Shown piece after piece: positions 1 to 64,000 of a stretch of 64,000 bases of DNA. Origin of the DNA: Bacillota bacterium (GTDB taxonomy: Bacteria > Bacillota > JAAYKD01); the NCBI GenBank assembly GCA_036744005.1, contig DAINOJ010000003.1, forward strand, positions 29,403-93,402, in the 5' to 3' direction. The position numbers were made by a program, and so were the translations under genes. Within the stretch, counting starts at the first letter, position 1, and each line of letters opens with the position of its first letter. The notes under the pieces were generated by a model that ran no database searches, had not been told where the DNA came from, and was given only the letters and a program-made list of their open reading frames with translations.

Positions 1-368
1 CTGACTCTGCGCCACGCCACCCGTAATCGGGCCAACAATTCTTCTACGCTAAAGGGTTTGGTTAAGTAATCGTCGGCACCTTCATCCAATGCCAAGACCT
101 TATCTTTGTCGTTACTACGTGCGCTGACGATGATAATGGGTAAAGTGGACCAAGTTCGTACGCGACGAATGATTTCGACCCCATCCATATCGGGCAAACC
201 TAAATCAAGTATCAGAATGTCTGGGGGATTGCCGGTCAACTCTAGCAACGCCTCTCTGCCATTTTCGGCAAAACGATACAGATAACCACGGCTTCCCAAC
301 GTAGCAGCCATGAGATTGCGAATCGCTTTATCGTCTTCCACCACCAAGATCTGAATTTTCTTCTCCAC
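1..368 (-). CDS. OmpR-family response regulator (KdpE-like), receiver domain; C-terminal part lies beyond the window edge
   Basis: Reverse-strand translation from GTG at 368 reads VEKKIQILVVEDDKAIRNLMAATL...DILILDLGLPDMDGVEIIRRVR...ALDEGADDYLTKPF, a canonical receiver domain. The start overlaps the 3' end of the upstream kinase gene by about 40 nt. Confidence 0.8.
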   Translation of the reverse strand, partial: MEKKIQILVVEDDKAIRNLMAATLGSRGYLYRFAENGREALLELTGNPPDILILDLGLPDMDGVEIIRRVRTWSTLPIIIVSARSNDKDKVLALDEGADDYLTKPFSVEELLARLRVAWRRV

Positions 369-1884
369 GTAGAATCACCTCCTCTGCCGGTAAACTGAAT
401 TCAAATAAGGTACCATGCGGTTCTCGATCGTGTACTTGTATTTGACCTCCATGAGCATGAATAATCGCTTTGCATAAGGCAAGTCCTAATCCCAACCCTC
501 GACGCCCGTCGGCAGAAGAACGGGGGCCGGTATGAAACAAATCAAAAAGCTTACTTTTGGTATTATCGTCAATACCCGGTCCGTCATCGGCAACAGAGAC
601 GATGATCATGCTTCCTTCTCGCCGTATGCCAAGCTCAATACAAGAGTCGACTGGTGTATACTTGAAGGCATTATCCAGTAAATTGAGAATCACTTGGATA
701 ATCAGTCTCGACTCCATACGAGCCATGAGCATTTCATCCCCAAGATTTGTCACGATACGATGATGACCAACCCTTCTTTGTAAAGTGGTTAATGCTTCTT
801 CAATGACTTCTTGGAGGAGTTCCGGTTGAAGATTTAACTGCATGGTATCGTTCTCAATTCGGGTGATGAACAAGAGATTCTCTACCATTGTATTGAGCCA
901 CATGGCATCTTCATAAATATCTCGATAAAATTCTCGCCGTTGCTCTTCGCTCAACTCAATGGATTGTTGCATGAGAAAGTCTGCATTACCGGAAATACTG
1001 GTCAGTGGAGTTCGCAAATCATGGGATATACTACGTAGTAAGTTCGCACGTAACTGCTCCTGTTGAGCCGTCATAGAGATTTGCGTATTAATACGGTTGA
1101 GTCTCTCTTTTTCTAATGCCAAAGAAGATTCATTGAAGGTCGCGGTTAGGAGCTCCTTCTCCGATGGTTCCAATTCGGAATGATGTTCGAGCAGTAAACC
1201 GATTACGGCAAAGATTTTCTCTTTGCTCCGTACGGTTCGATAAAAACCGGTTGCCAAAGGAAACTGCCGGGTGGTTTTCCCCGCTTGCTGATTGTGCTCT
1301 AAGACCCAAGCTATGACTTCTTGCTCCAATGGAGTTTGCAACGAGGAGGGTACCTCACTAAGACTCTGATGAAACATATAGAACGGATTCTGAATGTGGT
1401 TCTCGTGAATCGGATATACCACGACACTACAACTAAGAAGTTTCCCCAATTGTCTGGCGGTTTCCTGTAAGATTTCTGTTTCACTACGAGCCTGTTGCAA
1501 TTTTTGACTGGTTTCTAACAAAATTTGCGTATGATGGGCTTTGGTAGCCGCAAGTTTGGCCTGGGTCTTCACTTGTATGGTCAAGGTTCCGGCTAATAGA
1601 GAGACCACAAACATGACGAGAAATGTAACAGGGTAATCCGCGTCGTAAGCTCTTAGGGTAAATCGTGGTTCTGTATAGAGGTAATTGAAGATGAAGACAC
1701 TTAGCAGCGATACCGCTGTGCCATAGAGGAAGCCATTGGTTAGCATAGCGGTCAACAAAACAGCCAAAAGGTAGACCATGATCATATTGGCGTCACTAAA
1801 CCCGGCTGCATCGAACCATTGTGTCAACAAGGTGGCAGCGAGCAAGATCCCCAATGATTTCAGAGAGTCTTTTAGGGTCGGCAT
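328..1884 (-). CDS. Sensor histidine kinase, KdpD C-terminal type (4 TM, GAF-like, HisKA, HATPase) lacking the N-terminal KdpD/Usp module
   Basis: 518 aa. The N-terminal TM cluster resembles the KdpD membrane region (NYLYTEPRFTLRAYDADYPVTFLVMFVVSLLAGTLT). H-box SISHDLRTPLTSI and ATP-binding motifs (LLDNAFKYT, DDGPGI, GLGLGLALCKAI) are present. Confidence 0.8.
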   Translation of the reverse strand: MPTLKDSLKSLGILLAATLLTQWFDAAGFSDANMIMVYLLAVLLTAMLTNGFLYGTAVSLLSVFIFNYLYTEPRFTLRAYDADYPVTFLVMFVVSLLAGTLTIQVKTQAKLAATKAHHTQILLETSQKLQQARSETEILQETARQLGKLLSCSVVVYPIHENHIQNPFYMFHQSLSEVPSSLQTPLEQEVIAWVLEHNQQAGKTTRQFPLATGFYRTVRSKEKIFAVIGLLLEHHSELEPSEKELLTATFNESSLALEKERLNRINTQISMTAQQEQLRANLLRSISHDLRTPLTSISGNADFLMQQSIELSEEQRREFYRDIYEDAMWLNTMVENLLFITRIENDTMQLNLQPELLQEVIEEALTTLQRRVGHHRIVTNLGDEMLMARMESRLIIQVILNLLDNAFKYTPVDSCIELGIRREGSMIIVSVADDGPGIDDNTKSKLFDLFHTGPRSSADGRRGLGLGLALCKAIIHAHGGQIQVHDREPHGTLFEFSLPAEEVILRGEENSDLGGGRR

Positions 1885-1910
1885 GAACCAACCCTCCTTT
1901 CAGCGGAGTC

Positions 1911-2417
1911 CTAGTTTTTTTTCTCAACCACAATCCAGCAAAAACCATCTCCGTCCATCACGTGTTTGGCGTGTCTCATCGTATGCTCAGGATCATAACC
2001 CTCATACTTTGATGGGTCCACCAAACAATAACTCCTGGCCAGAGGGGTCTGATATTGGGCGAAAACGTCGGCGACAGGGCAGTATGAGACGGTGCCGTGG
2101 GCTATCCTGTTTTCATCGACATAGGTTCCATGTTCCCAACCTTTGCTAGGCAAATCGGGAATCGAGCGAAAGTTTTCATAGGTCAGCGGTTTCCCTTGTG
2201 CTAAGACAGCATCGCGAACTGCTTGCCCGCAGAGAGTACCGTAATCCCAAACGATTTGATCGGTCAAGCGTTTCGCTTCTTCTTCTCCTAGAGCTCGAAT
2301 GAGATTGGTGGTCATTGCATGATACAGCAACGCCATACGTCGAACGGCAAGACGAACATCTTGAGTCCAAGCGGCTTCGACTTCCGGGGGAAGCGGCTTC
2401 TTTTGGTTTTCTGTCAT
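1911..2417 (-). CDS. Hypothetical protein, 168 aa (possibly an ATC-hydrolase-like small enzyme)
   Basis: Clean ORF with RBS AAAGGAGA 7 nt upstream of ATG. No confidently recognisable motif; family assignment is a weak guess. Confidence 0.45.
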   Translation of the reverse strand: MTENQKKPLPPEVEAAWTQDVRLAVRRMALLYHAMTTNLIRALGEEEAKRLTDQIVWDYGTLCGQAVRDAVLAQGKPLTYENFRSIPDLPSKGWEHGTYVDENRIAHGTVSYCPVADVFAQYQTPLARSYCLVDPSKYEGYDPEHTMRHAKHVMDGDGFCWIVVEKKN

Positions 2418-2587
2418 CGTTCATTCTCCTTTATCGGTTTGCTGGGTTATTTCGCGTAAACCCCGACAAAACCCTGCCAAATTATGCAAAAGGTACAGGA
2501 AACATTCGAGAATCCTTCGAGATGCAGGGCAGGACTTTGAACCACAAAAGCATAAATGATAGTCATACAATTTTAGGGAGGTGCGTC

Positions 2588-3985
2588 ATGAAACAAGCAT
2601 GTCAAACGATTGATACCGTAAGAGCAGAACTGATTCAACTCAGTGACCAAATTTGGAGTTTTGCAGAAACCAGCTTAAAGGAATACAAATCGGCGGATGC
2701 AAGCCGCGAGTATTTAGCATCAAAGGGATTTCGTATCGAAGAAAATGTAGCGGGCGTGCCCACTGCGTTTACGGCCAGCTGGGGAAGCGGCAAGCCCATT
2801 ATTGGGTTTCTAGCCGAATACGATGCTTTACCTGGGCTAAGCAATCAGGCTTGTCCCGATTTTAAACCCGTCCAAGAAGGTGCTCCGGGTCATGGTTGTG
2901 GTCACAACTTATTGGGTGTGGCTTGTGTGGGAGCCGTATTGGGCTTGAAAGAAGAAATGGAAGCAAAACATTTACCCGGTACCATCGTGTACTATGGATG
3001 CCCTGCCGAAGAAAACTATAGTGCGAAAGCCATGATGGCCAAACACGGCTTGTTTGCCGATGTCGATATCGCGTTTGCTTACCATCCGGGCAGCGTCAAT
3101 GGTGTACAACTCAACAGCTCCAATGCCAATAACTCCCTAAAATTCACCTTCAAAGGTCGTACCGCTCACGCGGGGGGAGATCCGCATAACGGTCGCAGTG
3201 CTTTAGACGCTGTAGAACTCATGAACGTGGGTAGTAACTACTTGCGTGAACATGTGATTACTCAAGCCAGAATTCATTATGTGATTACCGATGGCGGTAT
3301 GGCTCCCAACATTGTGCCCGACCGAGCCCAAGTGTGGTACTTTGTAAGAGCCCCATACGTGCAGGCCTTAAAAGACATTGTGGAACGGGTTAAAAAAATC
3401 GCACGCGGTGCAGCCATGATGACGGAGACCGAGGTCGATATTTTATTGGAAAGTGGTGTGTGGAACACATTGCCCAATGAAGTGGTTGCCAATGTGATGC
3501 ATGAAGCACTGGTAGAAGTCGGACCCGAGCCTTGGGATGAAGAGGATTTGAGATTTGCTAGGGAACTGTCCTCTCATGTTTTGGAGGAAGAACGAAAAAT
3601 CAAAGCCGAACGCTTAGGCATTTCCATGGATGAACCCTTGAGCAGTGATGTGAAAGAACCCAGTGGAAAAGGGACCGCCATGGCCGGGTCGACCGACGTG
3701 GCCGATGTCAGTTGGAATTGCCCCACTGTGATGTTTGGGACCGCAACCAATCCTTGGGCAATTCCTGGGCATTCTTGGATGGTAACGGCTTCCTCGGCTA
3801 GCTCTGTCGGACATAAAGGCATGATTTATGCGGCGAAAGCTATGGCAGCTGCAGGATTAAAATTCTTACAGCAACCCGAACTGGTCCAAGCGGCCAAAGA
3901 TGAATTTGTGAAAGCCACCAATGGCATCACCTATGAATCTTTTCTACAACACCCCTATCCTGTCTTTCCCCGTGAGGAGAAGTAA
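2588..3985 (+). CDS. M20D-family amidohydrolase, AbgB-like (aminobenzoyl-glutamate utilisation protein B family)
   Basis: Internal ATG with RBS GGGAGG. Motifs GFLAEYDALPGLS, GHGCGHNLLG and YYGCPAEE match the AbgB/M20D pattern. The longer ORF starting at 2315 has no RBS and a non-homologous extension. Confidence 0.8.
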   Translation: MKQACQTIDTVRAELIQLSDQIWSFAETSLKEYKSADASREYLASKGFRIEENVAGVPTAFTASWGSGKPIIGFLAEYDALPGLSNQACPDFKPVQEGAPGHGCGHNLLGVACVGAVLGLKEEMEAKHLPGTIVYYGCPAEENYSAKAMMAKHGLFADVDIAFAYHPGSVNGVQLNSSNANNSLKFTFKGRTAHAGGDPHNGRSALDAVELMNVGSNYLREHVITQARIHYVITDGGMAPNIVPDRAQVWYFVRAPYVQALKDIVERVKKIARGAAMMTETEVDILLESGVWNTLPNEVVANVMHEALVEVGPEPWDEEDLRFARELSSHVLEEERKIKAERLGISMDEPLSSDVKEPSGKGTAMAGSTDVADVSWNCPTVMFGTATNPWAIPGHSWMVTASSASSVGHKGMIYAAKAMAAAGLKFLQQPELVQAAKDEFVKATNGITYESFLQHPYPVFPREEK

Positions 3986-4015
3986 GCTCATTTGATATGG
4001 AGGCGCATCATTTAA

Positions 4016-5224
4016 ATGGATCCGAAACGTCGCTCAAGAATACTGTTTTTCGCTACCGTAGTGCTGTTGAACATGGCGGCCAGCTTTGCTCATCCGGTTA
4101 CGCCAACTATTTTCAAGAGCCTTCATCTAGGCGATTATATGTTCGGGGTCGCTTTGGGCTCCATGATGATTGTCAATTTTTTGCTCTCGCCTTTTTGGGG
4201 TAAGATTAACACCTATATCTCCAGCAAAAAAGGTTTGCTAATCGGGTGCCTGGGTTATGCTCTGGGACAAACCTTCTTTGGTTTGTCGCAAACGGAGTTG
4301 CATTTCATCCTCGCTAGGGCGTTTACCGGTGCCTTTACCGGGGCGACGTTTGTTTCGGTATTGACTTATGTGGTCAATACCGCCCGGGACGAACGCGAAC
4401 GGGGGCGGGATTTGACCATTGTCGCGACCATCCAATCGGTAGGTAGTGCCTTTGGATTTTTGACCGGGGGGTTGTTGGGCGAAATCCACACCTATTTGGC
4501 CATCGTGGCTCAAGTCGTGATATTAGCCCTTTGCGGCATCATCTTCTTCTTCCTCTGTGAAGACGATACTAAGATTCCGCTGAACTCTTTAAACTTAAAG
4601 CAATTTGCCGTTCAAGCGAACCCATTTCAAGCCTTTATGGACAGCCGCAAATTTCTCAACTGGGTATTGGCCTTCCTGTTTGGCGTGGTTATGATGCAGA
4701 GTTTAGGGTTTACGGCGTTTGATCATTCCTTCAATTACTATATTAAGGATGTTTTTGGTTTTAGCTCCGGTTATAACGGACTCCTGAAAGGAGCAATGGG
4801 GCTCATCACCTTAGCGGCAAACACCACGATTGCTATGTGGTTGATTCATAAAACAGACATACGCAAGTCAATAGTTTTTGTTTTACTCATCTGTGTGGCT
4901 ACCGTTACCGGTATCGTTTTGGTGGACAATGTAGTTCCTTTTATCTTGATCAACGTATTCTTCTTTGCGTTCAATGCGGTAACCATGCCGGTCATACAAG
5001 CCCTGGTTTCTCAGCGAGCTAAGGGAAAAGAGAGCAATTTGGTCATGGGGTTCTATAATGCCATGAAGTCGCTAGGGTCCATTTTTGGTTCCTTTGCTTC
5101 AGGGGCGTTGTACACCATCAACCCCAAATTCCCCTTTACATTAACCTTGGTGGCGTTTTCAGCAGCAGCTCTATTTGCTTTTATTTATGAACGCAAAGGA
5201 AGAAACGAGAAGACAGCAGCATAA
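4016..5224 (+). CDS. MFS transporter
   Basis: 402 aa, about 12 predicted TM segments, typical MFS loop motifs (GKINTYISSKKGLLIG, ARAFTGAFTGA). Confidence 0.75.
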   Translation: MDPKRRSRILFFATVVLLNMAASFAHPVTPTIFKSLHLGDYMFGVALGSMMIVNFLLSPFWGKINTYISSKKGLLIGCLGYALGQTFFGLSQTELHFILARAFTGAFTGATFVSVLTYVVNTARDERERGRDLTIVATIQSVGSAFGFLTGGLLGEIHTYLAIVAQVVILALCGIIFFFLCEDDTKIPLNSLNLKQFAVQANPFQAFMDSRKFLNWVLAFLFGVVMMQSLGFTAFDHSFNYYIKDVFGFSSGYNGLLKGAMGLITLAANTTIAMWLIHKTDIRKSIVFVLLICVATVTGIVLVDNVVPFILINVFFFAFNAVTMPVIQALVSQRAKGKESNLVMGFYNAMKSLGSIFGSFASGALYTINPKFPFTLTLVAFSAAALFAFIYERKGRNEKTAA

Positions 5225-5242
5225 TACAGATGGTGATTTTAT

Positions 5243-5274
5243 AAAGTGCTCTCTCCAACCGGAGAGAGCACTTT
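5243..5274 (+). terminator. Stem-loop downstream of the MFS gene (14-bp perfect stem AAAGTGCTCTCTCC / GGAGAGAGCACTTT)
   Basis: Perfect inverted repeat with a 4-nt loop; the downstream T-tract is weak (ATTGCTT). Confidence 0.5.
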
Positions 5275-5389
5275 ATTGCTTAAAAAAAGAATCAACACGA
5301 AGTTTCTATTGCGCCAAGCATATGAATATGATACATTAACCGTATTATCGCAACAATATGTAGAATTTAAATCTTAAGGGGGGATTACA

Positions 5390-6955
5390 GTGAAATGGAC
5401 TCGCCAAAAAGTGAGTTTTTCGTTATTGTCCCTCTATTTTTTATGGTATTTAAATGTTACCCTTCAGCATCACCATCTTTTAGGCGATACACTTTCTTTA
5501 ATGGGTTCCTTCGTCGTCTTATGGTTTCTCTTACGAGCACGAAGAAGAGCAGAACCAACGGATGGCCAAAAAACGAGCTGGATGCTGTTGATTCTGGCGG
5601 TGGGCTGTTATATTGTAGGTGATATCATCTGGCTCGTTTCAGCACAGCTTTTAAAAATGGATCCATCTGAATGGATGGGGATTTCACTGATGTACGGTGG
5701 AACCAACCTGTTTTTCATGTTGTATCATTTGCATTTGGCCAAACAAAGAATTGAAAAGTGGCGCCTTATTCAATATGTGGTGGATGCGATATCGGTAACG
5801 TATTTTACGCTCACTTTTTTATGGTTGGTTTTTTTTCGGGGGGATTGGCAATCGGCTCCTCTTTTAAAAGATATGGGTTGGTATTTCACGTTTTTTATCT
5901 TGATAGACGCCATGGTTCTCGTCGGTGCAACCACCAACTTTTTGACACTAGAACGCAAAAGTATTCCAATTTGGCGTGGCTTGGTTGCTTTGGGTAGTGT
6001 GCTTTATATTATGGTGGATATTCGTTGGGCGTATTTAGTGCTTTACGATTTATACATGCCAAATTCACCGGTGGATGCCTTTTACATGTTATCCTTTTTG
6101 TTGCTTGCAGCCGGCGCTATGAGTTTTTGCAGTTCGGAGCAGCGAGTACCTCTTTCTCGTCTCTTTGATCCTGAGCGTAACCTGTTTCGGTGGGTTCGCA
6201 TCACCTATGCCTTAATAAACCCTATCGTTTTTTTCCTGTGGGGAAGTTCTCATCTGAGCTTGCTTCTCAATTCCGTCTTCTTTGCTGTTTTCTACATCAG
6301 CATGAGCGGATATATTCAGGTTTCGTTGCGCAACGAGTATTTATTACGCCAAAGCCAGAAGATCCTGGAAGAGAAAGTCCAGCAAAGGACACAAGATTTG
6401 CAGGAGAGTAGGGCCATGTATCAGGAGCTGGCTAGGCGAGACGAATTAACCCATCTGTACAATCGGCGCTATTTTTTAGAGACGTTGCAACATCGCATAG
6501 AAAACCTCCAGGAAAAGGTACAGATTGCCATTTTATTTTTAGACCTCGATCGATTCAAGACGATTAATGATACGTTTGGACATGATTTTGGAGATCGTGT
6601 CTTAATTGAAATCGCCCGACGATTATCTCGATGCTGCCCGGAAAATGCTTTTTTAGCACGTTTATCCGGAGATGAGTTTATTTGCCTTCTGGAGAGTGAG
6701 GACGCCAAAAAACAAGCTGTTGAATTTGCCGAGAATATGTTAATACAGTGTTGTGAAGGATTGGTCATGGACGACCAACCATTGCAGATAACCGGGAGCA
6801 TTGGCCTTTCGGTGTATCCAGAGGATGCATCAACCATGGATCAACTTTTGAAAAAAGCCGATATGGCCATGTACCGGGTTAAGAAACAGGGGACTTCAAA
6901 AAGGATCGCCATGAACGCGGACGAGTCCAAGGGGGGTTCGTGCCAACCTCAATAA
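5390..6955 (+). CDS. Integral-membrane GGDEF-domain protein (SGDEF variant of the active-site motif)
   Basis: GTG start with RBS AAGGGGGG. N-terminal ~300 aa polytopic membrane domain, then coiled coil and a GGDEF domain (LYNRRYF, FLDLDRFKTINDTFGHDFGD, RLSGDEF). Confidence 0.75.
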   Translation: MKWTRQKVSFSLLSLYFLWYLNVTLQHHHLLGDTLSLMGSFVVLWFLLRARRRAEPTDGQKTSWMLLILAVGCYIVGDIIWLVSAQLLKMDPSEWMGISLMYGGTNLFFMLYHLHLAKQRIEKWRLIQYVVDAISVTYFTLTFLWLVFFRGDWQSAPLLKDMGWYFTFFILIDAMVLVGATTNFLTLERKSIPIWRGLVALGSVLYIMVDIRWAYLVLYDLYMPNSPVDAFYMLSFLLLAAGAMSFCSSEQRVPLSRLFDPERNLFRWVRITYALINPIVFFLWGSSHLSLLLNSVFFAVFYISMSGYIQVSLRNEYLLRQSQKILEEKVQQRTQDLQESRAMYQELARRDELTHLYNRRYFLETLQHRIENLQEKVQIAILFLDLDRFKTINDTFGHDFGDRVLIEIARRLSRCCPENAFLARLSGDEFICLLESEDAKKQAVEFAENMLIQCCEGLVMDDQPLQITGSIGLSVYPEDASTMDQLLKKADMAMYRVKKQGTSKRIAMNADESKGGSCQPQ

Positions 6956-7029
6956 ATTCTATGTGGATTCTTCAAGGAGGTAACGCGTAAAACACCCGGT
7001 TCGGTTTATTTGTACATCTGGCAGAAGGA

Positions 7030-8211
7030 GTGTTTCGATTCTTGATACATCAAATCAGTAAACAGCAAGCACGTCGTTTTTTACTTCATCGACAGGGGCT
7101 CTTAGGTCAAACTCCTTTTATTGGCAAAGAGGGGATTGTTCAGTTTGTACGAAAGAGCGGATGTTTGCAATTTGATCCCATAGATATCTGCGGGAAGAGC
7201 CCTGAGTTAAGTTTGTTTTCCCGAGTAGAAGGATTTCAAAAAAACATGCTCGACCAGTTGTTGTATGAGGACCGCCGGCTCATCGATTATTTTGATAAGA
7301 ATTTAGCCATTATTCCAACAGAAGATTGGCCGTGTTTCGAACGAACGAGAAATCGATATCGCACTAGGGTGCGAAGCGAAGAGCAGATTGAAAAAGTAGC
7401 AGAGAAAATTCGCGAAGAGTTACGAGTAAAAGGACCTCTCTCTTCCAATGAAGTGGAGCAGAAAGGAAAGGTAGATTGGTACTGGAGTAAGACCAGCTTA
7501 GCCAGAGCGGCATTGGAAACCCTATATTTTCGCGGAGAATTGATTGTGCATCATAAGCAAGGTACGGTCAAGAGCTATGATTTTGCCGAACATCATCTGC
7601 CAAAGAGGCTATTACAACAAGCAGATCCCAATGTGACGGAAGAGCAGTACCATGCGTGGGGTGTTTTGCGTCGGATTGGAGCGGTTGGATTTTTGTGGAA
7701 GAAGGCCTCGGATGCTTGGTTGGGTTTAGTGGGGTTCAAGGCTGCACAAAGAGAAGCCGCTTTTCGTCAATTAGACGCAGCAGGGCAAATCACTGCTCTT
7801 GAAATCGAAGGCGTAAGAGACAAAGTCTATTGTCTTAGTAAAGAATTACCTCTCTTGGAGGAAGCGAAAGAAAGATCTTGTCCAGACATGTTGCGGTTTT
7901 TGGCTCCACTGGACTGTTTCTTATGGGACCGAAAACTCATACAAGCATTATTTGGGTATTCTTATACCTGGGAAATATACAAAAAACCGGAACAACGCGA
8001 ATTTGGGTATTATGTGTTACCCATCTTGTATGGTGAGCAATTCGTGGGGAGAATTGAACCGGTTTGTCGACGCAAGCAAGGTTTCATGGAAGTCAAGGGT
8101 TTGTGGTGGGAACCTGACGTTGTCGTACATGCAGACTTGAAACAAGCCCTTCGAAGTGAACTGCAAAGACTAGCAGAATGGAATCAATGCAAGTGGTTGG
8201 ATACGCTTTAA
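7030..8211 (+). CDS. YcaQ/AlkZ-family winged-helix protein (DNA glycosylase-like, interstrand crosslink repair family)
   Basis: Family-typical N-terminus ISKQQARRFLLHRQGLLG, QFDPIDICGKSPELSLFSRV and C-terminal YTWEIYKKPEQREFGYYVLPILYGEQFVGRIE align to E. coli YcaQ by eye. Confidence 0.75.
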   Translation: MFRFLIHQISKQQARRFLLHRQGLLGQTPFIGKEGIVQFVRKSGCLQFDPIDICGKSPELSLFSRVEGFQKNMLDQLLYEDRRLIDYFDKNLAIIPTEDWPCFERTRNRYRTRVRSEEQIEKVAEKIREELRVKGPLSSNEVEQKGKVDWYWSKTSLARAALETLYFRGELIVHHKQGTVKSYDFAEHHLPKRLLQQADPNVTEEQYHAWGVLRRIGAVGFLWKKASDAWLGLVGFKAAQREAAFRQLDAAGQITALEIEGVRDKVYCLSKELPLLEEAKERSCPDMLRFLAPLDCFLWDRKLIQALFGYSYTWEIYKKPEQREFGYYVLPILYGEQFVGRIEPVCRRKQGFMEVKGLWWEPDVVVHADLKQALRSELQRLAEWNQCKWLDTL

Positions 8212-8213
8212 TG

Positions 8214-8248
8214 AAAAATCGATACAGCGTTTTGCTGTATCGATTTTT
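8214..8248. terminator. Bidirectional intrinsic terminator between convergent genes
   Basis: AAAAATCGATACAGC-gtttt-GCTGTATCGATTTTT: perfect 15-bp stem flanked by A/T runs on both sides. Confidence 0.8.
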
Positions 8249-8249
8249 G

Positions 8250-9143
8250 TTAAAACCTCATGGTTGCGCAACAAGCAGCATTCTCCAAATCGATGACCTG
8301 TTCATGACGTATGAACCGAAGAATTTCAAACGTAGTTTGATGAAGCTTCTCTTGTTGTTTTAAAAATTGCCTGACACGGATGCTGTCGTCACGAATATAA
8401 GGTTGTTCCAGCAAACAACGTTGACGTAATTGCTTTTCCAATTTTCCCTGGCGAATTCGGGCGAGAACTTGATCGGGTTTCCCCTGATAAGTGGGATCCA
8501 GCGTCATCTCATGGTCGATTTCGTGCTGTATGGCTTCCAGTTCTTGAGAAGAAAGCTCTTCTTGACGTATCACCGCAGGAGACATCGAGGCTATTTGCAA
8601 GGCCAGCTCTTTGGCAACAAATTGATTCACATCCTTTGTTGCCTGGTTTTCCATTAAGGTTAATACGACACCGATTCTCCCTTTCAAATGCATGTAAGCA
8701 TAGGGAAACGCACCTTCTATCACCTGTACGTCTTGAAGAACAATATTTTCACGAAACATCATAATCATTTTTTGTAAAACATCTTGAACAGAGGAATTTG
8801 GCTGTTCCGTCGGCATTTGCATGAGCTGAGAAACATTCGTTACGGAGGGGTGGCCAGCAGCGCGTGCGATGACCCCTGATAATTCCAGGAATTTGGGGTT
8901 CGCTGCCACAAAGGGAGTTTCACAGCGAACATGGAGCAAAATGGCCCTTCCTTGAACCACTTCGGCATAGGACACCCCGCTTTCGACTGCGCGCTCTGCC
9001 TTCTTCTGGACCAGTTGAAAACCTTTTTCCATGAGCAGAGACATCGCTCGAGTGGTGTCTCCTTCGGCTTTGAGCAAGGCCGACTTACACTCCATGATTC
9101 CTGCACCGGTTTCGGCTCGTAATCGTTGTATTTTTTCTAGCAT
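8250..9143 (-). CDS. Elongation factor Ts-like protein (divergent EF-Ts paralog)
   Basis: N-terminus MLEKIQRLRAETGAGIMECKSALLKAEGD matches the EF-Ts UBA-like N-domain (LRERTGAGMMDCKKAL). Further matches at CETPFVA, LALQIASMSPAVI and the C-terminal FIRHEQ. Start is at an internal ATG with RBS AAGGAGG; the 339-aa ORF upstream extension is not used. Confidence 0.7.
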   Translation of the reverse strand: MLEKIQRLRAETGAGIMECKSALLKAEGDTTRAMSLLMEKGFQLVQKKAERAVESGVSYAEVVQGRAILLHVRCETPFVAANPKFLELSGVIARAAGHPSVTNVSQLMQMPTEQPNSSVQDVLQKMIMMFRENIVLQDVQVIEGAFPYAYMHLKGRIGVVLTLMENQATKDVNQFVAKELALQIASMSPAVIRQEELSSQELEAIQHEIDHEMTLDPTYQGKPDQVLARIRQGKLEKQLRQRCLLEQPYIRDDSIRVRQFLKQQEKLHQTTFEILRFIRHEQVIDLENAACCATMRF

Positions 9144-9147
9144 GATT

Positions 9148-9702
9148 TCATGCCTCCTTTTCATTTTGTAAAGCGATGTATTGTTCCATAGCTTGGTCAA
9201 GCCAATGAAGCTCGTTTTGGTAGAATGACAGTATGTGTTCATCCAAACGCTGTTGAATGAAGTCCACATGAGACAGATCTGGGTTCGCTGACTTACGTTT
9301 TATTCGCTCTTTCTCAAAGAGCCACTGTTCTATTAGTTGAGAGTGATACCGCTTTAATAGCGTTATCCCTTCATCCTTCGGTAGCAAATCGATTTGTGAC
9401 CATAATAAGAGGAATCGATTGCGATATTCAGGCAATGGAATTTCTTCGGGTTGAAGTCCCGTTTGGAGTTGCCGTAAACCCTCTTCGGTCAGATGATAGA
9501 TTTTTTTAGAAGGACCACTTTCTTGATGAATCACTTCACAGGATAACGCTCCTTCTCGGCATAAAGCGAGCAGAGCCGTGTAGATTTGATTATTATTACC
9601 CGACCAAAGCTGGTGGGGAGAATCTTGCATGGCTTTCTTCAAATCATATCCGGACATGGATTTTGCCCGTAGCAAACCTAAGATTGCAAAATGGATGTTC
9701 AT
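9148..9702 (-). CDS. PadR-family transcriptional regulator
   Basis: Winged-helix signature (FAILGLL...SGYDL...IYTALLAL..EG). ATG at 9702 with RBS AAGGAGG at 9 nt spacing. Its stop lies 4 nt before the EF-Ts-like start. Confidence 0.8.
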   Translation of the reverse strand: MNIHFAILGLLRAKSMSGYDLKKAMQDSPHQLWSGNNNQIYTALLALCREGALSCEVIHQESGPSKKIYHLTEEGLRQLQTGLQPEEIPLPEYRNRFLLLWSQIDLLPKDEGITLLKRYHSQLIEQWLFEKERIKRKSANPDLSHVDFIQQRLDEHILSFYQNELHWLDQAMEQYIALQNEKEA

Positions 9703-9718
9703 TTGTATCAACCTCCTT

Positions 9719-9744
9719 AACATATGTTAATAATAACATATGTT
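9719..9744. promoter_or_regulatory. Tandem palindromic operator AACATATGTT-aataat-AACATATGTT containing the PadR-type ATGT-N8-ACAT motif
   Basis: Read directly in the sequence, immediately upstream of the padR RBS and in the divergent intergenic region shared with the ZIP transporter gene. Confidence 0.6.
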
Positions 9745-9853
9745 CTGTTCTTGTCAAGAGTACTTATTATTCAGATGGTATTTGCTTACGAAGGAAATTG
9801 CAGGTGCTTTGGTGAACACAAAAAGAAGATTTATGAGAGGAAGGAGAATCACC

Positions 9854-10690
9854 TTGGGTAATGTTTGGTTCGCCTTTTTATTAACGGTTTTTGCAGGTCT
9901 CTCTACAGGCATAGGCAGTTTAATTGCACTCTTTACCAAGAAAGTCAACAATCATATCTTGGCCATTAGTTTGGGTTTTTCTGCCGGAGTCATGATTTAT
10001 GTCTCTATGGTAGAAATTTTCTTCAAAGCCAAGGATTCTTTATCGGCGGCCTATGGAGATCAAATGGGTTTTTTGGTTACGAACATTGCTTTTTTTGCTG
10101 GAATGCTCATCATCGGTTTGATTGATAAGATTTTACCGAGTGAGCAGAACCCCCATGATTTCAACCAATCCTCTCATGTGCATGACGAGGAGGGAAAACA
10201 AGTTCTCGTCGATGGCGTCAAGCAGCGTGAAGATCATTCGAAGCTCATGAGAACAGGGGTTTTCACCGCTTTAGCGATTGCCATTCATAACTTTCCGGAA
10301 GGTTTGGCCACGTTTGTCTCGGCGTTACAAGATCCTACCATAGCTATTCCCATTGTCGTAGCCATTGCGATTCATAATATTCCCGAAGGTATGGCGGTAT
10401 CCTACCCGATATACTATGCAACGGGAGATAAGAAGAAGGCGTTCCTGTATTCATTTTTATCGGGTTTGTCAGAGCCCATAGGAGCCATTATTGGGTATTT
10501 GGTTTTAATGCCCTTCATGAATGATGTGGTTTATGGAATTCTCTTCGGTATCGTGGCAGGTATCATGGTGTATATTTCCATTGATGAGTTATTGCCCTCT
10601 GCCCAAGAGTATGGAGAACACCATTTCAGTATTTATGGTATGATTGCCGGTATGATTGTGATGGCAATTAGCCTATGGCTATTTAAGTAA
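9854..10690 (+). CDS. ZIP-family divalent metal transporter (ZupT-like)
   Basis: Motifs HNFPEGLATF and HNIPEGMAV with a ZupT-like TM layout. Start chosen at TTG 9854 (RBS GGAAGGAG, 7 nt spacing); the in-frame ATG at 9833 is an alternative. Confidence 0.75.
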   Translation: MGNVWFAFLLTVFAGLSTGIGSLIALFTKKVNNHILAISLGFSAGVMIYVSMVEIFFKAKDSLSAAYGDQMGFLVTNIAFFAGMLIIGLIDKILPSEQNPHDFNQSSHVHDEEGKQVLVDGVKQREDHSKLMRTGVFTALAIAIHNFPEGLATFVSALQDPTIAIPIVVAIAIHNIPEGMAVSYPIYYATGDKKKAFLYSFLSGLSEPIGAIIGYLVLMPFMNDVVYGILFGIVAGIMVYISIDELLPSAQEYGEHHFSIYGMIAGMIVMAISLWLFK

Positions 10691-10698
10691 TAAAATCA

Positions 10699-10741
10699 CA
10701 CCCATCCATCGCTATACACAGCAATGGATGGGTGCTTTTTA
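10699..10741 (+). terminator. Intrinsic terminator
   Basis: CACCCATCCAT / ATGGATGGGTG stem followed by CTTTTTAT. Confidence 0.8.
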
Positions 10742-10817
10742 TAAAAACGTCGCAAATTTGGAACAGCAACCGTTTTCAGAATCGAGTATAGTAAGGTTGC
10801 TCGAGCAGAAAGGCTAG

Positions 10818-11735
10818 GTGGTGAATTTGAATTATCGAATCGATATCGAGAACAGCATACGATTTATTGAACAGCATCTCAGAGAAGATGTAACTGCAGA
10901 ACAAATCGCCGCCGAGGCCGGTTACTCCCTTTTCCATTTTTGCCGTGTTTTCCAAATCGTGACAGATGTGACTGTAATGGATTATGTACGCAAACGACGC
11001 CTGTCTTTAGCGGCAATCAAGCTGAGTGAAGAGGGCAAAATCATTGATGTGGCTCTGGAATTTGGATTTGAAACGCCAAGCGGATTTGCGAAAGCGTTTC
11101 GAAAAGAGTTTGGACTCAGCCCAAGCCAATACATTCGCAAGTCACAGCAATGGAAACGATGGTCCACACAAGAGATTTCAATTCAAAAAACAGGAGGAAC
11201 TATGATTCAACCAAAAATAATCAACAGACCCGCCTTTCAAGTCGCGGGGTTTGGTATTCAAACCAACATCACAGATGGCTCTTATACCAAAGATATTGCC
11301 GTTTTCTGGACCCACTATGATACCTATTCCTGGGAAAAACAAATGTATGATGTGCTTCAACCACCCAAACACGGGGAAGTGGGTATCATCTTACCAGAAT
11401 CGCGACAAAGTGGTACACTGACCTATATTTTAGGTGTCATTGTGGAGGATTTCAGCAAAGTTTTGCCGGAAATGCGCACCGTAGAAGTACCAGCAGCAAA
11501 GTACGCCGTATTCACTACCCCACCGGTGGATCTTACTCAAGGAGGATATCATGGGGAAGCCAATACAGTGGATTTTCCACAGTCGATTCGCAATACCTGG
11601 AAATATATCTTTGAAGTTTGGCTTCCTCAATCGGGATATGCGTTTGATGAAAGTAAGATCGATTTTGAGTTCTACGATGAACGTTGCCATTTTCGCCCGG
11701 ATGCTGTGATGGAGATATGGATTCCCATAAAGTAA
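10818..11735 (+). CDS. AraC-family transcriptional regulator with C-terminal GyrI-like effector-binding domain
   Basis: N-terminal AraC HTH (GYSLFHFCRVFQ, GFETPSGFAKAFRKEFGLSPSQY), then a ~150-aa C-terminal domain. Confidence 0.75.
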   Translation: MVNLNYRIDIENSIRFIEQHLREDVTAEQIAAEAGYSLFHFCRVFQIVTDVTVMDYVRKRRLSLAAIKLSEEGKIIDVALEFGFETPSGFAKAFRKEFGLSPSQYIRKSQQWKRWSTQEISIQKTGGTMIQPKIINRPAFQVAGFGIQTNITDGSYTKDIAVFWTHYDTYSWEKQMYDVLQPPKHGEVGIILPESRQSGTLTYILGVIVEDFSKVLPEMRTVEVPAAKYAVFTTPPVDLTQGGYHGEANTVDFPQSIRNTWKYIFEVWLPQSGYAFDESKIDFEFYDERCHFRPDAVMEIWIPIK

Positions 11736-11746
11736 GTCATAGAGCA

Positions 11747-11785
11747 AAAGCTCCTCTCGCTGTAGCGAGAGGAGCTTTTGTTATT
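11747..11785. terminator. Bidirectional intrinsic terminator between convergent genes
   Basis: AAAGCTCCTCTCGC-tgta-GCGAGAGGAGCTTT: perfect 14-bp stem followed by TGTTATT. Confidence 0.75.
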
Positions 11786-12371
11786 AGAACACGGAAAGGA
11801 TGCCGCCTTTTTCCTGGTGCCCGGTATCCCAAAGCAGTTTTAAGTCGGCAGTTCTGCGTTCCCCCCAAGTGGAGTATATAATCTCATCTCCCTGATAACC
11901 GGTAATCGTAAACCAGTGCCACTCAATTTCGTCGAAAAGTGGATTCGTGTGCCGTAGTAAAAGGTATTGTACACTGATTCCGGCGTCAATATAACGGTGG
12001 ATCATATTTCGTGCTTCCTCATACGAAGCATCTCCTTGCAGAGATTCGAATTGTACCTCAACTCCGTGGGCGGCGGCGTACTTGGCAAACCCACGCTCAA
12101 AAAGCTTTGTTTCAGCCATGCCACGGAATCCGGGTGCAACAAAGCGATACATACGATCGGCAAATTTGGTGAATTCCGGTTGGCTGAGGTCAAGACCGGC
12201 ATAGGGATATAAATCCGCACGTTTGGGATCATGAACGGCCAAGAGCGCAGCGGCATGACAACCACAAACCGTGGAACAACCGCCACGATTCATAATGGGA
12301 TGGCGGAATTGATATTGGTTTCCACCATATGCCCCATTCACTTTGAGAAAATCCAGTTCTCTTACTTCCAT
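11784..12371 (-). CDS. Hypothetical protein, 195 aa (possible papain-fold / C39-like cysteine hydrolase)
   Basis: Clean ORF with RBS. A Cys-containing motif GGCSTVCGCHAAALL and downstream His residues suggest a Cys/His hydrolase; low confidence. Confidence 0.35.
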   Translation of the reverse strand: MEVRELDFLKVNGAYGGNQYQFRHPIMNRGGCSTVCGCHAAALLAVHDPKRADLYPYAGLDLSQPEFTKFADRMYRFVAPGFRGMAETKLFERGFAKYAAAHGVEVQFESLQGDASYEEARNMIHRYIDAGISVQYLLLRHTNPLFDEIEWHWFTITGYQGDEIIYSTWGERRTADLKLLWDTGHQEKGGILSVF

Positions 12372-12481
12372 GGTATCACCTTACCCTTTTGTTGCCTTTA
12401 CTGACTGTAGGGTCAATGCATATCATTATAATCGAAAGCATACAAACTAGCAAGTGATGGAATCACAAAACATGAACTCAC

Positions 12482-12510
12482 TTGACAATTGTTGCAGGAA
12501 TGAGTAAGAT
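12482..12510 (+). promoter_or_regulatory. Sigma-70-like promoter (TTGACA-17-TAAGAT) driving the leader of the CNNM/CorC transporter gene
   Basis: -35 TTGACA at 12482-12487, 17-nt spacer, -10 TAAGAT at 12505-12510. Confidence 0.5.
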
Positions 12511-12517
12511 AAAAGAA

Positions 12518-12655
12518 AACAGTGTGAGTGAGGAATGAAGCATGGCTCCAGATGGAACCGACGAGGACGATAACCCTACTTATCTGTGTACAGAAAAGCG
12601 ACATAAGCAACCCTTTAGGCCATAAGCGGAAAGGGTATGCTTGTTTTTTATTTTG
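12518..12655 (+). ncRNA. Candidate M-box (Mg2+-sensing, ykoK-type) riboswitch with terminator expression platform
   Basis: ~140-nt structured leader containing GAGTGAGG...GGCTCC and ACAGAAAAGCGACATAAG, which resemble the conserved M-box segments GGTGAGGCTCC and ACAGAAATCATCGACATAAGG. It ends in a CCCTTT / AAAGGG hairpin plus T-run directly before the RBS of a predicted Mg2+-transporter-family gene. Confidence 0.5.
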
Positions 12656-12669
12656 AAAGGAGATGTAAT

Positions 12670-13989
12670 TTGGAAAGCTCTATAGGAATGTTACTGGCGA
12701 TTCAGGCTGTTTTAGTGTTCCTGAATGCAATCTTTGCCAGCGCAGAAATCGCAATTATCTCGATCAATGATAATAAGTTGGCAAAAATGGCCGAACAAGG
12801 AGATAAAAGAGCCATTCGTCTATTGGTATTGACCAAACAACCGGCAAAGTTCCTAGCTACCATTCAGGTAGCGATTACCTTATCGGGATTTTTGGGAAGT
12901 GCTTTTGCTGCAGAGAATTTCTCGGATTCTTTAGTCGGTTGGCTAATGCAAATAGGTTTAAAGGGGAATCCTCAAACTTTGAATACCGCTGCAGTAATCT
13001 TGATTACTATCCTCTTGTCCTATGTCACTTTAGTTTTTGGAGAACTGGTTCCCAAACGATATGCCATGCGCAAAGCAGAACCTTTGGCTCTTGGTATGTC
13101 AGGGTTGATTCATGTGATTGCCAAAGTGTTTTCCCCTATTGTCGGTTTACTCACCGGATCAACCAACCTGATTCTACGAGTCATCGGTATCGACCCCAAT
13201 CACGTGGATGAAGAAGTGAGTGAAGAAGAAATTCGTATGATGGTCGATGTGGGAAGTGCCAAAGGAACCATTGAAAAACATGAGAAAGAGTTCATCCAAA
13301 ACGTTTTCGAGTTTGATGACATCACAGCAGCGGAAATAGCCACACATCGAATGAAAGTAGCCATTTTGTGGTCGGACGAGACACTGGAACAGTGGGAAGA
13401 AACCATTCATAAAAACTCCTATACTGTATATCCTGTCTGCCATGAGACGGCAGATGAAGTCTTAGGGGTAATCAATATCAAAGAGTACTTCAGGCACAAG
13501 AACCCTACCAAAGAATTTGTGATGGAAAAGGTCTTGCAACCTGCTTACTTTGTACCTGGTTCGGTCAAAGCAGATAACTTGTTCCGCAACATGAAGAGCC
13601 AGCGCACTCGCTTCGCGATTGTTCTCGATGAGTATGGTGGGATGTGTGGTATTGTCACCATGAATGATCTCATCGAACAATTGGTGGGAGACTTTAGTGA
13701 TGGGCATCATACTAAGGGGGAGACCCAAGTCGTCCGAAAACTGAATGAGGACACTTGGCAAGTTTCAGGTCAGCAAGAACTTGAGGGTTTGGCGGAGCAG
13801 TTAAACATGTGGTTACCAACGGAGGAGTATGAAACCTTTGGTGGTATGGTCTTTGGAGTCTTGGGCTCTATCCCCGACGATGGAGTGCAGTTTGAACTGA
13901 ATGCGTATGGTCTTCACATTGAAGTCAAAAACATATTGGATCATCGCATTGAAATCGCAACCATACAAAAAATATCCGGCTCTGCATAA
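12670..13989 (+). CDS. CNNM/CorC-HlyC family transporter (DUF21 TM domain, CBS pair, CorC_HlyC C-terminal domain)
   Basis: N-terminal 4-TM DUF21 region, CBS-pair region and a C-terminal transporter-associated domain. Start at TTG 12670 (RBS AAAGGAG, 7 nt spacing); ATG 12688 is an alternative. Confidence 0.75.
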   Translation: MESSIGMLLAIQAVLVFLNAIFASAEIAIISINDNKLAKMAEQGDKRAIRLLVLTKQPAKFLATIQVAITLSGFLGSAFAAENFSDSLVGWLMQIGLKGNPQTLNTAAVILITILLSYVTLVFGELVPKRYAMRKAEPLALGMSGLIHVIAKVFSPIVGLLTGSTNLILRVIGIDPNHVDEEVSEEEIRMMVDVGSAKGTIEKHEKEFIQNVFEFDDITAAEIATHRMKVAILWSDETLEQWEETIHKNSYTVYPVCHETADEVLGVINIKEYFRHKNPTKEFVMEKVLQPAYFVPGSVKADNLFRNMKSQRTRFAIVLDEYGGMCGIVTMNDLIEQLVGDFSDGHHTKGETQVVRKLNEDTWQVSGQQELEGLAEQLNMWLPTEEYETFGGMVFGVLGSIPDDGVQFELNAYGLHIEVKNILDHRIEIATIQKISGSA

Positions 13990-14006
13990 AGCCGGATATT
14001 TTTTGC
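13974..14006. terminator. Bidirectional intrinsic terminator
   Basis: ATCCGGC-tctgcataaa-GCCGGAT followed by ATTTTTTGCTTTCTT; A/T-rich on the other side as well. Confidence 0.75.
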
Positions 14007-14011
14007 TTTCT

Positions 14012-14659
14012 TTACTTCTTGCGGCGATTGTAATCGTCTTCGATACTCTTTTTCCAATCGGTCTTCATCGATTTGTTTTTGCGCAAATGTGTGACCGCAT
14101 CGTTCAAAGCGGAGTAATTCAATTCGGTGCCTTGGGCATCTGCAACGAAATTGGTCGCGTAATCGGCTTGAATTCCCATAGTTTCTGCTGTGCCGATGGC
14201 ATCGATATTCGCACCGAGAAAGAGAAATTCCCAGCCGAACTGAGCCTTTTGTCGCTGAATCAGTTGGCGAATTCCGTACACGTCGTATTCGCGACTGGCA
14301 TTTTCCATGCCATCGGTCGTGATTACGAAGAGCACTTTCTCTGCTCGCTCTGCATCGACGGTATGTTTTTGAACCAAAGCGATTTTGTGAATGGTTTTAC
14401 CAATGGCATCGAACAATGCGGTAGAGCCACGTACGAAATAATCCTTTTCCGTTAAGGTTGTAATGCCACGAAGGGGAATTCGATCGTGAAGCAACTCGTA
14501 GCGGTCATCAAACAAAACCGTTGTGACCACACATTCCCCCTCCGATTCTTTTTGGCGATTCAAAAGCGAGTTGAAACCCCCAATCGTATCCTTTTCCAAC
14601 CCGCTCATGGAACCACTACGATCTAAAATAAAAACCAACTCTGTCCATCCTTTTTCCAT
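14012..14659 (-). CDS. von Willebrand factor type A (vWA) domain protein
   Basis: MIDAS motif LVFILDRSGSMSG, plus VITTDGMEN. ATG at 14659 with RBS AAGGAGG. Confidence 0.75.
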   Translation of the reverse strand: MEKGWTELVFILDRSGSMSGLEKDTIGGFNSLLNRQKESEGECVVTTVLFDDRYELLHDRIPLRGITTLTEKDYFVRGSTALFDAIGKTIHKIALVQKHTVDAERAEKVLFVITTDGMENASREYDVYGIRQLIQRQKAQFGWEFLFLGANIDAIGTAETMGIQADYATNFVADAQGTELNYSALNDAVTHLRKNKSMKTDWKKSIEDDYNRRKK

Positions 14660-14712
14660 GATAATCCTCCTTGTTTTTGATGTCACTGAAAGGATACCAT
14701 GGAGAAAGAGTT

Positions 14713-15783
14713 TTAGGGTCGCTCGTCAAACGACATTTCGCTCCCCAGCAGTTTTTGTTCGAAGCGATACAAAACCTGATTGATTTCTAGGATATTGTAG
14801 CGCTGTTCTTCAATGAAGAACTGAACAATGCGGTCACCCGTGTTATGACGTGACAGGGCATATCCGGCACTGCGCAGTAAATCCTCGGTTTGGTCCAGGT
14901 TCAGCTCTAACGCAATGGCAATCGCCAAAGCGGTCCTCTTGGTAGGTTGATAGTCTCTCCCCCTCAAACTCGAAAAAACCCGACGGTCTACATTGGCTCG
15001 CCGATACACATCTGGGTCACTGAATCCCTTTTCATCGATCCATCGCAAGACCATTTCGCTAAAACTTTCTCCTGCTTTATCGATGACGTCTTCCAACCTG
15101 CGGGTTTTGCCGGTATCAATCAATCTGGGTTGGGTTATATATGGCAAATAGTGTTCGGCTTCCTCGCTGACATCGTATTCTATGTTTTCATGAATCGCTT
15201 GAGGCAGGGAGGGAGCATTGGATGCTCGATTTCTGCGGCTGAGGGATCTCTCGTCAACATCGCTGTTTTTGATATAGGCCTGCACACGTTTGAACAACTG
15301 CCCGCTGATTTCGAAGGCTTCCCGGTCATAGACCACTAAGAAGATATCCATATCGTTCTCTAAGAGAAATGCACCAATCACTTGTAAGGCAATTTGCAGA
15401 GCCTGTGCTTTCGGATATCCATATAAGCCACTGGAGATTAAGGGAAAGGCCATGGAAGAACATCCGTTTTCTTGAGCTAATCGCAGGGCATTTCGGTAAC
15501 TATCGGCCAGCAATGAGGCTTCCTGAGCATGACCGCCCCGCCAAATTGGACCGACCGTGTGAATAATATACTTGGCTGGTAACAAATACCCTTTGGTCAA
15601 TACGGCCTGTCCAACGGCTATCGGTGCCAAACTAGCACATTCCGCTTGCAGGTGTTCCTCGCCGGCTGCAGCAAAAATAGCGCCACATACCCCGCCACCG
15701 GGTTCTAGCAAAGGATTTGCAGCATTGACAATCGCATCGACCTTCATGTGGGTGATGTTGTTTCTGACAATCTGAAAAGGCAT
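14713..15783 (-). CDS. Macro-domain protein (ADP-ribose binding/processing) with ~170-aa C-terminal extension of unknown function
   Basis: N-terminal macro signature VDAIVNAANPLLEPGGGVCGAIFAAAG and MAFPLISSGLYGYP. The C-terminal half has no recognisable family. Confidence 0.75.
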   Translation of the reverse strand: MPFQIVRNNITHMKVDAIVNAANPLLEPGGGVCGAIFAAAGEEHLQAECASLAPIAVGQAVLTKGYLLPAKYIIHTVGPIWRGGHAQEASLLADSYRNALRLAQENGCSSMAFPLISSGLYGYPKAQALQIALQVIGAFLLENDMDIFLVVYDREAFEISGQLFKRVQAYIKNSDVDERSLSRRNRASNAPSLPQAIHENIEYDVSEEAEHYLPYITQPRLIDTGKTRRLEDVIDKAGESFSEMVLRWIDEKGFSDPDVYRRANVDRRVFSSLRGRDYQPTKRTALAIAIALELNLDQTEDLLRSAGYALSRHNTGDRIVQFFIEEQRYNILEINQVLYRFEQKLLGSEMSFDERP

Positions 15784-15825
15784 GGATTGCTGAACTCCTT
15801 TCAATGTAAGATGAGGTTGAGAGGA

Positions 15826-16713
15826 TTAAGCGCGCGACAAAAGTGGCATTCTCATTTTGTTTTGTTGGAAGGGATTTTCCAGATCTTTATGAACAAACAA
15901 CGTGGTATCGTCTTCTTGTAAAACATATTCTATGACGTCTCGGCGATTGCTAGGGGTGAAACCCAGGTCCACCTGTACCTCCTGATTGGGCCGTAGACAA
16001 CCTAATAATTCAGAAAGCGAAAGGGTGCTATTCCCAAAAATATCGCAGCAAGTCCAATGACCGTCTCGTTCTTTGGCGACGATTAGAGTATCTTGTTCCG
16101 GTAGATAATACACATCGTTTCGATACCATTGCAGGGTATAAAACATGAGCAAGTTATAAGTGTCGACTTGAAATGTCGCGTAGGGATTACCTTGTTGAAA
16201 GCAGTGACGCATTTTCCACTGATCTTTATCATTTAAAGGGTCCAATCGTTGCATCTCTTGAGGAACACCTTTTGCTACGACTTTATATCCTTGCTCCGGA
16301 GCGCGTTCAAAACCAAATCGTGGATAGTAATCGACCACACTGTCGTTGGCATACAAGTAGAGGACGTGGCATTGTGCTTTCCAGTCGTCTAAGACTTGCT
16401 GCATGAGAGTGCGAGATAAACCACGCCCCCAAAAATCGTGTGCAGTCATCACACCCCCTAATTGAACGTAAAGCTTCTTCTGGCTTTCGGTTCTAACCGG
16501 TAAGAGATTGACGCAAACGGAGGCGACGACTTCCCCCTCAAATGTGAGAACATAAGGCAAAAAGTGGTCATCCCAAAACCCCTGTTCGTACCAAGGACGA
16601 AAGTCTATGCCAAAGGTTTGCTTGGCTAACCGCATAAAACCATTTCTGAGTCCGGGATGTCTGCTCGCATCCCGATGAAAACCATATCGTTCGTTTTGAA
16701 TTTGCAATTCCAT
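15826..16713 (-). CDS. GNAT-family N-acetyltransferase
   Basis: Acetyl-CoA-binding-type motif (QLGGVMTAHDFWGRGLSRTLMQQV). ATG 16713 with RBS AGGAGG; the longer upstream extension was rejected. Confidence 0.65.
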   Translation of the reverse strand: MELQIQNERYGFHRDASRHPGLRNGFMRLAKQTFGIDFRPWYEQGFWDDHFLPYVLTFEGEVVASVCVNLLPVRTESQKKLYVQLGGVMTAHDFWGRGLSRTLMQQVLDDWKAQCHVLYLYANDSVVDYYPRFGFERAPEQGYKVVAKGVPQEMQRLDPLNDKDQWKMRHCFQQGNPYATFQVDTYNLLMFYTLQWYRNDVYYLPEQDTLIVAKERDGHWTCCDIFGNSTLSLSELLGCLRPNQEVQVDLGFTPSNRRDVIEYVLQEDDTTLFVHKDLENPFQQNKMRMPLLSRA

Positions 16714-16769
16714 GTTGCACCTCCTAAGCCATGTGCTTATGTTAAAGCATAACATGTGGAGATAATCGT

Positions 16770-16815
16770 GTCAAAGAAAAAGAAAAGCAGGCCATGAAAG
16801 CCTTCATTGCCTGCT
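16770..16815 (-). terminator. Intrinsic terminator after the amidase gene (minus strand)
   Basis: On the minus strand, AGCAGGC...GCCTGCT hairpin followed by TTTTCTTTTTCTTT. Confidence 0.65.
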
Positions 16816-16837
16816 AAGGGAATATGATTCTGAGAGT

Positions 16838-18301
16838 CTAATTCAGGATTGCACAATCCGGGTCTTTGCGATGTTTGGTGTTGAGTTCGTATCCAGAGGC
16901 GATTTCAAGGAGCAATCCTTCTTGCCAGGCACTTGCGGTAAGAGACATACCAAATGGCTCGCCATTGGCTAGGTAACCGACGGGTACACAAATAGAAGGG
17001 TACCCAGCTCTAGCGGCCAATGTTGCTACACTGGAAGCAGCGAAGACGAGCGCATCGACCTTATATGTTTGTAAAGCCCAATCGATTCCTTCTTCACGGG
17101 ACCATTTTAAGTCGTTTTTTCGGTCTTGGATGTATTCTTTTTCACTCAAAGACCCACTGCGCGCCTGAGCTGCAATAAATTGGCTTTGGCCATATTTCAA
17201 GCATTGTTCGCTGTATTCTTGGTTGAAGCGGATCACATCGTTCATGTTGTGAACCGGTAGGTGAGATTCCACCGTGGAAAGGTATTTATTCAGAGCCGGT
17301 TTAAATTCAAAACTCATGGCATTGCCCACATTCCAAGCTTGTTTTCTTAGTTCAGCAAAACCGGGTATGTTTTCGATGATCTCAACCTCGGCACCCAAGG
17401 CTTTCACTTCATCCATGACACGCTTCATGGTATCTTGTTTTTCTTGGGAGAAGCAGTCATAATTCTGCGTGACAAAACCTAAGCGTTTGCCCTTCAGGCC
17501 ATCTGTTTTAATGTATGCAGTATAATCTTCTTCCATATGCCCGGAAGCCGACATTGTAGCAGCATCCTCATCGTCCACACCTACCATGGCATTCAGTAAG
17601 AAGGCGGCATCTTCGGTGCTAAGGGCTAAAGGACCGGCTGTATCTTGGCTGAACATAATTGGAATGATACCGCTACGACTGACGAGACCGACCGTGGGTT
17701 TGATTCCGACCAGGCTATTCCAACTGGCGGGGCTCATAATCGAACCGCTGGTTTCGGTACCCACCGCTACCGGCACCATGCGAGCCGCCACAGCAGCCGC
17801 GGAACCGGAACTGGAACCGCTGACATCGAAGACATCGGGACCATAGGGATTGAACACTTGTCCACCCCTTGAACTATAGCCGTTACGCATGTTCTGGGCC
17901 ATAAAATTCGCCCACTCGGTCATATTGGCTTTCCCAAATACGATGGCTCCGGCTTTACGCAAGCGTTTGACCACATAAGCATCTTTGGCGGCATAATGGT
18001 CTTTGAGGGCAAGCGAACCGGCAGAGGTATGGCACATATCGTGTGTGTCGATGTTGTCTTTAAGCAAGACCGGGATACCATGCAGGGCTCCTTTGGCTTT
18101 ACCTCGAGCTCGTTCACGATCTTTGGCTGCGGCCAAGTGTTCGAGTTCCGGATTCAATTCCAAAATAGCATTCAATTTGGGACCTTCATGATTGAGATGA
18201 GCTACCCGGTCTAGGTAAAAGCGAACGAGTGCTTGCGAAGTCAATGTGCCGTCATCTAGAACTTGTCTGAGTTGCTTCAGAGATAAGGACAAAATATCCA
18301 T
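16838..18301 (-). CDS. Amidase-signature (AS) family amidase
   Basis: Gly/Ser-rich AS motif GGSSSGSAAAVAARMVPVAVGTETSGSI and catalytic-region conservation. RBS GGGAGG. Confidence 0.8.
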   Translation of the reverse strand: MDILSLSLKQLRQVLDDGTLTSQALVRFYLDRVAHLNHEGPKLNAILELNPELEHLAAAKDRERARGKAKGALHGIPVLLKDNIDTHDMCHTSAGSLALKDHYAAKDAYVVKRLRKAGAIVFGKANMTEWANFMAQNMRNGYSSRGGQVFNPYGPDVFDVSGSSSGSAAAVAARMVPVAVGTETSGSIMSPASWNSLVGIKPTVGLVSRSGIIPIMFSQDTAGPLALSTEDAAFLLNAMVGVDDEDAATMSASGHMEEDYTAYIKTDGLKGKRLGFVTQNYDCFSQEKQDTMKRVMDEVKALGAEVEIIENIPGFAELRKQAWNVGNAMSFEFKPALNKYLSTVESHLPVHNMNDVIRFNQEYSEQCLKYGQSQFIAAQARSGSLSEKEYIQDRKNDLKWSREEGIDWALQTYKVDALVFAASSVATLAARAGYPSICVPVGYLANGEPFGMSLTASAWQEGLLLEIASGYELNTKHRKDPDCAILN

Positions 18302-18516
18302 GTTTCAACCTCCCTCACCTGTTTGAAGTTCTTTTCCACATAAGAGTTTGCATCCCCTTTTTTTCGTAGAGAAGGGATAAGGGGGAGTTGAATTATTTTT
18401 CCAGAAGAAAGGAGAACATTAAAAAATTCACGAATAGAAAGGCAGAAAAAGTTACAAAAATTTCATAGAGAAACCCGTCAGATATTACCGAAAAGAGTTT
18501 TTGAGGAGGTGTTTTT

Positions 18517-21500
18517 ATGTTCCGTCTCGGTACAAACCAGCGGTTCATTCGGGTGATTCATTGGTTATTGATATTTTCCATGATCGTCCCCCAAATTTCG
18601 GTAGTAGCGGTAGTGCAAGCACAAGAAAACGAGCAGACTCCAAGGCAGGAGTCTGTTTTTTTATCGGAAATCTCTTCCGACCCAGTTTTTCTGAGAGATG
18701 TTCCGGCAGGATCTACGGTGCAATTTGCGTCATATGATTGGCTGGTGCTCGATCCTGCCAATGGTATGCTGATCAAACAATCTCCCTATGGTACTCCGGT
18801 CCCCTACGACTCGTCAACACCGGGTGGTAATGTCTATTTCCAACCTTCGAATGCTAGCAACATTGGGTTTTTGTTAAATACGACCTTCTTATCCAGCTTA
18901 TCTGCACTCGACCAAAGCCGAATTCGCAATGTGAACTGGGAGATTGGGCCACAAGGACACGAGTGGGAGCACATCGTAGGTGCCAAGGTCGGGCTGTTAA
19001 ATACCATGCAAGTTCAAACCGAACCGGTAGCCAGCCAGTTGCAACCGTTTTTGGCGGACTCCTGGTTGCTGACTTGGCATGCCGTTGAGTATGATACATA
19101 TGCTTGGGCTTCCGGACTTTCTGGTAATTACTACATCGGTTCAGACCTTCTCCCAACCGTGGAAACCGATTACTCTGTGGGTCATAATGTCCACCCGGTG
19201 ATGTACTTATCCCCGAATACACCAACCTTAAGCGGAGCCGTCATACCACCACAAAATGAGATTCTTAGCTTCAGCGTACCGAACCAGAGGGGCGAAAGTG
19301 TGTTCGATTACGACACCTCGACCCTTACGTTTACGGTTACGGATTTGGTCGACCTAACCTCCATTGCCCCGCAAATTACGGTTTCTCCCGGAGCAACGTC
19401 TCAAGTGGTGAACGGTGTGGCTACGGATTTGTCGATTCCAACCACCTGCACCGTGACTTCATCCGATGGTTTCACAAAAAATTGGGTATTGGTTGCGCAG
19501 GTGCTTAGCACGAAAACCGATATCACTGAATTTAGCGTAGATGAAATGCAGCTGGTTGGCGAAGACAATTACGCCACCATAAACCGCAGTCTCCACACGG
19601 TACATTTTTTAGTCCCGGCAGATACCGATGTCACTCAACTGACCCCATCGATTTATGCCATGATGGATGCGAATATTGTACCCGAAACGAAAACAACGCA
19701 GGATTTCACTTCGCCGGTGGCTTATACCGTGACCGCCGAAGCGGGAAATTCGCAAAATTGGTTGGTCACTTGTGTGCGGGTAGGCGACACTGTGCCTTAT
19801 ACCGTAGAGCATTATCATCAGGATTTGGTCGGATTAAATTATTCCTTGAACCATACCCAAACTCTTTCGGGAACCTTGGGTAGCACCGTCACGGCTTCCA
19901 CCCAGAGCAGCTCTGGCTTTGTAGAAAACATCACCCAAGCAAACCGAATCACCTCTGGTGTGACCCAATTGGATGGCAGTTTAACTCTGCGACTTTATTA
20001 TGACCGGACTCTGCATCGTGTGACGTATGAAGAAGATGGTGGTAGTAGCGTGGCGGACCTCGCTTCTCTGCGCTATGGTAGTACGTTGACTACACCACAG
20101 ACTCCTGTCAGAACCGGCTACCAATTCTTGGGCTGGTTTACCGATGTAGACCGAACTCAAGCAGCATCTTTTCCCATGATCTTGACTGCAGACACCACCT
20201 TCTATGCCAAATGGCAATCTACGCTGGGAGAGCCGGGAGATATCACCGGATTTACGGTGCGCAATCAAAAAGGCAATAGCAGCATCACTCGTTATGATGG
20301 GTATGGTAGCATCGATTTGGTGATGCCAGCCGGTAGCGATGTACAATTCCTGTCACCGGTCATTACCACGGCTGCGGGTACGACGATTTCTCCTGCTTCC
20401 GGGGAAATTCGAGATTTTCGTGGCTCGGACCAATATGGGGTTGAATATACAGCAAGTTATGGCGAGGATTCAACTCTTGCCTGGTATGTACGGATGACCC
20501 TCGAAGAGGAACCCAAAGAAATTCGGACATTTCACGTCCCCGGACAGCTGGGAGACTCTATCATCAACCCAACCGACCATACCGTGTATTTTGTCATGCC
20601 TTTTGGTAGCGATGTAACTACTTTGCGGCCTTCGATTACCGTACCTAATTGGGACACCGTTTTTACAGGATACTGGTGGGGAGTGCAAAACTATTACTCA
20701 CCGACGGCATACGATGCAGAGGATTTCTCGTATCCGGTTGAATTTCATGTTGTAGGGAGCGATTCCATTGAGCAAAGTTGGACCGCTACCTGCAGGGTTC
20801 AGGCGGAAACAGCGGGGTATATTTCATCCTTTACTGTGCCAAGCCAGGTGGGGAACAGTTTCATCGACATGGTAAACCACAAAGTGGTCTTCCACATGCC
20901 CTACGGCACCGACGCCACTCATCTTGAGCCTACTATTGTAGTTCCTGCCGGAAGCACCCTGCAGCCCTTAGCCGATAGCGTTCGCGATTACTCCGGCTTG
21001 GTCTATTTCCAGGTCACTGCTCCGGGAGGAAGCCCCCAACTGTGGACCGTGCAATGCATCGTTGACCAGAATACCGAAAAGAGTATCGCAGGGGTGACCC
21101 TGGAGAAGAGCAAAGGTGTCGTCATCGATTCGGCTCTGCATACTGTCACCATAAAAATGCCGGCTGAAACCGATGTCACCAGTCTGGCACCACAGTTCCA
21201 ACTACCGGCGGGTGCAGAGATCTACCCTTCTTCCGGAATTGCCAAAGATTTCACTTCGCCAAGGCAGTACTTGGTTTATGCCCAAGATGGGAGCAAACAG
21301 CTTTGGACAGTAACAGTGTTACTATTGGGAAATGTGACCGTAGAGCATTATCAGATGATGCCTTCGGGAGATTGGTATGGAGTGGAGAGAGTCAACTATT
21401 ATTACGATCAGCAACCTAGTAGTACTTTTACCGCCGAAGCAGCTACTTTTGTGGGTTTTGTGGAGAACACCACGCACTCATCCCGTGTACCTGCCGGAAC

Positions 21501-24500
21501 CGTTCAAGCAGGGAAAACATTGACCCTCAAGTTGTATTACGACCGCCTACCCTACACCGTTCAATTTGTGGAAAATGGTGGTAGTGAAATTGCGGATTTA
21601 ACCCATGTTCTCTATGGAACCTGGCCAACACGACCCACTCCACCCGTGAAAACGGGGTATCGATTAGAAAACTGGTATACCGACCCAGAATGGACTAATG
21701 CTTATCAATTTAATGTGGATCTCACACAAGACCTAGTCCTCTACGCCAAATGGGAAGTCACCCCTCCCGTACTTTCACCTGCGGGTGGAAAGTATGCCCC
21801 GGGAATTACCGTGACAGCCGATATCGATTGCTATTACACCCTCGATGGCTCTGACCCACGCACCTCGTCCGGAGTGTTCCTCGCAGCGGGTGCAAGCATC
21901 GCCATAGACCAAACGACCTTGGTCAAATCGTGTTCTAAGCTTGCCGGAGAATATAGCCCGGTAGAAGAAACCACCTATGAAATCGTTACAACCAAATATT
22001 TGGTGAGCTTTGAGAGCAATCACGGAAGTGCCGTCGAAGCACAAGAAATTGCCTATGGACATCGTGCCACATTGCCGCAGACGCCGACTCAATATGGGTA
22101 CACCTTTGTTCATTGGTGCAGCGATATTCATTTAAGTGAACCGTATGATTTCTCAACCGCAGTTTATGAGGATATCACCCTGTATGCAAAGTGGACGTTC
22201 GCTACCTTAACCATCACCTTCGATACCCAAAGTGGGAGTACCATAGAACCCGTTTCTGCATGGTTTGGCACCTACTTAACCGAACCCACCCCACCCAGCA
22301 AAGCCGGATATACCTTTAAAGAGTGGAACCCAGCTTTCCCGAGCACCATGCCGGGAGAAGATATCACCTTAACTGCCATTTGGACTGCCAACCAGTATAC
22401 TCTACACTTCAATTCCGACGGTGGAAGCACTGTTGCAGACCAGTTGCAAACCTATCTTCAACCCATATCGGCTCCGGTTGCTCCTACCAAAACAGGATAT
22501 ACGTTTGCCGGTTGGTCTCCGGCGATTCCCAATGTCATGCCCATGTCCGATCTTACTGTCACGGCCCAATGGACGGTGAATCAATATACCATCACTTTCG
22601 ATTCTGACGGTGGCACAGCCGTATTACCTATAACTCAAGATTATGGCAGTACCCTGATTTCACCCGAGAATCCTACCAAAACCGGATACGAATTTGGTGG
22701 ATGGACTCCGTTTCTCCCTGCTACCATGCCTGCTGAGAATTTGACCTTGACAGCGTACTGGGGAGCAAATTTCTATACCGTCACCTTGGACACCAACGGG
22801 GGCAATCTCATCGACCCCATCCGCCGCGAAGTCAACACGGTGTTGACGGCACCGGCCAATCCAGTGCGAGCCGGATATATCTTTACTAGCTGGCAACCCT
22901 CATTCCCCTCGACAATGCCTGCTAATAACATGACCATTACAGCACAATGGCAAGCCAATTCGATTACACTGAGCTTTGATTCGGCCGGTGGTTCTGAAGT
23001 GGCTTCGATAGTACAGCTGTGCGATACGACGTGGACTCCTCCAGCGAATCCAAGCCGAGCCGGATATACCTTTGTTGCCTGGAACCCACTCTTGCCGAGC
23101 AAAATACCAACCTCTAACCAAACCCACACGGCAATGTGGAGCATCAACTCTTATACGATCAGCTTTACTACCGCAGGGGGCTCCGATGTTGCGAGTATGA
23201 CAGAAGCGTACAATACCCCCCTAACCCAGCCAACGAATCCAACCCGAACCGGCTATACCTTTAGCGGTTGGAATCCCACTTTCCCCACGAAGATGCCTGC
23301 CGAAAATCGAACCTTGGTGGCTCAGTGGACTCCGAATCTTTACACAGTGACCTTTGATTCCAAAGGCGGCTCTGCGGTAACACCAGTCACCCAAGAATAT
23401 CTCAAAGCCATAACTCTACCGAGCAACCCCTCCAAAGCAGGGCATACCTTTACCGGCTGGTATACCGATGCCGAAGCCACACTGTTATATGACTTCAACA
23501 CACTGATTACCGGAAATCGTACCCTTTATGCCGGTTGGCAGATACAAAGTTACCTGGTTCGCTTTGAAGACTGGGATGGCGAACTCCTCAAAGAAGAAAC
23601 AATAATCTATAACACCGCATCCAATCCACCGGTGAGTCCCGACCGTATGCCGACCGCTCAATACTTCTTTGAATTTACTGGTTGGGGTGGGGATACCAGC
23701 AAAATCACGTCTGCAACCACCTTTACAGCGGTGTATGAATCCATTTTGCGCCAATACACAGTGTATTACCTCGATACCACTGGGACAGAGATCTCCACCC
23801 AAACCGTTGCTTACGATAACTGGGCTGCGGAACCTCAACAACCTTATCGTGAGGGTCTCACCTTCATGGGTTGGTACCAAGATTCTGCTTTGATAAATGC
23901 GGTCACATTCCCGGTGCTCATACAGGGGGACATGTCGTTCTATGCCAGTTTCAAACGACCCGGAAACGAAATACTATCTTTCGAAGTAGCTGGGCAAGTA
24001 GGGAGCACCAGCATCGACTCCTATTTCAACATCGTGAGCCTAGTGGTACCATGGCATACCGACCGCACTCAACTCGTGACCACCATTACCGTTTCTCCGG
24101 GGGCACTGGTTTCGCCGGCTTCCGGAGTCGCCACGGATCTTAGTAATGGCAAGAATTTCACAGTCACTGCAGAAGATGGCAGCCAAAAACAGTGGTTGGT
24201 AATGGTTGGCGAAGCTGAATCTCCCAACGAAATTGAAACGTTCAAGGTTACCGGTCAAAATGGAGATAGCATCATCGACCCCGTCGCCCGCACGGTTGTC
24301 TTTCACATGCCCTTTGGCAGCAATGTGACCGCCTTAAGACCTGAAGTAACACTGACCTATGGGGCGTATTGCAACATTGGCTGGTTCCCCGACATGGACT
24401 ATGGGGGTCGTAATCCGGTTGATTTTACTTATCAAGTGAAATACACCGTGATTACCGACCAGAAAGGATCCTACTCGTATTGGCAAGAATGGCTGGTAAG

Positions 24501-27500
24501 CTGTGTTATCGATCCCAACACTGCCCATGATTTCACTGCGTTCTCTGTGCAAAATCAGGTAGGCAACAGCGAAATCAACACAGCAGACCATACCATTGTC
24601 TTTCATATGCCCTATGGGACTGACGTAACCAATTTGCAACCCCAGTGGACGTTGTCGGCCAATGCTGCGGTGAGCCTAGGGGCTTCCATCCGGGACTATA
24701 GTCAACCTGTTACCATGACTACTCGCTCCGAAAGTGGGGCAGAGCAAGTGTGGCAAATCACATGTGTCGTAGATCCCAACCGAGCCAACGATATTACCCA
24801 GTTTGTGGTGGCGAACCAAGTAGGGAGTAGCCAAATCGATGCGGCGAATCACACGATTGTATTCCACATGCTCTACAACACCGACGTCTCGGTCTTAACG
24901 CCACAAGTATTGATATCGGAAAAAGCCACCCTTTCGCCGGTGTCTGGACTGGTTCGTGATTTTAGATTACCTCAAACCTATGAAGTGACCTCTCAGAGTT
25001 TAGAAGTTCAGAATTGGACCGTGACCTGCGTGGTGGACCCCAATCGTGAAAACAAGATAGTAAGTCTGACCGTGCCAGGGCAAATAGGGCAGACTACTTG
25101 GGACGAAAGCAAGCAAGCCTGGGTGTTCCATGTGCCCTACGGAACCAACATTCAACAACTTACACCGAGTTTGACTCTCTCGGAGGAAGCTTCCGTGAAT
25201 CCAGCCAGTGGTACGACCTTAGATTTCAGCCAAGAGCAAATCTACACCGTGATTGCTCAAGGAGGAGAAATTCAAACTTGGGCCGTCCAATGTATGGTCG
25301 AACCCAACCAAGCAAACGACATCCTCACTTTTGTTGTAGACCGTCAGGTGGGCGAGAGCCTCATCGATGCGGCTCTACATACGGTGACCTTCCATATGCC
25401 CTATGGCACCAACGTCAAGACCTTAAACCCGAGCTTTACACTATCGGAACGGGCCAGCAGTGATGTGGCATCGGGAGTCCCTCGAGATTTTACACTTCCG
25501 GTGACCTACGGTATTCTCTCCGATAGTCAAGACGTACAGCTTTGGACCGTGACCTGTGTGGTGAACCCCAACACGGAAAACCGAATTCTTGGTTTCTCTG
25601 TGCCAAGCCAATCGGGTAGTAGTGTGATCGATACCAATGCACATACCATTACCCTTGCAGTTCCCTATGGCACACCCACTGGTGCGGTCATACCCACCTT
25701 CACCATTTCAGCAAAATCAACGGTAGAACCGGGCATTGGCGCAAGCGTGAATCTCGGGCAGCCGGTTGTCTACACCGTGACCTCTCAAAGTGGAACAGCT
25801 CAAACCTGGACCGTGACATGCAATATTTTACCCAATACCCAAAAGAATATAGAGCATTTTACGGTTCCGGGCCAAATCGGGGATACGGTCATAGACCAGA
25901 TCAACCATACCGTGCGCTTTGAAATGCCGTTTGCGACTCCGGTTACGGCCTTGACTCCAACCCTTGTCCTCTCAGTCGAAGCCAGCGTTTCACCAATCTC
26001 AACAGCTCAAGTCGACTTTTCTCAGCCGCAAACCTTTACAGTGACTGCACAAGATGGCACCAGTCAGGCATATATTGTGACTTGTATCCGTCGCAATACG
26101 GCGAATGATATTGTGAGTTTCCGAGTCAATGGTCAATACGGAAGCACTCAAATCGATTCTGTGAATCACAGCGTCCTCTTCTACTTGTTCCCAGGCACGT
26201 CCGTGAGCGCTCTTGCACCTACCCTAGAATGTTCCACTGGTGCCACGGTTTCACCAGTCAGCGGTAGAGAGCAAAACTTCAGTTCCGCCGTGGTCTACAC
26301 CGTTACCGCTGAAAACGGAACCCCCCAACTTTGGACGGTGACTTATCGCATATACTATGAACCCGAAGAAGAGGTAGCTCCACCGGTTAAACCACCAACA
26401 CCCCCTCCGGAAGATCAACCCTTGAAACCCAAGGAGCTGGAAGAGAAAATCGAACCATTAAAGAAAACCTTTGTTCAGGTGGCAACCGATAGCGCTTCGG
26501 GAATCACTTCCAAAACTGCAACCCTTGCAGGCCGCATCGTTGCAGGTGGCGGGGACTTGACCGTGGGATTCCGCTACCGTCAAGCCGGTCAAAGCGATTG
26601 GATGTATACCGGAACCAGCAGTCAAACCATTGGCAATGGTGGAACGTTCTCCACAACCTTGACGGATCTCTTACCCGGAACCGAATATGAAGCAGAAGCC
26701 AGAGCAGCCAACAGCTTTGGTTTAGGGGAAGGCGGAGTCGTATCTTGGAAGACCACAGCGGCAACAGCACCGAAAGTGGCAACCTATGAAGCCGTTGGGT
26801 TGAGCTTAAATCAAGCTACCCTCACGGGTGCGGTACTGGATGATGGAGGATCTGTTCTCACCAATACCGGCTTCCAATGGGGCTTGAGTGAAGATTCTGC
26901 TTCCGAAGTGAGCACCGGCATCGGTAAACTACTACAAACCACCATTACGGACTTGAAACCGGGTCAGAAAATCAGCTATCGTGCATTTGCCGGCAATGCC
27001 GTTGCGACGACCTATGCTTCTTGGCAAACCTTTACAGTTCCTGGTTTGGTCGTCACCACCTTGAAGCCAACCGAAATCACTCGATCATCGGCAACTTTGC
27101 AAGGTCTCATCGTCGGCAGTAGCAAAATCATCGAAAGCGGTTTCAGTATTAGCCCGGGAGATGTCAATCTCCTCTTGGCAAACCCCAATGCGCAAGGTGA
27201 ATTCTCGGTCAACTTGCAGAACTTAAAACCCGATGCCAAGTACTATTACACGGCCTATGCCAAAACAGCCGTCGGAGAATTCCGTGGCGAAGTTCAAGAG
27301 TTGATACTCGTCAATGACTTCCCGGTGGTAGAAACGTTGGAAGCCACGGAGAAGGCAACCATTGTGGCCAACATCGGTGGCTATGTCATCAAGAACAGTG
27401 GCTATAAGATTACCGACAGTGGCTTTGTCTGGGGTATGGACCCCAATCCCGACCAAAAAATCTCGGTGTCTCCTGGTGAAGACCTACGAACCCTGCAATA

Positions 27501-30500
27501 TAAACTGGTGGGGTTAAAGGGGGGTACCACTTATTACTATCGAGCCTATGCTACGAACGAAAAGGGTACTGGATACGGTAAGACCATGCAGTTTATCACT
27601 GCAAAGGCCCTAAAACCGACAGTGGTGACGCAATCGGTGAGCTTTGACCCTGCCAGCTGGCAATGGGTTCTGGTGGGAAGTGTTGCCAACAACGGTGGCG
27701 TTCCTTTGGTGGAATATGGCTTCCGCATTAGCAGCGATGAAAGCCAATGGGCGAATTTGGTGGTTGGCTTCGACGTGCGTGGGAATTATATCTCGAGAGG
27801 GTTGCAGTTCATGGATGAACTAACACCCGGTACATACTACATGCGTGCGTATGCTTTGAACCCAGGTGGCATGGGAGAAGGGGAAATCCTCTCGTTTAAG
27901 GTGCCCACCAAACCGAGTATCACGGCTGCAGTGGATAGGGAAAGCATTGTATTGGATCATCTCACACTCGTCGGGACAATCACCGATACGGGCGGTTCAG
28001 AGATTTCTTGTGTGACCACTCAATTTAAGGTTCGCAAAGTGGGTGAAAGCGAATGGACTACACTGGGGACCACCCAAGGTGTGTTTGGAATAGGGGATTT
28101 CCGTTTTGATGCCAGCAGCTTGTCCCCCGGAGCGAAGTATGAGCTCATGGCCGAGGCTCGCAACCAAATTGGCTGGGGAAGCAGTGCGGTGGTTTCTTTC
28201 CAAATGAACTATGGCAAAACAGATCGAGATGCGGTAACGTATTTGAAAACACAAGGAAAGACGGCTACCGAGATTGCTACGCTTTTGAAGACCTATTATC
28301 AAGATAGCCCGGCCTCTGCCTTTGCTGCCTTGGTATTTGGAGAATTCAGCTTAAGTGACATCACAGCGGCGATGAAACAATCGACATATGCCACCAGCCA
28401 CCGTAATGTGGCAAACCTCATTCAACAAGCAGGTTACGATGCTAAGGCTCTGACGAAAGTGATGTTAGAGCATTATGACCGTGATGTACTAATGATGGCC
28501 AGCGGGAATCGAGAAGAAGGTGCCTTGCTGTTAGCCAAAGTCAGTGGGTATACTTCTGTTGATCTTGCCAAAGTATGTTTGGAGCTGTTCCAATACGATA
28601 CAGCAAGAACCGTATCCCGATTAAGTACTTATAATTTCTATGGGCAAGACGAAGCATATCGAGCGGCCCTAGAAGTGTATGGACTAGAGTCTATGATACA
28701 ATTTTTGCTTGCCCAAGCGAATAGCTCCTTGCAACGTAGTGGTCAAGGGCGTATGCTTACAATTTTGACGGAAACAACCGCTTTTTTGCGTAACGTTGCG
28801 AAGTTGAGTTCAGAAGAAACGGCAAGTGTGTTAACGCGTTTTCATGCTGGCTTAAGTGCCAAAGAGCTAGCCAATGCGTTCTATTATGCCAAAGAAACCG
28901 TTTTCGAAACGGGCAAGGCCATTGCTTACTTGTTTGGGAGCAATCTTTCTGATATCGCCAGAGCACTAGAAGATACGCCCTTGAAAGAAGAGCGCATCAA
29001 CGACTACCTGATTTTAGACCTCGGAGCATCGGCTTTGGATATGGTGCCCATTGTGGTCGATATCTATAACCACTGGATGGACCCCAAAGAAGGGTGTGCC
29101 ATTATTTTCAAAACCTACTTCAAGTTAGATGCGATTGGTGCGGCGAAAGTTTTATATGCCGCCGGATGGACGGAGAATGTCGTCGATTATCCCGGTTATG
29201 GATTAGGTAATCTCATTTGGACCATGAAGTTACACTATGGCTACACCAGTGATGCGCAGTTGATTGAAGTATTTAAAGCGCTGGGGTTGTCCCCTCTGGA
29301 AGTAGCCAAACGGTTGGTGAACAATTCCGGCTGGCGGTGGTTACCATCATACCGGTTGGGTGGATACACAGCGACCGATGCCGCGGTCTGGCTCAAAGCA
29401 GATTGGGTGAAATACGGTCGTAGAACGCAAATCAGTCAGACCATTAAGATGTGCTATGAGGCCGGTTATGAGGTATCGGACATTGCATCGGCTTTGATTT
29501 TCCACTATGACCTCGAAATTGCTGAGGCCATGGCATTCTTTGTCGACAACATCAATCTGAGCTCGACAGCCATTAACGAAGCATTAACCAAGGCTTATGG
29601 CAAAGATCCTTTACAAAGCGCAGTAGAAAAAATGAAAGGGCAACCGCTGGAGAAGATTCTTTCGACTCTAAAGAGTACGTATGAAGTGAAAGATCCGGTT
29701 GAGGTGACAAATTTACTAATCAAAGCGGGGTATTCGCAGGAAGCCATTTTCGAAAAGATGATTTGGACCTATTTTGAATCGTTTAATCGGCGAGAGCATC
29801 TTGAGGCATTTACGGCATATCTGCAACAAATAGACTCTGGATTGAATCGAAAAGACGCCATGAATGCATTTCTGCGTCGAAATCAACTTGCGGAAGGCCC
29901 AGAACACGCTGCCGGTTTCCTCAGGCATTCTGCACAGTATTCTATGAGTGAAATCGCGGAAATCTTCCAAAACGAGTACCAAATAACCATTGCAGAGGCG
30001 TTGACCGTCTTCTTTAGCACCTTTGGAGCAGGCAAAGAAGTAGAGTATTACCCGGTTGTCGTCAAGGCCTACGATATGGACGTTAGCAGTTACATCAGAT
30101 ATCAACACAAACGGGGCATTGACGCAACCGAGAGTACCAAAGAACTCATCGACAACTTCAAACTGACCAATCAGATTGAAATCGCAGAAGTCCTCTACAA
30201 AAGTGATTACAATAAAGAAGCCATTGTCCAGAGTTTCCTGCAAGTATACTTCTCCGGTTTTCTAAGTCCGGAAGTAATAACGCTCATGAATGAGTTGGAT
30301 GAGAAGGTATTTAAGCAAGGATTGAGCGTACAAATCGAAACACTGACACAAAAAGGTACGTTGCAACCCGTAACAAAGGTGATTACAACCTTGTACGCCG
30401 CGGGGATTTCGCTAACAGAGATCATCCGAACTCTGAAAGATTTATATGCACTTTCTCAGAAAGAAGCTCATGACAGTACCATGGCGGTGTCTCTGTTCTC

Positions 30501-32190
30501 CTACGAAGAGGTGTCACAGGCAGTTCAGCTGGTTTATGGCGGTGATTTTGTGGTCGCGATGATACGCTTGTGGCGAACGAAAAAGTGGGGAAATGCGGAG
30601 TATTGCTTTAGAGAATTGGAACGGTCTTCAGGGATCAACGATCGGGTAGCCATCTTCCGTTACTTACGCATTGCGGGTTTCAGCGAGGAAGAAGCAGCAG
30701 TCGGTTTATACTGGGTGGCGCGAGATGACATGCTCGTGACGTTGAAAGAGGCATACAACCTGCAAAGCGCACTCGAACTCGCCCAAAAGTTGAAACAAGT
30801 CACCGGAGATTTAACGAGTCGATTCTATAGTACGACCTTTGCGAATTACTTAGTATCATTGTTCCCGCAGACTACCAATTACGAAATCGTAAAAGCCTTC
30901 TTAGCGATTGGTCTGCAGATACCACAAACAGGCACCGATTCCATAGCCGGATGGCTGCGCTCGCATGCGAACGTGGGTAAACGCGATAACAGGTTGGCTG
31001 CTTACTTGGGAACGAATAACAATGGATTGAACTTGGAAGTGCATACAGCGATTGAGATTTTAGAAAAAATGGGCTACAATATTCAAGATGCCGTGTATTG
31101 GGCTCTGCAATCAGGATACCAGTGGAAAGATTTTTTGCAGCATATGGTATATCGTTTTGCTCCAGCGAGTTTCCCGACATCTTATTATGATAACAATTCG
31201 TCCTCCAAGTTTGTTGTCATGTATCTAAAGGATTATTATTCTGCACTCGATATTGCAGCAGGCTTACTGGGCTATCATAAGTCCGCAGGAAGGGTACTTG
31301 CGGATCTCATCAGTGGTGGATTTTCCGTGGAAGAAGCGACCTACGCTACATTATGGCAAGGAGGAGGAGCCGCAGTCGATATTGTGGTCAGTTTGGTGGA
31401 TGATAGCATTGGACGAGCCAATACGGCAAGAGATCAATCGTTACGACTGAACGCCGTGCAAGCTACCGAGATAGCGTTCTACAACAGTTTAGCGGTTGCG
31501 TATGATCGTAAAGTAAAAGGACTTCCTTATGAGGACCCCATTACCTTGGAGGATTTAGCGGCAAGTTTGGTCAAGTATGGTCCCAGTGCACAAAGTGGGT
31601 GGAGCAGCCAATATTTCAGCCACTGGGAAGTGCTGACTGCCATGCAAAATATTACCCGAATTTACTTAGAACTCGCCAAGGTGGACATGCCCTACACGGA
31701 AATTGCCCTAGCCACGTTGCGCTTGGCAGGACTCTCGGTTTCGGATGCAGCCGAGATGATGGCAGCACATAAAGTGGGCTTGAGTACCGGTGATGTGATT
31801 ATGAGTGTGCTGGGGTTAGGAAACGAGTGGTTCGATGCCGTCAAAATTCTTGCCGGAAGCGGCTATAGCTTTAGTGACTCAATGTCCGCTGTTTACAATA
31901 ACAGAACCTATCACATGGTGATCGGTATTAGTGTACTCAGTAGCTTGGTCACAACCGCGGTATCGAAACTTAGCAGTATCGCTTCACTGGGAACCTACAT
32001 TAATTATGTCAAACAAACCGCTGTTTTAGGATTTATGATTGGTCAGAATGCTAGTTATACGGATATGTTGCTGCATTTACCCAATTTCTATTTGGGATTC
32101 TTCGGAAAATTGGCCTATGCCGGGGGTAGAGTAGGTTATACTTATATCCCGAAAGATTACCGTGTTGAAACGTATGTGCCTATTCCATAA
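18517..32190 (+). CDS. Giant secreted/surface repeat protein (4557 aa): signal peptide, Ig-like beta-sandwich repeats, InlB B-repeat (Flg_new-type) arrays, Fn3-like repeats, Pro-rich linker, ~1200-aa alpha-helical repeat array, hydrophobic C-terminal tail
   Basis: RBS GAGGAGG 7 nt before ATG. N-terminal hydrophobic signal-like segment. Repeat classes read directly from the translation; no LPXTG, SLH or choline-binding motifs seen. Confidence 0.85.
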   Translation: MFRLGTNQRFIRVIHWLLIFSMIVPQISVVAVVQAQENEQTPRQESVFLSEISSDPVFLRDVPAGSTVQFASYDWLVLDPANGMLIKQSPYGTPVPYDSSTPGGNVYFQPSNASNIGFLLNTTFLSSLSALDQSRIRNVNWEIGPQGHEWEHIVGAKVGLLNTMQVQTEPVASQLQPFLADSWLLTWHAVEYDTYAWASGLSGNYYIGSDLLPTVETDYSVGHNVHPVMYLSPNTPTLSGAVIPPQNEILSFSVPNQRGESVFDYDTSTLTFTVTDLVDLTSIAPQITVSPGATSQVVNGVATDLSIPTTCTVTSSDGFTKNWVLVAQVLSTKTDITEFSVDEMQLVGEDNYATINRSLHTVHFLVPADTDVTQLTPSIYAMMDANIVPETKTTQDFTSPVAYTVTAEAGNSQNWLVTCVRVGDTVPYTVEHYHQDLVGLNYSLNHTQTLSGTLGSTVTASTQSSSGFVENITQANRITSGVTQLDGSLTLRLYYDRTLHRVTYEEDGGSSVADLASLRYGSTLTTPQTPVRTGYQFLGWFTDVDRTQAASFPMILTADTTFYAKWQSTLGEPGDITGFTVRNQKGNSSITRYDGYGSIDLVMPAGSDVQFLSPVITTAAGTTISPASGEIRDFRGSDQYGVEYTASYGEDSTLAWYVRMTLEEEPKEIRTFHVPGQLGDSIINPTDHTVYFVMPFGSDVTTLRPSITVPNWDTVFTGYWWGVQNYYSPTAYDAEDFSYPVEFHVVGSDSIEQSWTATCRVQAETAGYISSFTVPSQVGNSFIDMVNHKVVFHMPYGTDATHLEPTIVVPAGSTLQPLADSVRDYSGLVYFQVTAPGGSPQLWTVQCIVDQNTEKSIAGVTLEKSKGVVIDSALHTVTIKMPAETDVTSLAPQFQLPAGAEIYPSSGIAKDFTSPRQYLVYAQDGSKQLWTVTVLLLGNVTVEHYQMMPSGDWYGVERVNYYYDQQPSSTFTAEAATFVGFVENTTHSSRVPAGTVQAGKTLTLKLYYDRLPYTVQFVENGGSEIADLTHVLYGTWPTRPTPPVKTGYRLENWYTDPEWTNAYQFNVDLTQDLVLYAKWEVTPPVLSPAGGKYAPGITVTADIDCYYTLDGSDPRTSSGVFLAAGASIAIDQTTLVKSCSKLAGEYSPVEETTYEIVTTKYLVSFESNHGSAVEAQEIAYGHRATLPQTPTQYGYTFVHWCSDIHLSEPYDFSTAVYEDITLYAKWTFATLTITFDTQSGSTIEPVSAWFGTYLTEPTPPSKAGYTFKEWNPAFPSTMPGEDITLTAIWTANQYTLHFNSDGGSTVADQLQTYLQPISAPVAPTKTGYTFAGWSPAIPNVMPMSDLTVTAQWTVNQYTITFDSDGGTAVLPITQDYGSTLISPENPTKTGYEFGGWTPFLPATMPAENLTLTAYWGANFYTVTLDTNGGNLIDPIRREVNTVLTAPANPVRAGYIFTSWQPSFPSTMPANNMTITAQWQANSITLSFDSAGGSEVASIVQLCDTTWTPPANPSRAGYTFVAWNPLLPSKIPTSNQTHTAMWSINSYTISFTTAGGSDVASMTEAYNTPLTQPTNPTRTGYTFSGWNPTFPTKMPAENRTLVAQWTPNLYTVTFDSKGGSAVTPVTQEYLKAITLPSNPSKAGHTFTGWYTDAEATLLYDFNTLITGNRTLYAGWQIQSYLVRFEDWDGELLKEETIIYNTASNPPVSPDRMPTAQYFFEFTGWGGDTSKITSATTFTAVYESILRQYTVYYLDTTGTEISTQTVAYDNWAAEPQQPYREGLTFMGWYQDSALINAVTFPVLIQGDMSFYASFKRPGNEILSFEVAGQVGSTSIDSYFNIVSLVVPWHTDRTQLVTTITVSPGALVSPASGVATDLSNGKNFTVTAEDGSQKQWLVMVGEAESPNEIETFKVTGQNGDSIIDPVARTVVFHMPFGSNVTALRPEVTLTYGAYCNIGWFPDMDYGGRNPVDFTYQVKYTVITDQKGSYSYWQEWLVSCVIDPNTAHDFTAFSVQNQVGNSEINTADHTIVFHMPYGTDVTNLQPQWTLSANAAVSLGASIRDYSQPVTMTTRSESGAEQVWQITCVVDPNRANDITQFVVANQVGSSQIDAANHTIVFHMLYNTDVSVLTPQVLISEKATLSPVSGLVRDFRLPQTYEVTSQSLEVQNWTVTCVVDPNRENKIVSLTVPGQIGQTTWDESKQAWVFHVPYGTNIQQLTPSLTLSEEASVNPASGTTLDFSQEQIYTVIAQGGEIQTWAVQCMVEPNQANDILTFVVDRQVGESLIDAALHTVTFHMPYGTNVKTLNPSFTLSERASSDVASGVPRDFTLPVTYGILSDSQDVQLWTVTCVVNPNTENRILGFSVPSQSGSSVIDTNAHTITLAVPYGTPTGAVIPTFTISAKSTVEPGIGASVNLGQPVVYTVTSQSGTAQTWTVTCNILPNTQKNIEHFTVPGQIGDTVIDQINHTVRFEMPFATPVTALTPTLVLSVEASVSPISTAQVDFSQPQTFTVTAQDGTSQAYIVTCIRRNTANDIVSFRVNGQYGSTQIDSVNHSVLFYLFPGTSVSALAPTLECSTGATVSPVSGREQNFSSAVVYTVTAENGTPQLWTVTYRIYYEPEEEVAPPVKPPTPPPEDQPLKPKELEEKIEPLKKTFVQVATDSASGITSKTATLAGRIVAGGGDLTVGFRYRQAGQSDWMYTGTSSQTIGNGGTFSTTLTDLLPGTEYEAEARAANSFGLGEGGVVSWKTTAATAPKVATYEAVGLSLNQATLTGAVLDDGGSVLTNTGFQWGLSEDSASEVSTGIGKLLQTTITDLKPGQKISYRAFAGNAVATTYASWQTFTVPGLVVTTLKPTEITRSSATLQGLIVGSSKIIESGFSISPGDVNLLLANPNAQGEFSVNLQNLKPDAKYYYTAYAKTAVGEFRGEVQELILVNDFPVVETLEATEKATIVANIGGYVIKNSGYKITDSGFVWGMDPNPDQKISVSPGEDLRTLQYKLVGLKGGTTYYYRAYATNEKGTGYGKTMQFITAKALKPTVVTQSVSFDPASWQWVLVGSVANNGGVPLVEYGFRISSDESQWANLVVGFDVRGNYISRGLQFMDELTPGTYYMRAYALNPGGMGEGEILSFKVPTKPSITAAVDRESIVLDHLTLVGTITDTGGSEISCVTTQFKVRKVGESEWTTLGTTQGVFGIGDFRFDASSLSPGAKYELMAEARNQIGWGSSAVVSFQMNYGKTDRDAVTYLKTQGKTATEIATLLKTYYQDSPASAFAALVFGEFSLSDITAAMKQSTYATSHRNVANLIQQAGYDAKALTKVMLEHYDRDVLMMASGNREEGALLLAKVSGYTSVDLAKVCLELFQYDTARTVSRLSTYNFYGQDEAYRAALEVYGLESMIQFLLAQANSSLQRSGQGRMLTILTETTAFLRNVAKLSSEETASVLTRFHAGLSAKELANAFYYAKETVFETGKAIAYLFGSNLSDIARALEDTPLKEERINDYLILDLGASALDMVPIVVDIYNHWMDPKEGCAIIFKTYFKLDAIGAAKVLYAAGWTENVVDYPGYGLGNLIWTMKLHYGYTSDAQLIEVFKALGLSPLEVAKRLVNNSGWRWLPSYRLGGYTATDAAVWLKADWVKYGRRTQISQTIKMCYEAGYEVSDIASALIFHYDLEIAEAMAFFVDNINLSSTAINEALTKAYGKDPLQSAVEKMKGQPLEKILSTLKSTYEVKDPVEVTNLLIKAGYSQEAIFEKMIWTYFESFNRREHLEAFTAYLQQIDSGLNRKDAMNAFLRRNQLAEGPEHAAGFLRHSAQYSMSEIAEIFQNEYQITIAEALTVFFSTFGAGKEVEYYPVVVKAYDMDVSSYIRYQHKRGIDATESTKELIDNFKLTNQIEIAEVLYKSDYNKEAIVQSFLQVYFSGFLSPEVITLMNELDEKVFKQGLSVQIETLTQKGTLQPVTKVITTLYAAGISLTEIIRTLKDLYALSQKEAHDSTMAVSLFSYEEVSQAVQLVYGGDFVVAMIRLWRTKKWGNAEYCFRELERSSGINDRVAIFRYLRIAGFSEEEAAVGLYWVARDDMLVTLKEAYNLQSALELAQKLKQVTGDLTSRFYSTTFANYLVSLFPQTTNYEIVKAFLAIGLQIPQTGTDSIAGWLRSHANVGKRDNRLAAYLGTNNNGLNLEVHTAIEILEKMGYNIQDAVYWALQSGYQWKDFLQHMVYRFAPASFPTSYYDNNSSSKFVVMYLKDYYSALDIAAGLLGYHKSAGRVLADLISGGFSVEEATYATLWQGGGAAVDIVVSLVDDSIGRANTARDQSLRLNAVQATEIAFYNSLAVAYDRKVKGLPYEDPITLEDLAASLVKYGPSAQSGWSSQYFSHWEVLTAMQNITRIYLELAKVDMPYTEIALATLRLAGLSVSDAAEMMAAHKVGLSTGDVIMSVLGLGNEWFDAVKILAGSGYSFSDSMSAVYNNRTYHMVIGISVLSSLVTTAVSKLSSIASLGTYINYVKQTAVLGFMIGQNASYTDMLLHLPNFYLGFFGKLAYAGGRVGYTYIPKDYRVETYVPIP
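21550..23960 (+). repeat. Array of ~11 InlB B-repeat / Flg_new-type ~70-aa repeats within the giant gene
   Basis: Units such as YTVTFDSKGGSAVTPVTQEYLKAITLPSNPSKAGHTFTGWYTD...LYAGW recur with diverged sequence. A further isolated copy lies at ~20000-20220. Confidence 0.7.
23960..26340 (+). repeat. Array of ~13 Ig-like ~87-aa repeats within the giant gene
   Basis: Consensus F.VP.Q.G.S.ID...HT..FHMPYGTDVT.L.P...LS..A.VSP.SG...DF..P..YTVT...G..Q.W.VTC.VDPN. Earlier copies lie at ~19240-19790 and ~20230-21320. Confidence 0.7.
26470..28210 (+). repeat. ~7 Fn3-like ~85-aa repeats within the giant gene
   Basis: Units with TATL.G.I...GG......GF.Y........W......................L.PGT.Y...A.A.N..G.G.G, following the linker EPEEEVAPPVKPPTPPPEDQPLKPKE. 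Confidence 0.6.
28215..31900 (+). repeat. ~19 diverged copies of an unassigned alpha-helical repeat (core L..AGYS.eeIa..L...Y) within the giant gene
   Basis: Recurring units such as LIQQAGYDAKALTKVMLEHYD, MCYEAGYEVSDIASALIFHYD, LLIKAGYSQEAIFEKMIWTYF, LRIAGFSEEEAAVGLYWVARDD and ILEKMGYNIQDAVYWALQSGY, spaced ~60-70 aa apart. Confidence 0.6.
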
Positions 32191-32212
32191 TGAACATTCA
32201 TCCCAAATAGTT

Positions 32213-32262
32213 ATCGTGCCGGTTCCTGTGAAAAGGGAACCGGCACGATTTATTTGTATTTT
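32213..32262 (+). terminator. Strong intrinsic terminator after the giant gene
   Basis: ATCGTGCCGGTTCC-tgtgaaaa-GGAACCGGCACGAT (14-bp stem) followed by TTATTTGTATTTT. Confidence 0.85.
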
Positions 32263-32354
32263 ATTCTAATTTTCTATTGACATATGCTGTGATGTTTGAT
32301 AGTTTTAGAGAGAAGATGTGTTTTGCACAGTAAAGAATGGTTAGGAGGAGGATG

Positions 32355-33203
32355 ATGAGACAAACAGCAGTCTCGGCAGGAAAGCTTCTTTGGGGGAAGT
32401 TACTCTTCATAACATTGGGTGGCTTGATGTTATCGCGTATTGAGAACGGAAGTTCGTATGCATCCCATCTCTTTGTTCTCATCTTGGCATTGTATGAGAG
32501 GACTCCGGTCTTGGAGTCAAAACGCAACCCTTCTCGTCAAGCATGGCTGGGCTTTGCCATGGTCATTTTGAGCGGGTTTTTCCTCACCGGAGTGGCTGGT
32601 TATCTTACCGATGGTGTTTTAGGTCTTCTAGGGTATCGACAAGAGACCTCACATTACATAGAGTTTTTGGGCAGTGGTTGGTCACTGCTTTTTCGTACCT
32701 CTTTATTGGCCCCCATTGCCGAAGAGGTTTTCTTTCGTGGCATTTTATTAAAACGATTGCTGCCTCATGGCATCCTTTTTGCTGCGATTGCTTCTTCGTT
32801 TCTCTTTGCCATACAGCATGGCGTGCTCATTCAGGTTTTCTATGCATTCTTTGTGGGTCTGTTTTTGTGTGCGGTGACTTATCGGTACGGATTACGCTGG
32901 GCAATCGTCATCCACATCTTGAACAATTTGACGATGTCGAGCATTCTTCTGTTGCATTACAATGGCTTACCCGCATCCTACTTAACTAACATCGAAAATA
33001 TCCTTACTGCGTTGGGTGGCCTTTCGATGCTGTTGCTGTTAAAGCAGCGGCGTGAAGTTAAACCCTGGTGGAGAAATTTTCTGCTGGGACAAGAGCAAAC
33101 AAAAGAGAAACTATGGCATTTCTTCAAAGAACATTGGATGTGGACGTATGTTTTATTCAACGTAGTGGTCATGATACCATTTCTGATTTCTCCCTTGGAA
33201 TAA
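32355..33203 (+). CDS. CPBP-family intramembrane metalloprotease (CAAX protease / Abi-type), paralog 1
   Basis: Catalytic-region motifs EEVFFRGILLKRLLPHG and FAIQHG, ending at HILNNL; polytopic. Start at ATG 32355 after GGAGG (ATG 32352 possible). Confidence 0.75.
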   Translation: MRQTAVSAGKLLWGKLLFITLGGLMLSRIENGSSYASHLFVLILALYERTPVLESKRNPSRQAWLGFAMVILSGFFLTGVAGYLTDGVLGLLGYRQETSHYIEFLGSGWSLLFRTSLLAPIAEEVFFRGILLKRLLPHGILFAAIASSFLFAIQHGVLIQVFYAFFVGLFLCAVTYRYGLRWAIVIHILNNLTMSSILLLHYNGLPASYLTNIENILTALGGLSMLLLLKQRREVKPWWRNFLLGQEQTKEKLWHFFKEHWMWTYVLFNVVVMIPFLISPLE

Positions 33204-33241
33204 CGATAGATAGATAAAAATGAGAGAAGAGAGGGAATTAT

Positions 33242-34132
33242 TTGAAACAAGCACTTACGTCTGCAGGGAAGTTACTTTGGAAGCAGATGGCATTCATTAC
33301 CATTGTAGCATTGCTGTTTCGCAAAAATGCGCAAAGCGCGAATTGGGCGGTGCTGGCTTTTGTGCTCTTTGTGGCTTTTCGCGAAAAATTACCGGTTTGG
33401 AAAGAAGAATGTACCCCAACGGGGAAACGATTTGCCGAAATTCTGTTGTTGATCTTTGGGTTTCGTTTGATGACACTGCAGTTGTTTGGGATCATTCAGC
33501 AGTTTTTACAACCCTTGGGGTTAGAACAAAATTTGGAAGCCTATTCCGAATTCTTGGGTTCAGGGTGGAGCATGTTTTTTCTAACTGTGCTGGTTGCCCC
33601 ATTGGGAGAAGAAATTTTATACCGAGGGCTTCTTCTACAGCGCTTGTTGCCACATGGAAAAGGAATGGCGATCTTTCTCCCTGCACTTCTTTTTGCTTCA
33701 CAACACGCCATCTTGACCCAATCCATCCATACTTTTTTTATGGGCGTTTTATTGGGTGCGATTGCTATGCAATACGGGTTGCGTTGGTCGATTCTGCTGC
33801 ATGCTTTGAACAATTTTTTTGTCTTCCTGCAAAGCTCATTGCACCAGCACGACCATGGAATTCAGCAGATGAACAGTGAGTATACCTTGTGGATGAGTCA
33901 AATCCTGAACTGGGTTTTTGTGGGATTGGGTGTACTGGGGATCCTGTACTTCATATGGAAATGGCGGAAGCAACAGCAGGACTGGAAGTCCTGGTGGTTG
34001 GAGTATAGGCCACAACCGGGGCAATGGTGGGAAGTTCTGACCAATGGTTGGATGATCAGTTATTTGGCGTTTAACTTTTTGAGTATGTTACTTTTTCTGC
34101 TAGCACCTCAAATTACCGAGTTGCCACATTAA
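33242..34132 (+). CDS. CPBP-family intramembrane metalloprotease (CAAX protease / Abi-type), paralog 2
   Basis: EEILYRGLLLQRLLPHG, FASQHA, HALNNF. N-terminus (KQALTSAGKLLWKQMAFITI) is paralogous to the upstream gene (RQTAVSAGKLLWGKLLFITL). TTG start after GAGAGGGAA. Confidence 0.7.
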   Translation: MKQALTSAGKLLWKQMAFITIVALLFRKNAQSANWAVLAFVLFVAFREKLPVWKEECTPTGKRFAEILLLIFGFRLMTLQLFGIIQQFLQPLGLEQNLEAYSEFLGSGWSMFFLTVLVAPLGEEILYRGLLLQRLLPHGKGMAIFLPALLFASQHAILTQSIHTFFMGVLLGAIAMQYGLRWSILLHALNNFFVFLQSSLHQHDHGIQQMNSEYTLWMSQILNWVFVGLGVLGILYFIWKWRKQQQDWKSWWLEYRPQPGQWWEVLTNGWMISYLAFNFLSMLLFLLAPQITELPH

Positions 34133-34204
34133 TCAGTGGGAAAGGGTTTTCATACAGGGGAGAAGAATACATAGGAAAGCTTATAGTGGGCTTATTACAA
34201 TAGA

Positions 34205-35119
34205 ATGGAAGTCATTGCGGTGGAAAAAATTCTACGAGAAATTGAAGAACGGCTCTCGGTTTTTGAGAATTTGTATACCTATATACGATTGGTTGAACCC
34301 GAGAAGAAAGAAGCCTGCCATCTACTGGAAAGCAGGGACGATGTAACAAAAGAAACCTGCTATTCTTTTTGGGGGCGGAGTGTGCCTTGTGAAAACTGTA
34401 TATCCATGCGAGCAGTTCAGGAAAGAAAATCGTTTTCCAAAATTGAAATCAGCGATGGTCGTACTTATTTTGTACAGACAGTGCCCTTTTTTATGGAGGG
34501 TGAGACGTATATTGTTGAAATGTTGAAAGACATTACAGAAGATCAAGTGTTGCTGGTGCAAGACCAAGGAGCCATGAGTATAGAGGAATACATTCGTGTC
34601 ATCAACGTCAAATTGGTTACCGACGAGTTGACCGGGTTGTATAATCGACGATTTATTGCAGAGCGGCTACCGGCTGATATTTATTATGCCAAATCACACG
34701 ATTACCCCATTGCCATTGTCATGGCAGACATTGATTATTTTAAGAAAATCAATGACACCTATGGGCATTTGGTGGGAGATTGTGTGTTGAAAGAACTGGC
34801 GAATCTCATGCATCAAAGTGTTTCTGAGCCCATGCATTGGGTGGCACGTTATGGCGGAGAAGAGTTTATGATGGTGCTGAATCATATTGAACAAGAACAA
34901 GTGTGGAGTATGGTCGAACGCTTGCGGCAGAGCATGGAAGCTCATATTTTTCATTGCAATGGACAGAACCTAAGGGTGACTTGTAGCTTTGGCATTAGTT
35001 TTATCCACGACACCGACAGTAACGTGACCAAAGCCATCGAAGATGCCGATCGTTTATTGTATCAAGCCAAGCAATCCGGCAGAAATCGTGCTATTTTGGA
35101 ACCGGCAAAAACCGAATAA
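34205..35119 (+). CDS. Diguanylate cyclase (GGDEF domain, GGEEF active-site motif) with N-terminal Cys-containing sensory domain
   Basis: LTGLYNRRF, ADIDYFKKINDTYGHLVGD, RYGGEEFMM. N-terminal ~130 aa carries CHLL...CYSFWGRSVPCENCISMRAV. Confidence 0.8.
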   Translation: MEVIAVEKILREIEERLSVFENLYTYIRLVEPEKKEACHLLESRDDVTKETCYSFWGRSVPCENCISMRAVQERKSFSKIEISDGRTYFVQTVPFFMEGETYIVEMLKDITEDQVLLVQDQGAMSIEEYIRVINVKLVTDELTGLYNRRFIAERLPADIYYAKSHDYPIAIVMADIDYFKKINDTYGHLVGDCVLKELANLMHQSVSEPMHWVARYGGEEFMMVLNHIEQEQVWSMVERLRQSMEAHIFHCNGQNLRVTCSFGISFIHDTDSNVTKAIEDADRLLYQAKQSGRNRAILEPAKTE

Positions 35120-35127
35120 GGAAACTT

Positions 35128-35159
35128 CCGCTACACCTTAGGGTGTGGCGGATTTTTTT
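35128..35159 (+). terminator. Intrinsic terminator
   Basis: CCGCTACACC-ttag-GGTGTGGCGG followed by ATTTTTTTA. Confidence 0.75.
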
Positions 35160-35181
35160 ACTAAAAAGCGCTATCCCCCTC

Positions 35182-35233
35182 TTGACCGAGTGGTCAAATT
35201 GGTGTAGAATGAAATTAAACCAGTCGGTCAAAT
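35182..35233 (+). promoter_or_regulatory. Promoter (TTGACC-17-TAGAAT) with overlapping inverted repeat TGACCgagtGGTCA and a repeated GGTCAAAT box; candidate TetR operator for the ABC operon
   Basis: -35 at 35182-35187, -10 at 35205-35210. The inverted repeat overlaps the -35 (35183-35196). GGTCAAAT occurs at 35192-35199 and 35226-35233. Confidence 0.55.
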
Positions 35234-35247
35234 AGGAGGTTTATACG

Positions 35248-36096
35248 ATGATTCGAGTTCAACACGTGTACCATGATTACGAAGGTAAAGGGCATTATGC
35301 CGTGGCTGATATTTCTTTTGTTGCTGAAAGTGGCAAGATTTTTGGCTTCTTAGGTCCAAGTGGGGCTGGGAAATCCACAGTGCAAAATATTATGACCGGG
35401 CTACTCCCTTTGCAAAAAGGGGAGGTCTTTTACGATGAGTTATCGGTTCGCCATGTGAAGACCGCTTTTTTTAACCGTGTAGGCGTCTCGTTTGAGCAGC
35501 CCAATGTGTATACCGCCCTCACCGGATATGAAAATCTGGCGTATTTTGCGGCACAATTCTCGGTGCCAACGCTAGATCCCATGAAGCTACTCGACCGAGT
35601 GGGCTTACGTGACTCGGTGCATAAGAAAGCTTCCGAGTATTCAAAGGGCATGAAACAGCGCTTGACCTTAGCCAGGGCATTGATCAACCAAGGAGATTAC
35701 TTGTTCTTAGATGAACCGACTAGTGGGCTCGACCCGGCGACATCGGTTTTAGTCAGAGAGTTGATTCGTGAGCAAGCCAAACGAGGTGCAACGATTTTTC
35801 TAACGACCCATAATATGGAGTTGGCCGATAGTTTGTGTGATACCGTTGCGTTCTTGTCGGACGGGAAAATTCAAGCGATGGATACCCCCAATGCTCTCAA
35901 ACGGACCTATGGCACCAGTCAAGTGAGGGTTACTGTATTAAAGGATGGCAGAGAAGAAGATTCTTTTTTTGACTTGCGTCAGCCACAAGCATTTCATGAG
36001 TTCCTAAAGGAGAACAATGTATTGAAAGTACATTCCATGGAAGCAACCTTAGAAGAAATCTTCCTGAGAGTGACCGGAAAGGAGCTGAAATCATGA
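35248..36096 (+). CDS. ABC transporter ATP-binding protein
   Basis: Walker A GPSGAGKST, ABC signature YSKGMKQR, Walker B LFLDEPTSGLD. RBS AGGAGG. Confidence 0.85.
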   Translation: MIRVQHVYHDYEGKGHYAVADISFVAESGKIFGFLGPSGAGKSTVQNIMTGLLPLQKGEVFYDELSVRHVKTAFFNRVGVSFEQPNVYTALTGYENLAYFAAQFSVPTLDPMKLLDRVGLRDSVHKKASEYSKGMKQRLTLARALINQGDYLFLDEPTSGLDPATSVLVRELIREQAKRGATIFLTTHNMELADSLCDTVAFLSDGKIQAMDTPNALKRTYGTSQVRVTVLKDGREEDSFFDLRQPQAFHEFLKENNVLKVHSMEATLEEIFLRVTGKELKS

Positions 36097-37061
36097 AAGC
36101 TATAGGGGCTTTGGTCCTACAAGACTTGAAACGCTTATTGAAAAATGCGTTGTTTTGGGTGGTTTCGGTGACCCTCGTTCTGATTGTGCTCTTGGTGCAA
36201 TTCGTTTTCCCTAAAAGCGTGAGCACGGATGCGCCCTTGCTGGTTTCTTTCCAAGCACCCTCCTACAGTACCATGACCCGAGTAGTGGACTCCGAAGCTG
36301 CTTTACGAAAAGTCGTAGCAGAGGAGCAAGCGATTGGTTTTTTAGGAGATGCCGAGGGGAATCTCGCCATTTTGCATCATGGTTTATCCGAAAAAACCAT
36401 TGCTTCGGTATTATTGACGTTGCAACATCAGCAAGCGCCTGTAAGAAGCGAAGTCCTGCAGCCGCAAGAGCCAATCCCTTTTAACCTACATTGGTTACCG
36501 GTGCTGATTAGTTTTGAAGCTTTGGTGCTGGGTTTTATTTTGAGTGGAACACTCATGTTGTCGGAAAAACAAGAAGGCACAGTTCGCGCCATGCGCATCT
36601 CTCCCTTGAGCGAAGTGCGTTACATCATCGCAAAAATGATCCTGTTTGCATTCATCGGCAGCTCATATGCCGGGTTGATGGCCTTGTTCACGGTGGGACC
36701 TTGGATCAATTGGGTTGCATTTCTTTTGGTGAGCGCTTTGGGGAGTGCGTTGTTTGCCTTAATCGGTTTGGCGGTTACCACCCCTTTTCGCGATATGAAC
36801 TCCTGGTTCTTTTCTACGGCACTGTTGCTTTCGGTGAATATGCTGAGTGCATTGGGGTATAGCAATCCGTCGATACAACCTTGGTGGATGCGTATGCTGC
36901 CATCATACCCATTTCTCATGAGTTATGATGACATTCTGTTTGGAAGCGGGTGGCCACAAGGGGTATGGCTGACCATCGGACTATGGATGTTGGTTGCGAT
37001 TCCTGTGGCTCTCCTGGCGGTTCGGCGAGTCTTTTTTGCAAAAGGTGGTGTTTGGGCTTGA
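36093..37061 (+). CDS. ABC-2-type transporter permease
   Basis: Polytopic membrane protein. ATG overlaps the stop of the ATPase gene (ATGA). Confidence 0.7.
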   Translation: MKAIGALVLQDLKRLLKNALFWVVSVTLVLIVLLVQFVFPKSVSTDAPLLVSFQAPSYSTMTRVVDSEAALRKVVAEEQAIGFLGDAEGNLAILHHGLSEKTIASVLLTLQHQQAPVRSEVLQPQEPIPFNLHWLPVLISFEALVLGFILSGTLMLSEKQEGTVRAMRISPLSEVRYIIAKMILFAFIGSSYAGLMALFTVGPWINWVAFLLVSALGSALFALIGLAVTTPFRDMNSWFFSTALLLSVNMLSALGYSNPSIQPWWMRMLPSYPFLMSYDDILFGSGWPQGVWLTIGLWMLVAIPVALLAVRRVFFAKGGVWA

Positions 37062-38047
37062 AAGGTGTCGTATCACAAGTCAAAAAAGAGATGGTCTTAG
37101 TCTCTCGCAGTGGCTTATCGTTGTACATGACCTTAGCTCCTGCCCTCATGGCTTTGGTGTTCCTTTTGGTGTTTGGCAGTATGCAAAGTAGTAGCCCCCG
37201 ATTGGCGGTCATGCACGATATGCCGACCGAAGTCGTTGCCAAACTGGAACAAGTAGCCGAACTCGAGCGGTTTACCAGCGAAAACTCTTTGCGACGTCGC
37301 ATAGAAGGACCCGATGCTCTGGCTGGGGTGCTTATATACGAAGGAGTGGCAACGGTTTTAACGGAAGGGAACGAGGGGGAGAGTTTTGTAAAGGCGATGC
37401 ATCAGCTGGTATCGAGTGCTTTAGCGGCAGAGATACCGGCATTTACAGAAGAGATTTTACCGGGAAATGGCGGATTGGCCATGCAAATCAGTCGTATCAG
37501 TGTGTTTCTATTGGCGTTATTCGTAGGGGGAGCTACTTTGGGATTATCGGCGGTAGATGAACGAGAAACCGGCGTGATTCGAGCCTTCACAGTAAGTCCC
37601 TTTGGCTTATGGGACTACATGCTTAGTAAATGGTTGCCGGCTTTGCTGATCGGTGCATTGGGTGTGACTGCTGCAGCAGCAGTCATGGGTTTGTGGAAGG
37701 AACTACCTCTTCTGCTGATGTTAAGTATGTGTGGCGCAGGGGTAGGAGCATTCTCGATCTTTATTTTGGCAGGATTTGCTAAAAACCAAATTGCTGCCAT
37801 TGGAGTGATGAAACTACTGATGCCACTCATGCTCATGGTGCCGATTTCGGCTTTCTTTGTGGCAGAGCGTTGGCAGTGGTTGTATTACGCCTTTCCCATG
37901 TATTGGCAAAGCAAAGCCTTGCAGAGTATTTTTACCGGAGAACCGGTGACATGGTTTTTGATGCTCTCGTTCTTGGTTAGCTTACCTTGGGCAGTAGGAG
38001 CTGCCATGATTTTTCGTCGACAAACAATGTGGAAGGGATGGAGGTGA
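37058..38047 (+). CDS. ABC-2-type transporter permease (second subunit)
   Basis: Polytopic. Start placed at TTG 37058 overlapping the upstream stop (TTGA); ATG 37091 is an alternative. The ORF-track start at 36950 would overlap the previous gene by 110 nt. Confidence 0.6.
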   Translation: MKGVVSQVKKEMVLVSRSGLSLYMTLAPALMALVFLLVFGSMQSSSPRLAVMHDMPTEVVAKLEQVAELERFTSENSLRRRIEGPDALAGVLIYEGVATVLTEGNEGESFVKAMHQLVSSALAAEIPAFTEEILPGNGGLAMQISRISVFLLALFVGGATLGLSAVDERETGVIRAFTVSPFGLWDYMLSKWLPALLIGALGVTAAAAVMGLWKELPLLLMLSMCGAGVGAFSIFILAGFAKNQIAAIGVMKLLMPLMLMVPISAFFVAERWQWLYYAFPMYWQSKALQSIFTGEPVTWFLMLSFLVSLPWAVGAAMIFRRQTMWKGWR

Positions 38048-38193
38048 AGACTGTGGAAACGTATTGGTATTGGATTATCGCGGGCGTAGTGCTATTGGCG
38101 GCGTTTAAGGTTTGGTATGTGCCCAAATGGCTCAAACAACAAGCCGATAAACGAGCTGAAAAGCAACGCTTACTGGAGAAGGACGACGAATGA
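38038..38193 (+). CDS. Small single-pass membrane protein (51 aa)
   Basis: MEVKTVETYWYWIIAGVVLLAAFKVWYVPKWLKQQADKRAEKQRLLEKDDE: one TM helix and a charged tail. Start overlaps the permease stop; its stop overlaps the TetR start (ATGA). Confidence 0.45.
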   Translation: MEVKTVETYWYWIIAGVVLLAAFKVWYVPKWLKQQADKRAEKQRLLEKDDE

Positions 38194-38804
38194 GTAAAAT
38201 GAAGTGGAAAGCCGAGCAGACGAGAAACCCGCTTTGGCTACAAGAGGAATTGTGGAATGCATCCTTGGATGTATTCTCGATGCAGGCCTATGGAGAAGCT
38301 TCTTTGAATGAAATCATCCGTAAGGCCGGGATGAACAAAGGAAGCTTTTATTACCGATTCTACGATAAGCTGGATTTGTATCTCTCACTTCTGACCCGCA
38401 TGGCAGACGAGAAGCTGACCATGGTTTCGCAGGGCCAAATGCGAGCGACCGGAAAAGATTTCTTTGAAGATTTTCGGCAAATTGCCATGCTCTCATTGCG
38501 ATTTGCACAACAAGAACCGCGTTATATGGGCTTGTGGCGTAGGTTCATGTCTGAGGATCATGAAATAAAGCGAATGGTGCACGAAGAATTTGGACCCATG
38601 TCGCAAGATGCCATTGGAGCTATGGTAGAAATGGCCAAAGCACAAGGAAAAATTCGACCCAACAGCTCCACCGTTTTGGTCAGCCACATGATTTCGGCAC
38701 TGTTGAACAGCATTGATCAGATGATTGTGCCCAACGGCAGCGAAGAAGAAATGATGGTACAAATTGACGAGCTCATTGAGATGTTGAAACATGGAATTCG
38801 TTAA
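38190..38804 (+). CDS. TetR/AcrR-family transcriptional regulator
   Basis: N-terminal HTH (SLNEIIRKAGMNKGSFYYRFYDKLDLY) and helical C-terminal ligand domain. Confidence 0.75.
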   Translation: MSKMKWKAEQTRNPLWLQEELWNASLDVFSMQAYGEASLNEIIRKAGMNKGSFYYRFYDKLDLYLSLLTRMADEKLTMVSQGQMRATGKDFFEDFRQIAMLSLRFAQQEPRYMGLWRRFMSEDHEIKRMVHEEFGPMSQDAIGAMVEMAKAQGKIRPNSSTVLVSHMISALLNSIDQMIVPNGSEEEMMVQIDELIEMLKHGIR

Positions 38805-38824
38805 ATAGCCGATAGAGAATCGTA

Positions 38825-38863
38825 ACACCCTCAGGTGCAGAGTGTATCTGAGGGTGTTTTTCT
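38825..38863 (+). terminator. Intrinsic terminator
   Basis: ACACCCTCAG-gtgcagagtgtat-CTGAGGGTGT followed by TTTTC. Confidence 0.8.
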
Positions 38864-39122
38864 TGGAATTATATGGTTACAAACAAATGGCCAAAAATTT
38901 ACAATGATTATTTTTAATCAGAGAAGGAGTTTGTAAAAAACAGCACGAATAACAAAGACATTCGATATGTGGCTTAAACATACACTATGCATCAATATGT
39001 TGTGTTTCTATACTCGTTGAACAATTAATACGGTTACAAATTAATTACATGCATACTTTGGGGCTTTGACGTAAAAACAAAGCTCTTTCGTATAGATTTG
39101 GACCAAGAAGGAGGTGAAAAAT

Positions 39123-39905
39123 ATGGGTCTCGCTCCAGGCAATATTTTTGGATTTTGGATGTTCCTCATTTGGACCGGATTAGCGGTTTTTGTCATGAAT
39201 CGTTCCCGTACCGGTCAAATTCATGTGAAATTGCGTCGTATTTCCGGTATGGACGCGGTGGAAGAAGCGGTAGGTCGTGCCACCGAAATGGGTAAACCGG
39301 TGCATTTTACTCCGGGGTTAGGGGATGTTGTGGCCAGCAATGCTGCTGAAACCTTTGCAGGGCTCGAATTACTGCAATATGTCTCTGGATTAGCAGCCAA
39401 ATACGATGCCGGTTTAATCGTAACCATTCGTCAACCCAACGTTTTTCCATTGGCGCAAGAATCGGTAAAACAGAGCTTTTTGACGGCCGGTCACCCGGAC
39501 AAGTACCAAGAAAACACCGTTCGTTTCATCTCGAATAACCAAGACGCGTATACATCGGGTGTGGTAGGTATTCTGCATCGCGAGAAAGCGGCTGCCAACA
39601 TTATGGCTGGTTTGTTCATGGGTGAATCTCTGCTGTTAGCAGAAGCGGGTTCGCAAATTGGAGCCATTCAAGTGGCGATTACTGCTTCTACCACTCAGTT
39701 ACCGTTCTTTGTTGCGGCATGTGACTACACCATTATTGGAGAAGAATTATACGCTGCCGGTGCTTATGTCTCGCAAAACAAAATCAAATTGGGCGGCATT
39801 GCTACTCAAGACTATTTTAAATTAGCGGTCATCGCGGTCATTATCCTTGGAACTATTATGACTTCTATGGGCAGTACTGCTTTGAAAGATTTATTGGTTC
39901 GCTAA
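39123..39905 (+). CDS. Uncharacterised bitopic membrane protein (gene 1 of a four-gene membrane operon)
   Basis: RBS AAGGAGG 8 nt before ATG. N-terminal TM (IFGFWMFLIWTGLAVFVM), ~200-aa soluble region, C-terminal TM (LAVIAVIILGTIMTSM). No recognised motif. Confidence 0.6.
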   Translation: MGLAPGNIFGFWMFLIWTGLAVFVMNRSRTGQIHVKLRRISGMDAVEEAVGRATEMGKPVHFTPGLGDVVASNAAETFAGLELLQYVSGLAAKYDAGLIVTIRQPNVFPLAQESVKQSFLTAGHPDKYQENTVRFISNNQDAYTSGVVGILHREKAAANIMAGLFMGESLLLAEAGSQIGAIQVAITASTTQLPFFVAACDYTIIGEELYAAGAYVSQNKIKLGGIATQDYFKLAVIAVIILGTIMTSMGSTALKDLLVR

Positions 39906-39947
39906 GGATGCAACGTATACTTTAAAAACAATAAGGAGGTGTAAACC

Positions 39948-40583
39948 ATGCGAAAGCAAGTACCTGTGCTGATTACCTTTGTGGTTGGTATTCTCGTCAT
40001 GCTAGCCGGCATTACGACCGGACCATTGCCCGGAGTGTTTAAGAATCATATCAGTCCTTGGATGACCATTGTCTCTGCGTTCGCGGTAGGTTTGGCTTCC
40101 GTCAACTTAACACGCGTGCATGGACGCAAAATTAGTCGCAAAAGCGAAGGTTGGATCAACAGTGTCATCTTATTGGGTAGTATGGCGATTTACGCCATTT
40201 GGAGATCGTATATCGAAATCAATCCGACCGACAAAGTGGCGGTCGATGGTTATGCTTTAATCTATAATCATATTTTATCTCCCTTATCTTCCGGTATTTG
40301 GGCTTGTTTGGCGTTTTACGTGGCTTCGTCTTCGTATCGGGCATTCCGTGCGCGCAACCTGGAAGCGACCATTTTGCTGGTGTCCGCTGTCGTGGTCATG
40401 TTGGGGGCAGCACCCATCGGAGCTCAAATCTGGGACAAATTCCCGACCATCCAAAACTGGCTACTCAGTGTTCCCAATATGACCGGTCAACGAGGCATTG
40501 TGATTGGCGCGGCTTTGGGTAGCTTTGTCACCGCCTTACGTGTCTTGTTAGGGTTGGAACGGGGCCATCTTGGTTCACAATAA
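39948..40583 (+). CDS. Uncharacterised polytopic membrane protein (gene 2 of the operon)
   Basis: RBS AAGGAGG. About 5-6 predicted TM helices. Confidence 0.6.
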   Translation: MRKQVPVLITFVVGILVMLAGITTGPLPGVFKNHISPWMTIVSAFAVGLASVNLTRVHGRKISRKSEGWINSVILLGSMAIYAIWRSYIEINPTDKVAVDGYALIYNHILSPLSSGIWACLAFYVASSSYRAFRARNLEATILLVSAVVVMLGAAPIGAQIWDKFPTIQNWLLSVPNMTGQRGIVIGAALGSFVTALRVLLGLERGHLGSQ

Positions 40584-40616
40584 GCAAAGATCTTGCAGAA
40601 AAGGAGGTGTCCAAGC

Positions 40617-41441
40617 TTGAACATTTTCGAACGTTTACAAAAAATCGATCGACGGATTATCTATGTTCTGTTGCTGATTGTTTGTGCCGTGCCATTGGTT
40701 CGTCCGATAGGCTTACCCGTACTGGTCAACGATCGCACTCGCGCCGTGTATAATATAATTGAAGAACTAGACCCAGCCAAAGACACAGTCTTGTTGTCTT
40801 TTGACTATGGACCAGGAGCTGGATTGGATGCCCACGTCGTGCCGGTTGCTGTTGTGGAGCATTTGGCCATGCGTGGAATTAAGTTTGTATGTGTTTCATT
40901 TAGCGCAGAAGGTCCCATGATGGCAGATCAAATCATCAAAAAACTGGAAGAACGCGGTATGAAATATGGAACAGATTTTGCCAACTTAGGGTACTTAGCC
41001 GGGGATGAGAATGCCATTCGCTTGTTTGCAGTGGACAGTCAAACCATCACTACCGATTCTCGCGGTAACAAGGTAGCAGATTTGCCGATTATGAAAGACA
41101 AGAAAACGGTCAAAGATTTTGCTTTTGTTCATCAATTTACATCGGGAGACCCGGCACTTTGGATTCGACAAGTAGTCGATCCCATGGGTATTAAATTCGC
41201 AGCCGGTGTGGTAACAGTAAGTGTACCTTCGGCTATGCCATATTACAACTCCGGGCAAATGGTTGGATTATTAGGCGGATTACGATCGGCAGCCGAATAT
41301 GAGTTGCTTATTGGCAAACCCGGCAGACCGGTTGCCATGATGGACGCTCAGTCCATGGCTCACTTATTGATTATTGGTTTCATCTTTTTAGGTAATGTCG
41401 GACATTTTCTCAGCAAACGCAACGAAGCGAAAGCATCCTAA
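40617..41441 (+). CDS. Uncharacterised bitopic membrane protein (gene 3 of the operon)
   Basis: TTG start 9 nt after AAGGAGG. Same N-TM / soluble / C-TM topology as gene 1. Confidence 0.55.
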   Translation: MNIFERLQKIDRRIIYVLLLIVCAVPLVRPIGLPVLVNDRTRAVYNIIEELDPAKDTVLLSFDYGPGAGLDAHVVPVAVVEHLAMRGIKFVCVSFSAEGPMMADQIIKKLEERGMKYGTDFANLGYLAGDENAIRLFAVDSQTITTDSRGNKVADLPIMKDKKTVKDFAFVHQFTSGDPALWIRQVVDPMGIKFAAGVVTVSVPSAMPYYNSGQMVGLLGGLRSAAEYELLIGKPGRPVAMMDAQSMAHLLIIGFIFLGNVGHFLSKRNEAKAS

Positions 41442-41458
41442 AGTGAGGAGGTGATTTT

Positions 41459-42079
41459 GTGAATATATCTACCAACATTTGGACGTGGACCACGGCCATC
41501 TGCATTTTGGCCATGTGGACCTTCTTGTTCAAAGAAAACCCCATCTTTCGTGCGGCAGAGCATTTGTTCGTCGGAAGTACAGCGGGACATGCCATCGGGA
41601 TGGCCGTGGGCAATATTCATCGCTACGGTTTTAATCCTTTAGTGCAAAAGCAACAGTTGTTGCTGTTGGTTCCGTTGGTCTTAGGCGTCTTGCTCTATGC
41701 CAGATTTTTCCCCAAATGGGCTTGGCTCAGCCGTTATCCGGTTGCTTTCTTGGTTGGTGTGGGAACAGGGCAGTCGATTTATACCTCACTGCGCACCCAA
41801 GTCATTAACCAAAGCATTGGAGCGATGTATAAATTCCCGGGGAATACCGCACTCGATACCATCAATGCATTCATCAGCGTTTTTGGATTGCTGGCAGTAT
41901 TATGTTACTTCTTATTCACAATCCCCCTCAAAGGTGGATTGCAGCAGTTTGCGAAATCAGGTCGGTGGATTATGATGGTGACTTTTGGCGTGGCTTTTGG
42001 CAACGTGGTCGCCGGTCGTATATCTGTTTTATTGGGTGAACTCACGAAAATTCTAGGTGATTGGTTGGGTATGATGTAA
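41459..42079 (+). CDS. Uncharacterised polytopic membrane protein (gene 4 of the operon)
   Basis: GTG start after GAGGAGGTG. About 6 predicted TM helices. Confidence 0.6.
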   Translation: MNISTNIWTWTTAICILAMWTFLFKENPIFRAAEHLFVGSTAGHAIGMAVGNIHRYGFNPLVQKQQLLLLVPLVLGVLLYARFFPKWAWLSRYPVAFLVGVGTGQSIYTSLRTQVINQSIGAMYKFPGNTALDTINAFISVFGLLAVLCYFLFTIPLKGGLQQFAKSGRWIMMVTFGVAFGNVVAGRISVLLGELTKILGDWLGMM

Positions 42080-42092
42080 ACGATGTCGTAGG

Positions 42093-42131
42093 AACAACCT
42101 CAGGTGCAACACGCATTTGAGGTTGTTTTTT
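42093..42131 (+). terminator. Intrinsic terminator
   Basis: AACAACCTCA-gtgcaacacgcattt-TGAGGTTGTT followed by TTTTTTTG. Confidence 0.8.
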
Positions 42132-42214
42132 TGTGAGCTTCATAGGGAATAAAGTAAAATGTAGCGAATGAATAAAGCAAACGAAGTATCATAGAGAACA
42201 AAGGGGGGAGTGGC

Positions 42215-43000
42215 TTGGATTTACGAAAAACCTTTAGCGAAGATGTGGTACTTTATGAAAAATATCGACCAAGGTATTGTCCGGCGTTGTTTCAAAGCAT
42301 TGTATCACGGGCAAACCTGAACCGAGAATCTCTGGCTTTGGAAATTGGGTGTGGGACAGGTCAAGCGACGAAGCCATTTCTCGAGACCGGTAGTCGGGTG
42401 GTTGCCATTGAGTTGGGTCAAGAGATGGCCGATTTTGTGCGCGAAAAGTATACGGGATACCCGAATTTTGAAGTGGTATGTGGGGAATTTGAGCAGTATA
42501 CAGGACCGGAGACGGCATTTGACCTTATTTACTCAGCGACGGCCTTTCACTGGATACCCGAGGAGATTGGGTATCCCAAAGTATTCAATTTGTTAAAGCC
42601 GGGAGGTTTGGTGGCATTGTTCTGGAACCGCCCACAACCCGATCTGGCGAATTTGGCTTTGCATGAGCAGATTCAAGCAGTATATACCGAGTATACGGAA
42701 CGGGGAATATTTAAGAAATCGGGAACGCCCATGACAGGGCAGACAGAGCGCAGAGATGGAATCCTACGTGCTCTGCAGCATGCAGGATTTGTGGATGTGC
42801 AGGTGCAAGACTTCTTGGCTTATCGTGCGTTTTCGGCGGAGGAGTATGTGAAGCTACTCGATACGTATTCCGATCATCGCAGTTTGCCGGCAGACGTAAA
42901 AACCGAGTTTTATAAGAAAGTGAAAGACGCGATTCTCAGGCACGGAGACACGATCCGGTTGGAGGATCATATGGATTTATATATGGCAAAGAAACCCTAA
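42215..43000 (+). CDS. Class I SAM-dependent methyltransferase
   Basis: Motif I LEIGCGTGQAT and motif-post-I VVAIE. TTG start after AGGGGGGAG. Confidence 0.75.
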   Translation: MDLRKTFSEDVVLYEKYRPRYCPALFQSIVSRANLNRESLALEIGCGTGQATKPFLETGSRVVAIELGQEMADFVREKYTGYPNFEVVCGEFEQYTGPETAFDLIYSATAFHWIPEEIGYPKVFNLLKPGGLVALFWNRPQPDLANLALHEQIQAVYTEYTERGIFKKSGTPMTGQTERRDGILRALQHAGFVDVQVQDFLAYRAFSAEEYVKLLDTYSDHRSLPADVKTEFYKKVKDAILRHGDTIRLEDHMDLYMAKKP

Positions 43001-43057
43001 TGGAGGTTGGAAGAACTTGAAGATTTGTCAAAGAGCAAATGAGAAGGATGTGAGACA

Positions 43058-43486
43058 ATGTATGAACCGAAAACCAAGGTGACGGAGCAGAGTGTCGTGG
43101 ATTTTATTGAAGCCATAGATCATCCACGCCGAAAAGAAGAGGCTTACCAATTGGTGGAGTTGTTCCATAGGGTGACCGGTCATGAAGCGAAAATGTGGGG
43201 ACCTAGCATCATAGGATTTGGCAGCGTGCATTATAAATACGCAACGGGGCACGAAGGGGACATGGGGTTGGCAGGATTCTCACCTCGAAAAGCAAAAATT
43301 AGCATTTACTCCATGTTATCTGCCGAACGCAAACAGGAGTTCTTGATGCGCTTGGGCAAACACACCACTGGAGTGGGCTGTATTTATGTCAACCGATTGA
43401 CCGATATTGATTTGAAGGTACTGGAAGAGCTGATTGCTGCTACAGCAGAGGAATTGAAACAGCTGTATCCAGAGAACGAGGTGTAA
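43058..43486 (+). CDS. DUF1801 (YdhG-like) domain protein
   Basis: 142 aa; pattern MWGPSIIGFG...Y.Y..G.EG......FSPRK..ISIY is typical of this family, by recollection. Confidence 0.5.
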   Translation: MYEPKTKVTEQSVVDFIEAIDHPRRKEEAYQLVELFHRVTGHEAKMWGPSIIGFGSVHYKYATGHEGDMGLAGFSPRKAKISIYSMLSAERKQEFLMRLGKHTTGVGCIYVNRLTDIDLKVLEELIAATAEELKQLYPENEV

Positions 43487-43488
43487 GA

Positions 43489-44346
43489 GTGGCAAGACGA
43501 AAAGACGAAGTTATGGTTAGTTTGAGTGTGTTGCAAGATACCGAGCGCAGCCGTGCACTATTGCAAGGATTATGGGCGTTAATACGCCAAGGTTGCGAAG
43601 GTGGAGAGAACGAAGTTCGTGAGTTGTACCTAGAGTGGGCGAACGAGGATGAGGTTTTAACACTTGAACCCGGTACCGTGCAGGAGCAGATGATACAGCT
43701 AGAGCGATTGCAGCAAAGGGTTGAAGAGCAACCGGTGGGAGCTTTGTGGATGGATGTTACGGTAGAGCACAAACGGGATGAGAGCCATCCTCTTTGTTTG
43801 CAATCTTTTATGACGATGTTAAACGAGGAAGATACCGAGTGGTTGGCACTGCGGGCGATGTGGTTGAGTAATGTGGAGGGGCCACGCTTGTTTGTGTGTG
43901 CGAAGGGTGAAAAGGGTGTTGTTTGTGGGGAGGTTGCCGGAGCAGTGGCGACGGCGACGGAACTGGAAGGGTATCCGTTTTACTCGCATGGCAAAGCGTT
44001 GGATGTGCAGATGGCACAGCCGGAGAAACTACCTGCCGAAGTGGTAAAGAAAGTGAAACAGCTGTGTGGGCAAATAAACCATCGTTATTGTGATGACACC
44101 GCAGAATATGGCAAGAAGTCGGGGAAATACCGTTTTGTGGCGGAAGACTTGAAGTTTGAAGATGCCGAAGGTCTGTTGTTTTTTACGGATCGTGTCGCTG
44201 AGTTGTTACAGATTTCGGGAGTGAACGTGCAGTTAGCCGAAACGTATTACAGCGTGGAGGAAGAGCATATGTCCTTGTTGCAACTGGAGTTTGACCCGCA
44301 AGTGAGATTCACACTGAGAAGCACCCACGCTGTTCATAAGAATTGA
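43489..44346 (+). CDS. Hypothetical protein (285 aa), acidic and Cys-containing
   Basis: GTG start 5 nt after GAGGTG, immediately after the upstream stop. No recognised domain. Confidence 0.5.
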   Translation: MARRKDEVMVSLSVLQDTERSRALLQGLWALIRQGCEGGENEVRELYLEWANEDEVLTLEPGTVQEQMIQLERLQQRVEEQPVGALWMDVTVEHKRDESHPLCLQSFMTMLNEEDTEWLALRAMWLSNVEGPRLFVCAKGEKGVVCGEVAGAVATATELEGYPFYSHGKALDVQMAQPEKLPAEVVKKVKQLCGQINHRYCDDTAEYGKKSGKYRFVAEDLKFEDAEGLLFFTDRVAELLQISGVNVQLAETYYSVEEEHMSLLQLEFDPQVRFTLRSTHAVHKN

Positions 44347-44399
44347 TATCGTAAATTTCCCAAAAGGGTCTGACCCCATTGGGAAAAAAGGAGGAAAAG

Positions 44400-45588
44400 A
44401 TGAAGAAAAAAGGCTTAATGACTCGGTTGACCCACGCCGGTGAGAATACCATGGCGAAGAAGATTGCTACATCGGTCTCGGTGCCCAAGGTGAACCCCAT
44501 TTACATGAGCAGTGTATTTTCCTTTGATGATGTGGAGAGTTTGGATGCCGTCTACGATGGTATCGCCAAAGGGTATGTGTACTCGCGCATGTCGAACCCA
44601 GGGACCGATGCCGTGGAAGAGGTGCTGGCGGAGGCAGAAGATTGTGCCGGAGCTCTTGTATTCTCTTCGGGTATGGCAGCGATTATTACCTCGATTTTGG
44701 CTCATGTGCAGTGTGGTGACCATGTTTTGTCGTCCAATGTGCTGTATGGTGGCGTGTATGATTTTTTTAAAAACGAACTACCGCGGTTTGGTATTGAAAT
44801 CACCTTGGCTGATTTCGAAAAGGAAGATGTCAAAGCGCTGATTCGACCCAACACCAAGGTCATTTACACGGAGACCATTTCCAACCCGCTCATGGTGGTA
44901 GAAGATTTGCCACACCTTGCACAGGTAGCTCATGCGCATGGATGCAAGCTCATCGTCGATAATACCTTTGCCACGCCGGCGGTCGCGCAGATTTTAAAAC
45001 TGGGGGTGGATGTGGCGGTATACAGTGCGACCAAGTATTTGGGTGGGCATAGTGATATTTTGGGAGGGGCTCTTACAGCCAACGCGGAAACCATGGGCCA
45101 TCTGCGTCGCTACTTTACGTTATATGGTTCGATTATTCGATGCCTGGATGCTGACACGAAGTTTGCGCACCTTGGATTTGCGTATGGAGCGCCACTGTCG
45201 AAACGCACAAAAAGTGGCGGAGTTTTTTGAGAAACACCAGAAAATTGAACGGGTGTATTACCCGGGCTTAGCTTCTTCGCCGTATCACGAAAGGGCCAAG
45301 CAGTTCTTCTTGGAGAATCGCTTTGGTGGCATGCTCTCGGCCGACATTGCCGGTGGCGAAAAGGCAGCAAGCGCGTTTATAAAAGCATGCCCCACTATAA
45401 AATTGGTACCCAGTTTGGCAGGGGTCTCGACCACCATCTCCTACCCGGCCAAGACTTCGCATCGGGCTTACTCGCCGGAAATGTTAAAACAGGTGGGCAT
45501 TTCCACAGGGCAATTGCGTTTTTCGGTGGGCTTGGAGACCATTGACGATATTTTGGAGGAGTTTGACCAGGCATTGAAGCAAATATAG
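44400..45588 (+). pseudogene. Cys/Met-metabolism PLP-dependent enzyme (cystathionine gamma-synthase / methionine gamma-lyase family) interrupted by a frameshift near 45118-45139
   Basis: Frame A (44400-45230) carries the N-terminal and PLP-lysine region (SATKYLGGHSD). Frame B (through 45588) carries the conserved C-terminal region (FDAWMLTRSLRTLDLRMERHC...). Homology switches frame between HLRRYF and FDAW. Confidence 0.6.
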
Positions 45589-45592
45589 AGAA

Positions 45593-45620
45593 ACGACCTC
45601 GAGTGCTTACTCGGGGTCGT
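45593..45620. terminator. Hairpin between convergent genes (probable bidirectional terminator)
   Basis: ACGACCTCGAG...CTCGGGGTCGT imperfect stem, flanked by T-rich sequence. Confidence 0.5.
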
Positions 45621-45645
45621 CTTTGTATGGCGTCATGGAAGATTT

Positions 45646-46281
45646 TTATACAAGATGGTTACGAAGTGCGAAAAGCGCGATTTGGGTACGATCTTGTAAG
45701 CCGGTGGAGGCAAGGATGGCTGAGATGCGGTTACGAATCGTTCCTTCAGAATAATTCAAATGCTCGGCGATCAGGCGATTGGCATAACCAATGCCAATGC
45801 AACGAATGATTTCCAAATCGATTTCGTCAAATTCTAAGTTCAAGTCTGTTGGCATATAGGGTGGAGATGTCACAGCTTGCTCGAGGGTATGCAGTATCGA
45901 AGGATGCATACAAACCAATCCGGCCATGCAACTCTCGATAGCCAAAATAAGAGCAGCCGGTGTCATATCTTTTAACAAATAACCATCGGCATGCAAAGCA
46001 ACCGCTTCCTGGATTTTTTCGTAATCGCCAAATGTGGTTAGCATCACCACTTTCATTTCGGGGAAGGTGGCTTTTAGCTTCTTCAGGGCAAGCAAACCAC
46101 TGCTACCGGGCATTTGAATATCGAGCAAGCAAAGATCGGGAAGATGCTTCGAAGCGAGTCGAACGGCTTCTTCACCATTGCAGGCTCGGGCGATGACCCT
46201 AAAATCAGAGCGACTTCCCAGCAACGTGGCCAACAAATCTAAGAACAGACTCTGATCATCGGCTATTAGAATATGCGTCAT
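45646..46281 (-). CDS. NarL/FixJ (LuxR-type HTH) response regulator
   Basis: Receiver motifs ILIADDQ, LLDIQMPG, and a C-terminal LuxR HTH (IIRCIGIGYANRLIAEHLNYSEGTIRNRISAI). RBS GGAGGG. Confidence 0.85.
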   Translation of the reverse strand: MTHILIADDQSLFLDLLATLLGSRSDFRVIARACNGEEAVRLASKHLPDLCLLDIQMPGSSGLLALKKLKATFPEMKVVMLTTFGDYEKIQEAVALHADGYLLKDMTPAALILAIESCMAGLVCMHPSILHTLEQAVTSPPYMPTDLNLEFDEIDLEIIRCIGIGYANRLIAEHLNYSEGTIRNRISAILASTGLQDRTQIALFALRNHLV

Positions 46282-47110
46282 GACTCATCCCTCCGTGTAC
46301 TAGACGACGAATTTGCTGCAACAATTCACGCAAGCCATGGGCAAGGGTCTGCAGAGTTTCATTTTGACCATCGTTGGCTTGGTTCAACATGTCGGTATCA
46401 CTGAGTAAAAGCAACTCGTCTAGTTTTTTTTGTATTTCCATTTGCAATTGCTCCGCCAATAGTCTTTGTTGTTCCGCCAATAACAAGGCTTCATCTGCTC
46501 GAATTGCCTCTTGCAATTGTTGTTGAATGGCTTGCAACTCTGTCGACTTAAGAGTCCACTCCTGAAACAAAGCTTTCTCGTGGCTGATGTCCTGCAAGAC
46601 GATGAGACACCCTAACGGAATCCCCTTTTGCTGCAATGGCAATTCGCGCAGGATAAAGGTCTGCTCCCCCACTAGCCACTCTTTCTCTGATTTTCGAAGA
46701 GGTAGCACTGCCTGCTCCCATTCCAAAGGCATATTTGAATACACCACTATCCCCGAAGCATTCAACATAAGCAAGGGATCTAGTAACAATGGGGAAACAT
46801 CAGTGACCTTCAACCGAGACGACTTTCCTTTACTTGTTTGCCTCCACTGCCATAACCACCCCAGAATCGCACCCCACCAAATCACGGTTACAGAAACAGA
46901 TAGATACTTCGCAGTAGTGGTCGTCGGTGCAATCACGAGCAAAAACTGCCCCCCGGATGCAAAACAAGCTAACAGCCAAGGCCATACTGCCACAGACCTG
47001 TGCAGGGAAAGATCAAACTGCAGCATGCCGAACCTAAGAAATGTAAGCGCTGCAGTTAACCAAAATAGTAATTGCGGTAGAAACCAAGGACTCATTAGGG
47101 TGTATCGCAT
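46256..47110 (-). CDS. Membrane protein with PAS-like region and a degenerate, histidine-less DHp (HisKA_3-like) segment; no ATPase domain (pseudo-kinase-like)
   Basis: N-terminal TM helices, then EQQRLLAEQLQMEIQKKL...LAHGLRELLQQIRRLVHGG, which aligns by eye to the HisKA_3 pattern with LHD replaced by LQM. Overlaps both the upstream kinase and downstream regulator genes. RBS GGAGGG. Confidence 0.6.
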   Translation of the reverse strand: MRYTLMSPWFLPQLLFWLTAALTFLRFGMLQFDLSLHRSVAVWPWLLACFASGGQFLLVIAPTTTTAKYLSVSVTVIWWGAILGWLWQWRQTSKGKSSRLKVTDVSPLLLDPLLMLNASGIVVYSNMPLEWEQAVLPLRKSEKEWLVGEQTFILRELPLQQKGIPLGCLIVLQDISHEKALFQEWTLKSTELQAIQQQLQEAIRADEALLLAEQQRLLAEQLQMEIQKKLDELLLLSDTDMLNQANDGQNETLQTLAHGLRELLQQIRRLVHGGMSHDAYSNSR

Positions 47111-48729
47111 GATTCAACCCTCCGTTTTAGTAAGGTGTCTATTCGGAACCCTTCCCCTGGGCCATAGGTGAACTTCACCGTTCCGCCCAAAGCAGATACA
47201 CGCTCTTCCATTCCTAGCAATCCGTGACCTTTTTGCAGGTTTTCACAACCCTGACCGTTATCCAAGATGATGAGTTGCACCTGACGAGGTAAATAACGTA
47301 GAACCACATCCATCCTTGTTGCCTTGCTATGCTTAATAGCGTTTGTCAACGCCTCTTGTAACAACCTGTATAAAAGACGGGTTTCCTCTGATCTCAACTC
47401 ATAGGGGTCGCCCTGAACCAACAAGTCTACAGCAATGCCACTGTGAGCGGCTCCGTTTCGAATACTATGTAACGCCATTTGTAAGCTAGTTTGATCCTGT
47501 TTGTTTTCTATCTGCAAGGAAGATTGCCAGTCTGTTCTGCCTTGGATTAAAAGCTCTTTCACTTTGCTTAGCGCTTCCGAAAAGGTCGTGTCTTGTAGCA
47601 AGGCCACCTCTGCTGTCGATAAAGCTAAAACGACCGTATGACCTAAAACGTCGTGCAACTCCTGTAAAACCTTTTGTCGAGCTTTCCACGCAATCCATTC
47701 CTGCCTACGCTGAAGCATTCGCTGCCACCCGGCATTCGCCTCTTGTAAAAGTCGGTTCTGCTCTTCCAGCAGTTGCCTCATCCTCCGAATCGTAGTCACC
47801 GGACGCAAGCGCCACAAGGCACCTGCGGGCACGGTGCTTTTTTCTACCTCGAACCAATCGGATCCCACTTGCACAGTGCTACCCGGGATCCACTCGATGA
47901 ATGGGAGACCTAAAAACACCTCCCTTGCTCGTTCATTGCGGTGTAACACCGTTCCTTGTTCATCGCAAACAAAGCAGGCATCACCGTGTCGCTCAAACAA
48001 TTGTTCTTGTGCCAAGGGAAGCACATCGAGGAAACGGGTTCGCAGGGCAGCCATGGCAAATAAAAGCAAACTGGCATTGGTCGCGATGGGAGTGTAATCA
48101 AAACGAGGGGTATGGTGCAATAGCATTTTGAACCAGCCAAACACATAAAAGAGATTGACAACGAGCGGCAAGAGGATCGCTCCGGTAAATAAGATGGCTT
48201 GTGTCCTTCTATGTTGAAACAAACTGCTATAATCACGGCTCAGCCAGTAGAAGGCAACAGCTAAATAAGCATAGGTAACACTCATGACACCATAGAACAG
48301 AGGTCCGAAATCATCGGCATATAGGGTGAATCGACTATAGAACATAAAGTGCCAAGGGTTACTCCACACGAGCAAAAAACTGATCATTCCGGGCAAAAGC
48401 AGCCAGAAGATTCTCCTGCGCGACGGTAAGCGATGAAACCGATAGACCATGGCAAACAACAATACCAAAGGACCTAAGAAAGAAGAAGCAAAATACTGAA
48501 GTACCACAAAAAACCACCGTAGATCCAAGGTAGAAGCAACGGTCTTGCCGATTTTAGCCAACATCCATAAAGCCAAAGAACCTTGAGCCAACAAATAACA
48601 AGACAACAATGCACCCTTTTTCGCTTTGTGAGAAATAAACCAATTGAAACCAAAGGAAACCAACAATGAGAACAAGTGCCAGGCTTCAATGATAAAAACC
48701 TCGTCTGCTAATTTGGCGGATACTTGCAT
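47095..48729 (-). CDS. Sensor histidine kinase, NarL-partner type (polytopic N-terminal domain, PAS-like, HisKA_3, HATPase_c)
   Basis: About 6-7 N-terminal TM helices, H-box LQELHDVLGHTVV, N-box LLQEALTNAIKHS, G-boxes ILDNGQG and GHGLLGMEERV. Confidence 0.85.
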   Translation of the reverse strand: MQVSAKLADEVFIIEAWHLFSLLVSFGFNWFISHKAKKGALLSCYLLAQGSLALWMLAKIGKTVASTLDLRWFFVVLQYFASSFLGPLVLLFAMVYRFHRLPSRRRIFWLLLPGMISFLLVWSNPWHFMFYSRFTLYADDFGPLFYGVMSVTYAYLAVAFYWLSRDYSSLFQHRRTQAILFTGAILLPLVVNLFYVFGWFKMLLHHTPRFDYTPIATNASLLLFAMAALRTRFLDVLPLAQEQLFERHGDACFVCDEQGTVLHRNERAREVFLGLPFIEWIPGSTVQVGSDWFEVEKSTVPAGALWRLRPVTTIRRMRQLLEEQNRLLQEANAGWQRMLQRRQEWIAWKARQKVLQELHDVLGHTVVLALSTAEVALLQDTTFSEALSKVKELLIQGRTDWQSSLQIENKQDQTSLQMALHSIRNGAAHSGIAVDLLVQGDPYELRSEETRLLYRLLQEALTNAIKHSKATRMDVVLRYLPRQVQLIILDNGQGCENLQKGHGLLGMEERVSALGGTVKFTYGPGEGFRIDTLLKRRVESCDTP

Positions 48730-48783
48730 GATGTCACATCCTTCGCCATGATTCTACTCATTGGGACCAAAAAAGTCAATCAA

Positions 48784-48801
48784 AAATGACAATTGTCATT
48801 T
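48784..48801. promoter_or_regulatory. Perfect 18-bp palindrome AAATGACAATTGTCATTT in the divergent intergenic region
   Basis: Verified base by base. Lies between the kinase operon start (48729) and the small-protein / 2536-aa protein operon start (48880). Confidence 0.6.
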
Positions 48802-48879
48802 CGATTTGGCGGATTCTCACTGTCCCCTCTCCATGGATGCATGTTACACTGGAAAAAAATACAGGAGAAGAGGGATACT

Positions 48880-49119
48880 ATGGAAGAGCATTTCATCCAA
48901 GAACTCTTTGATTTAGGAGAAATCATTGCCAAGCTGGAAGAACGCAGCGTGCGCTTATATGAAAGATTGGGAAGAGAGAGTTACTTACATCGGGAATCTG
49001 ATGCCGCTTTGACACGATTGGAACTACAATATGTGCAAAGCGAGTTGCAAAAGCAAAAGAAGCGACTGGAAGGATTTCATTTTCCAGGAGCATCGGACAA
49101 CAAGGAGGAACGCTCATGA
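48880..49119 (+). CDS. Small coiled-coil protein (79 aa), translationally coupled to the 2536-aa protein gene
   Basis: RBS AGGAGAAGAGGGA before ATG; its TGA stop overlaps the ATG of the next gene (ATGA). Sequence MEEHFIQELFDLGEIIAKLEERSVRLYERL... Confidence 0.5.
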   Translation: MEEHFIQELFDLGEIIAKLEERSVRLYERLGRESYLHRESDAALTRLELQYVQSELQKQKKRLEGFHFPGASDNKEERS

Positions 49120-52100
49120 GACAATCCAAGACACGAATTCTTTGTTTTATTTTACTATTTGTCTCTATGATGATGCAGGTTTCTACACCGATTTCTGCGC
49201 AATCGCTACTGGGTAACGCGCAAGTCCATCGATTGGAATGGACCAGACACCTTGCCGAAGAGGGGGAGGACTCTTTTACTCTGGATGCTGTACATATAGA
49301 GAAAGGGGAAAGCCAGCAAGCGATGGGTTTCCTCACGGCGCAACTCAATGGGAAAATGATAGGGTTGCATCCTTTGGCTTTACCCGATGCAGCAGGAATG
49401 TATCGCATCGGCGACATCGCTTGGACGTTACAAGGCGACCCACAACTCTATAAGATTAAGGTAATCTTGCTGCAAAATCTGCAAGGCTTATTACCCATGA
49501 ATCGGATGTATCAGCTTGGCGAACGCTCTGCCCCGGAAATCGTGACCATCGCTCCAGATCAAGGCAGCTTTGGCACATCTGTCTTATTGACAGGACAGGG
49601 TTTTGCCAGCACTCCGGAGCGAAATATTGTACGGTTCATCCAAGCGGATGGCACAAAACTGTCTGCCTCGGTGGTTTCGGTAGGGAGCAATTACCTAGAG
49701 GTGCTGGCTCCGGTGCTCAATGCCGGCATTCATCAGGTTGAAGTCGAGGTCGAGGGGCGTATAAGTAATCAGAAGAGCTTCAACGCCGAAGCCCTTCCAG
49801 CAGCTCAAGGAAATGAAACACGACAACTCATGCAGGTTACACAATCGTTGTTGACCACTGCCGAGGAGGTGTCCGATACACTACAGGTGGCGAGTTTACC
49901 ACTTGCTCTACAGAGTCAAATGGTACAGTTGTTGGGAGAAGCAGAACAACAAATGAATCATGCTCAGACCGAGCTGATGCAATATTCCCCTGAAGCCCAA
50001 GAACTAATCAATCGTATGCTACAAAGTAGTGGAGTGCCAGAGCAGATCGCTCCCTTGAATAAAGATCCCGTGGGACTCTTGGCAGAAACAGGTCAAGATT
50101 ATACGATTGGAGACCGTTTGGAGAAAGTTGACCAAATCACAAACGACGTGCGTAATGCCAGAGACAAGATTCGCAGTCTCGACCGAAATCTGAAAATAAT
50201 GGAAGCATCACTCACTGTAGGCGGCATTGCCGGATTAGTTTTTGGAGGTTCGGGAAGCGGTGCTATTGCCTTGGCTGCCGAAATTGAAAGCTTTCGTCAA
50301 GCTATCATTCAACCGATACTGCTTAGTTTACGAGCCATTTATACAGTACTCAGCTGTAGCACCAGCAGTGCAGTTGCAGGGTCGTTGCGCTTTGAGTATG
50401 TGGATGATGTTCACATCGAGCAATACTTTGGCCATGCTCAAGAACCAGCACTTCCCGAGTGGCAGAATGAATCTTTGCTAAGCAGCTTGAGCAACGTGTT
50501 TGTGGGTATAGAAGAACTGCAATATCTGCACGATGACGTACTGCACTTGCTGCAGCAACCCTATGGAAGCACAAGCGAGACCATGCCCGAAGGCTTTAGC
50601 ACCGATATGCTACGTGCGTTGCAGCAGATTTCTTTATATGAGGACAACTGGAGACGATTAACACAACAAGCGGATCAGACTTTTTTGCCCGGTGAAACCT
50701 TAAGAAATAATGCCGGTGAGATAGAAGTGTTAATGAAGCAGTATCGCAGAATCGTCAACCAAATCCGTTCGGCGGGAGATAAGATGTTGCAGGATTTGAT
50801 GTATGCGCAAATCAATCCGCAAATGAGTTTTGATCACGATTGGTACCAAAGTATGAAGTATGCTATTGGGGATTTGCTGCGAGAAGCCAACAGCCTAAAC
50901 AGTGTACTAAATGCATTGATTTCTGAATTTCACGAACCGGAACAACTGAACTTTGAAGAAGAATCGCCCGCTTATGCGGGATTTATCGATACGCCAGGAA
51001 TCTTATTGGCAGGCCAATCCTACATAGCACGAGGAAACATGGACTTTAATGTCGGTTTGGACGAAACCAGAGGTCTCGACAACATGTTAGACGGCATTGG
51101 TACTAGTTTTATTGTCGATTTAGTGGGTGGATTGGTGGATCTGGAGTTGGAACTGGAAAACGTTGATGTACGACTCTCGGCGGTATCGTCAGATGAGAGT
51201 GTGTTGCGAACCGAATGGAGCGACAGCATCGGGTTGCGCTTGATTCCACTCAAACCAGGCTTGGTGACCGTAACGATTGTTCCAAACATTCGCCTCGTTA
51301 GGGAAGGAAAGATAAAAGCAGAGTATATCTCGGTGAGTAAACCTTTCCGTGTTATCTCTGCCAATCAGATAGCAGAGGAGTATTCGGTCAATGCTCCATT
51401 GGGCCCAAACTTGGAACATGTGACAGATGAAGCGGGGTTGGAAACTCGCCAAGTTTATTTGGGAGAGACTCTACATGTACAGGGACTGGGTTTTGCTTCT
51501 TCGAGTCAGTACATGAACGTGTATACCGCAGGAGTTCCGGGGATTCATATAGATGGTTTGTTACCTGACTTTCTCTATAAAGGTGTGGGTAGTGAACAGC
51601 AACGCCGAGAAGAACTTTGCATGGAAGTGCCGGACACCTTGTCCGGGCAGCTAAGAGTGGCAGTGCACTTAAAGCAAGCCATGGAAGGCGGAGCGCCTAT
51701 CGATCGTTCAGCGGGATTATCCAATGGAATAGACCTGCAAGTTTTGGCCCCCGTCATCGACTTTATGCCGCCGAATCTCATCGATGGCGAAAGTTATCCA
51801 GTTTTAGGTCGTGGCTTCTCGCATACTCCATGGATGAACAAGATTATATTCGATGACTTTGAAGCAACGAATCCCCAAAGCCAGTCACAATACTACGCAA
51901 TTGTTGAACCAAGTCTGGAAGAACCATTTACTCAACCCAAAGAATACAATGAAGTCACCGCCGAAAATCACCCGTTATTACACGTGTTGCACGAACGCCT
52001 TACTTTTTTGGCAGACGGACAAACCTCCAGTTCACTGAACAACCGTATCAAGGTGCTAGAGCAGGAAGATATGAGTGACATAGCCGGTGGTAGTTTGGTG

Positions 52101-55100
52101 CAAAGCTGGGGATCCGAAATTGTATTTTCGCAAAATGGCATCACCTCAATGCGACCACTATTGGCCGAGGATGAAACCAGCGGCTTACGCATGGCTGCTT
52201 GGGTTGCTCTAAACGAACGTGGCGCAGCTCAGTGGATTGCTGCTGAAATCTATGCGAACGGGAATATGGCTACACCTCAGCACATCGCCTCCAATTTAGG
52301 TTCCATGGAGACCGCACCCGATAAAGGTTGTTTAGTCGCTTATCGTAACCGGTTTTACTTCGTATACACCGGTCGTGATGGAGAGTTAGATCGATTGTAT
52401 TGCAGTATTTATGATGGAGGAAGTTGGTCGATACCCGTCCCTTTGACGGGAGGAATGAGTTCCGCTTTGAAGCCGGTCGCCTGGGTAGGTGATTGGCAAG
52501 ACGACAATCAGGCTGAGTTGTTTTTGGCGTACATTGCTGACGATGGCATGGTCGGCCAAACCATTACGGCGTGGTACACCTTACCTTCATCCGGAGCTCA
52601 ATTACTAGATCAAGTGGTTTTGTCGGCTAACAGCATATCGCGCCCGGCATTAACCAAACATGAAAATGGTTTTTACGTGGCATATCAGGGGATTCATTTA
52701 AGACAGAGTGATCTCTACCTGTGCCATGTGCAAATCTCTGCAAATTCAACATCCTTGCTCCCGGCTGCATCTTTGAGACTAAGTCGCAACAGTGGCGAAG
52801 CACAAGCCGAGAATCCTTCCATCGTCATTGGTCGACACCCGGTCAGTGCGGCTGAGCAAGTTGTGGTAGTGTGGGAGAACTCTGCACCTGCCTCTGGAAC
52901 CATGAACCAGCGTGAGGAGGTGTATTTGGCGACTGTAACCGGGGGAGTCGTCAACGAACCGGTGAATCTAACCCATTCTGAAGGTCATTCGCAAAGTCCC
53001 ACCTTAGCACTGGGTAAAGATGGTAGCATTGCTCTCCTGTTTTTAGAGATCACACCTGCGGGGATATCGGAGAATCAGACCCTGGGCTATACGTCGCAAG
53101 TCTGGTTTACTCGTTCTTTCGATGGAGGAACTCATTTCCAAAGACCCTATTACCCGCTAACCAGTCGTATTCAAGGCGTGCGATTGGGTCATCCTGCTTT
53201 GCTTAACCGCGGTGATGGCAAGGTCAACATGACATGGCAAGCCGGCGATCAATTGTTTTGGCGAAGTAGCGGTGAAACAATCATCCCACCGAGCGAATAT
53301 CCGGCGAATCTACTTACTCCTCGCAAACAAACCTTTGGGTATTCTAATGACGAAACAGGTGTTCGTTTGCTGAATGGAGCAGGAGAGCCCTTGCGTAGAA
53401 TAACAACTGCTACGGGGTGGATGCAAGCATACCCTAGTGAGATGTTGCGTCTAGCTGTTTCTCCTTCGGGTCGTTATGTAGCATTGCCAGGATATTGGCT
53501 TCAAATATCCGAAGCGGACGGCTCACATCCGTTGGACATTGCTCTACCGCATGACATAGAAGAAGAAATGCCCAAACACATTGCTTGGGGATTGGATGAA
53601 CAGGAACTTCGCGTATCGTATGTGGAATTTGGCATCAACAACGCGCAACCTCTAGGAACATGGCAACGGGAAGCGGTGGAAGGCGAGGTGGCTCGTTCTT
53701 ACGGTTTTTCATGGGATCGTCAGGAACGCTACATTCTGCAAAGAGAATGGTTGGACAGCATACCCACTCTGCACCGGGACTTTTATGTGGTCGATAGTGT
53801 AAGTGGAGAAGAGAGGTATGTAACATCGCTACCGAATCGTTTGTTGGCAATATCTCCTGATGGAACCGCAGTGCTCTTACACGATAGTCAAGGTGCTGGT
53901 AGAAATCGGGATGGCTTGGTCCTGCGACAACTCGGAGGAGCCTCAGTGGTATTGTATGAAGGAATTCCTGAAGCAGCAGCGTTTTCATTTAATGGTCGAT
54001 ATATTGCTGCTGTTATGCGACAAACCGGACAACAGGCCGTTTTAAAAGTCTGGGATCTCCATAGTGGAACCTGCTGGGATTTGGCACTTCTGGTGGATAA
54101 CATCGAACGGCTTTCGTTTAGTCCCGATAACAATCGAGTTTTCTGGCAGACCACACAAGCAACCTGGCATACACAAACAGCAGGCGGTGACTCGCAAGTC
54201 GCGAAAACATTTATACAGAATTTTGTTACAGTGGGCCAGGCGAGTGAAACCATGCACGTTTCTGCCGCAGCCAGTGTGTGGAAAAATCGTGCAGGAAGCG
54301 AGATAGGCGTCACGCTGCGTCAGACACCTACAGCAGATGTCACGGTTCAAGTGGTGGTCCCAATGGGGTTGGTTGCATTGCCACAAAGCGTTTCGTTTGC
54401 TGCCGGAGAAGCGCCGATTGCGAGAAAAGTTGGTATCTATGCTCAAGATTCGATGCCAGCAGGACTGAGCACCATTGCTTTACGACTACATTCCGCAGAT
54501 TTACGATTTGAAGGAGTGGAGCAACATGTATCAGTAATCACATCGGAAGCCGCGCCATTCACATCCGGTTTGGGCTACAGCGCTGCCGATTATGGCGATT
54601 TGGCTGTCTATCCGATTTTGCATAATTGGAACAGACAGGTACCGATTGCAGCTGCTGATTGGGAACAACCGTTGTGGCAGGTCAACCCCAGCTTCAATGA
54701 TGTGAAGGTGTTGCAGGCCGGAAATGGTGTCACACTGATGTATGGACGCGATTACATGTACCATGTACATGCGTATAGCAAAACGGGGCAATTGCTCTGG
54801 GAAACCGATGGGAAGTCCCCTTTGCTACAGGGCGAAGACGCGGTTTTCTTACGTGGAGACAATATGTTAATCCGAAAGGATTTACTCACTGGGGAAGAGC
54901 ACCCTCTGATTTTATATCGAGCAGATGGCACAGAGTGGAGATTCTGGACGAGTGACTTGTTCTATGCCGATACGCAGGGGAACATGTACGCTCTGGCTCA
55001 ACGTATGTGGGGTGAGACATTCTTGCACGTATTGCGAATCGAGCCAAACGGACGAGTGAGCGATCATCTTATCGACGAGGCACAGTATTGGCAAGGCGAC

Positions 55101-56726
55101 ATTCCGGTAGTGACTCAAGATGGCAAGCTTCTTGTTGCGCACAATCATACCATTGATGTGATGCGTTTGGACGATTTTTCGGTGGAGCAGACGCTGTATG
55201 GGGTGGACCATTTGTTGTCAGCAGCCATGTTGGATTTTGTTTCACCACAATATTCAATCTTCTATGTCATGAACGATCAGGGTACCTCCACATTGCTGAC
55301 CGCTATGTCCACCAAGAATGCATCGCCACTGTGGCAACGAGTTTTAGCGGGAACATGGAACCAAGTGGGACAACCGGTTCTACATCCACAAGGTATGATG
55401 ATGTTGCCTGTGGGATCGTCGATGCTGGCATTGGGGAGCCAAGACGGCAAAGTGCTATGGCAACAGGATTTTGAGGAAGAAATATCGGGAGCACCGGTCC
55501 TGGATGCCAGAGGTGATATATATGTAACAGTCGGTGATGACCTACTGCGCTTGTCAGGAGAAGGAGTGCTACTACAACGCAAGAGCTTTGGCGAAGGAGG
55601 GCGCTTCGCAGTGAATACTTGCATTGGCCATGCGGGCCAAGTGATCTTTGGTGGAGGTATGACTGCAGACCAAACGAGGTATCCGATTTATGCATGGGGT
55701 GTAACCTTGGAAGAACCCTTGGTCAGCGATGTAGTACTAGCCGATTCTTTGCTGCGCGTTCGCGAAGACGAAGGGGAATTGCGTGTACGGTTGCTGGATC
55801 AATCCTCAGGTGAGAAAGGTGGCTTTGAAGTGGAGGCGCAGCTGTTACCTCTCACGGCAATACAGGGTACGGATTATCAGCTCAATTACAAAAACAGCAC
55901 CGGACGAGTTGCATTCGCCGAGGGTGCAGAGGAAGCGTGGCTGTATATTGATATATTCGATGGGTACGATGTACAATCGAGCCGAGATTTTTTAGTGAAG
56001 ATCGTAGGTGTGACGGGTGAAAAGACCTTTACCAGCAATGTGACTACGGTGCTGGTGGAAGATGTCAGTGTGGCACCGGAGCAGCGTTCCCGCGTAGGTT
56101 GGGGGGTAGGAGAAATGCTATATAAAGAAGGAGAAAGTGGCAACATGGTGCTGAAACGTTCTCCAAACAGCATAGGAACCTTGCCGGAGTTGGAGGTGCG
56201 GTTGCAAATCGGGAGCCCGGGAAGTTATTTCGCCTATACCGAGGCACTACAAGGGGTGGATTATTCCGCACAATGGACTCCCGACAGCGCTGGGCGGGTG
56301 ACGATTTTGTTTGCCGAAGGGCAGAGCGAGGTTATCATACCATGGCAGGCATTCATGCGGGAAGGGATGCAAGGGCTACGCAAATGGGACGTACGAGTAT
56401 GGATGAACTCTGCAGTAGACCCCGACTTTTCTATGCCGCAGACCTATGTCAGCGAGCTCAAATTATATGTGGCAGAGGGAGACTTTGCGGTTCCGGAACC
56501 GAGAATCAAGCAGGTAGGCGAGACAGAGTGGAAGGTTTCCAATATACTATATGGTGGATGGTTCGAAGTAGAGACCTCCGATGGCACTGTTTTGCAGCAC
56601 ACGAACGGATACCTTCAGTCGCTCGATGGGGAATACTCGGTGTATGATTTACCCGCCGGTAATCCACTAATCTTGCGTTCCGGCTTCGCCAACCAATCTA
56701 CCACTCTGACATTTAACACACCCTAA
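49116..56726 (+). CDS. Giant secreted multidomain protein (2536 aa): signal peptide, IPT/TIG-like domain, long helical region, BNR/Asp-box-like and PQQ-like beta-propeller regions, Calx-beta-like domains
   Basis: RBS AAGGAGG 7 nt before ATG. Signal-like N-terminus MRQSKTRILCFILLFVSMMMQVSTPISAQS. IPT-like segment IVTIAPDQGSFGTSVLLTGQGFAS...IVRF. Asp-box-like TRSFDGGTHF. Calx-beta-like LPLTAIQGTDYQL...VAFAEGAEEAWLYIDIFDG. Confidence 0.8.
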   Translation: MRQSKTRILCFILLFVSMMMQVSTPISAQSLLGNAQVHRLEWTRHLAEEGEDSFTLDAVHIEKGESQQAMGFLTAQLNGKMIGLHPLALPDAAGMYRIGDIAWTLQGDPQLYKIKVILLQNLQGLLPMNRMYQLGERSAPEIVTIAPDQGSFGTSVLLTGQGFASTPERNIVRFIQADGTKLSASVVSVGSNYLEVLAPVLNAGIHQVEVEVEGRISNQKSFNAEALPAAQGNETRQLMQVTQSLLTTAEEVSDTLQVASLPLALQSQMVQLLGEAEQQMNHAQTELMQYSPEAQELINRMLQSSGVPEQIAPLNKDPVGLLAETGQDYTIGDRLEKVDQITNDVRNARDKIRSLDRNLKIMEASLTVGGIAGLVFGGSGSGAIALAAEIESFRQAIIQPILLSLRAIYTVLSCSTSSAVAGSLRFEYVDDVHIEQYFGHAQEPALPEWQNESLLSSLSNVFVGIEELQYLHDDVLHLLQQPYGSTSETMPEGFSTDMLRALQQISLYEDNWRRLTQQADQTFLPGETLRNNAGEIEVLMKQYRRIVNQIRSAGDKMLQDLMYAQINPQMSFDHDWYQSMKYAIGDLLREANSLNSVLNALISEFHEPEQLNFEEESPAYAGFIDTPGILLAGQSYIARGNMDFNVGLDETRGLDNMLDGIGTSFIVDLVGGLVDLELELENVDVRLSAVSSDESVLRTEWSDSIGLRLIPLKPGLVTVTIVPNIRLVREGKIKAEYISVSKPFRVISANQIAEEYSVNAPLGPNLEHVTDEAGLETRQVYLGETLHVQGLGFASSSQYMNVYTAGVPGIHIDGLLPDFLYKGVGSEQQRREELCMEVPDTLSGQLRVAVHLKQAMEGGAPIDRSAGLSNGIDLQVLAPVIDFMPPNLIDGESYPVLGRGFSHTPWMNKIIFDDFEATNPQSQSQYYAIVEPSLEEPFTQPKEYNEVTAENHPLLHVLHERLTFLADGQTSSSLNNRIKVLEQEDMSDIAGGSLVQSWGSEIVFSQNGITSMRPLLAEDETSGLRMAAWVALNERGAAQWIAAEIYANGNMATPQHIASNLGSMETAPDKGCLVAYRNRFYFVYTGRDGELDRLYCSIYDGGSWSIPVPLTGGMSSALKPVAWVGDWQDDNQAELFLAYIADDGMVGQTITAWYTLPSSGAQLLDQVVLSANSISRPALTKHENGFYVAYQGIHLRQSDLYLCHVQISANSTSLLPAASLRLSRNSGEAQAENPSIVIGRHPVSAAEQVVVVWENSAPASGTMNQREEVYLATVTGGVVNEPVNLTHSEGHSQSPTLALGKDGSIALLFLEITPAGISENQTLGYTSQVWFTRSFDGGTHFQRPYYPLTSRIQGVRLGHPALLNRGDGKVNMTWQAGDQLFWRSSGETIIPPSEYPANLLTPRKQTFGYSNDETGVRLLNGAGEPLRRITTATGWMQAYPSEMLRLAVSPSGRYVALPGYWLQISEADGSHPLDIALPHDIEEEMPKHIAWGLDEQELRVSYVEFGINNAQPLGTWQREAVEGEVARSYGFSWDRQERYILQREWLDSIPTLHRDFYVVDSVSGEERYVTSLPNRLLAISPDGTAVLLHDSQGAGRNRDGLVLRQLGGASVVLYEGIPEAAAFSFNGRYIAAVMRQTGQQAVLKVWDLHSGTCWDLALLVDNIERLSFSPDNNRVFWQTTQATWHTQTAGGDSQVAKTFIQNFVTVGQASETMHVSAAASVWKNRAGSEIGVTLRQTPTADVTVQVVVPMGLVALPQSVSFAAGEAPIARKVGIYAQDSMPAGLSTIALRLHSADLRFEGVEQHVSVITSEAAPFTSGLGYSAADYGDLAVYPILHNWNRQVPIAAADWEQPLWQVNPSFNDVKVLQAGNGVTLMYGRDYMYHVHAYSKTGQLLWETDGKSPLLQGEDAVFLRGDNMLIRKDLLTGEEHPLILYRADGTEWRFWTSDLFYADTQGNMYALAQRMWGETFLHVLRIEPNGRVSDHLIDEAQYWQGDIPVVTQDGKLLVAHNHTIDVMRLDDFSVEQTLYGVDHLLSAAMLDFVSPQYSIFYVMNDQGTSTLLTAMSTKNASPLWQRVLAGTWNQVGQPVLHPQGMMMLPVGSSMLALGSQDGKVLWQQDFEEEISGAPVLDARGDIYVTVGDDLLRLSGEGVLLQRKSFGEGGRFAVNTCIGHAGQVIFGGGMTADQTRYPIYAWGVTLEEPLVSDVVLADSLLRVREDEGELRVRLLDQSSGEKGGFEVEAQLLPLTAIQGTDYQLNYKNSTGRVAFAEGAEEAWLYIDIFDGYDVQSSRDFLVKIVGVTGEKTFTSNVTTVLVEDVSVAPEQRSRVGWGVGEMLYKEGESGNMVLKRSPNSIGTLPELEVRLQIGSPGSYFAYTEALQGVDYSAQWTPDSAGRVTILFAEGQSEVIIPWQAFMREGMQGLRKWDVRVWMNSAVDPDFSMPQTYVSELKLYVAEGDFAVPEPRIKQVGETEWKVSNILYGGWFEVETSDGTVLQHTNGYLQSLDGEYSVYDLPAGNPLILRSGFANQSTTLTFNTP

Positions 56727-56853
56727 TGAATGACTAGTAAGGGAACGAGGGATTTCATTTCGAATGAGGGGTTCAATTTTGTAAAATAAAAGGATAATGT
56801 CGACATAAAACGAAATAATTGGTATTCAACAAATTTTGTGCGGAGGTGACAAT

Positions 56854-58710
56854 ATGCCCCCTACCGATGAGATGCTGAACAGAAACCCATTGTTGTTGAA
56901 ACCCAATGAGCGTTTTCCGACCTATCAGTTCTATGCCACCATGACCGGGAAAGCGTCTCCCGAGCAAACGTTGCTTACGGCTATATTAACCACATTTTCC
57001 TGGTTGCGAGAACGCTTTCGCGAGTTAGAGGTTCCGGCGGATTTGCAGCTGCCATCTGCGAGCGAAGTTGCCACTGTAGGCCTAGAGTGCTTACGCTCGT
57101 TCCGCATTGCCGTGGGTTACACGGTAGAGGTGGTCTGGATTGCCGAAAAAGGGGTATGGGCCATGCAACTTAGCGAGCCCGACTTGGGTGATGGTCATCA
57201 AGCCGGTCGCACTCCGGTCGCCGGACGGATTTTTGAAACCAACATTGCTTTTCGTCTGACACACGATAAAGTGGAAATGGGGTTTCGCACCCTCGTTTCT
57301 CAGCCATTGGGCACCATGGAGCCTTGCGAAGTGTATCGCCCGGCGGTAATAAAGGATTTGGTGCGCAACTCTGGTCTGAAGTTCTTTGGCGAGTGGCCCA
57401 TTGTGGAGTCGTGCTGGAGCGTTTCCAAAGGAGAGGTCCATAAGCTGATGCTGTGGCTCAAAAACAAGAAACGCACCCTGCCGGCGGTCGTGACACGTAT
57501 GACTACCCCAGGTGTGACGACGATGAGCCGTGAAACAGTGTTGAAGATCGCTCAGTTGCTTGAAGTGATCGCGATACAAAGACCTGGCAGTCCACACATA
57601 AACCTTCCTTTCGTTGACCCAAATTCGGCAGCAAAATCAGCATCTACCCACCCGTTTTGTGGTCTACTAGATGATGTTCCCCGATTGCGCATGGGGTATG
57701 CCCAGTTTTTTCTGTTTGCCGAGGATTCTGCCTATGAAGCGGCTCGCAAGCTTGGCTTGGAACTGGCAGAGAACGAGATTCGAGTCTATCCAGTTTGTAA
57801 ACCAGATGGTTTAGTGCCTGCGCATTCGTTTCATATCACGAGCAAGAACCAGAAGCAGGTCAAAGAAGAGTTGCTGAAGGAGCTACAGGATGCACCGAAG
57901 AACCATCCGAATGAGTTTGGTGACGTGGTTTTCTTAGCGGAGGCGAAGATTTTAGAGCAGAGTCGCTTCATGGATTTGGCCAAGTCGAAGGAAGAACTAC
58001 AGCTGCGATGGATGGAAAAGTGGGATGCGCGGGAGAACGGCATTGAAAACGAACGGGCCAGTTGGCGTCGCCAGCTGGTGGAATGGAAAGAGGACTTGGC
58101 ACGAGTAGAAGAGGAGCTGGCAGAAGCGCGTGCCGATGCCAAACGCTGGGAAAAAGAATACCTTGAGCTCGAGCGTGCGAGTAAATGGCGAAACGAGGAG
58201 GACCAAGGACTCATCGATTGGCTGAAAGCGCAACGGAATTGGCCAAATGAGGTGGAAGAAGTGGCGGCCTGGGTAGAACGAACCCAAGCAGGGAAGCTGA
58301 TTCTACACCAAAAAGCATTGAGCGTACTGAAGAGTGTAGAGCTTCCGGATATCGATGTTTTTGCGCTATGTTCAGCACTGGAGTTTTTAGCGAATGAACA
58401 ACGCGATTGGTTGTTAAAGAAGATAGACGATGTGCAACTTCGTTTGCGATGCACCCGAAAATATGGTCGGCCTTTTGAAGTGTCTACCTCATCGGAAACA
58501 ACCTTGAAGAAATATTGGGATGAGTACAAAATCAAATACGGCAAATCAGAAAAAGGGAAATCGCATGAGCAAGCACTGACCTATCACTTAAAGGTAGGTA
58601 CTAACTCGGAAAAAATGATTCGTATTTACTATTTATGGGATGCTGAGAAAAAAATCATTGTGGTGGGGTCGTTGCCCAAGCATTTGCCAACAGTGTCGGA
58701 TCCACATTAA
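56854..58710 (+). CDS. Hypothetical 618-aa protein: unassigned N-terminal domain, central coiled coil, C-terminal segment resembling the RelE/ParE toxin-fold motif
   Basis: RBS GGAGGTG before ATG. Coiled-coil stretch ...WRRQLVEWKEDLARVEEELAEARADAKRWEKEYLELERA. C-terminus YHLKVGTNSEKMIRIYYLWDAEKKIIVVGSLPKH resembles the RelE core YKIKLRSSGYRLVYQVIDEKVVVFVISVGKRE. Confidence 0.55.
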   Translation: MPPTDEMLNRNPLLLKPNERFPTYQFYATMTGKASPEQTLLTAILTTFSWLRERFRELEVPADLQLPSASEVATVGLECLRSFRIAVGYTVEVVWIAEKGVWAMQLSEPDLGDGHQAGRTPVAGRIFETNIAFRLTHDKVEMGFRTLVSQPLGTMEPCEVYRPAVIKDLVRNSGLKFFGEWPIVESCWSVSKGEVHKLMLWLKNKKRTLPAVVTRMTTPGVTTMSRETVLKIAQLLEVIAIQRPGSPHINLPFVDPNSAAKSASTHPFCGLLDDVPRLRMGYAQFFLFAEDSAYEAARKLGLELAENEIRVYPVCKPDGLVPAHSFHITSKNQKQVKEELLKELQDAPKNHPNEFGDVVFLAEAKILEQSRFMDLAKSKEELQLRWMEKWDARENGIENERASWRRQLVEWKEDLARVEEELAEARADAKRWEKEYLELERASKWRNEEDQGLIDWLKAQRNWPNEVEEVAAWVERTQAGKLILHQKALSVLKSVELPDIDVFALCSALEFLANEQRDWLLKKIDDVQLRLRCTRKYGRPFEVSTSSETTLKKYWDEYKIKYGKSEKGKSHEQALTYHLKVGTNSEKMIRIYYLWDAEKKIIVVGSLPKHLPTVSDPH

Positions 58711-58715
58711 CAAAG

Positions 58716-58775
58716 AACAGCAACAGGTTCAAAAGGGAATGCTCCCTTCGGAAATCTGTTGCTGTTTTGTTGTTC
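58716..58775. terminator. Intrinsic terminator (nested hairpin) between convergent genes
   Basis: AACAGCAACAG...CTGTTGCTGTT with inner AAGGGA/TCCCTT, followed by TTTTGTTGTT. Confidence 0.75.
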
Positions 58776-58793
58776 GGGGTCAGAAGCTACAAT

Positions 58794-59672
58794 TTAACCC
58801 AATGGTTTGACGGCGACCAGCTCAATGTAACCACGTCCGCCGGTGGGTTCCAGTTGAATGCGGGGGTTCTCGGGGTCCCAAGCGTATCCAATAAACTTGG
58901 GGTTATACTTTTCGATGGCATCTTGGACTTCGTCAATGGCACGGCAGTATTCTTCCTCAGGGAAGGGTTCCCCTTGAAACATCAAATACTTGGTGGCGGG
59001 TAGTTCCAGCACATCGAATCCTTCGGGTACTTCTCCTGCGTATTCTAGGGGTACTTCTACACCTTGCACATACTCCGAAGTACCGGGCTTGCGGTCGCGC
59101 TCCGAAAGCCACATCGAGACGGGTTCACTGCCTGCGGTCGCCATGCTCAAGAGCAGCCCCCAGATATCGCATCCGATTTCTTCGCAATATTCAAAATAAT
59201 GAGTGGCCTTCACACCTCGGCGGATGAGCACTTTGCGTTGCGGTTTTTCTAGTATTTGCACAAAAACATGTTTTACAGAATTCATGGTCGGGCTCCTTTC
59301 CGGTTTGCTAAATTTGACACCGTACGGATTGAACAAATACAAAGGCACGGGGTGGGCGGCATAGTCACCGGGATTACGGCCGAATTCCCGATAGAAAGCG
59401 CGCTGATACCCATCGACGCTGCCAAAGCCCATATCAAATGCTACTTCGGTAATCCTAACGGCTTCGTCGCGCAACTTGAGGGCGGATTTTGATAACCGCA
59501 GCTTGCGAATGTAGTCTGCCGGGGTCAAACCCAGCCATTTGACGAACAAACGGTGTGAATACCAGGGGGAGAAGTAGGATACCTTACTCAAATGAGTTAA
59601 GTGGATTTCTTCGTCCCAATGGGCGGCAATGTAGTCTTGCATGCGCTGCACCGCGTCGATTTGCTCTTGCAC
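58794..59672 (-). CDS. AraC-family transcriptional regulator with GyrI-like effector-binding domain
   Basis: AraC HTH (HLSKVSYFSPWYSHRLF, GFGSVDGYQRAFYREFGRNPGDY) and a C-terminal ~150-aa domain. GTG start 8 nt after GGGAGG. Confidence 0.75.
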   Translation of the reverse strand: MQEQIDAVQRMQDYIAAHWDEEIHLTHLSKVSYFSPWYSHRLFVKWLGLTPADYIRKLRLSKSALKLRDEAVRITEVAFDMGFGSVDGYQRAFYREFGRNPGDYAAHPVPLYLFNPYGVKFSKPERSPTMNSVKHVFVQILEKPQRKVLIRRGVKATHYFEYCEEIGCDIWGLLLSMATAGSEPVSMWLSERDRKPGTSEYVQGVEVPLEYAGEVPEGFDVLELPATKYLMFQGEPFPEEEYCRAIDEVQDAIEKYNPKFIGYAWDPENPRIQLEPTGGRGYIELVAVKPLG

Positions 59673-59746
59673 TTGGTTCACCTCCCTACATTAGGTATTA
59701 TAGAATACTCGCCAAAATCCTGCTCGACTTTTTTTGCACATCGGAT

Positions 59747-59853
59747 TTACCACTTAGGGGACTGTCTCGCGTTTCGCAACAAAACGCTTACCCTAAGTGG
59801 TAAATATTCGCCAGTGAGGGGACTGTCCCCTAAGTGGTAACCCTAAGTGGTAA
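59747..59853. repeat. Cluster of repeated 13-20-bp elements: 20-bp inverted repeat TTACCACTTAGGGGACTGTC / GACTGTCCCCTAAGTGGTAA, plus direct copies of CCCTAAGTGGTAA
   Basis: Left arm at 59747-59766, right arm at 59821-59840. CCCTAAGTGGTAA also at 59791-59803 and 59841-59853. Located between the divergent AraC-type gene and the promoter of the PAS-GGDEF-HD-GYP gene. Confidence 0.7.
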
Positions 59854-59866
59854 ATCATAATTGGTG

Positions 59867-59895
59867 TTGTAATTACTTTGGTGCTGTTGTATAAT
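59867..59895 (+). promoter_or_regulatory. Sigma-70-like promoter TTGTAA-17-TATAAT
   Basis: -35 at 59867-59872, -10 at 59890-59895, immediately downstream of the repeat cluster. Confidence 0.55.
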
Positions 59896-59946
59896 TGCGG
59901 TATGTAACTAAAATTGAAACATTTACATGGATTGGGGGAGAATGCT

Positions 59947-62640
59947 GTGCAGAGCGAGGAATACTTGGAGAAAAAAATACGTGAAAACCCAGATTTTCAC
60001 AGTAGTTTGGTGCAAAGCTTTTTTCAGAATGCTCTCATCGGACAAGCGTTTACTTTGCCCTCAGGCGAAATCATCCCCAATCGAGCCATGTGTACTATGT
60101 TCGGCTACTCTGCCGAAGAACTCAGCACTATGACCTGGAATGACCTTACCTACCCCGAGGACAGACTAGCTTCACAGCAAATTATACAAGACATCGTGGA
60201 CGGAAAAGCCACAGAAGGACGCTTGATCAAACGCTACTTGCGCAAGAATCAAACCTACTTTTGGGCCGAAGCCTTTACATCTCAATTCAAAAACCCGGAT
60301 ACGGCTGTCATCCATAATCTGACCACCTTCCTCGACATTACTCGCCAAGTGGAGCATGAGCAAGAGGCCGAGCAAGTGAAGCAAACCTTTGAAACGTTCA
60401 TCGATGCCAGCGACGACAAAATCTTCCTTAAGGACGAGCATTTTCGTTACATCATTGTCAATGAAACGGCAGCAAGAAATCGAGGATTCAGCAAAGAAGA
60501 ATTTATCTTAAAGCAAGCCCAAGATTTTATGAGCAGCGAAGAAGCTCGTTCTCGCCAGTTATCGGATATGGAAGTGGTACAACAACATAAAGTAGTCATC
60601 AACGAGGAAAAAATCGGTGAGCGTGTCATGGAAAACCGCAAATTCCCAGTCGCCTTGGGCAATGGCAAAATCGGTGTGGGTGGTTTCGTTCGCGACGTTA
60701 CCGAAGCGGTACACCAACGTGAGTTTCTGAAAAAGATGGCTGAAAGCAACCGCATTGTCACAGAATGCATGACTCGTGAGTTCCAATCGGTGCAGGAACA
60801 AGTGGATTTTGCTTTATCGGAAGCCCTTACCCTCACCGAGAGCGACTGCGGTTGCATTATGGTATACAACGAACCACAAGCCGAGTTGGAGCTCTTTGCA
60901 CATTATCATAAGGACAAAAGTTTTCGAATGAGTGAAGGGAACGGGCAAAAAATGCCTTTAGCAGAAGCGGGCTTTTGGGGCGAAGCGGTTCACCAACGTA
61001 AAGTCTTGGTCTTTGATCCGTCTCAACCGGTCCGGTTGCCCGCCAACAACCCCTGTGCGCACATGAACATCCAAAACATTATGACACTGCCCATGTTCGA
61101 CCATGAGAAAATCGTGGCGCTGGTCGGTTTTGCCAATAAACCGGATGGCTACTCCGAACGCGACATTGCGGCGATTACTTCTCTGATGAACGGCGTCTGG
61201 ATGGCGGTCAACAAGCGCTTACAAGAACGTCGCACAGCTAGGTTATTGGCACGCTTGGAAGCCATGTTCAACAACCACGAAGCGGTCATGTTTTTGCTGG
61301 AAGCCGAAACCGGTAAAGTACTCGATGTCAACCCGGCTTGCCTGGCCTTCTACGGATATACTCGAGAAGAAATGATGCAAAAACATATGTACGAGATCAA
61401 TGCCATGGGCAAAGAGAACTCTGAGCAAATGCGCAACGAAGTCATCCAAAACAACAGTGCGCGATTTACAACGCAACATAAACTAAAAAACGGTGAAATT
61501 CGCACCGTCGACTTATACTGCTGTTCCATTCCCTACGGTGGCAAAACCCAACACTTTTCCATCCTCTTCGATATTAGTGAGCAGGTGAAAGCCACCAAGC
61601 AGATTGAATATTTGGCTTATCACGATCATCTCACCGGAGTATACAACCGCCGCTTCTTTGATGAAACCTTCCAACTCATGGCCGATGGAGGGATGCAATA
61701 TCCTATTGGCGTGATTATGGGTGACATTAACGGGTTGAAGTTGTTTAATGATACCTTTGGTCACCTCAACGGAGACACCGCCATACAACTTTTGGTGCGC
61801 CATATGCAGGATTTACTTCAACCGAATCAATTACTCGCCAGAATTGGTGGTGATGAGTTCGCCATTATCGTACCCAAGACCAATGAGAACGAGTTGAAAC
61901 AGCTGATTAAAACACTCGAGGTGGTCTATCGTCCGGAAACACCACAACACGATATGAGTTATTTAAGTATCTCTTTTGGCTTTAGTATACAGCGACATCG
62001 TAGAGACAATTTGGATTGGTTGCTCAAAGAAGCCGAAGCGTTTATGTATAATCGCAAATACTACAGCAATCGCAGCTTCCGCAGCAGTGCCATTCACGCC
62101 ATTATGGAAACCCTCTTTGCCAAATCGGAACGTGAGAAATTGCATTCGGAACGCGTCAGTCAGTTGAGTGAGAAGATTGCCAAGCAAATGAAACTTCATC
62201 AGGACACTGTAAACAAAATTCGCGTGGCGGGAATGCTGCATGACATTGGCAAAATCGGCATTGATGAAAGCATTTTGAACAAGCCGGCAAAACTGGATGC
62301 CAACGAATGGGAACTGATGAAACTACACAGCGCCAAAGGAGCAAAAATTCTTGGTAACACCGTTGAGTTCCACCAAATTGCCGAATGGGTATTACAGCAC
62401 CACGAAAGAATCGATGGCAAGGGCTACCCAAACCAAGTCAAAGGTAATGAGATTCCCTTGGCGGCACGCATCATCTCGGTAGCCGATGCCTACGATGCCA
62501 TGACCAACGAACGACCCTACCAAAAGGCCATGAGCCCCGAAGAAGCCCGCAAAGTACTTCTGACGGGAGCCGGAACCCAATGGGACAGTAAGGTCGTAGA
62601 TATCTTGCTGGAACAGGTTGTTCATGAGCTCAAGCGATAA
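59947..62640 (+). CDS. Multidomain c-di-GMP signalling protein: PAS, PAS, GAF, PAS, GGDEF (IGGDEF), HD-GYP
   Basis: GTG start 6 nt after GGGGGAG. GGDEF motifs HLTGVYNRRFF, GDINGLKLFNDTFGH, RIGGDEF. HD-GYP motifs GMLHDIGKIGI and HHERIDGKGYP. Confidence 0.8.
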   Translation: MQSEEYLEKKIRENPDFHSSLVQSFFQNALIGQAFTLPSGEIIPNRAMCTMFGYSAEELSTMTWNDLTYPEDRLASQQIIQDIVDGKATEGRLIKRYLRKNQTYFWAEAFTSQFKNPDTAVIHNLTTFLDITRQVEHEQEAEQVKQTFETFIDASDDKIFLKDEHFRYIIVNETAARNRGFSKEEFILKQAQDFMSSEEARSRQLSDMEVVQQHKVVINEEKIGERVMENRKFPVALGNGKIGVGGFVRDVTEAVHQREFLKKMAESNRIVTECMTREFQSVQEQVDFALSEALTLTESDCGCIMVYNEPQAELELFAHYHKDKSFRMSEGNGQKMPLAEAGFWGEAVHQRKVLVFDPSQPVRLPANNPCAHMNIQNIMTLPMFDHEKIVALVGFANKPDGYSERDIAAITSLMNGVWMAVNKRLQERRTARLLARLEAMFNNHEAVMFLLEAETGKVLDVNPACLAFYGYTREEMMQKHMYEINAMGKENSEQMRNEVIQNNSARFTTQHKLKNGEIRTVDLYCCSIPYGGKTQHFSILFDISEQVKATKQIEYLAYHDHLTGVYNRRFFDETFQLMADGGMQYPIGVIMGDINGLKLFNDTFGHLNGDTAIQLLVRHMQDLLQPNQLLARIGGDEFAIIVPKTNENELKQLIKTLEVVYRPETPQHDMSYLSISFGFSIQRHRRDNLDWLLKEAEAFMYNRKYYSNRSFRSSAIHAIMETLFAKSEREKLHSERVSQLSEKIAKQMKLHQDTVNKIRVAGMLHDIGKIGIDESILNKPAKLDANEWELMKLHSAKGAKILGNTVEFHQIAEWVLQHHERIDGKGYPNQVKGNEIPLAARIISVADAYDAMTNERPYQKAMSPEEARKVLLTGAGTQWDSKVVDILLEQVVHELKR

Positions 62641-62748
62641 GCTTGGGCTCGTTTTGTATTCTAACAAAGGAATTGAGTTTTTTGACGGAATATGGTATTA
62701 TTTACAAATAAAAGTATGTCATCGTTGATCATACAGGGGGGTGTGGGA

Positions 62749-64000
62749 ATGGAGACACAGTTGCATTACGAGCAGTTGCTACGCGACCAACCAGGGTATG
62801 TACAACAACTGCTCAAAGGTTTTTTCCATAATACTATGGTAGGGCAAGCTCTCACGTTGCCTTCGGGCACCCTGTTAGCCAATGATGCGCTATGCCATAT
62901 TTTGGGGTATCCCGTGGAAGAGCTCGTGAGACATCCATGGAGTTATTTTGTTGCAGATGAAGATCAAGCGAAAGCCCAAGCCACCTTTGCTCAACTCATG
63001 AGTGGTGAAAGGAACAACATAGAAAACGATTTGCACTTGGTCAAAAAAGATGGCAGTGTGATTTGGGTGGAATTCTACGCATCTGCCCATCGATTAAACC
63101 CAGAGGAACCATATCAGATTATGGTTACGATTATCGATAACACCGAGAAACGGCAAAGAGAAGATGAATTAGAACGGTATCGTAACCTGGTGCAAACCTT
63201 CATGGATGCCAGCAGCGACCGCATCTTCTTAAAAGACGATCAATTCCGTTTTGTTCTGGTGAACCAAACCACTGCAAAGATGAGGGGCTTGCAAAAAAGC
63301 GATTATATCAACCATACCGATTTTGATTTGATGCCACACCAAGAAGCTCAAAATCGGCGCCGAAATGACCAAGAAGTCTTGAAGCACAATCGCCTAATGA
63401 TTTGGGAAGAATCGGTCGGAGATCAAATCATTGAAACCAGGAAATTCCCGGTGGTGTTGGAAACCGGCATGACCGGAGTCGGTGGCTTTGGGCGAGACAT
63501 TACCCAAGAAGTCCAGCAACGAGAAATGATACGAAAAATGTCGGAGGCAAACCGTATTATTAATCGTTGCATGACCGATGAATTCCACTCGGTGGATGAA
63601 CAACTGGAATACGCCATTGAGGAAGCAAAACGCTTGACCGACAGCCAATTTGGCTTTATCTATTCCTATAACGAAACCAAACAAGAACTGCAGCTACAAC
63701 AATACACCGACAAAGTCATGGCGTCCTGTATGCTGGGTCCTAAGAAATCTTGCTGTTCACTCAACGAAGCCGGCCTATGGGGAGAAGCGGTGCGTCAAAG
63801 AAAGACCCTTGTGGTGGACGATTATGCCACCAGCCCATTGAAAAAAGAGTTACCGCAAGGTCACTTACCCGTGGTCAATTTTATGTCGATACCTCTGTTC
63901 GACCGCCAAAAAATCGTTGCCGTGATTGGCTTGGCGAACAAGGCCGGTGCGTATTCCGAAAGCGATATCTCGGTCATACAAGCCCTCATGAACGGGGTAT
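62749..64000 (+). CDS. Paralogous PAS-PAS-GAF sensory protein, 3' end beyond the window (probably a second PAS/GGDEF-type signalling protein)
   Basis: RBS AGGGGGGTG before ATG. The N-terminal ~415 aa parallel the upstream gene, e.g. FMDASSDRIFLKDDQFRFVLVN versus FIDASDDKIFLKDEHFRYIIVN, and GLWGEAVRQRKTLVVDDYA versus GFWGEAVHQRKVLVFDPSQ. Confidence 0.75.
   Translation, partial: METQLHYEQLLRDQPGYVQQLLKGFFHNTMVGQALTLPSGTLLANDALCHILGYPVEELVRHPWSYFVADEDQAKAQATFAQLMSGERNNIENDLHLVKKDGSVIWVEFYASAHRLNPEEPYQIMVTIIDNTEKRQREDELERYRNLVQTFMDASSDRIFLKDDQFRFVLVNQTTAKMRGLQKSDYINHTDFDLMPHQEAQNRRRNDQEVLKHNRLMIWEESVGDQIIETRKFPVVLETGMTGVGGFGRDITQEVQQREMIRKMSEANRIINRCMTDEFHSVDEQLEYAIEEAKRLTDSQFGFIYSYNETKQELQLQQYTDKVMASCMLGPKKSCCSLNEAGLWGEAVRQRKTLVVDDYATSPLKKELPQGHLPVVNFMSIPLFDRQKIVAVIGLANKAGAYSESDISVIQALMNGV

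Follow-up and report, generated by a model that had tools for sequence, protein, structure and literature searches.

In this work we have analysed a 64-kb stretch of DNA, called the window below, and found in it a two-gene operon in which the gene of a PadR-family regulator is followed by that of a divergent relative of the elongation factor EF-Ts. The reading which we favour, and which we judge to have a somewhat better than even chance of being right, is that the second gene encodes an EF-Ts paralogue which is accessory and ligand-inducible, binds EF-Tu and has an altered exchange chemistry, and that the operon is repressed by its own PadR protein. EF-Ts is usually regarded as a single-copy, constitutive housekeeping factor. 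For EF-Tu, EF-G, EF-P and ribosomal proteins there are known examples of paralogues under regulation. In the literature we found neither an EF-Ts paralogue under regulation nor a link between PadR and EF-Ts. What, then, is the purpose of a second EF-Ts? And what would be the effect on EF-Tu of an EF-Ts which has only Phe81, without Asp80? The features on which the discussion turns are as follows.

9730..9757, minus strand: sigma-70-type promoter (TTGACA, 16-nt spacer, TATTAT, upstream TG)
9718..9744, no strand: putative PadR operator, from its repeat geometry, its uniqueness in the window and its conservation in relatives
9148..9702, minus strand: operon gene 1, PadR subfamily-1 repressor gene, 184 aa, from PF03551, the alignment with 5x11 and the ribosome-binding site
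9144..9165, minus strand: junction of the PadR and EF-Ts-like genes, read directly from the sequence
8250..9143, minus strand: operon gene 2, EF-Ts-like gene, 297 aa, from the open reading frame, HMM scores, AF2/Foldseek, residues and dN/dS
8208..8249, no strand: intrinsic terminator, a 15-bp perfect stem between an A run and a U run

The open reading frame of the second gene (8250..9269, minus strand) includes a start at 9143, reading MLEKIQ, which yields the 297-aa EF-Ts-like product. This protein scored 145 bits against the Pfam model EF_TS (PF00889, cutoff 27) and 176.9 bits against the TIGR00116 tsf model (cutoff 104), compared with 265–337 bits for four rpsB-linked or canonical EF-Ts on the latter model, and its identity to rpsB-linked EF-Ts is 27–36%. 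These values bear out the description of the gene in an earlier note on this DNA as a divergent member of the EF-Ts family, and the N-terminal UBA-like EF-Ts signature mentioned there is present, reading LRAETGAGIMECKSAL in the window. The AF2 model has a pLDDT of 91 and a pTM of 0.84, and a Foldseek comparison of this model with solved or modelled EF-Ts gave TM scores of 0.81 to 9a75_A and 0.74 to 1efu_B (about 289 columns). According to the model, the protein has a complete long-form EF-Ts fold, with core subdomains N and C and the coiled coil. Its C-terminal tail (residues 285–297, ..DLENAACCATMRF) is conserved in the window's clade and predicted to be disordered.

For individual residues we compared 113 canonical EF-Ts, 12 members of the sister clade and five members of the window's clade, using E. 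coli numbering. Asp80 and Phe81 of the TDF motif intrude into the nucleotide site of EF-Tu. The first of these is Asp in 112/113 canonical EF-Ts and in all 12 sister-clade members, but Pro or Ser in all five members of the window's clade (Pro77 in the window protein), where the Phe of the motif is kept, Phe78 being the equivalent of Phe81. The same clade has H or N for Glu74, R for Asn76, D or S for Arg133, M for Arg41, R for Gly126 and V for Gly261, and the residues which replace the lost canonical ones are themselves fixed within it. The earlier note had named a sole tsf gene with normal conservation of the EF-Tu-binding residues as evidence against a specialised gene; such conservation is not what we observed, since Glu74, Asn76, Arg133, Arg41 and Gly261 are altered along with Asp80. 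Unchanged in the window's clade are Phe81, His147 (His152 in the window protein), Arg12, Lys23 and Cys22, and Phe81, His147, Arg12, Lys23 and the TGAG motif are invariant throughout the family. The N-terminal helix (canonical TGAG-M-M-D-C-K-K-A-L, with E. coli Arg12, Met20, Cys22 and Lys23) is recognizable in the window protein, whose R9, M17, C19 and K20 are conserved in the family and occur in 94–113 of the 113 canonical sequences as well. At His147 and in the G-E-N-I block of the core, H152 and E132 are invariant and Gly126 is replaced by Arg. Compared with a canonical set composed mostly of short-form EF-Ts, the whole family is also changed in the N-terminal domain (Lys9 to Gln, Glu13 to Lys or Gln, Lys24 to Ser or Asn) and beside the TDF motif (Lys84 to Ala, Ser or Gly).

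Of all EF-Ts residues, Phe81 has the largest area of contact with EF-Tu (PMC5770160). Since the whole fold and the docking residues (the TGAG-I-M-x-C-K helix, Arg12, Lys23, the Phe81 wedge and His147) are kept, binding to EF-Tu is most likely, that is, the EF-Ts-like protein probably retains this partner. No gene for EF-Tu or another GTPase is linked to any family member, so that EF-Tu is inferred as the partner only from the retained residues. As the Asp of the TDF motif and residues near it in sequence are replaced, and the replacements are conserved, the protein of the window's clade is probably a slow or altered exchange factor. The replacement of E. coli EF-Ts Asp80 by Ala reportedly cuts activity only a few-fold, according to Zhang, Spremulli and colleagues, and the loss of the Asp alone is therefore no proof of lost exchange activity. 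The sister clade keeps all the catalytic residues, and by this token the family as a whole may consist of ordinary exchange factors.

The upstream protein scored 46.6 bits against the Pfam PadR model (PF03551). Its translation almost certainly begins with the ATG at 9702, which gives 184 aa, has the ribosome-binding site AAGGAGG 9 nt before it and was chosen by gene callers in seven public copies; a 191-aa reading from 9723 is less likely. Among solved structures B. subtilis PadR (5x11, E 2e-12) is the closest relative, aligning over residues 3–168. The residues with which PadR binds DNA are two tyrosines and one basic residue, Tyr20, Tyr42 and Lys67 (PMC5728393), and their equivalents are kept in the window PadR, the segments aligned with those of B. 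subtilis being SGYD, NQIY and SKKIY. His154 and Arg164, which B. subtilis PadR needs for phenolic acids and which are described as invariant among PadR orthologues (PMC5728393), stand opposite Gln and Phe in a part of the alignment of low posterior confidence, and no phenolic-acid decarboxylase (padC) gene lies nearby. The link to phenolic acids raised in the earlier note is therefore unsupported.

The signals around the two genes agree with a single transcription unit. The promoter matches 11 of 12 consensus positions, and in the relatives compared a TTGAC −35 element is found at an equal distance from the operator. The latter consists of two 11-nt TAACATATGTT copies 16 nt apart from start to start, in an arrangement that makes a perfect inverted repeat with arms of 11 nt and a 4-nt gap; the half-sites are ACATATGT. 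Within it the pattern ATGT-N8-ACAT is perfect, and ACATATGTTAATAATAACATATGT at 9720–9743 overlaps the −10 element. PMC3506622 gives this ATGT/ACAT motif (ATGT-N8/10-ACAT) as canonical for PadR operators. The operator sequence occurs once in the 64-kb window, and its position over the −10 element predicts repression by PadR. As the earlier note had it, the EF-Ts-like start follows the PadR stop by 4 nt: the stop TGA is at 9150–9148, and the 4 nt (9147–9144) precede the ATG at 9143. The Shine-Dalgarno sequence AAAGGAGG of the EF-Ts-like gene sits within the 3' end of the PadR gene, and each of the two genes has its own ribosome-binding site. The stop and start codons of relatives overlap or adjoin each other (a 4-nt overlap in L001, a 1-nt gap in L003). 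The terminator (−25 kcal/mol, z-score −9.8, with none of 200 shuffles as stable) is common to the EF-Ts-like gene and a convergent AlkZ-like gene (7030–8211, plus strand). Co-transcription with PadR, also proposed in the earlier note, is supported by the conserved promoter, operator and terminator, and by the fact that the genes stay paired even at about 40% identity.

How widespread is this arrangement? In a search of 1.84 billion representatives, six clusters (50% identity) scored above 340 bits, compared with at most 272 bits for single-domain canonical EF-Ts. The family was found in 7 of 185,579 GTDB species, scattered among Clostridia lineages, and four further loci came from JGI/ENA metagenomes; all members come from metagenome-assembled genomes (MAGs) of uncultured Clostridia, and in a neighbour-joining tree the EF-Ts-like family is monophyletic. 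In L001–L003, L010–L013, L016 and L098–L100 PadR lies directly upstream of the EF-Ts-like gene and the operator upstream of PadR. Only at two loci, L014 and L015 (Syntrophomonadaceae), is PadR absent beside the EF-Ts-like gene, and there the operator lies directly upstream of that gene, so that it is present at every locus examined (14 related loci). The pair persists in flanking contexts of several kinds and at identities as low as 37–42%, PadR and the EF-Ts-like protein diverging in step. Between relatives the EF-Ts-like proteins are 62–65% identical, compared with 82–91% for neighbouring proteins, and the dN/dS of the family, 0.08–0.27, indicates purifying selection.

We propose that the PadR subfamily-1 repressor would bind the double-palindrome operator over the −10 element of its own promoter and thereby control both itself and the divergent EF-Ts paralogue. 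A small-molecule or stress signal would be expected to release PadR and induce both genes. The EF-Ts-like protein would then be an accessory copy rather than the housekeeping one, and perhaps this paralogue without Asp80 holds or modulates EF-Tu under the inducing condition instead of carrying out fast GDP/GTP exchange. The interpretation given in the earlier note is partly supported; its phenolic-acid part is not.

Could the gene instead be the only EF-Ts of its genome, moved away from rpsB and evolving fast? The housekeeping tsf context is rpsB-tsf, often followed by pyrH-frr. By tblastn, RpsB, PyrH, Frr and a second EF-Ts have no match elsewhere in the 64-kb window, and the first three have none in 11 family loci, which confirms the earlier statement that the gene lies away from this context; the next-best matches outside the family (P0013, P0014 and L101) are located after rpsB. 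That no second tsf is seen in the window would suit a sole copy, as would the TIGR00116 score of 177 bits against an equivalog cutoff of 104, on which pipelines would call the gene tsf. A sole copy is hard to reconcile, however, with a family confined to so few and such scattered Clostridia, with a repressor operator over the −10 element, with an identity lower than that of the neighbouring proteins, whereas an essential, conserved factor would be expected to show the reverse, and with the loss of an Asp that only one of 113 canonical EF-Ts lacks. We regard this explanation as very improbable and infer from the patchy distribution, the fast evolution relative to neighbours and the repressor control that a canonical tsf lies elsewhere in the genome. 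The same fast evolution, with the loss of several near-invariant EF-Ts residues, might suggest a functionless, decaying duplicate. However, the reading frames are intact at all loci examined, the replacement residues are fixed within the window's clade, promoter, operator, ribosome-binding site and terminator are all conserved, and the dN/dS values effectively refute decay, to which we give almost no credence.

It may be that the protein no longer acts on EF-Tu and serves as a co-sensor or anti-repressor of PadR, or has some other moonlighting role. The tight co-divergence of the two proteins, whose coding regions nearly or actually overlap, is in keeping with this, as are the family-wide charge changes in the N-terminal domain and beside the TDF motif (seen against mostly short-form EF-Ts) and, in the window's clade, the conserved yet disordered tail unlike the canonical module. 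We nevertheless hold this explanation to be unlikely: L014 and L015 keep the operator without an adjacent PadR, which is more in line with a regulated target than with an obligate protein partner, and the invariance of Phe81, His147, Arg12, Lys23 and TGAG is hard to explain without EF-Tu binding. Those docking residues, together with remodelled catalytic ones, would also suit a protein that, when induced, binds EF-Tu, or a toxin that needs EF-Ts/EF-Tu, and so shields translation from an elfamycin-type antibiotic or an inter-bacterial toxin, the compound being sensed by PadR. Kirromycin and EF-Ts compete for EF-Tu. The layout, a ligand-responsive repressor beside a variant of an essential translation factor, resembles that of inducible resistance genes, and the pair behaves as a two-gene cassette in differing genomic contexts. 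According to PMC3506622, genes for detoxification and drug resistance are typical targets of PadR regulators. However, antibiotic, toxin, immunity or transporter genes are not consistently linked to the family, PADLOC gave no match, and no family member was found in plasmid or phage collections. We know of no precedent for resistance mediated by EF-Ts, and consider such protection or decoy action quite improbable. A bolder version of our own reading is that the EF-Ts fold now serves a new purpose, as a regulator or protector which is inducible and binds EF-Tu: PadR would sense an EF-Tu-directed antibiotic, toxin or stress metabolite, and once induced the paralogue without Asp80 would occupy EF-Tu and either displace the inhibitor or park EF-Tu in a nucleotide-bound, inactive complex. 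We think this doubtful; if true, it would make this the first EF-Ts paralogue under regulation to have a role in resistance or in throttling translation.

Several other readings were set aside. A defence system was rejected because the EF-Ts-like protein, PadR, the AlkZ-like protein and a 195-aa neighbour had no PADLOC matches, and an origin in a mobile element because there was no family-level match in plasmid or phage collections. Most of the matches listed from these collections, at no more than 35% identity, look like ordinary tsf genes, several of them in records of very large size which bear a plasmid or phage label, and one (H10) has a chromosomal rpsB-tsf-pyrH-frr context. A divergently transcribed ZIP transporter gene adjoins the operon only in the window's clade (the window, L001, L010, L098 and L099) and not in L003, L012, L013 or L100; this adjacency is therefore probably incidental, and a link to zinc was dropped. 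A link to spore germination was likewise set aside, as the operon concerned, a divergent three-gene operon upstream judged gerA-like from its layout alone, occurs in two related MAGs only, L014 and L015. No structured RNA with an Rfam match was found in the window.

The general reach of the finding is limited by the rarity of the family, of which no carrier is cultured. The cassette nevertheless unites a repressor and an operator, both defined, with a natural catalytic-site variant of EF-Ts in a compact, directly testable form. Moreover, since every member of the family exceeds the TIGR00116 equivalog cutoff, annotation pipelines will take the family for housekeeping tsf, and analyses of MAG completeness or of essential genes could be misled.

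Compared with known systems, the window protein has in common with housekeeping EF-Ts (tsf; PF00889, TIGR00116; 1EFU, 4PC1-7, 1AIP) the fold and the domain order, an N-terminal UBA-like domain, a duplicated core and the coiled coil. It differs in having another conserved tail in place of the canonical C-terminal module, in standing under a PadR operator away from rpsB, pyrH and frr, and in evolving faster than its neighbour genes. The window PadR has the architecture of B. subtilis PadR (5X11; PMC5728393), about 180 aa in two domains, a winged HTH and a C-terminal dimerization domain, and likewise its DNA-binding residues and an ATGT-N8-ACAT operator in its own promoter; the target, however, is an EF-Ts paralogue instead of a phenolic-acid decarboxylase, and the effector residues differ. 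An annotated tsf away from rpsB is also found on an accessory replicon, the Rhodococcus opacus plasmid pRho-VOC14-C86 (NZ_CP130955.1), but with 30% identity to the window protein it falls outside the family, and it has no PadR neighbour, adjoining helicase-related and DUF1156 genes. Analogous cases are the kirromycin-resistant EF-Tu3 of Streptomyces ramocissimus, a divergent, conditional extra translation component beside the housekeeping copy, and the Zur-regulated zinc-free ribosomal protein paralogues, which are likewise conditional extra copies. In these cases EF-Tu or ribosomal proteins are concerned and the signals are known, whereas the case in the window concerns EF-Ts.

In this analysis we have examined a two-gene unit in which a gene for an EF-Ts-like protein follows a gene for a PadR-family regulator. 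The EF-Ts-like reading frame runs from 9269 to 8250 on the minus strand; translation most sensibly begins at the ATG at 9143 (MLEKIQRLRAETGAGIMECKSAL...), for a protein of 297 aa. The PadR-family frame lies directly upstream on the same strand; its stop codon, TGA, occupies 9150-9148 and is separated from the EF-Ts-like ATG by a 4-nt gap. The PadR gene starts, almost certainly, at the ATG at 9702, which is preceded by AAGGAGG, gives a regulator of 184 aa and is the gene-caller choice in seven public copies. The downstream protein scored 145 bits against Pfam EF_TS and 176.9 bits against the NCBIfam equivalog TIGR00116 (tsf, cutoff 104), and the upstream protein scored 46.6 bits against Pfam PadR. 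The surroundings are as follows.

8250-9143, minus strand: EF-Ts-like gene
9148-9702, minus strand: PadR-family gene
9718-9728 and 9734-9744: two identical 11-nt TAACATATGTT copies (operator), overlapping the -10 element
9740-10690, plus strand: ZIP transporter gene, divergent from the PadR promoter
Convergent to the EF-Ts-like gene: AlkZ-like glycosylase gene
Other neighbours: genes for an MFS transporter, a GGDEF protein and an AraC/GyrI regulator

Searches of the 64 kb by tblastn with RpsB, PyrH, Frr and canonical EF-Ts found no further translation gene, nor did Pfam scans of 28 additional ORFs between positions 1 and 43,000. The earlier note was thus correct in placing the EF-Ts-like gene 4 nt after a PadR gene and away from rpsB and pyrH. 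The start of the ZIP gene is ambiguous: with a start at 9740 the product has 316 aa and the gene would overlap the operator region, and with 9854, the call in several public copies, the product has 278 aa. The ZIP/PadR adjacency is confined to the window's clade.

The signals around the pair are well defined. The promoter upstream of PadR consists of TTGACA, a 16-nt spacer and TATTAT with an upstream TG, matching 11 of 12 consensus positions. The TAACATATGTT pair forms an 11-nt perfect inverted repeat with arms 4 nt apart, and there is no second copy of this 24-nt pattern in the window. It contains ATGT-N8-ACAT, which PMC3506622 gives as the canonical PadR operator. The EF-Ts-like gene's own AAAGGAGG lies within the 3' end of the PadR gene, and between the EF-Ts-like and AlkZ-like genes there is a terminator hairpin with a 15-bp perfect stem flanked by A and U runs (-25 kcal/mol, z-score -9.8). 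Promoter and operator, PadR, EF-Ts-like gene and terminator therefore make up one unit.

This arrangement recurs in public loci carrying relatives. A PadR gene lies directly upstream in L001, L002, L003, L010-L013, L016, L098, L099 and L100, with coding regions that abut or overlap; some of the EF-Ts-like members at these loci share no more than 37-42% identity with the window protein, and several of the loci have unrelated flanking genes. At every PadR-paired locus a double ACATATGT operator follows a TTGAC -35 element and precedes the RBS. In two Syntrophomonadaceae MAGs no PadR gene is adjacent (L014:9720-9980; L015:7920-8177), and the same TTGAC promoter with a double (A/T)CATATGTTA operator stands directly upstream of the EF-Ts-like gene. 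Since the operator is kept there without PadR, the EF-Ts-like gene is the conserved regulated target, and the cognate PadR of these two genomes must be encoded elsewhere or have been lost. At both loci the gene is divergent from a three-gene operon (523, 366 and 379 aa), which we read from its layout as gerA-like. The two proteins diverge in parallel, with identities for EF-Ts-like protein and PadR of 0.81 and 0.73 between L001 and L010, 0.62 and 0.54 between the window and L001, and 0.42 and 0.38 between the window and L003. The next-best EF-Ts matches (P0013, P0014 and L101) are all encoded downstream of rpsB, and the P0013 context continues with pyrH and frr.

What does the regulator respond to? 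Among solved structures the closest to it is B. subtilis PadR (5x11, E 2e-12), in an alignment that spans both domains. His154 and Arg164 of B. subtilis PadR are essential for phenolic-acid binding (PMC5728393), whereas Gln and Phe align with them here, in a region of low alignment confidence. No decarboxylase gene was found near the pair either, so the phenolic-acid link raised in the earlier note is without support. Judged by sequence, the protein is a subfamily-1 PadR repressor.

The family is small. A search of 5.8 billion proteins found about a dozen close relatives (P0001-P0012, 38-99% identity), followed directly by ordinary EF-Ts; the only one named by its source, P0007, carries the JGI label elongation factor Ts. 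Among 1.84 billion cluster representatives, a profile search gave six above 340 bits. Below these rank multi-domain proteins (P0170-P0181 and similar, 470-1175 aa), each matched in four or five EF-Ts-like stretches, and single-domain EF-Ts follow, none of them scoring more than 272 bits. The multi-domain proteins seem to resemble the plastid EF-Ts polyprotein and have no relation to the present finding. In a scan of 185,579 GTDB species, each represented by one genome, seven MAGs carried the family, labelled as three uncultured Eubacteriales, one Oscillospiraceae, one Pelotomaculum sp. and two Syntrophomonadaceae, and a metagenome scan added four loci. The exact window protein is present on at least 20 contigs of ENA and Logan assemblies, and the window as a whole matches contig NODE_108 of ENA ERZ724087 (165,729 bp, 23x coverage). 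No member was found on a known plasmid or phage in the collections searched, and there was no PADLOC match. A relative of one window protein was deposited as 'bioreactor metagenome'.

To compare residues, we set 17 family members against 113 canonical long-form EF-Ts in one alignment; the latter include that of E. coli, whose numbering is used here. In a neighbour-joining tree of these sequences the 17 form one clade with nothing else within it. The family itself comprises two clades, the window's (5 sequences, 62-99% identical) and a sister clade (12 sequences, about 40% identical to the window protein) in which nearly all canonical invariants are kept. The window's clade has lost several of them.

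Canonical residues replaced in the window's clade
Arg41 (R in 103 of 113): Met
Glu74 (E in 110 of 113): His or Asn
Asn76 (N in 104 of 113): Arg
Asp80 (D in 112 of 113): Pro or Ser
Gly126 (G in 106 of 113): Arg
Arg133 (R in 105 of 113): Asp or Ser
Gly261 (G in 107 of 113): Val

Leu11, Arg12, Thr15, Gly16, Gly18, Met20, Cys22, Lys23, Phe81, Val82, Glu127, Tyr145, His147, Lys206 and Gln231 are retained throughout the family. Conservation of the EF-Tu-contact residues, which the earlier note proposed to check, is thus not normal: Asp80 is replaced in the window's clade, and Phe81, His147, Arg12 and Lys23 are kept. Asp80, according to Zhang, Spremulli and co-workers, reportedly contributes a few-fold to EF-Ts activity and acts together with Phe81. 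According to PMC5770160, no other EF-Ts residue has as large a contact area on EF-Tu as Phe81, and the intrusion of Phe81 near EF-Tu His84 destabilises Mg2+ coordination (citing Kawashima 1996 and Schümmer 2007). Charged positions have changed family-wide (Lys9 to Gln, Glu13 to Lys/Gln, Lys24 to Ser/Asn, Lys84 to Ala/Ser/Gly) relative to a canonical set that is mostly short-form EF-Ts. In the window's clade the C-terminal module is replaced by a conserved tail, ...HEQV(V/I)DLE(N/S)A(A/S)(C/Y)CA(T/V)MRF, which AF2 predicts to be disordered (residues 285-297, pLDDT <50). The model is otherwise confident (mean pLDDT 91, pTM 0.84) and superposes on EF-Ts structures with TM 0.74-0.81; profile and predicted fold both place the protein in the EF-Ts superfamily.

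Could this be the organism's sole housekeeping tsf? We consider this very unlikely. EF-Ts is commonly considered a universal bacterial factor, and the family occurs in only 7 of 185,579 species, patchily within Clostridia lineages, so carriers should have another EF-Ts copy. One would expect a sole, essential EF-Ts to be no less conserved than the proteins encoded around it, whereas the EF-Ts-like protein is 62-65% identical between the window and the syntenic L001 and L010 (PadR 57-62%) and the neighbouring proteins are 82-91% identical (MFS 84-87, ZIP 88-91, M20 peptidase 82-85). The loss of near-invariant residues also argues against it, as do the operator that overlaps the -10 element, an unusual arrangement for a core translation gene with constitutive expression, and a TIGR00116 score below the canonical range (window 177 bits, another window-clade member 192, sister clade 201-225, canonical EF-Ts 265-337). 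That the gene is a decaying duplicate is more improbable still, a reading we give almost no weight: dN/dS in unsaturated pairwise comparisons is 0.08-0.27 for the EF-Ts-like gene and 0.12-0.17 for PadR, and both are therefore under purifying selection. Most replacement residues are moreover fixed within the window's clade, which points to new constraint rather than decay.

We slightly favour a self-repressed operon encoding an EF-Tu-binding paralogue with altered exchange, a package in which anatomy and evolution carry most weight. From the motif position and known family behaviour, apo-PadR dimers on the double palindrome over the -10 element would repress the operon, their own gene included, and a ligand would free PadR from DNA, so that PadR and the EF-Ts-like protein would both be made. 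Judging from its residues, the latter would dock on EF-Tu via the retained N-terminal helix, the Phe wedge and His147. For the sister-clade protein, a competent alternative exchange factor is the probable reading. Because Asp80 is lost and Glu74, Asn76 and Arg133 are changed in the window's clade, we expect its protein to release nucleotide from EF-Tu more slowly or in an altered way, and it may be an inducible modulator, holder or protector of EF-Tu. A role as PadR partner, or another non-translational role, seems unlikely to us, and a target-protection or decoy role a little less plausible again.

Other genes of the window also deserve mention. Two giant plus-strand ORFs (18517-32190, 4557 aa; 49116-56726, 2536 aa) probably encode cell-surface proteins; a syntenic 4548-aa counterpart of the former in L001 has DUF5018, Flg_new and fn3 domains, and the latter has a weak TIG match. 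The overlapping plus-strand ORFs 44379-45230 and 45010-45588 seem to be one gene for a PLP-dependent enzyme, frameshifted or split; their counterparts in the public copy L177 (products of 276 and 134 aa) both match Cys_Met_Meta_PP (PF01053). The 195-aa protein encoded at 11784-12371 (minus strand) matches nothing in Pfam or PADLOC and has no assigned family, yet it is well conserved, with 78-86% identity in the syntenic L001 and L010. Downstream of genes for a TetR regulator and an ABC-2 transporter lies a possible uncharacterised membrane operon (39114-42079, plus strand), in which a DUF6754 gene is followed by three ORFs without a Pfam match (211, 282 and 206 aa).

A PadR-controlled EF-Ts-like gene would be a real surprise for translation specialists and offers a neat, testable system, in a family confined to a few uncultured anaerobes and with a predicted function. 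No regulated or PadR-linked EF-Ts paralogue was found in the literature searched. Compared with the housekeeping tsf equivalog, the gene is without two features, the TDF aspartate and the rpsB context. Genes annotated as tsf do stand alone in other places, for instance on the mobilizable, 86.6-kb Rhodococcus opacus plasmid pRho-VOC14-C86 (L180, NZ_CP130955.1 16751-17578), where the neighbours are helicase-related and DUF1156 genes; this one is another accessory EF-Ts copy with 30% identity, unrelated to the family described here.

What the first reader, a model, noticed from the sequence alone, without database searches (positions are those of the whole stretch)
12482..12669. Candidate M-box (Mg2+) riboswitch controlling a CNNM/CorC-type transporter
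A ~300-nt intergenic region contains a promoter, a structured leader with M-box-like conserved segments (GAGTGAGG...GGCTCC, ACAGAAAAGCGACATAAG), and a terminator hairpin with a U-tract immediately before the RBS. The downstream gene belongs to the DUF21-CBS-CorC family, implicated in Mg2+ transport. This would be a Mg2+-responsive attenuator on a less common class of target gene.
Basis: partly seen in the sequence, partly recalled or inferred. Interest (0 to 1): 0.5.

Follow-up and report, generated by a model that had tools for sequence, protein, structure and literature searches.

The report
Acidic leader-peptide attenuator, not M-box
The leader in front of this putative magnesium-exporter gene is not an M-box riboswitch but a short, acid-rich upstream reading frame that runs into a transcription terminator, a widespread and apparently undescribed clostridial control element that probably uses the translating ribosome as the sensor.

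Summary
The M-box reading fails its own test. Rfam 15 finds no M-box or any other family, even at E<=10. The 86 nt ahead of the terminator fold no better than shuffles. Instead the leader holds a Shine-Dalgarno site (12530-12533) and a 27-codon uORF (12542-12625, MAPDGTDEDDNPTYLCTEKRHKQPFRP*). Its N-terminus is rich in Asp/Glu/Pro and its stop codon lies in the terminator loop. About two thirds of 77 orthologous loci across Clostridia have the same design. These uORFs have real SDs, free wobble positions and pN/pS of 0.46, and every one stays open into the terminator. No conserved antiterminator was found. Some orthologues lack the cassette. One carries the acidic segment fused to the transporter's own N-terminus, as in E. 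coli YbeX/CorC, whose similar N-terminus aborts translation in a Mg2+-sensitive way. Best model: a ribosome-mediated attenuator in which uninterrupted uORF translation melts the terminator, so the gene is ON when ribosomes are stable (high Mg2+ or cations). The design is well supported. The signal and its polarity are inferred.

The parts
12482..12487 (+). -35 box TTGACA of the leader promoter
   Evidence: Promoter scan. CTTGACA is invariant in all 8 aligned relatives, including the leader-less ones.
12505..12510 (+). -10 box TAAGAT, with a predicted transcription start near 12517
   Evidence: 17-nt spacer, 10 of 12 matches. TAAGAT or TACCAT is conserved in relatives. The transcription start is inferred, not mapped.
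12530..12533 (+). Shine-Dalgarno GAGG of the upstream ORF, 8 nt before its ATG
   Evidence: GAGG-N8-ATG has fixed spacing in all five subfamily variants. Family-wide, 42 of 51 uORF starts have an SD of at least 4 nt, against 16% of other ATGs.
12542..12625 (+). Upstream ORF (leader peptide), 27 codons plus TAA: MAPDGTDEDDNPTYLCTEKRHKQPFRP*
   Evidence: It is the only SD-preceded short ORF on the + strand of the 64-kb window with at least 4 acidic residues in positions 2-12. It is conserved in L081, L109, L001, L108 and L087.
12545..12577 (+). Codons 2-12 (APDGTDEDDNP): the Asp/Glu/Pro-rich proposed sensor segment, which also contains small residues
   Evidence: It has 6 D/E/P and 4 small residues in positions 2-11, and 3 non-overlapping 'DE/P clusters' by the published definition, against 2 for MgtL and 1 for YbeX. 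Codons 7, 8 and 10 are always GAN with free third bases.
12603..12616 (+). Terminator 5' arm, lying inside the uORF (codons 21-25)
   Evidence: with covariation.
12617..12629 (+). Terminator loop, which contains the uORF stop codon TAA (12623-12625)
   Evidence: The same stop-in-loop geometry occurs in 15 other leaders.
12630..12644 (+). Terminator 3' arm
   Evidence: (-18.7 kcal/mol, z = -3.68).
12645..12654 (+). U-tract (TTTTTATTTT) of the intrinsic terminator
   Evidence: Sequence.
12656..12662 (+). Shine-Dalgarno AAAGGAG of the transporter gene
   Evidence: Sequence. It lies 7 nt before the TTG, which leaves no room for a second promoter after the terminator.
12670..13989 (+). Regulated gene: CNNM(DUF21)-CBS-CorC_HlyC membrane protein with a TTG start, a putative Mg2+/cation exporter
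   Evidence: Pfam. NCBIfam hits are all below family cut-offs (PaeA, GldE, CorC). PDB matches are CorB and CorC. The orthologue start is supported by P0001 at 98% identity and 439 aa.

Best explanation
The leader is a ribosome-mediated (leader-peptide) transcription attenuator. Transcription starts near 12517. A ribosome loads at GAGG-N8-AUG and translates a 27-codon uORF. Its first dozen residues (APDGTDEDDNP) are the kind of N-terminal Asp/Glu/Pro-rich, small-residue sequence that makes ribosomes pause or fall off when they are poorly stabilised ('intrinsic ribosome destabilisation', IRD, which is enhanced at low Mg2+). The uORF continues through the 5' arm of an intrinsic terminator and stops in its loop. 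If the ribosome gets through the acidic stretch and follows RNA polymerase, it occupies the 5' arm. The hairpin then cannot form and polymerase reads into the CNNM/CorC-type gene (ON). If translation aborts or lags in the acidic stretch, the hairpin forms and transcription stops at the U-tract (OFF). The predicted outcome is that the putative Mg2+/cation exporter is made when cytoplasmic Mg2+, or total ribosome-stabilising cation, is high. Shown: the promoter, SD, uORF and terminator anatomy. Shown: its conservation and specificity for this gene family. Shown: translation signatures, the uORF-terminator overlap, the absence of any aptamer or conserved antiterminator, and the resemblance of the peptide to validated IRD elements. 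Inferred: that translation controls termination, that the signal is Mg2+ or ribosome stability, and the polarity.
For: No riboswitch. The uORF is conserved with fixed SD spacing in the window's subfamily. Family-wide, 51 of 78 loci have an ATG-uORF with at least 3 D/E in residues 2-12, against 3 of 78 on the reverse strand and about 7 of 78 in shuffles. SDs are present at 42 of 51 starts against 16% of other ATGs. GAT/GAC is 60/106, AAT/AAC is 20/24, and bulky residues are about 4%. pN/pS is 0.46 in frame, against 1.27 and 0.83 out of frame. The uORF frame is open to the terminator 5' arm in 51 of 51 leaders, against 25 of 51 and 6 of 51 for the other frames, p = 3e-19. The stop lies in the 5' arm, loop or 3' arm in 30 leaders and past the hairpin in 21. 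The strict leader signature gives 28 hits in 1.23 Mb, 25 of them at the CNNM leader position. Only the terminator is a conserved structure. In the window, the 5' arm plus upstream sequence folds no better than shuffles. The cassette is modular: L082 and L083 keep the promoter but lack the uORF and terminator, and L077 has the acidic segment fused in frame to the transporter. The window peptide meets the published DE/P-rich definition. E. coli YbeX/CorC has a validated IRD N-terminus, MSDDNSHSSDT, and its authors proposed ON at high Mg2+. MgtL uses IRD to sense Mg2+. Salmonella corC and mgpA are induced by high Mg2+.
Against: There are no experimental data for any member. In the window's own small subfamily (five variants, three lineages) pN/pS is 0.95, so translation is supported there only by SD and ATG conservation, the GAN wobble pattern and analogy to the larger family. 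Several synonymous sites (GCT, GGA, ACC) are invariant and could reflect an RNA hairpin at 12544-12559. The uORFs were selected by acidity, so D/E enrichment is partly circular. SD presence, small-residue bias, frame openness and position specificity are independent of that choice. Ser is almost always AGY and codons are RRY, which could indicate a nucleotide-level constraint. Transcription and translation are reported to be uncoupled in Bacillus subtilis (general knowledge), and a pyrBI-like mechanism needs the ribosome to catch up with polymerase. No pause site was demonstrated. The transport substrate of this CNNM subfamily is unknown: NCBIfam hits to PaeA (polyamine) and CorC are all below cut-off.
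Confidence: 0.6

Rival explanations
1. Same uORF-terminator attenuator, but the acidic/Pro peptide reports something other than Mg2+. Candidates are polyamines or total cation load, the activity of an EttA-like ABC-F factor (energy state), EF-P (many family members have Pro-Pro), or pH and ionic strength.
For: The best NCBIfam similarity is to the polyamine exporter PaeA, although below cut-off. Translation of N-terminal acidic stretches depends on EttA in E. coli. The largest subfamily has a conserved Pro-Pro kept through synonymous change. Chadani et al. note that IRD may report other ribosome-destabilising stresses.
Against: Characterised CNNM/CorB/CorC/MpfA relatives are linked to Mg2+ efflux or tolerance. 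The window's uORF has no Pro-Pro. The validated YbeX and MgtL elements respond to Mg2+.
Confidence: 0.22
2. Opposite polarity. Ribosome stalling or drop-off on the acidic stretch promotes read-through (ON at low Mg2+), as in MgtL-mgtA or antibiotic-sensing leaders, through an alternative RNA fold that was not detected.
For: This is the logic of MgtL and of bmrB, vmlR and erm-type leaders. A weak possible hairpin at 12567-12589 has two covarying pairs. In part of the Pro-Pro subfamily a TATGCC segment could pair with the GGCATA at the start of the terminator (sequences; my reading).
Against: RNAalifold finds no conserved antiterminator in either subfamily. In the window, the 5' arm plus upstream region has z = +0.28 and +0.43. 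A ribosome stalled at codons 2-12 would end about 10 nt short of the terminator, leaving it free to form. In 51 of 51 leaders the uORF runs into or through the terminator, which this model does not require. Inducing an exporter at low Mg2+ makes little physiological sense.
Confidence: 0.1
3. An RNA-only element: an M-box or another, possibly new, riboswitch or protein-binding leader. In this reading the ORF is incidental.
For: The segment ATGGCTCC-N4-GGAACCGA is invariant at synonymous sites in five variants and can form a small hairpin. Codons are purine-rich RRY. TGTAC is conserved although the frame differs between L001 and L087.
Against: There is no Rfam hit in the window or in 20 orthologous leaders. 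The region shows no fold beyond chance. Wobble positions vary freely family-wide and pN/pS is 0.46 only in the ORF frame. SD and ATG are conserved at the 5' end. The same peptide is found fused to the protein in L077.
Confidence: 0.04
4. The short ORF is an independent small-protein gene with its own terminator, and the transporter is expressed by constitutive leakage or from another promoter.
For: The ORF has a good SD, and some family members are 40-66 aa long.
Against: Only 15 nt separate the U-tract from the transporter start in the window, so there is no room for a promoter. The C-terminal halves of the peptides are dictated by the terminator sequence and change frame between relatives. 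Pfam and NCBIfam have no matching family. The element occurs only at this position.
Confidence: 0.04

Closest known systems
MgtL leader peptide of mgtA (Escherichia coli / Salmonella)
   Same: It is a short uORF in the leader of a Mg2+ transporter gene. Its extreme N-terminus (MEPDPT...) is Asp/Glu/Pro-rich, and its translation continuity, which is Mg2+-dependent, decides transcription termination downstream. The window peptide begins M-A-P-D-G-T, against M-E-P-D-P-T.
   Different: MgtL controls an importer, acts through alternative RNA folds and a Rho-dependent terminator, and drop-off turns the gene ON at low Mg2+. Here the target is a putative exporter and the terminator is intrinsic and lies inside the uORF. 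No alternative fold is conserved, and the predicted polarity is ON at high Mg2+. There is no sequence homology beyond composition.
N-terminal IRD element of E. coli YbeX/CorC (MSDDNSHSSDT)
   Same: It has the same composition type, Asp plus small residues in positions 2-11, as the clostridial uORFs (for example MSDSDSSDDHDS and MSEDNSDEDNDS). It belongs to a CBS-CorC_HlyC protein. It has been shown to abort translation, and its authors proposed that it raises expression at high Mg2+.
   Different: In E. coli the element is part of the protein's own N-terminus and acts on translation only. In the window it is a separate uORF coupled to a terminator. L077 shows the fused arrangement within the clostridial family.
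pyrBI leader attenuator of E. coli (general knowledge, not tested here)
   Same: A leader ORF reads through an intrinsic terminator. A ribosome that closely follows RNA polymerase physically prevents hairpin formation, and no antiterminator is required.
   Different: In pyrBI the signal is UTP-dependent polymerase pausing, not the nascent peptide. That leader peptide is not acidic.
M-box (ykoK) Mg2+ riboswitch, Rfam RF00380
   Same: It sits in the 5' leader, ends in an intrinsic terminator, and is associated with Mg2+ transport genes in Firmicutes.
   Different: An M-box is a roughly 160-nt three-helix RNA aptamer that binds Mg2+ directly and switches importers OFF at high Mg2+. Here there is no model match, no significant fold and half the length. 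The conserved features are a translated ORF.
Leader-peptide attenuators of Firmicutes that sense translation inhibitors (bmrB-bmrCD, vmlR, erm/cat leaders)
   Same: These are ribosome-mediated control of a downstream gene by a short uORF in Gram-positive bacteria, some of them through intrinsic terminators.
   Different: Those respond to antibiotic-stalled ribosomes and use antiterminator folds. Their peptides are not acidic, and their targets are resistance genes.

Membership tests
M-box riboswitch (RF00380) | Match to the Rfam covariance model at or near the gathering score | tested here: not met
   No hit in the whole window at gathering thresholds. No hit at E<=10 with permissive filters in 12372-12700. 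No hit in 20 orthologous loci.
M-box riboswitch (RF00380) | A roughly 160-nt structured aptamer upstream of the expression platform | tested here: not met
   Only about 86 nt lie between the predicted start and the terminator, and they fold with z = -0.07 against shuffles. The aptamer size is from general knowledge.
M-box riboswitch (RF00380) | Direct Mg2+-dependent compaction of the RNA | not testable with these tools
   This needs in-line probing or SHAPE with and without Mg2+.
Leader-peptide (ribosome-mediated) transcription attenuators | A short ORF with its own SD and start codon inside the 5' leader | tested here: met
   GAGG-N8-ATG and a 27-codon ORF at 12530-12625, conserved in relatives. 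Family-wide SD enrichment is 42 of 51 against 16%. pN/pS is 0.46 in frame.
Leader-peptide (ribosome-mediated) transcription attenuators | An intrinsic terminator between the leader ORF start and the regulated gene, positioned so that the ribosome's location affects it | tested here: met
   Terminator at 12603-12654, z = -3.68. The uORF stop lies in its loop. The uORF reaches the terminator in 51 of 51 leaders.
Leader-peptide (ribosome-mediated) transcription attenuators | A competing antiterminator (trp/his-type 2:3 pairing) | tested here: not met
   No conserved alternative helix in either subfamily, and nothing beyond chance in the window. The element therefore fits the pyrBI-type sub-design and not the trp type.
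Leader-peptide (ribosome-mediated) transcription attenuators | Termination efficiency depends on translation of the leader ORF | not testable with these tools
   This needs start-codon and stop-codon mutants in reporter fusions, or coupled in vitro transcription-translation.
IRD-type sensor peptides (MgtL, YbeX N-terminus) | [quoted passage not shown] | tested here: met
   Window residues 2-11 are APDGTDEDDN, with 3 non-overlapping DE/P clusters (MgtL 2, YbeX 1). In the family, 38 of 51 meet the definition against 73 of 603 control N-termini, and small residues are 0.80 against 0.36.
IRD-type sensor peptides (MgtL, YbeX N-terminus) | Mg2+-sensitive premature abortion of translation (peptidyl-tRNA drop-off) | not testable with these tools
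   This needs PURE-system translation at varied Mg2+ or ribosome profiling.
CNNM/CorB/CorC Mg2+ exporters (regulated gene) | DUF21/CNNM transmembrane domain, a CBS pair and a CorC_HlyC domain | tested here: met
   Pfam scores are 161.6, 37.2 and 50.8 bits, all above their cut-offs. CorB 7m1t matches at 1e-43, and the GE[LI]xPK motif is aligned and invariant in orthologues.
CNNM/CorB/CorC Mg2+ exporters (regulated gene) | Mg2+ export activity | not testable with these tools
   All NCBIfam equivalog hits (PaeA, CorC, GldE) are far below their cut-offs, so the substrate is inferred from family membership only.

The most novel reading that the evidence does not exclude
Clostridia carry a widespread, so far undescribed class of cation-sensing leader peptides. 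An N-terminal Asp/Glu/Pro-rich uORF, acting as an intrinsic-ribosome-destabilisation sensor, is read into an intrinsic terminator and switches a CNNM/CorB-type Mg2+ exporter ON only when ribosomes are well stabilised. The same acidic module occurs as a separate uORF, as an N-terminal fusion (L077; E. coli YbeX) or not at all. This suggests an ancient, portable 'ribosome as Mg2+ sensor' device linked to CorC-domain proteins from Proteobacteria to Firmicutes. It would also be a case of translation-coupled transcription attenuation in a phylum where coupling is thought to be weak.
Probability: 0.4. Interest if true: 0.8.

Novelty: new variant of a known kind. Interest (0 to 1): 0.62.

Why it matters
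How bacteria sense excess Mg2+ and induce exporters is largely unknown. The Salmonella corC/mgpA paper says explicitly that the regulatory mechanism is unclear. This element offers a concrete, testable mechanism for a large group of gut and environmental Clostridia. It extends the IRD and leader-peptide sensing idea beyond mgtL of Enterobacteria. It links that idea evolutionarily to the acidic N-terminus of E. coli CorC. It also cautions against annotating such leaders as riboswitches. Several cultured carriers exist for experiments: Anaerosporobacter mobilis DSM 15930, Agathobaculum ammoniilyticum and Anaerosacchariphilus polymeriproducens.

Tried and rejected
(1) M-box or any Rfam family was rejected. 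(2) A stable aptamer fold in 12517-12602 was rejected, z = -0.07. (3) An antiterminator was sought with RNAalifold on two subfamilies and with folds of the 5' arm plus upstream sequence. Nothing conserved or better than chance was found. (4) Curated families for the leader peptides were sought in Pfam and NCBIfam at E<=10. None matched. (5) A metagenome scan with a codon-degenerate pattern for MAPxGT[DE][DE] was meant to enlarge the window's subfamily. It gave only 4 true hits (one new variant, L109) among about 28 chance hits, so that subfamily is rare and its pN/pS test stayed inconclusive. (6) The first automated uORF caller, which had a strict SD rule, missed many cases and picked wrong ORFs. 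It was replaced. (8) Classical amino-acid attenuation (Asp or Ser codons sensing tRNA charging) was considered and rejected, because there is no antiterminator and the regulated gene is a transporter. (9) The minus-strand acidic short ORF at 2021 is an internal Met of a longer ORF, not a leader. (10) Six full-text literature searches found no description of this leader. Absence from that library is not proof of novelty.

Full report
1. The observation.

The 298-nt intergenic region 12372-12669 lies between a divergent 195-aa ORF and a 439-aa gene. A sigma-70-type site, TTGACA-17-TAAGAT, occupies 12482-12510. Its -35 box is invariant in eight related loci.

A hairpin at 12603-12644 is followed by TTTTTTATTTT. 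It folds at -18.7 kcal/mol with z = -3.68, and none of 200 shuffles folds as well. The simple terminator scan missed it only because its loop is 13 nt.

AAAGGAG (12656-12662) precedes a TTG start at 12670. This start matches a 98%-identical 439-aa database protein.

The gene has CNNM/DUF21, CBS and CorC_HlyC domains. Its nearest solved relatives are archaeal CorB (7m1t/7m1u, 1e-43) and CorC. NCBIfam hits (PaeA, GldE, CorC) are all far below their family cut-offs, so the substrate is not assigned.

2. The M-box test.

Rfam 15 cmscan finds nothing in the whole window at gathering thresholds. With permissive filters at E<=10 on 12372-12700 it finds only an 11.9-bit PreQ1 noise hit on the opposite strand.

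Twenty orthologous loci give no riboswitch hit either.

The 86 nt between the predicted transcription start and the terminator fold at -14.7 kcal/mol against a shuffle mean of -14.5 (z = -0.07).

3. What the conserved nucleotides are.

Orthologue loci were fetched from genome and metagenome collections. Close relatives (L001, L084-L087; 73% protein identity) share a leader core, GAGG-N8-ATGGCTCC-N4-GGAACCGA. This core is an SD followed by an ATG and an open frame:
- window: MAPDGTDEDDNPTYLCTEKRHKQPFRP*
- L001: MAPMGTEESEHPLFAVRIMRLNKHLC*
- L087: MAPKGTEEGEQPLF..., frame-shifted afterwards

A codon-degenerate metagenome scan added one further variant, L109: MAPEGTEEDDNPTYLCTKKRHRQPFRL*. Its three substitutions within codons 2-12 are all third-position changes that keep an acidic residue.

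Two 75%-identical orthologues (L082, L083) keep the promoter but go straight from an SD to the transporter. They lack the roughly 150-nt uORF-terminator cassette.

4. A family-wide pattern.

Prevalence and composition:
- Among 77 orthologous loci from many clostridial lineages plus the window, 51 of 78 have an ATG-initiated uORF with at least 3 Asp/Glu in residues 2-12.
- The same test gives 3 of 78 on the reverse strand and about 7 of 78 in dinucleotide shuffles.
- The peptides are visibly related: MDDSDSNNGDKPPL..., MSDSDSSDDHDS..., MDESDSDDSDAD..., and M[ED]DSP[LY]PER... with GTG or TTG starts.

A curated set of 51 leaders was then analysed. It adds L087, L109 and non-ATG starts and removes five mis-calls.

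Translation signatures:
- 42 of 51 leaders have an SD of at least 4 nt, against 16% of other ATGs.
- Residues 2-12 are 30% D, 17% S, 9% G, 8% E, 8% N and 6% P, with about 4% bulky residues.
- Wobble positions vary freely: GAT/GAC 60/106, AAT/AAC 20/24, AGT/AGC 47/34.
- In the largest subfamily, pN/pS is 0.46 in the uORF frame and 1.27 and 0.83 in the other frames.
- In the window's own subfamily the value is 0.95, which is uninformative with three lineages.

Link to the terminator:
- All 51 leaders have a terminator of -14 to -34 kcal/mol.
- The stop codon lies in the 5' arm (7), loop (15), 3' arm (8), beyond the hairpin (21), or within 3 nt before it.
- The uORF frame stays open to the terminator in 51 of 51, against 25 of 51 and 6 of 51 for the other frames (p = 3e-19).

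Position specificity:
- A strict signature (SD, ATG, at least 4 D/E, 10-70 codons, terminator) gives 28 hits in 1.23 Mb of both strands.
- 25 of these hits are at the CNNM leader position.
- In the 64-kb window it occurs once on the + strand, at 12542.

5. Structure.

RNAalifold supports only the terminator in both subfamilies, with compensatory changes.

In the window, the terminator 5' arm together with everything upstream folds no better than shuffles (z = +0.28 and +0.43). There is therefore no credible antiterminator.

An invariant mini-hairpin (12544-12559) and a weak one (12567-12589) are noted but are not informative.

6. Mechanism.

The geometry is that of an attenuator in which a ribosome translating the leader ORF physically prevents terminator formation. 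This is the pyrBI type (general knowledge).

The variable that could be sensed is the ribosome's ability to pass the N-terminal acidic stretch. The literature supplies three relevant facts:
- N-terminal DE/P-rich sequences with small residues cause translation abortion (IRD) that is enhanced at low Mg2+.
- MgtL uses this to sense Mg2+.
- The N-terminus of E. coli YbeX/CorC itself, MSDDNSHSSDT, is a validated IRD element. Its authors proposed that it raises CorC synthesis at high Mg2+.

The window peptide meets the published DE/P-rich definition more strongly than either known element, with 3 clusters against 2 for MgtL and 1 for YbeX. In the family, 38 of 51 meet it, against 12% of control N-termini.

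In L077 the acidic segment MDDGDSNTGDEPPTNY is fused in frame to the transporter with no terminator. L027 and L028 have shorter versions. By my count from the sequences, the L077 segment is about 73% identical at the DNA level to the uORF starts of Roseburia loci.

Three architectures therefore exist: uORF plus terminator, fusion, and none. This argues that the acidic peptide, not an RNA fold, is the functional module.

The predicted logic is as follows. High Mg2+ or cation levels keep ribosomes stable. The uORF is then read into the terminator, and read-through makes the exporter. This fits the induction of corC and mgpA by high Mg2+ in Salmonella, whose mechanism is unknown.

Translation dependence, the signal and the polarity are all inferred and not shown.

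7. Rivals.

- The same device may sense another quantity, such as polyamines, an EttA-like factor, or EF-P in the Pro-Pro subfamily.
- The polarity may be reversed, through an undetected alternative fold.
- The element may be RNA-only. The invariant synonymous sites and RRY codons keep a small probability alive for this reading.
- The ORF may be an independent small-protein gene. This is unlikely, because only 15 nt separate the U-tract from the transporter start.

8. Novelty.

The leader is not in Rfam 15. The peptides are not in Pfam or NCBIfam. Six full-text searches found no description. The Breaker-lab survey of uORF-type motifs lists none associated with CNNM or hemolysin genes.

It combines known principles, namely leader-peptide attenuation and IRD sensing, in a new arrangement on a new target class. 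I therefore rate it a new variant of a known kind.

Their intuition of a Mg2+-related attenuator on an unusual target may still be right, for a different reason.

Noticed in passing
L082:1345-1520 and L083:1325-1520 (orthologous to window 12440-12690): Two 75%-identical orthologues keep the same promoter but lack the whole uORF-terminator cassette. The SD that serves the uORF elsewhere directly serves the transporter here. They are natural 'constitutive' deletion or insertion variants.
   Followed up: partly
L077:2914-2961; also L027:2989 and L028:2986: The acidic segment (MDDGDSNTGDEPPTNY) is fused in frame to the N-terminus of the CNNM protein, with no terminator. L027 and L028 start MDEGDS and MDDGVS. 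This is the same arrangement as the E. coli YbeX/CorC N-terminus.
   Followed up: partly
L050, L064, L072, L080 and L054 leaders (about 150-200 nt upstream of the gene): A second uORF subclass has GTG or TTG starts and alternating acidic and Pro residues (M[ED]DSP[LY]PER..., MEDPPLPDK). It is closer in pattern to MgtL (MEPDPTPLP). It occurs in Syntrophomonas, Ruminiclostridium and other Bacillota MAGs.
   Followed up: no
uORF codons 2-12 across 51 leaders (window 12545-12577): Ser is encoded by AGY in 81 of 94 cases, and almost all codons are RRY. This could be the mutational neighbourhood of GAY, AAY and GGY, or a nucleotide-level constraint. It remains unexplained.
   Followed up: no
window 12544-12559: The GGCUCC-N4-GGAACC mini-hairpin, which has a C.A mismatch, starts at the last base of the uORF AUG. 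It is invariant in all five subfamily variants, including at three synonymous sites. It may modulate initiation or pausing.
   Followed up: partly
window 12567-12589: A possible weak hairpin has two covarying pairs. The TGTAC on its 3' side is kept although the reading frame differs between L001 and L087. It might be a polymerase pause element.
   Followed up: partly
window 12526-12545 with 12637-12655: In the minimum-energy fold of the complete leader, the uORF SD and AUG pair with the terminator 3' arm and U-tract (-35.4 kcal/mol, z = -2.1). Conservation was not examined.
   Followed up: no
window 11784-12371 (-) and 14012-14686 (-): Two proteins without any Pfam match (195 aa and 224 aa) flank the CNNM gene. 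They keep this synteny in all close relatives, next to a Macro-domain protein, an AraC/GyrI-like regulator and a ZIP transporter.
   Followed up: no
window 1913-2021 (-): This is the only other SD-preceded acidic short ORF in the window (MDPSKYEGYDPEH...). It is an internal in-frame Met of the 168-aa ORF 1911-2417(-), not a leader.
   Followed up: yes

Follow-up and report, generated by a model that had tools for sequence, protein, structure and literature searches.

The stretch of DNA analysed here (the window, 64,000 nt), from an uncultured Clostridia bacterium, carries on its forward strand one 13.7 kb gene for a protein of 4557 aa, whose reading frame is uninterrupted, as an earlier note on this DNA had read it. 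A strong ribosome-binding site precedes the ATG at 18517 by 8 nt, and a strong intrinsic-terminator-like hairpin starts 23 nt past the stop codon, so that the giant gene looks monocistronic. The earlier note had also proposed a signal peptide, which is plausible: the N-terminus has a positive n-region (R3, R9, R12), an h-region of −11.45 kcal/mol on the Wimley–White octanol scale (Kyte–Doolittle 2.12) and a VQA↓Q cleavage site, positioned by eye, without a lipobox Cys. The features of the locus are, in order:

18503..18509, + strand: ribosome-binding site GAGGAGG, read in the sequence
18517..32190, + strand: giant-protein open reading frame, 4557 codons without a stop
18517..18621, + strand: Sec-type signal peptide, aa 1–35 (translation, hydrophobicity)
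18673..19227, + strand: N-terminal head domain, DUF6273-like, aa 53–237 (homology to heads of family members)
19249..19773, + strand: two Ig-like DUF5018-type repeats, aa 245–419 (own HMM; Pfam)
19792..20190, + strand: 'YTVEHY' domain (83 aa; aa 426–507), then Flg_new unit 1 (aa 500–558) (HMMs)
20227..21318, + strand: four Ig-like DUF5018-type repeats, aa 571–934 (own HMM)
21328..21726, + strand: second 'YTVEHY' domain (aa 938–1020), then Flg_new unit 2 (aa 1012–1070) (HMMs)
21778..21975, + strand: CHB_HEX_C_1 / Fn3_assoc-type domain, aa 1088–1153 (Pfam PF13290)
21994..23925, + strand: ten tandem Flg_new (Listeria-Bacteroides / InlB B-repeat-type) units, aa 1160–1803 (PF09479, TIGR02543, own HMM)
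23956..26346, + strand: nine tandem Ig-like DUF5018-type repeats, aa 1814–2610 (own HMM)
26347..26475, + strand: Pro/Glu/Lys-rich linker, aa 2611–2653 (read from the translation)
26476..28209, + strand: six Fn3-like units, aa 2654–3231 (own HMM; Pfam fn3, E 1.6e-10)
28210..31902, + strand: all-alpha helical-repeat module, aa 3232–4462, second half of the conserved cassette (profile repeats, AF2 model)
31903..32187, + strand: conserved C-terminal tail, aa 4463–4557 (relatives' alignment, AF2, hydrophobicity)
32213..32249, + strand: intrinsic-terminator-like hairpin, 15-bp stem with 9 G-C pairs and a T-rich tail

The reading frame is intact and under purifying selection. An identical 4557-aa protein is found on 8 contigs, and the 90%-identity cluster of the protein holds 2 further 4557-aa sequence variants. 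The ortholog at a related locus (L046) is intact, 78% identical and collinear over aa 1096–4545, with only five short in-frame gaps (1–9 codons) in ~3460 codons. Between the two, dN/dS is 0.06–0.16 in four head or stalk regions and one helical region, a figure that covers unsaturated regions only, as dS is saturated in the remaining three regions compared. Repeat genes from metagenomes tend to mis-assemble, and the nearest species representative (L001) lacks the giant gene at the syntenic site; both would fit a chimeric assembly or a pseudogene in decay, without function. Recovery of the same product from 8 contigs, together with an intact ortholog at a dN/dS of ~0.1, shows instead that the frame is not an artefact. 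The repeats are, as stated before, diverged at the DNA level: nucleotide identity between copies reaches 0.61 at most and TRF found no tandem repeats, which makes collapse or mis-joining impossible. We consider a non-functional frame scarcely credible, and the earlier note was right to dismiss an assembly artefact. GC content is 0.46–0.51 within the gene and 0.43–0.47 in its flanks; this difference is not decisive, and horizontal transfer on the grounds of composition was rejected.

Ig-like, B-repeat and Fn3 units make up most of the protein and are ordinary, and giant repeat adhesins are common. An HMM iterated on the protein recovers 15 Ig-like repeats of the DUF5018 type, in blocks of 2, 4 and 9, where more than 25 had been proposed, and the W.VTC motif said to end each of them corresponds to only 11 sites in the giant protein that fit a W.VTC-like pattern. 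Over the whole protein, these repeats score above the gathering threshold of DUF5018 (PF16410, E 1.1e-53, 182.8 bits, cut-off 38.2) and of DUF5018-rel (PF22243, E 3.4e-27, 95.4 bits, cut-off 28.1). The earlier estimate of about 12 InlB B-repeat-type units agrees with the 12 that our own HMM finds; Pfam PF09479 gives 11 stretches (E 2.7e-129, 421.8 bits, cut-off 27) and TIGR02543 scores 128 bits (cut-off 20.95). Membership in Flg_new / List_Bact_rpt describes this one repeat class and not the protein as a whole. The head domain at aa 53–237 has no direct Pfam match, and a PDB sequence search with it yielded no match below E 0.2. Three family members, P0014, P0011 and P0016, have homologous head domains (phmmer E 1.5e-19 to P0014), and P0014 matches DUF6273 weakly (E 1.3e-4, 22.3 bits, cut-off 23.5). 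The 'YTVEHY' domain is unannotated, its PDB sequence search likewise returning nothing below E 0.2, and the PF13290 match lies just above its cut-off (E 6.4e-5, 23.3 bits against 22). The DUF6273-like head, both 'YTVEHY' domains and the single CHB_HEX_C_1 domain are absent from the earlier description.

The Pro-rich linker reported before lies at aa 2611–2653 and is followed by six Fn3-like units rather than about seven. The previously described anatomy thus holds for the B-repeats, the linker and the helical region and overstates the counts of Ig and Fn3 units. The Fn3-like array is the first half of a cassette conserved in a family of related proteins, and the same array stands upstream of the helical module in P0002–P0016.

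The helical region, which had been taken for just another repeat class of ~1200 aa, spans ~1300 aa and is the distinctive part of the protein, conserved and collinear in a very small family. It is all-alpha, internally repetitive and unannotated in the curated family and structure resources searched. The last ~1330 aa have no match in Pfam, NCBIfam, PHROGs or PDB sequences, and PDB sequence searches with the module and with the family profile gave nothing below E 0.2. Aligning the module profile to itself yields off-diagonal matches of E 5e-54 to 7e-8, which establishes internal repeats; these follow a two-helix period of ~32 aa with the recurrent motif h..L..AG(Y/F)S..d.a..L...Y. AlphaFold (AF2) with the family alignment models aa 3358–4557 at pLDDT 81.9 as all-alpha, with 68 short helices including those of the tail, the helices of the module measuring 10–12 residues each; with a pTM of 0.46, the model is no reliable guide to how the module is shaped as a whole. 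A single-sequence model of aa 4150–4557 (pLDDT 40) was discarded. Fold searches with the module model retrieve generic helical-repeat proteins only. The nearest are scaffolding solenoids such as Ski3, Ctr9, the IFT-A TPR subunits and Naa15, and tandem small helical bundles (RecX, the RepB' helical domain, phage TP-J34 Ltp) are also among the closest folds, as are generic alpha-solenoids such as PPR10 and designed helical repeats. A search of viral folds in BFVD found nothing at E < 1e-3, and the 64-kb window holds no second copy of the module.

Searching 1.84e9 cluster representatives with the helical module gave 33 matches at E ≤ 1e-3, 19 of them at E ≤ 1e-30; a scan of GTDB species-representative contigs found no relative. 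Related loci were sought with a family alignment of 91 columns. Every member recovered complete is a giant secreted protein, the source being uncultured Clostridia-type genomes, and members that begin at a start codon carry signal peptides. In complete members the module lies at the C-terminus or close to it and aligns collinearly from aa 3231 to ~4510, and Fn3-like units always precede it. Recurrent family motifs are AAK.lYaaGWTE, GYTA.DAa.W, DD.LAa.LG, slrL.a and aGYSf.DS.sAv.NN..Y...iG...LS. We describe a new family by its cassette, an Fn3 array plus a helical module of ~1300 aa, taking as members signal-peptide-bearing giant proteins with a collinear match to aa 3231 to ~4510 that includes these motifs and with Fn3-like units before it; the window protein shows all of these and serves as the reference member. 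The cassette is constant across the family and the heads are variable, comprising NHL propellers, Flg_new units, DUF5018 Ig repeats, DUF6273 and SbsC-like domains. Three members extend beyond the module: P0026 by Flg_new_2, SdrD_B-like and CarboxypepD_reg domains, and P0008 and P0004 by 130–150 further residues.

The earlier note had described a mosaic secreted surface-type protein with no LPXTG, SLH, choline-binding or LysM motif, and this core reading holds. Pfam searches for LPXTG, SLH, LysM, choline-binding, CWB2, GW and WxL found none of these families in the whole protein at E ≤ 0.01 and none in its last 429 aa at E ≤ 1. A strict LPXTG string occurs nowhere in the protein, and no LPXTG-like string follows aa 4300. 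Assignment to known classes fails in the same way: (i) the LPXTG-like motif, hydrophobic segment and basic tail of sortase-anchored proteins (Gram_pos_anchor) are not combined in it; (ii) it has no SLH match where SLH-anchored proteins have one to three PF00395 domains; (iii) the NCBIfam internalin_A and internalin_H models score 212 and 181 bits, far under their cut-offs of 1600 and 1050; and (iv) no FIVAR, GA or DUF1542 domain of the Ebh/Embp type matches at Pfam E ≤ 0.01. The same Pfam tool does find SLH domains in this lineage, since it detects one (E 5.6e-18) in the protein encoded next to the L046 ortholog, and SLH proteins are in use in the related genome to which L046 and L001 belong. 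No sortase turned up in the Pfam scan of 39 window ORFs, a set outside which lie nine ORFs of at least 150 aa.

The closest protein classes resemble the giant protein in part. Like class 1 internalins and Flg_new surface proteins of Bacillota it is secreted, modular and adhesin-like with B-repeat-type units, but it lacks the LRR, the inter-repeat domain and the LPXTG or GW anchor of internalins; the internalin-model matches span the B-repeat part only, no LRR family is among the Pfam matches, and the likeness is confined to the B-repeats. With staphylococcal Ebh and Embp it shares giant size, secretion from a Gram-positive cell, a long stretch of helical repeats toward the C-terminus and the lack of a sortase signal. 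Ebh helical repeats are three-helix bundles of ~126 aa, whereas the helices here have 10–12 residues, the FIVAR, GA and DUF1542 domains are missing, and there is no convincing transmembrane segment.

The hydrophobic tail given in the earlier note proved weak. Two helices in it are amphipathic and mildly hydrophobic (Y[HK].VIG.S.LS...A...L ... GF.IG), and ~36 residues with pLDDT < 50 come after them. If the tail helices at aa 4463–4509 acted as a stop-transfer segment, as in Ebh/Embp-type proteins, the protein would be held by a C-terminal transmembrane anchor, and a borderline Kyte–Doolittle mean of 1.68 over 19 residues at aa 4467–4486, the conserved position and pattern of the segment in most relatives and a tail pI of 9.3 are consistent with this. 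The best 19-aa tail window, however, reaches only −6.27 kcal/mol (Wimley–White) and has Pro, Lys and Gly in it; the signal peptide reaches −11.45, and buried windows within the Ig and helical domains come close to the tail at −5.3 to −5.7, the latter value belonging to an Ig-repeat strand. Segment 4467–4486 lies outside the six most hydrophobic windows of the protein, its equivalent averages only 0.9–1.2 (Kyte–Doolittle) in P0009, P0011 and P0029, no cluster of basic residues directly follows it, and AF2 runs it on as helices of the repeat array (pLDDT 47–69). An anchor at this position would also place the extracellular-type sequence that follows it in P0026, P0008 and P0004 in the cytoplasm. 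Because the tail does not exceed buried segments in hydrophobicity and extracellular-type domains lie beyond it in some relatives, it is not a convincing transmembrane segment, and a membrane anchor is decidedly unlikely.

The genomic surroundings of the gene are variable. Neighbours differ between the window, L046 and two further loci (L047, L048), and no conserved neighbouring gene was found among them; the small ORFs downstream of the homologs are mutually unrelated, and a conserved partner gene was rejected. A functional link to the CPBP/CAAX proteases encoded downstream was likewise rejected, as these proteases also occur in L001, which lacks the giant gene, and do not lie beside it in L046, L047 or L048. 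Neither the Rfam nor the tRNA scan of the window gave a hit. Among close relatives the giant gene itself is present, absent or differently placed.

We infer an extracellular location for the protein, an adhesin role for its head and an attachment role for its helical module. The Sec-exported protein would then be built of three parts, a variable head, a Pro-rich hinge and the conserved C-terminal cassette. In the head, the DUF6273-like domain, 15 Ig-like repeats, 12 Flg_new units, two 83-aa domains and one CHB_HEX_C domain would constitute a lineage-variable binding part that projects outward, its ligand probably being a glycan or some other surface. The six Fn3-like units would form a stalk and the short-helix module a base that holds the protein non-covalently on the cell envelope or assembles it there, its partner being a wall polymer, the S-layer, a partner protein or copies of itself. 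Since the module is conserved, collinear and shared by giant proteins with differing heads, it is the leading candidate for the missing means of retention. Gram-positive surface proteins anchored at their C-terminus are usually laid out in this way, with heads that vary and a C-terminal part that stays constant. We regard the cassette as a plausible, though not assured, envelope-attachment or assembly base beneath a variable adhesive head. With greater reserve, we suggest that it may represent a previously unrecognised class of envelope attachment or assembly modules in monoderm Clostridia, analogous to SLH, CWB2 and LPXTG, unrelated to them in sequence and fold, and grafted by different lineages to different heads.

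Several observations count against an attachment base. No genomic association links the module to the cell wall, and it is acidic (pI 5.3 here, 4.7–5.5 in relatives); wall-binding modules with a grip on anionic polymers are in many cases basic. With further domains beyond it in P0026, P0008 and P0004, the module does not have to end the protein and could act as a scaffold inside it rather than as a base. The protein might instead be exported and then released or only loosely associated with the cell, its helical array serving protein–protein scaffolding or self-assembly to build an extracellular structure (matrix, coat or fibre) or to recruit other secreted proteins. In addition to the acidity and the domains beyond the module, the lack of an anchor of known type, the scaffolding solenoids among the closest folds and a presence and placement that vary among close relatives, as for an accessory matrix or adhesin gene, speak for this reading. 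A constant C-terminus under a variable N-terminus is nevertheless the pattern expected of an attachment end, release of a 4520-aa adhesin-like array into the medium would be costly, and no observation tells this reading apart from one in which self-assembly on the cell does the attaching. We judge release or a purely scaffolding role somewhat unlikely and retain the attachment or assembly base as our working model.

The novelty lies in a large conserved helical module, unrecognised by curated family and structure resources, at or near the C-terminal end of its members. The family is small (a few dozen giant secreted proteins), and the function of the cassette is one that we infer. As a retention device, it would add an entry to the short list of modes by which Gram-positive-type cells display proteins, would help to predict which proteins poorly known anaerobes carry on their surface, and might serve as a display scaffold. 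As a scaffold or matrix element, it would still be a new exported helical-repeat family with confident predicted secondary structure. Non-covalent wall-binding modules (SLH, CWB2, CW_binding_1, LysM, GW, WxL, SH3b, PG_binding, CW_7) have the role proposed here and would share with it the arrangement of a constant module at one end and functional parts that vary. None of these families was detected in the giant protein, and in contrast to them, known modules of this kind measuring roughly 40–200 aa, the helical module is acidic and ~1300 aa long.

Most of the giant gene is ordinary, and one part of it is unannotated, well conserved and structurally predictable. The gene is the single uninterrupted reading frame described in the earlier note and looks monocistronic, because a hairpin with a T-rich tail follows the stop codon. 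Its neighbours are ordinary chromosomal genes. The relevant features are:

18517..32190, + strand: giant ORF, 4557 codons, unbroken
8 nt 5′ of the ATG at 18517, + strand: GAGGAGG, from the sequence
19792-20037 (aa 426-507) and 21328-21576 (aa 938-1020), + strand: unannotated 83-aa domain starting (P)YTVEHY, from an own-repeat HMM
23 nt 3′ of the giant-gene stop codon: G+C-rich hairpin with a 15-bp stem and a T-rich tail, from the sequence
Upstream of the giant gene, − strand: amidase, GNAT acetyltransferase and Macro-domain genes, from neighbour annotation
Downstream of the giant gene: two CPBP/CAAX proteases, a GGDEF protein and an ABC-2 transporter, from neighbour annotation

The N-terminus carries basic residues (R3, R9 and R12), a strongly hydrophobic core (Kyte-Doolittle 19-residue mean 2.12; Wimley-White octanol −11.45 kcal/mol) and a VQA/Q site; inspection of this signal region found no lipobox cysteine, and export by Sec is predicted. 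Four things exceeded their own cut-offs in Pfam and NCBIfam: Flg_new/List_Bact_rpt (E 2.7e-129), DUF5018 (E 1.1e-53) with DUF5018-rel (E 3.4e-27), fn3-type units and one CHB_HEX_C_1 domain. Iterated HMMs trained on the repeats of the protein itself counted 15 Ig-like DUF5018-type repeats (one block each of 2, 4 and 9), 12 Flg_new units and six Fn3-like units. The earlier count of about 12 B-repeats was thus right; more than 25 Ig repeats and about seven Fn3 units were overcounts, since the HMMs give 15 and 6 and a W.VTC-like pattern occurs at only 11 sites. Each copy of the YTVEHY domain, which has no match in Pfam or among PDB sequences, lies directly N-terminal to a Flg_new unit, and the domain is also visible in two relatives sharing the helical module (P0002 and P0007). 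Residues 53-237 have no Pfam match and are homologous to head domains of three relatives (phmmer E 1.5e-19 against P0014, which itself matches DUF6273 slightly below threshold).

The giant protein truly belongs among the Flg_new and DUF5018 repeat proteins, and its long array is shown to consist of beta-sandwich repeats of the adhesin type. It would function as the modular adhesins of Gram-positive bacteria do. Identity as an internalin was rejected: the protein lacks LRR, scores far below the cut-offs and matches internalin models only in their B-repeat part. It is also not alike Ebh/Embp by sequence.

The repeat copies are old, as had been proposed from their divergence in DNA: mean amino-acid identity is 0.27–0.35, maximum nucleotide identity is 0.61, and TRF found no tandem DNA repeat over the giant gene, which also speaks against an artefact. 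Eight contigs, seven of them 50–200 kb, encode the exact 4557-aa protein, and its 90%-identity cluster holds two more 4557-aa variants. An intact ortholog on a metagenome contig (L046) matches aa 1096-4545 collinearly and with 78% identity, the sole length differences being five short in-frame gaps of 1–9 codons. Against this ortholog, dN/dS (Nei-Gojobori) is 0.06–0.16 in five regions (Flg, Ig, linker, Fn3 and the middle third of the helical region), with dS saturated in the remaining three. The ORF is not an artefact, and the chance that an artefact or pseudogene accounts for it is very slight.

The last ~1330 residues match nothing in Pfam even at E≤1, nothing in NCBIfam or PHROGs, and nothing among PDB sequences, whether as single sequence or as family profile. 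An exhaustive HMMER search of 1.84 billion cluster representatives with aa 3358-4557 returned 33 proteins at E≤1e-3 (19 of them at E≤1e-30), the giant protein itself being one. The longer members are giant proteins of 1.9–3.6 kaa whose match is collinear across nearly all of aa 3231 to about 4510 and stands C-terminal or nearly so, after a run of Fn3-like units. Regions N-terminal to this cassette of Fn3-like units and helical module vary by member (NHL beta-propellers, Flg_new arrays, DUF5018 Ig arrays, DUF6273-like and SbsC-type); the cassette is the sole part common to the family, with interchangeable heads. Signal peptides are present in members whose sequence starts at the start codon. 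Source names are 'hypothetical protein' or follow peripheral domains, and the bins are labelled Bacillota or Clostridia apart from two whose labels may reflect mis-binning. Sixteen pure-module fragments yielded no recurrent Pfam family at E≤1, with scattered weak matches to tiny helical domains (e.g. UBA, HTH, RepB_primase_C). The helical module defines a new family of helical repeats, one that is rare and exported.

For aa 4150-4557, AlphaFold reached only pLDDT 40 from the single sequence. Given a family alignment of 31 sequences, it modelled aa 3358-4557 at a mean pLDDT of 81.9 (976 of 1200 residues ≥70; pTM 0.46) as alpha-helical throughout: there are 68 helices, with a median length of 11 residues, joined by turns of 3–5 residues, and the two-helix period has a median of 32 residues. 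The motif ..L..AG(Y/F)S..d.a..L...Y recurs at many turns. Aligned to itself, the family profile gives strong off-diagonal matches, shifted by about 85, 173, 221, 290-305, 365 and 465 residues (E 5e-54 to 7e-8), which marks the module as an ancient internal repeat in which every unit is now position-specific. Two relatives contain recent, near-identical tandem duplications of 72–76-residue units inside the module, each unit by our reading about four helices, so the module is still able to grow by unit duplication:

P0003, aa ~1738-1950 and ~2720-2870: duplicated 72–76-residue units
P0011, aa ~2310-2660: duplicated 72–76-residue units

Foldseek against PDB retrieved TPR/HEAT-type solenoids (Ski3, Ctr9, IFT-A, Naa15, PPR10) whose E values lay between 9e-6 and 1e-2 but whose TM-scores were about 0.1, a viral fold library returned nothing at E<1e-3, and neither search found a specific relative. 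Architecturally the module is a generic helical-repeat array, and it has no identifiable homolog.

After the final AGYS hairpin follows a family-conserved tail pattern, Y[HK].VIG.S.LS.....A...L ... I ...... GF.IG. The tail had been called hydrophobic, and a Kyte-Doolittle mean of up to 1.68 at aa 4467-4486 would suit a C-terminal membrane anchor; the hydrophobicity is, however, weak. The best Wimley-White tail window (aa 4517-4535, −6.27 kcal/mol) contains Pro, Lys and Gly and scores much as windows within an Ig repeat (−5.74) and the helical array (−5.33) do, aa 4467-4486 fall outside the six best windows, and the equivalent segment in P0009, P0011 and P0029 reaches Kyte-Doolittle values of only about 0.9–1.2. 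In P0026, SdrD_B-like, Flg_new_2 and CarboxypepD_reg domains, typical of extracellular proteins, lie C-terminal to the tail, and a membrane crossing would make them cytoplasmic; in P0008 and P0004 the chain runs 130–150 residues beyond it. In the AlphaFold model the segment forms two helices that extend the array, though at pLDDT 47–69, and the last 36 residues fall below 50. A membrane anchor is therefore unlikely.

No known anchor was detected, as the earlier note had maintained: LPXTG, SLH, CWB, LysM, GW and WxL memberships were each tested and rejected. How the protein is retained on the cell is plausibly answered by the helical module. Tentatively, we read the cassette as the base of the molecule, in which the Fn3 units would form a stalk and the helical array would serve non-covalent envelope retention or assembly, via a wall polymer, a partner or S-layer protein, or self-association, displaying the head about 2600 residues away. 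Counting against this reading are the acidic module (pI 5.3 here, 4.7–5.5 in the family), the lack of a conserved neighbouring gene pointing to a partner in the loci compared, and the three relatives in which the module is not strictly terminal. That the protein is instead a released or loosely attached matrix or scaffold component is rather doubtful, yet this is the main rival, ranking before the membrane anchor and then artefact or pseudogene.

The nearest GTDB species representative is an uncultured 'Eubacteriales' MAG (L001; CNNM protein 72% identical), followed by Marvinbryantia-labelled and other Clostridia MAGs (54–59%) and Christensenellaceae MAGs (52–56%). L001 is collinear with window 2923-37471; there the amidase gene is followed after 189 bp by one CPBP gene, and the giant gene, downstream of the amidase in the window, is missing between them. 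In L046 the ortholog lies on the opposite side of the amidase, past and adjoining a cluster of SLH protein, RsgI-like anti-sigma factor and sigma factor that is not present in the window. As it is absent from L001 and differently placed in L046, the giant gene is accessory and positionally variable; its lineage uses SLH anchoring for other proteins. The variable spot around the amidase spans L001 14358-16899, L046 119-14130 and window 15826-18301.

Just 3′ of the giant gene, Rce1-like CPBP/CAAX intramembrane protease genes stand in tandem (window 32337-33203 and 33242-34132, +); at the equivalent place, L001 and L046 each carry just one. A second giant ORF of 2536 aa (49116-56726, +) begins with a signal-like sequence at its N-terminus and shows one TIG domain along with a weak PQQ/beta-propeller match; the rest of it is unannotated, and the helical module is absent from it. 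Next comes a 624-aa ORF that has no Pfam match (56836-58710, +). An uncharacterised cluster, unconnected with the giant-gene finding, comprises a DUF6754 gene (E 6.5e-85) and then three 206–282-aa ORFs with no Pfam match (39114-42079, +). The 64 kb hold three c-di-GMP signalling genes (5390-6955, 34205-35119 and 59914-62640), encoding two GGDEF proteins and one PAS-GAF-GGDEF-HD-GYP protein, one of them 2 kb downstream of the giant gene; adhesin production is often under c-di-GMP control.
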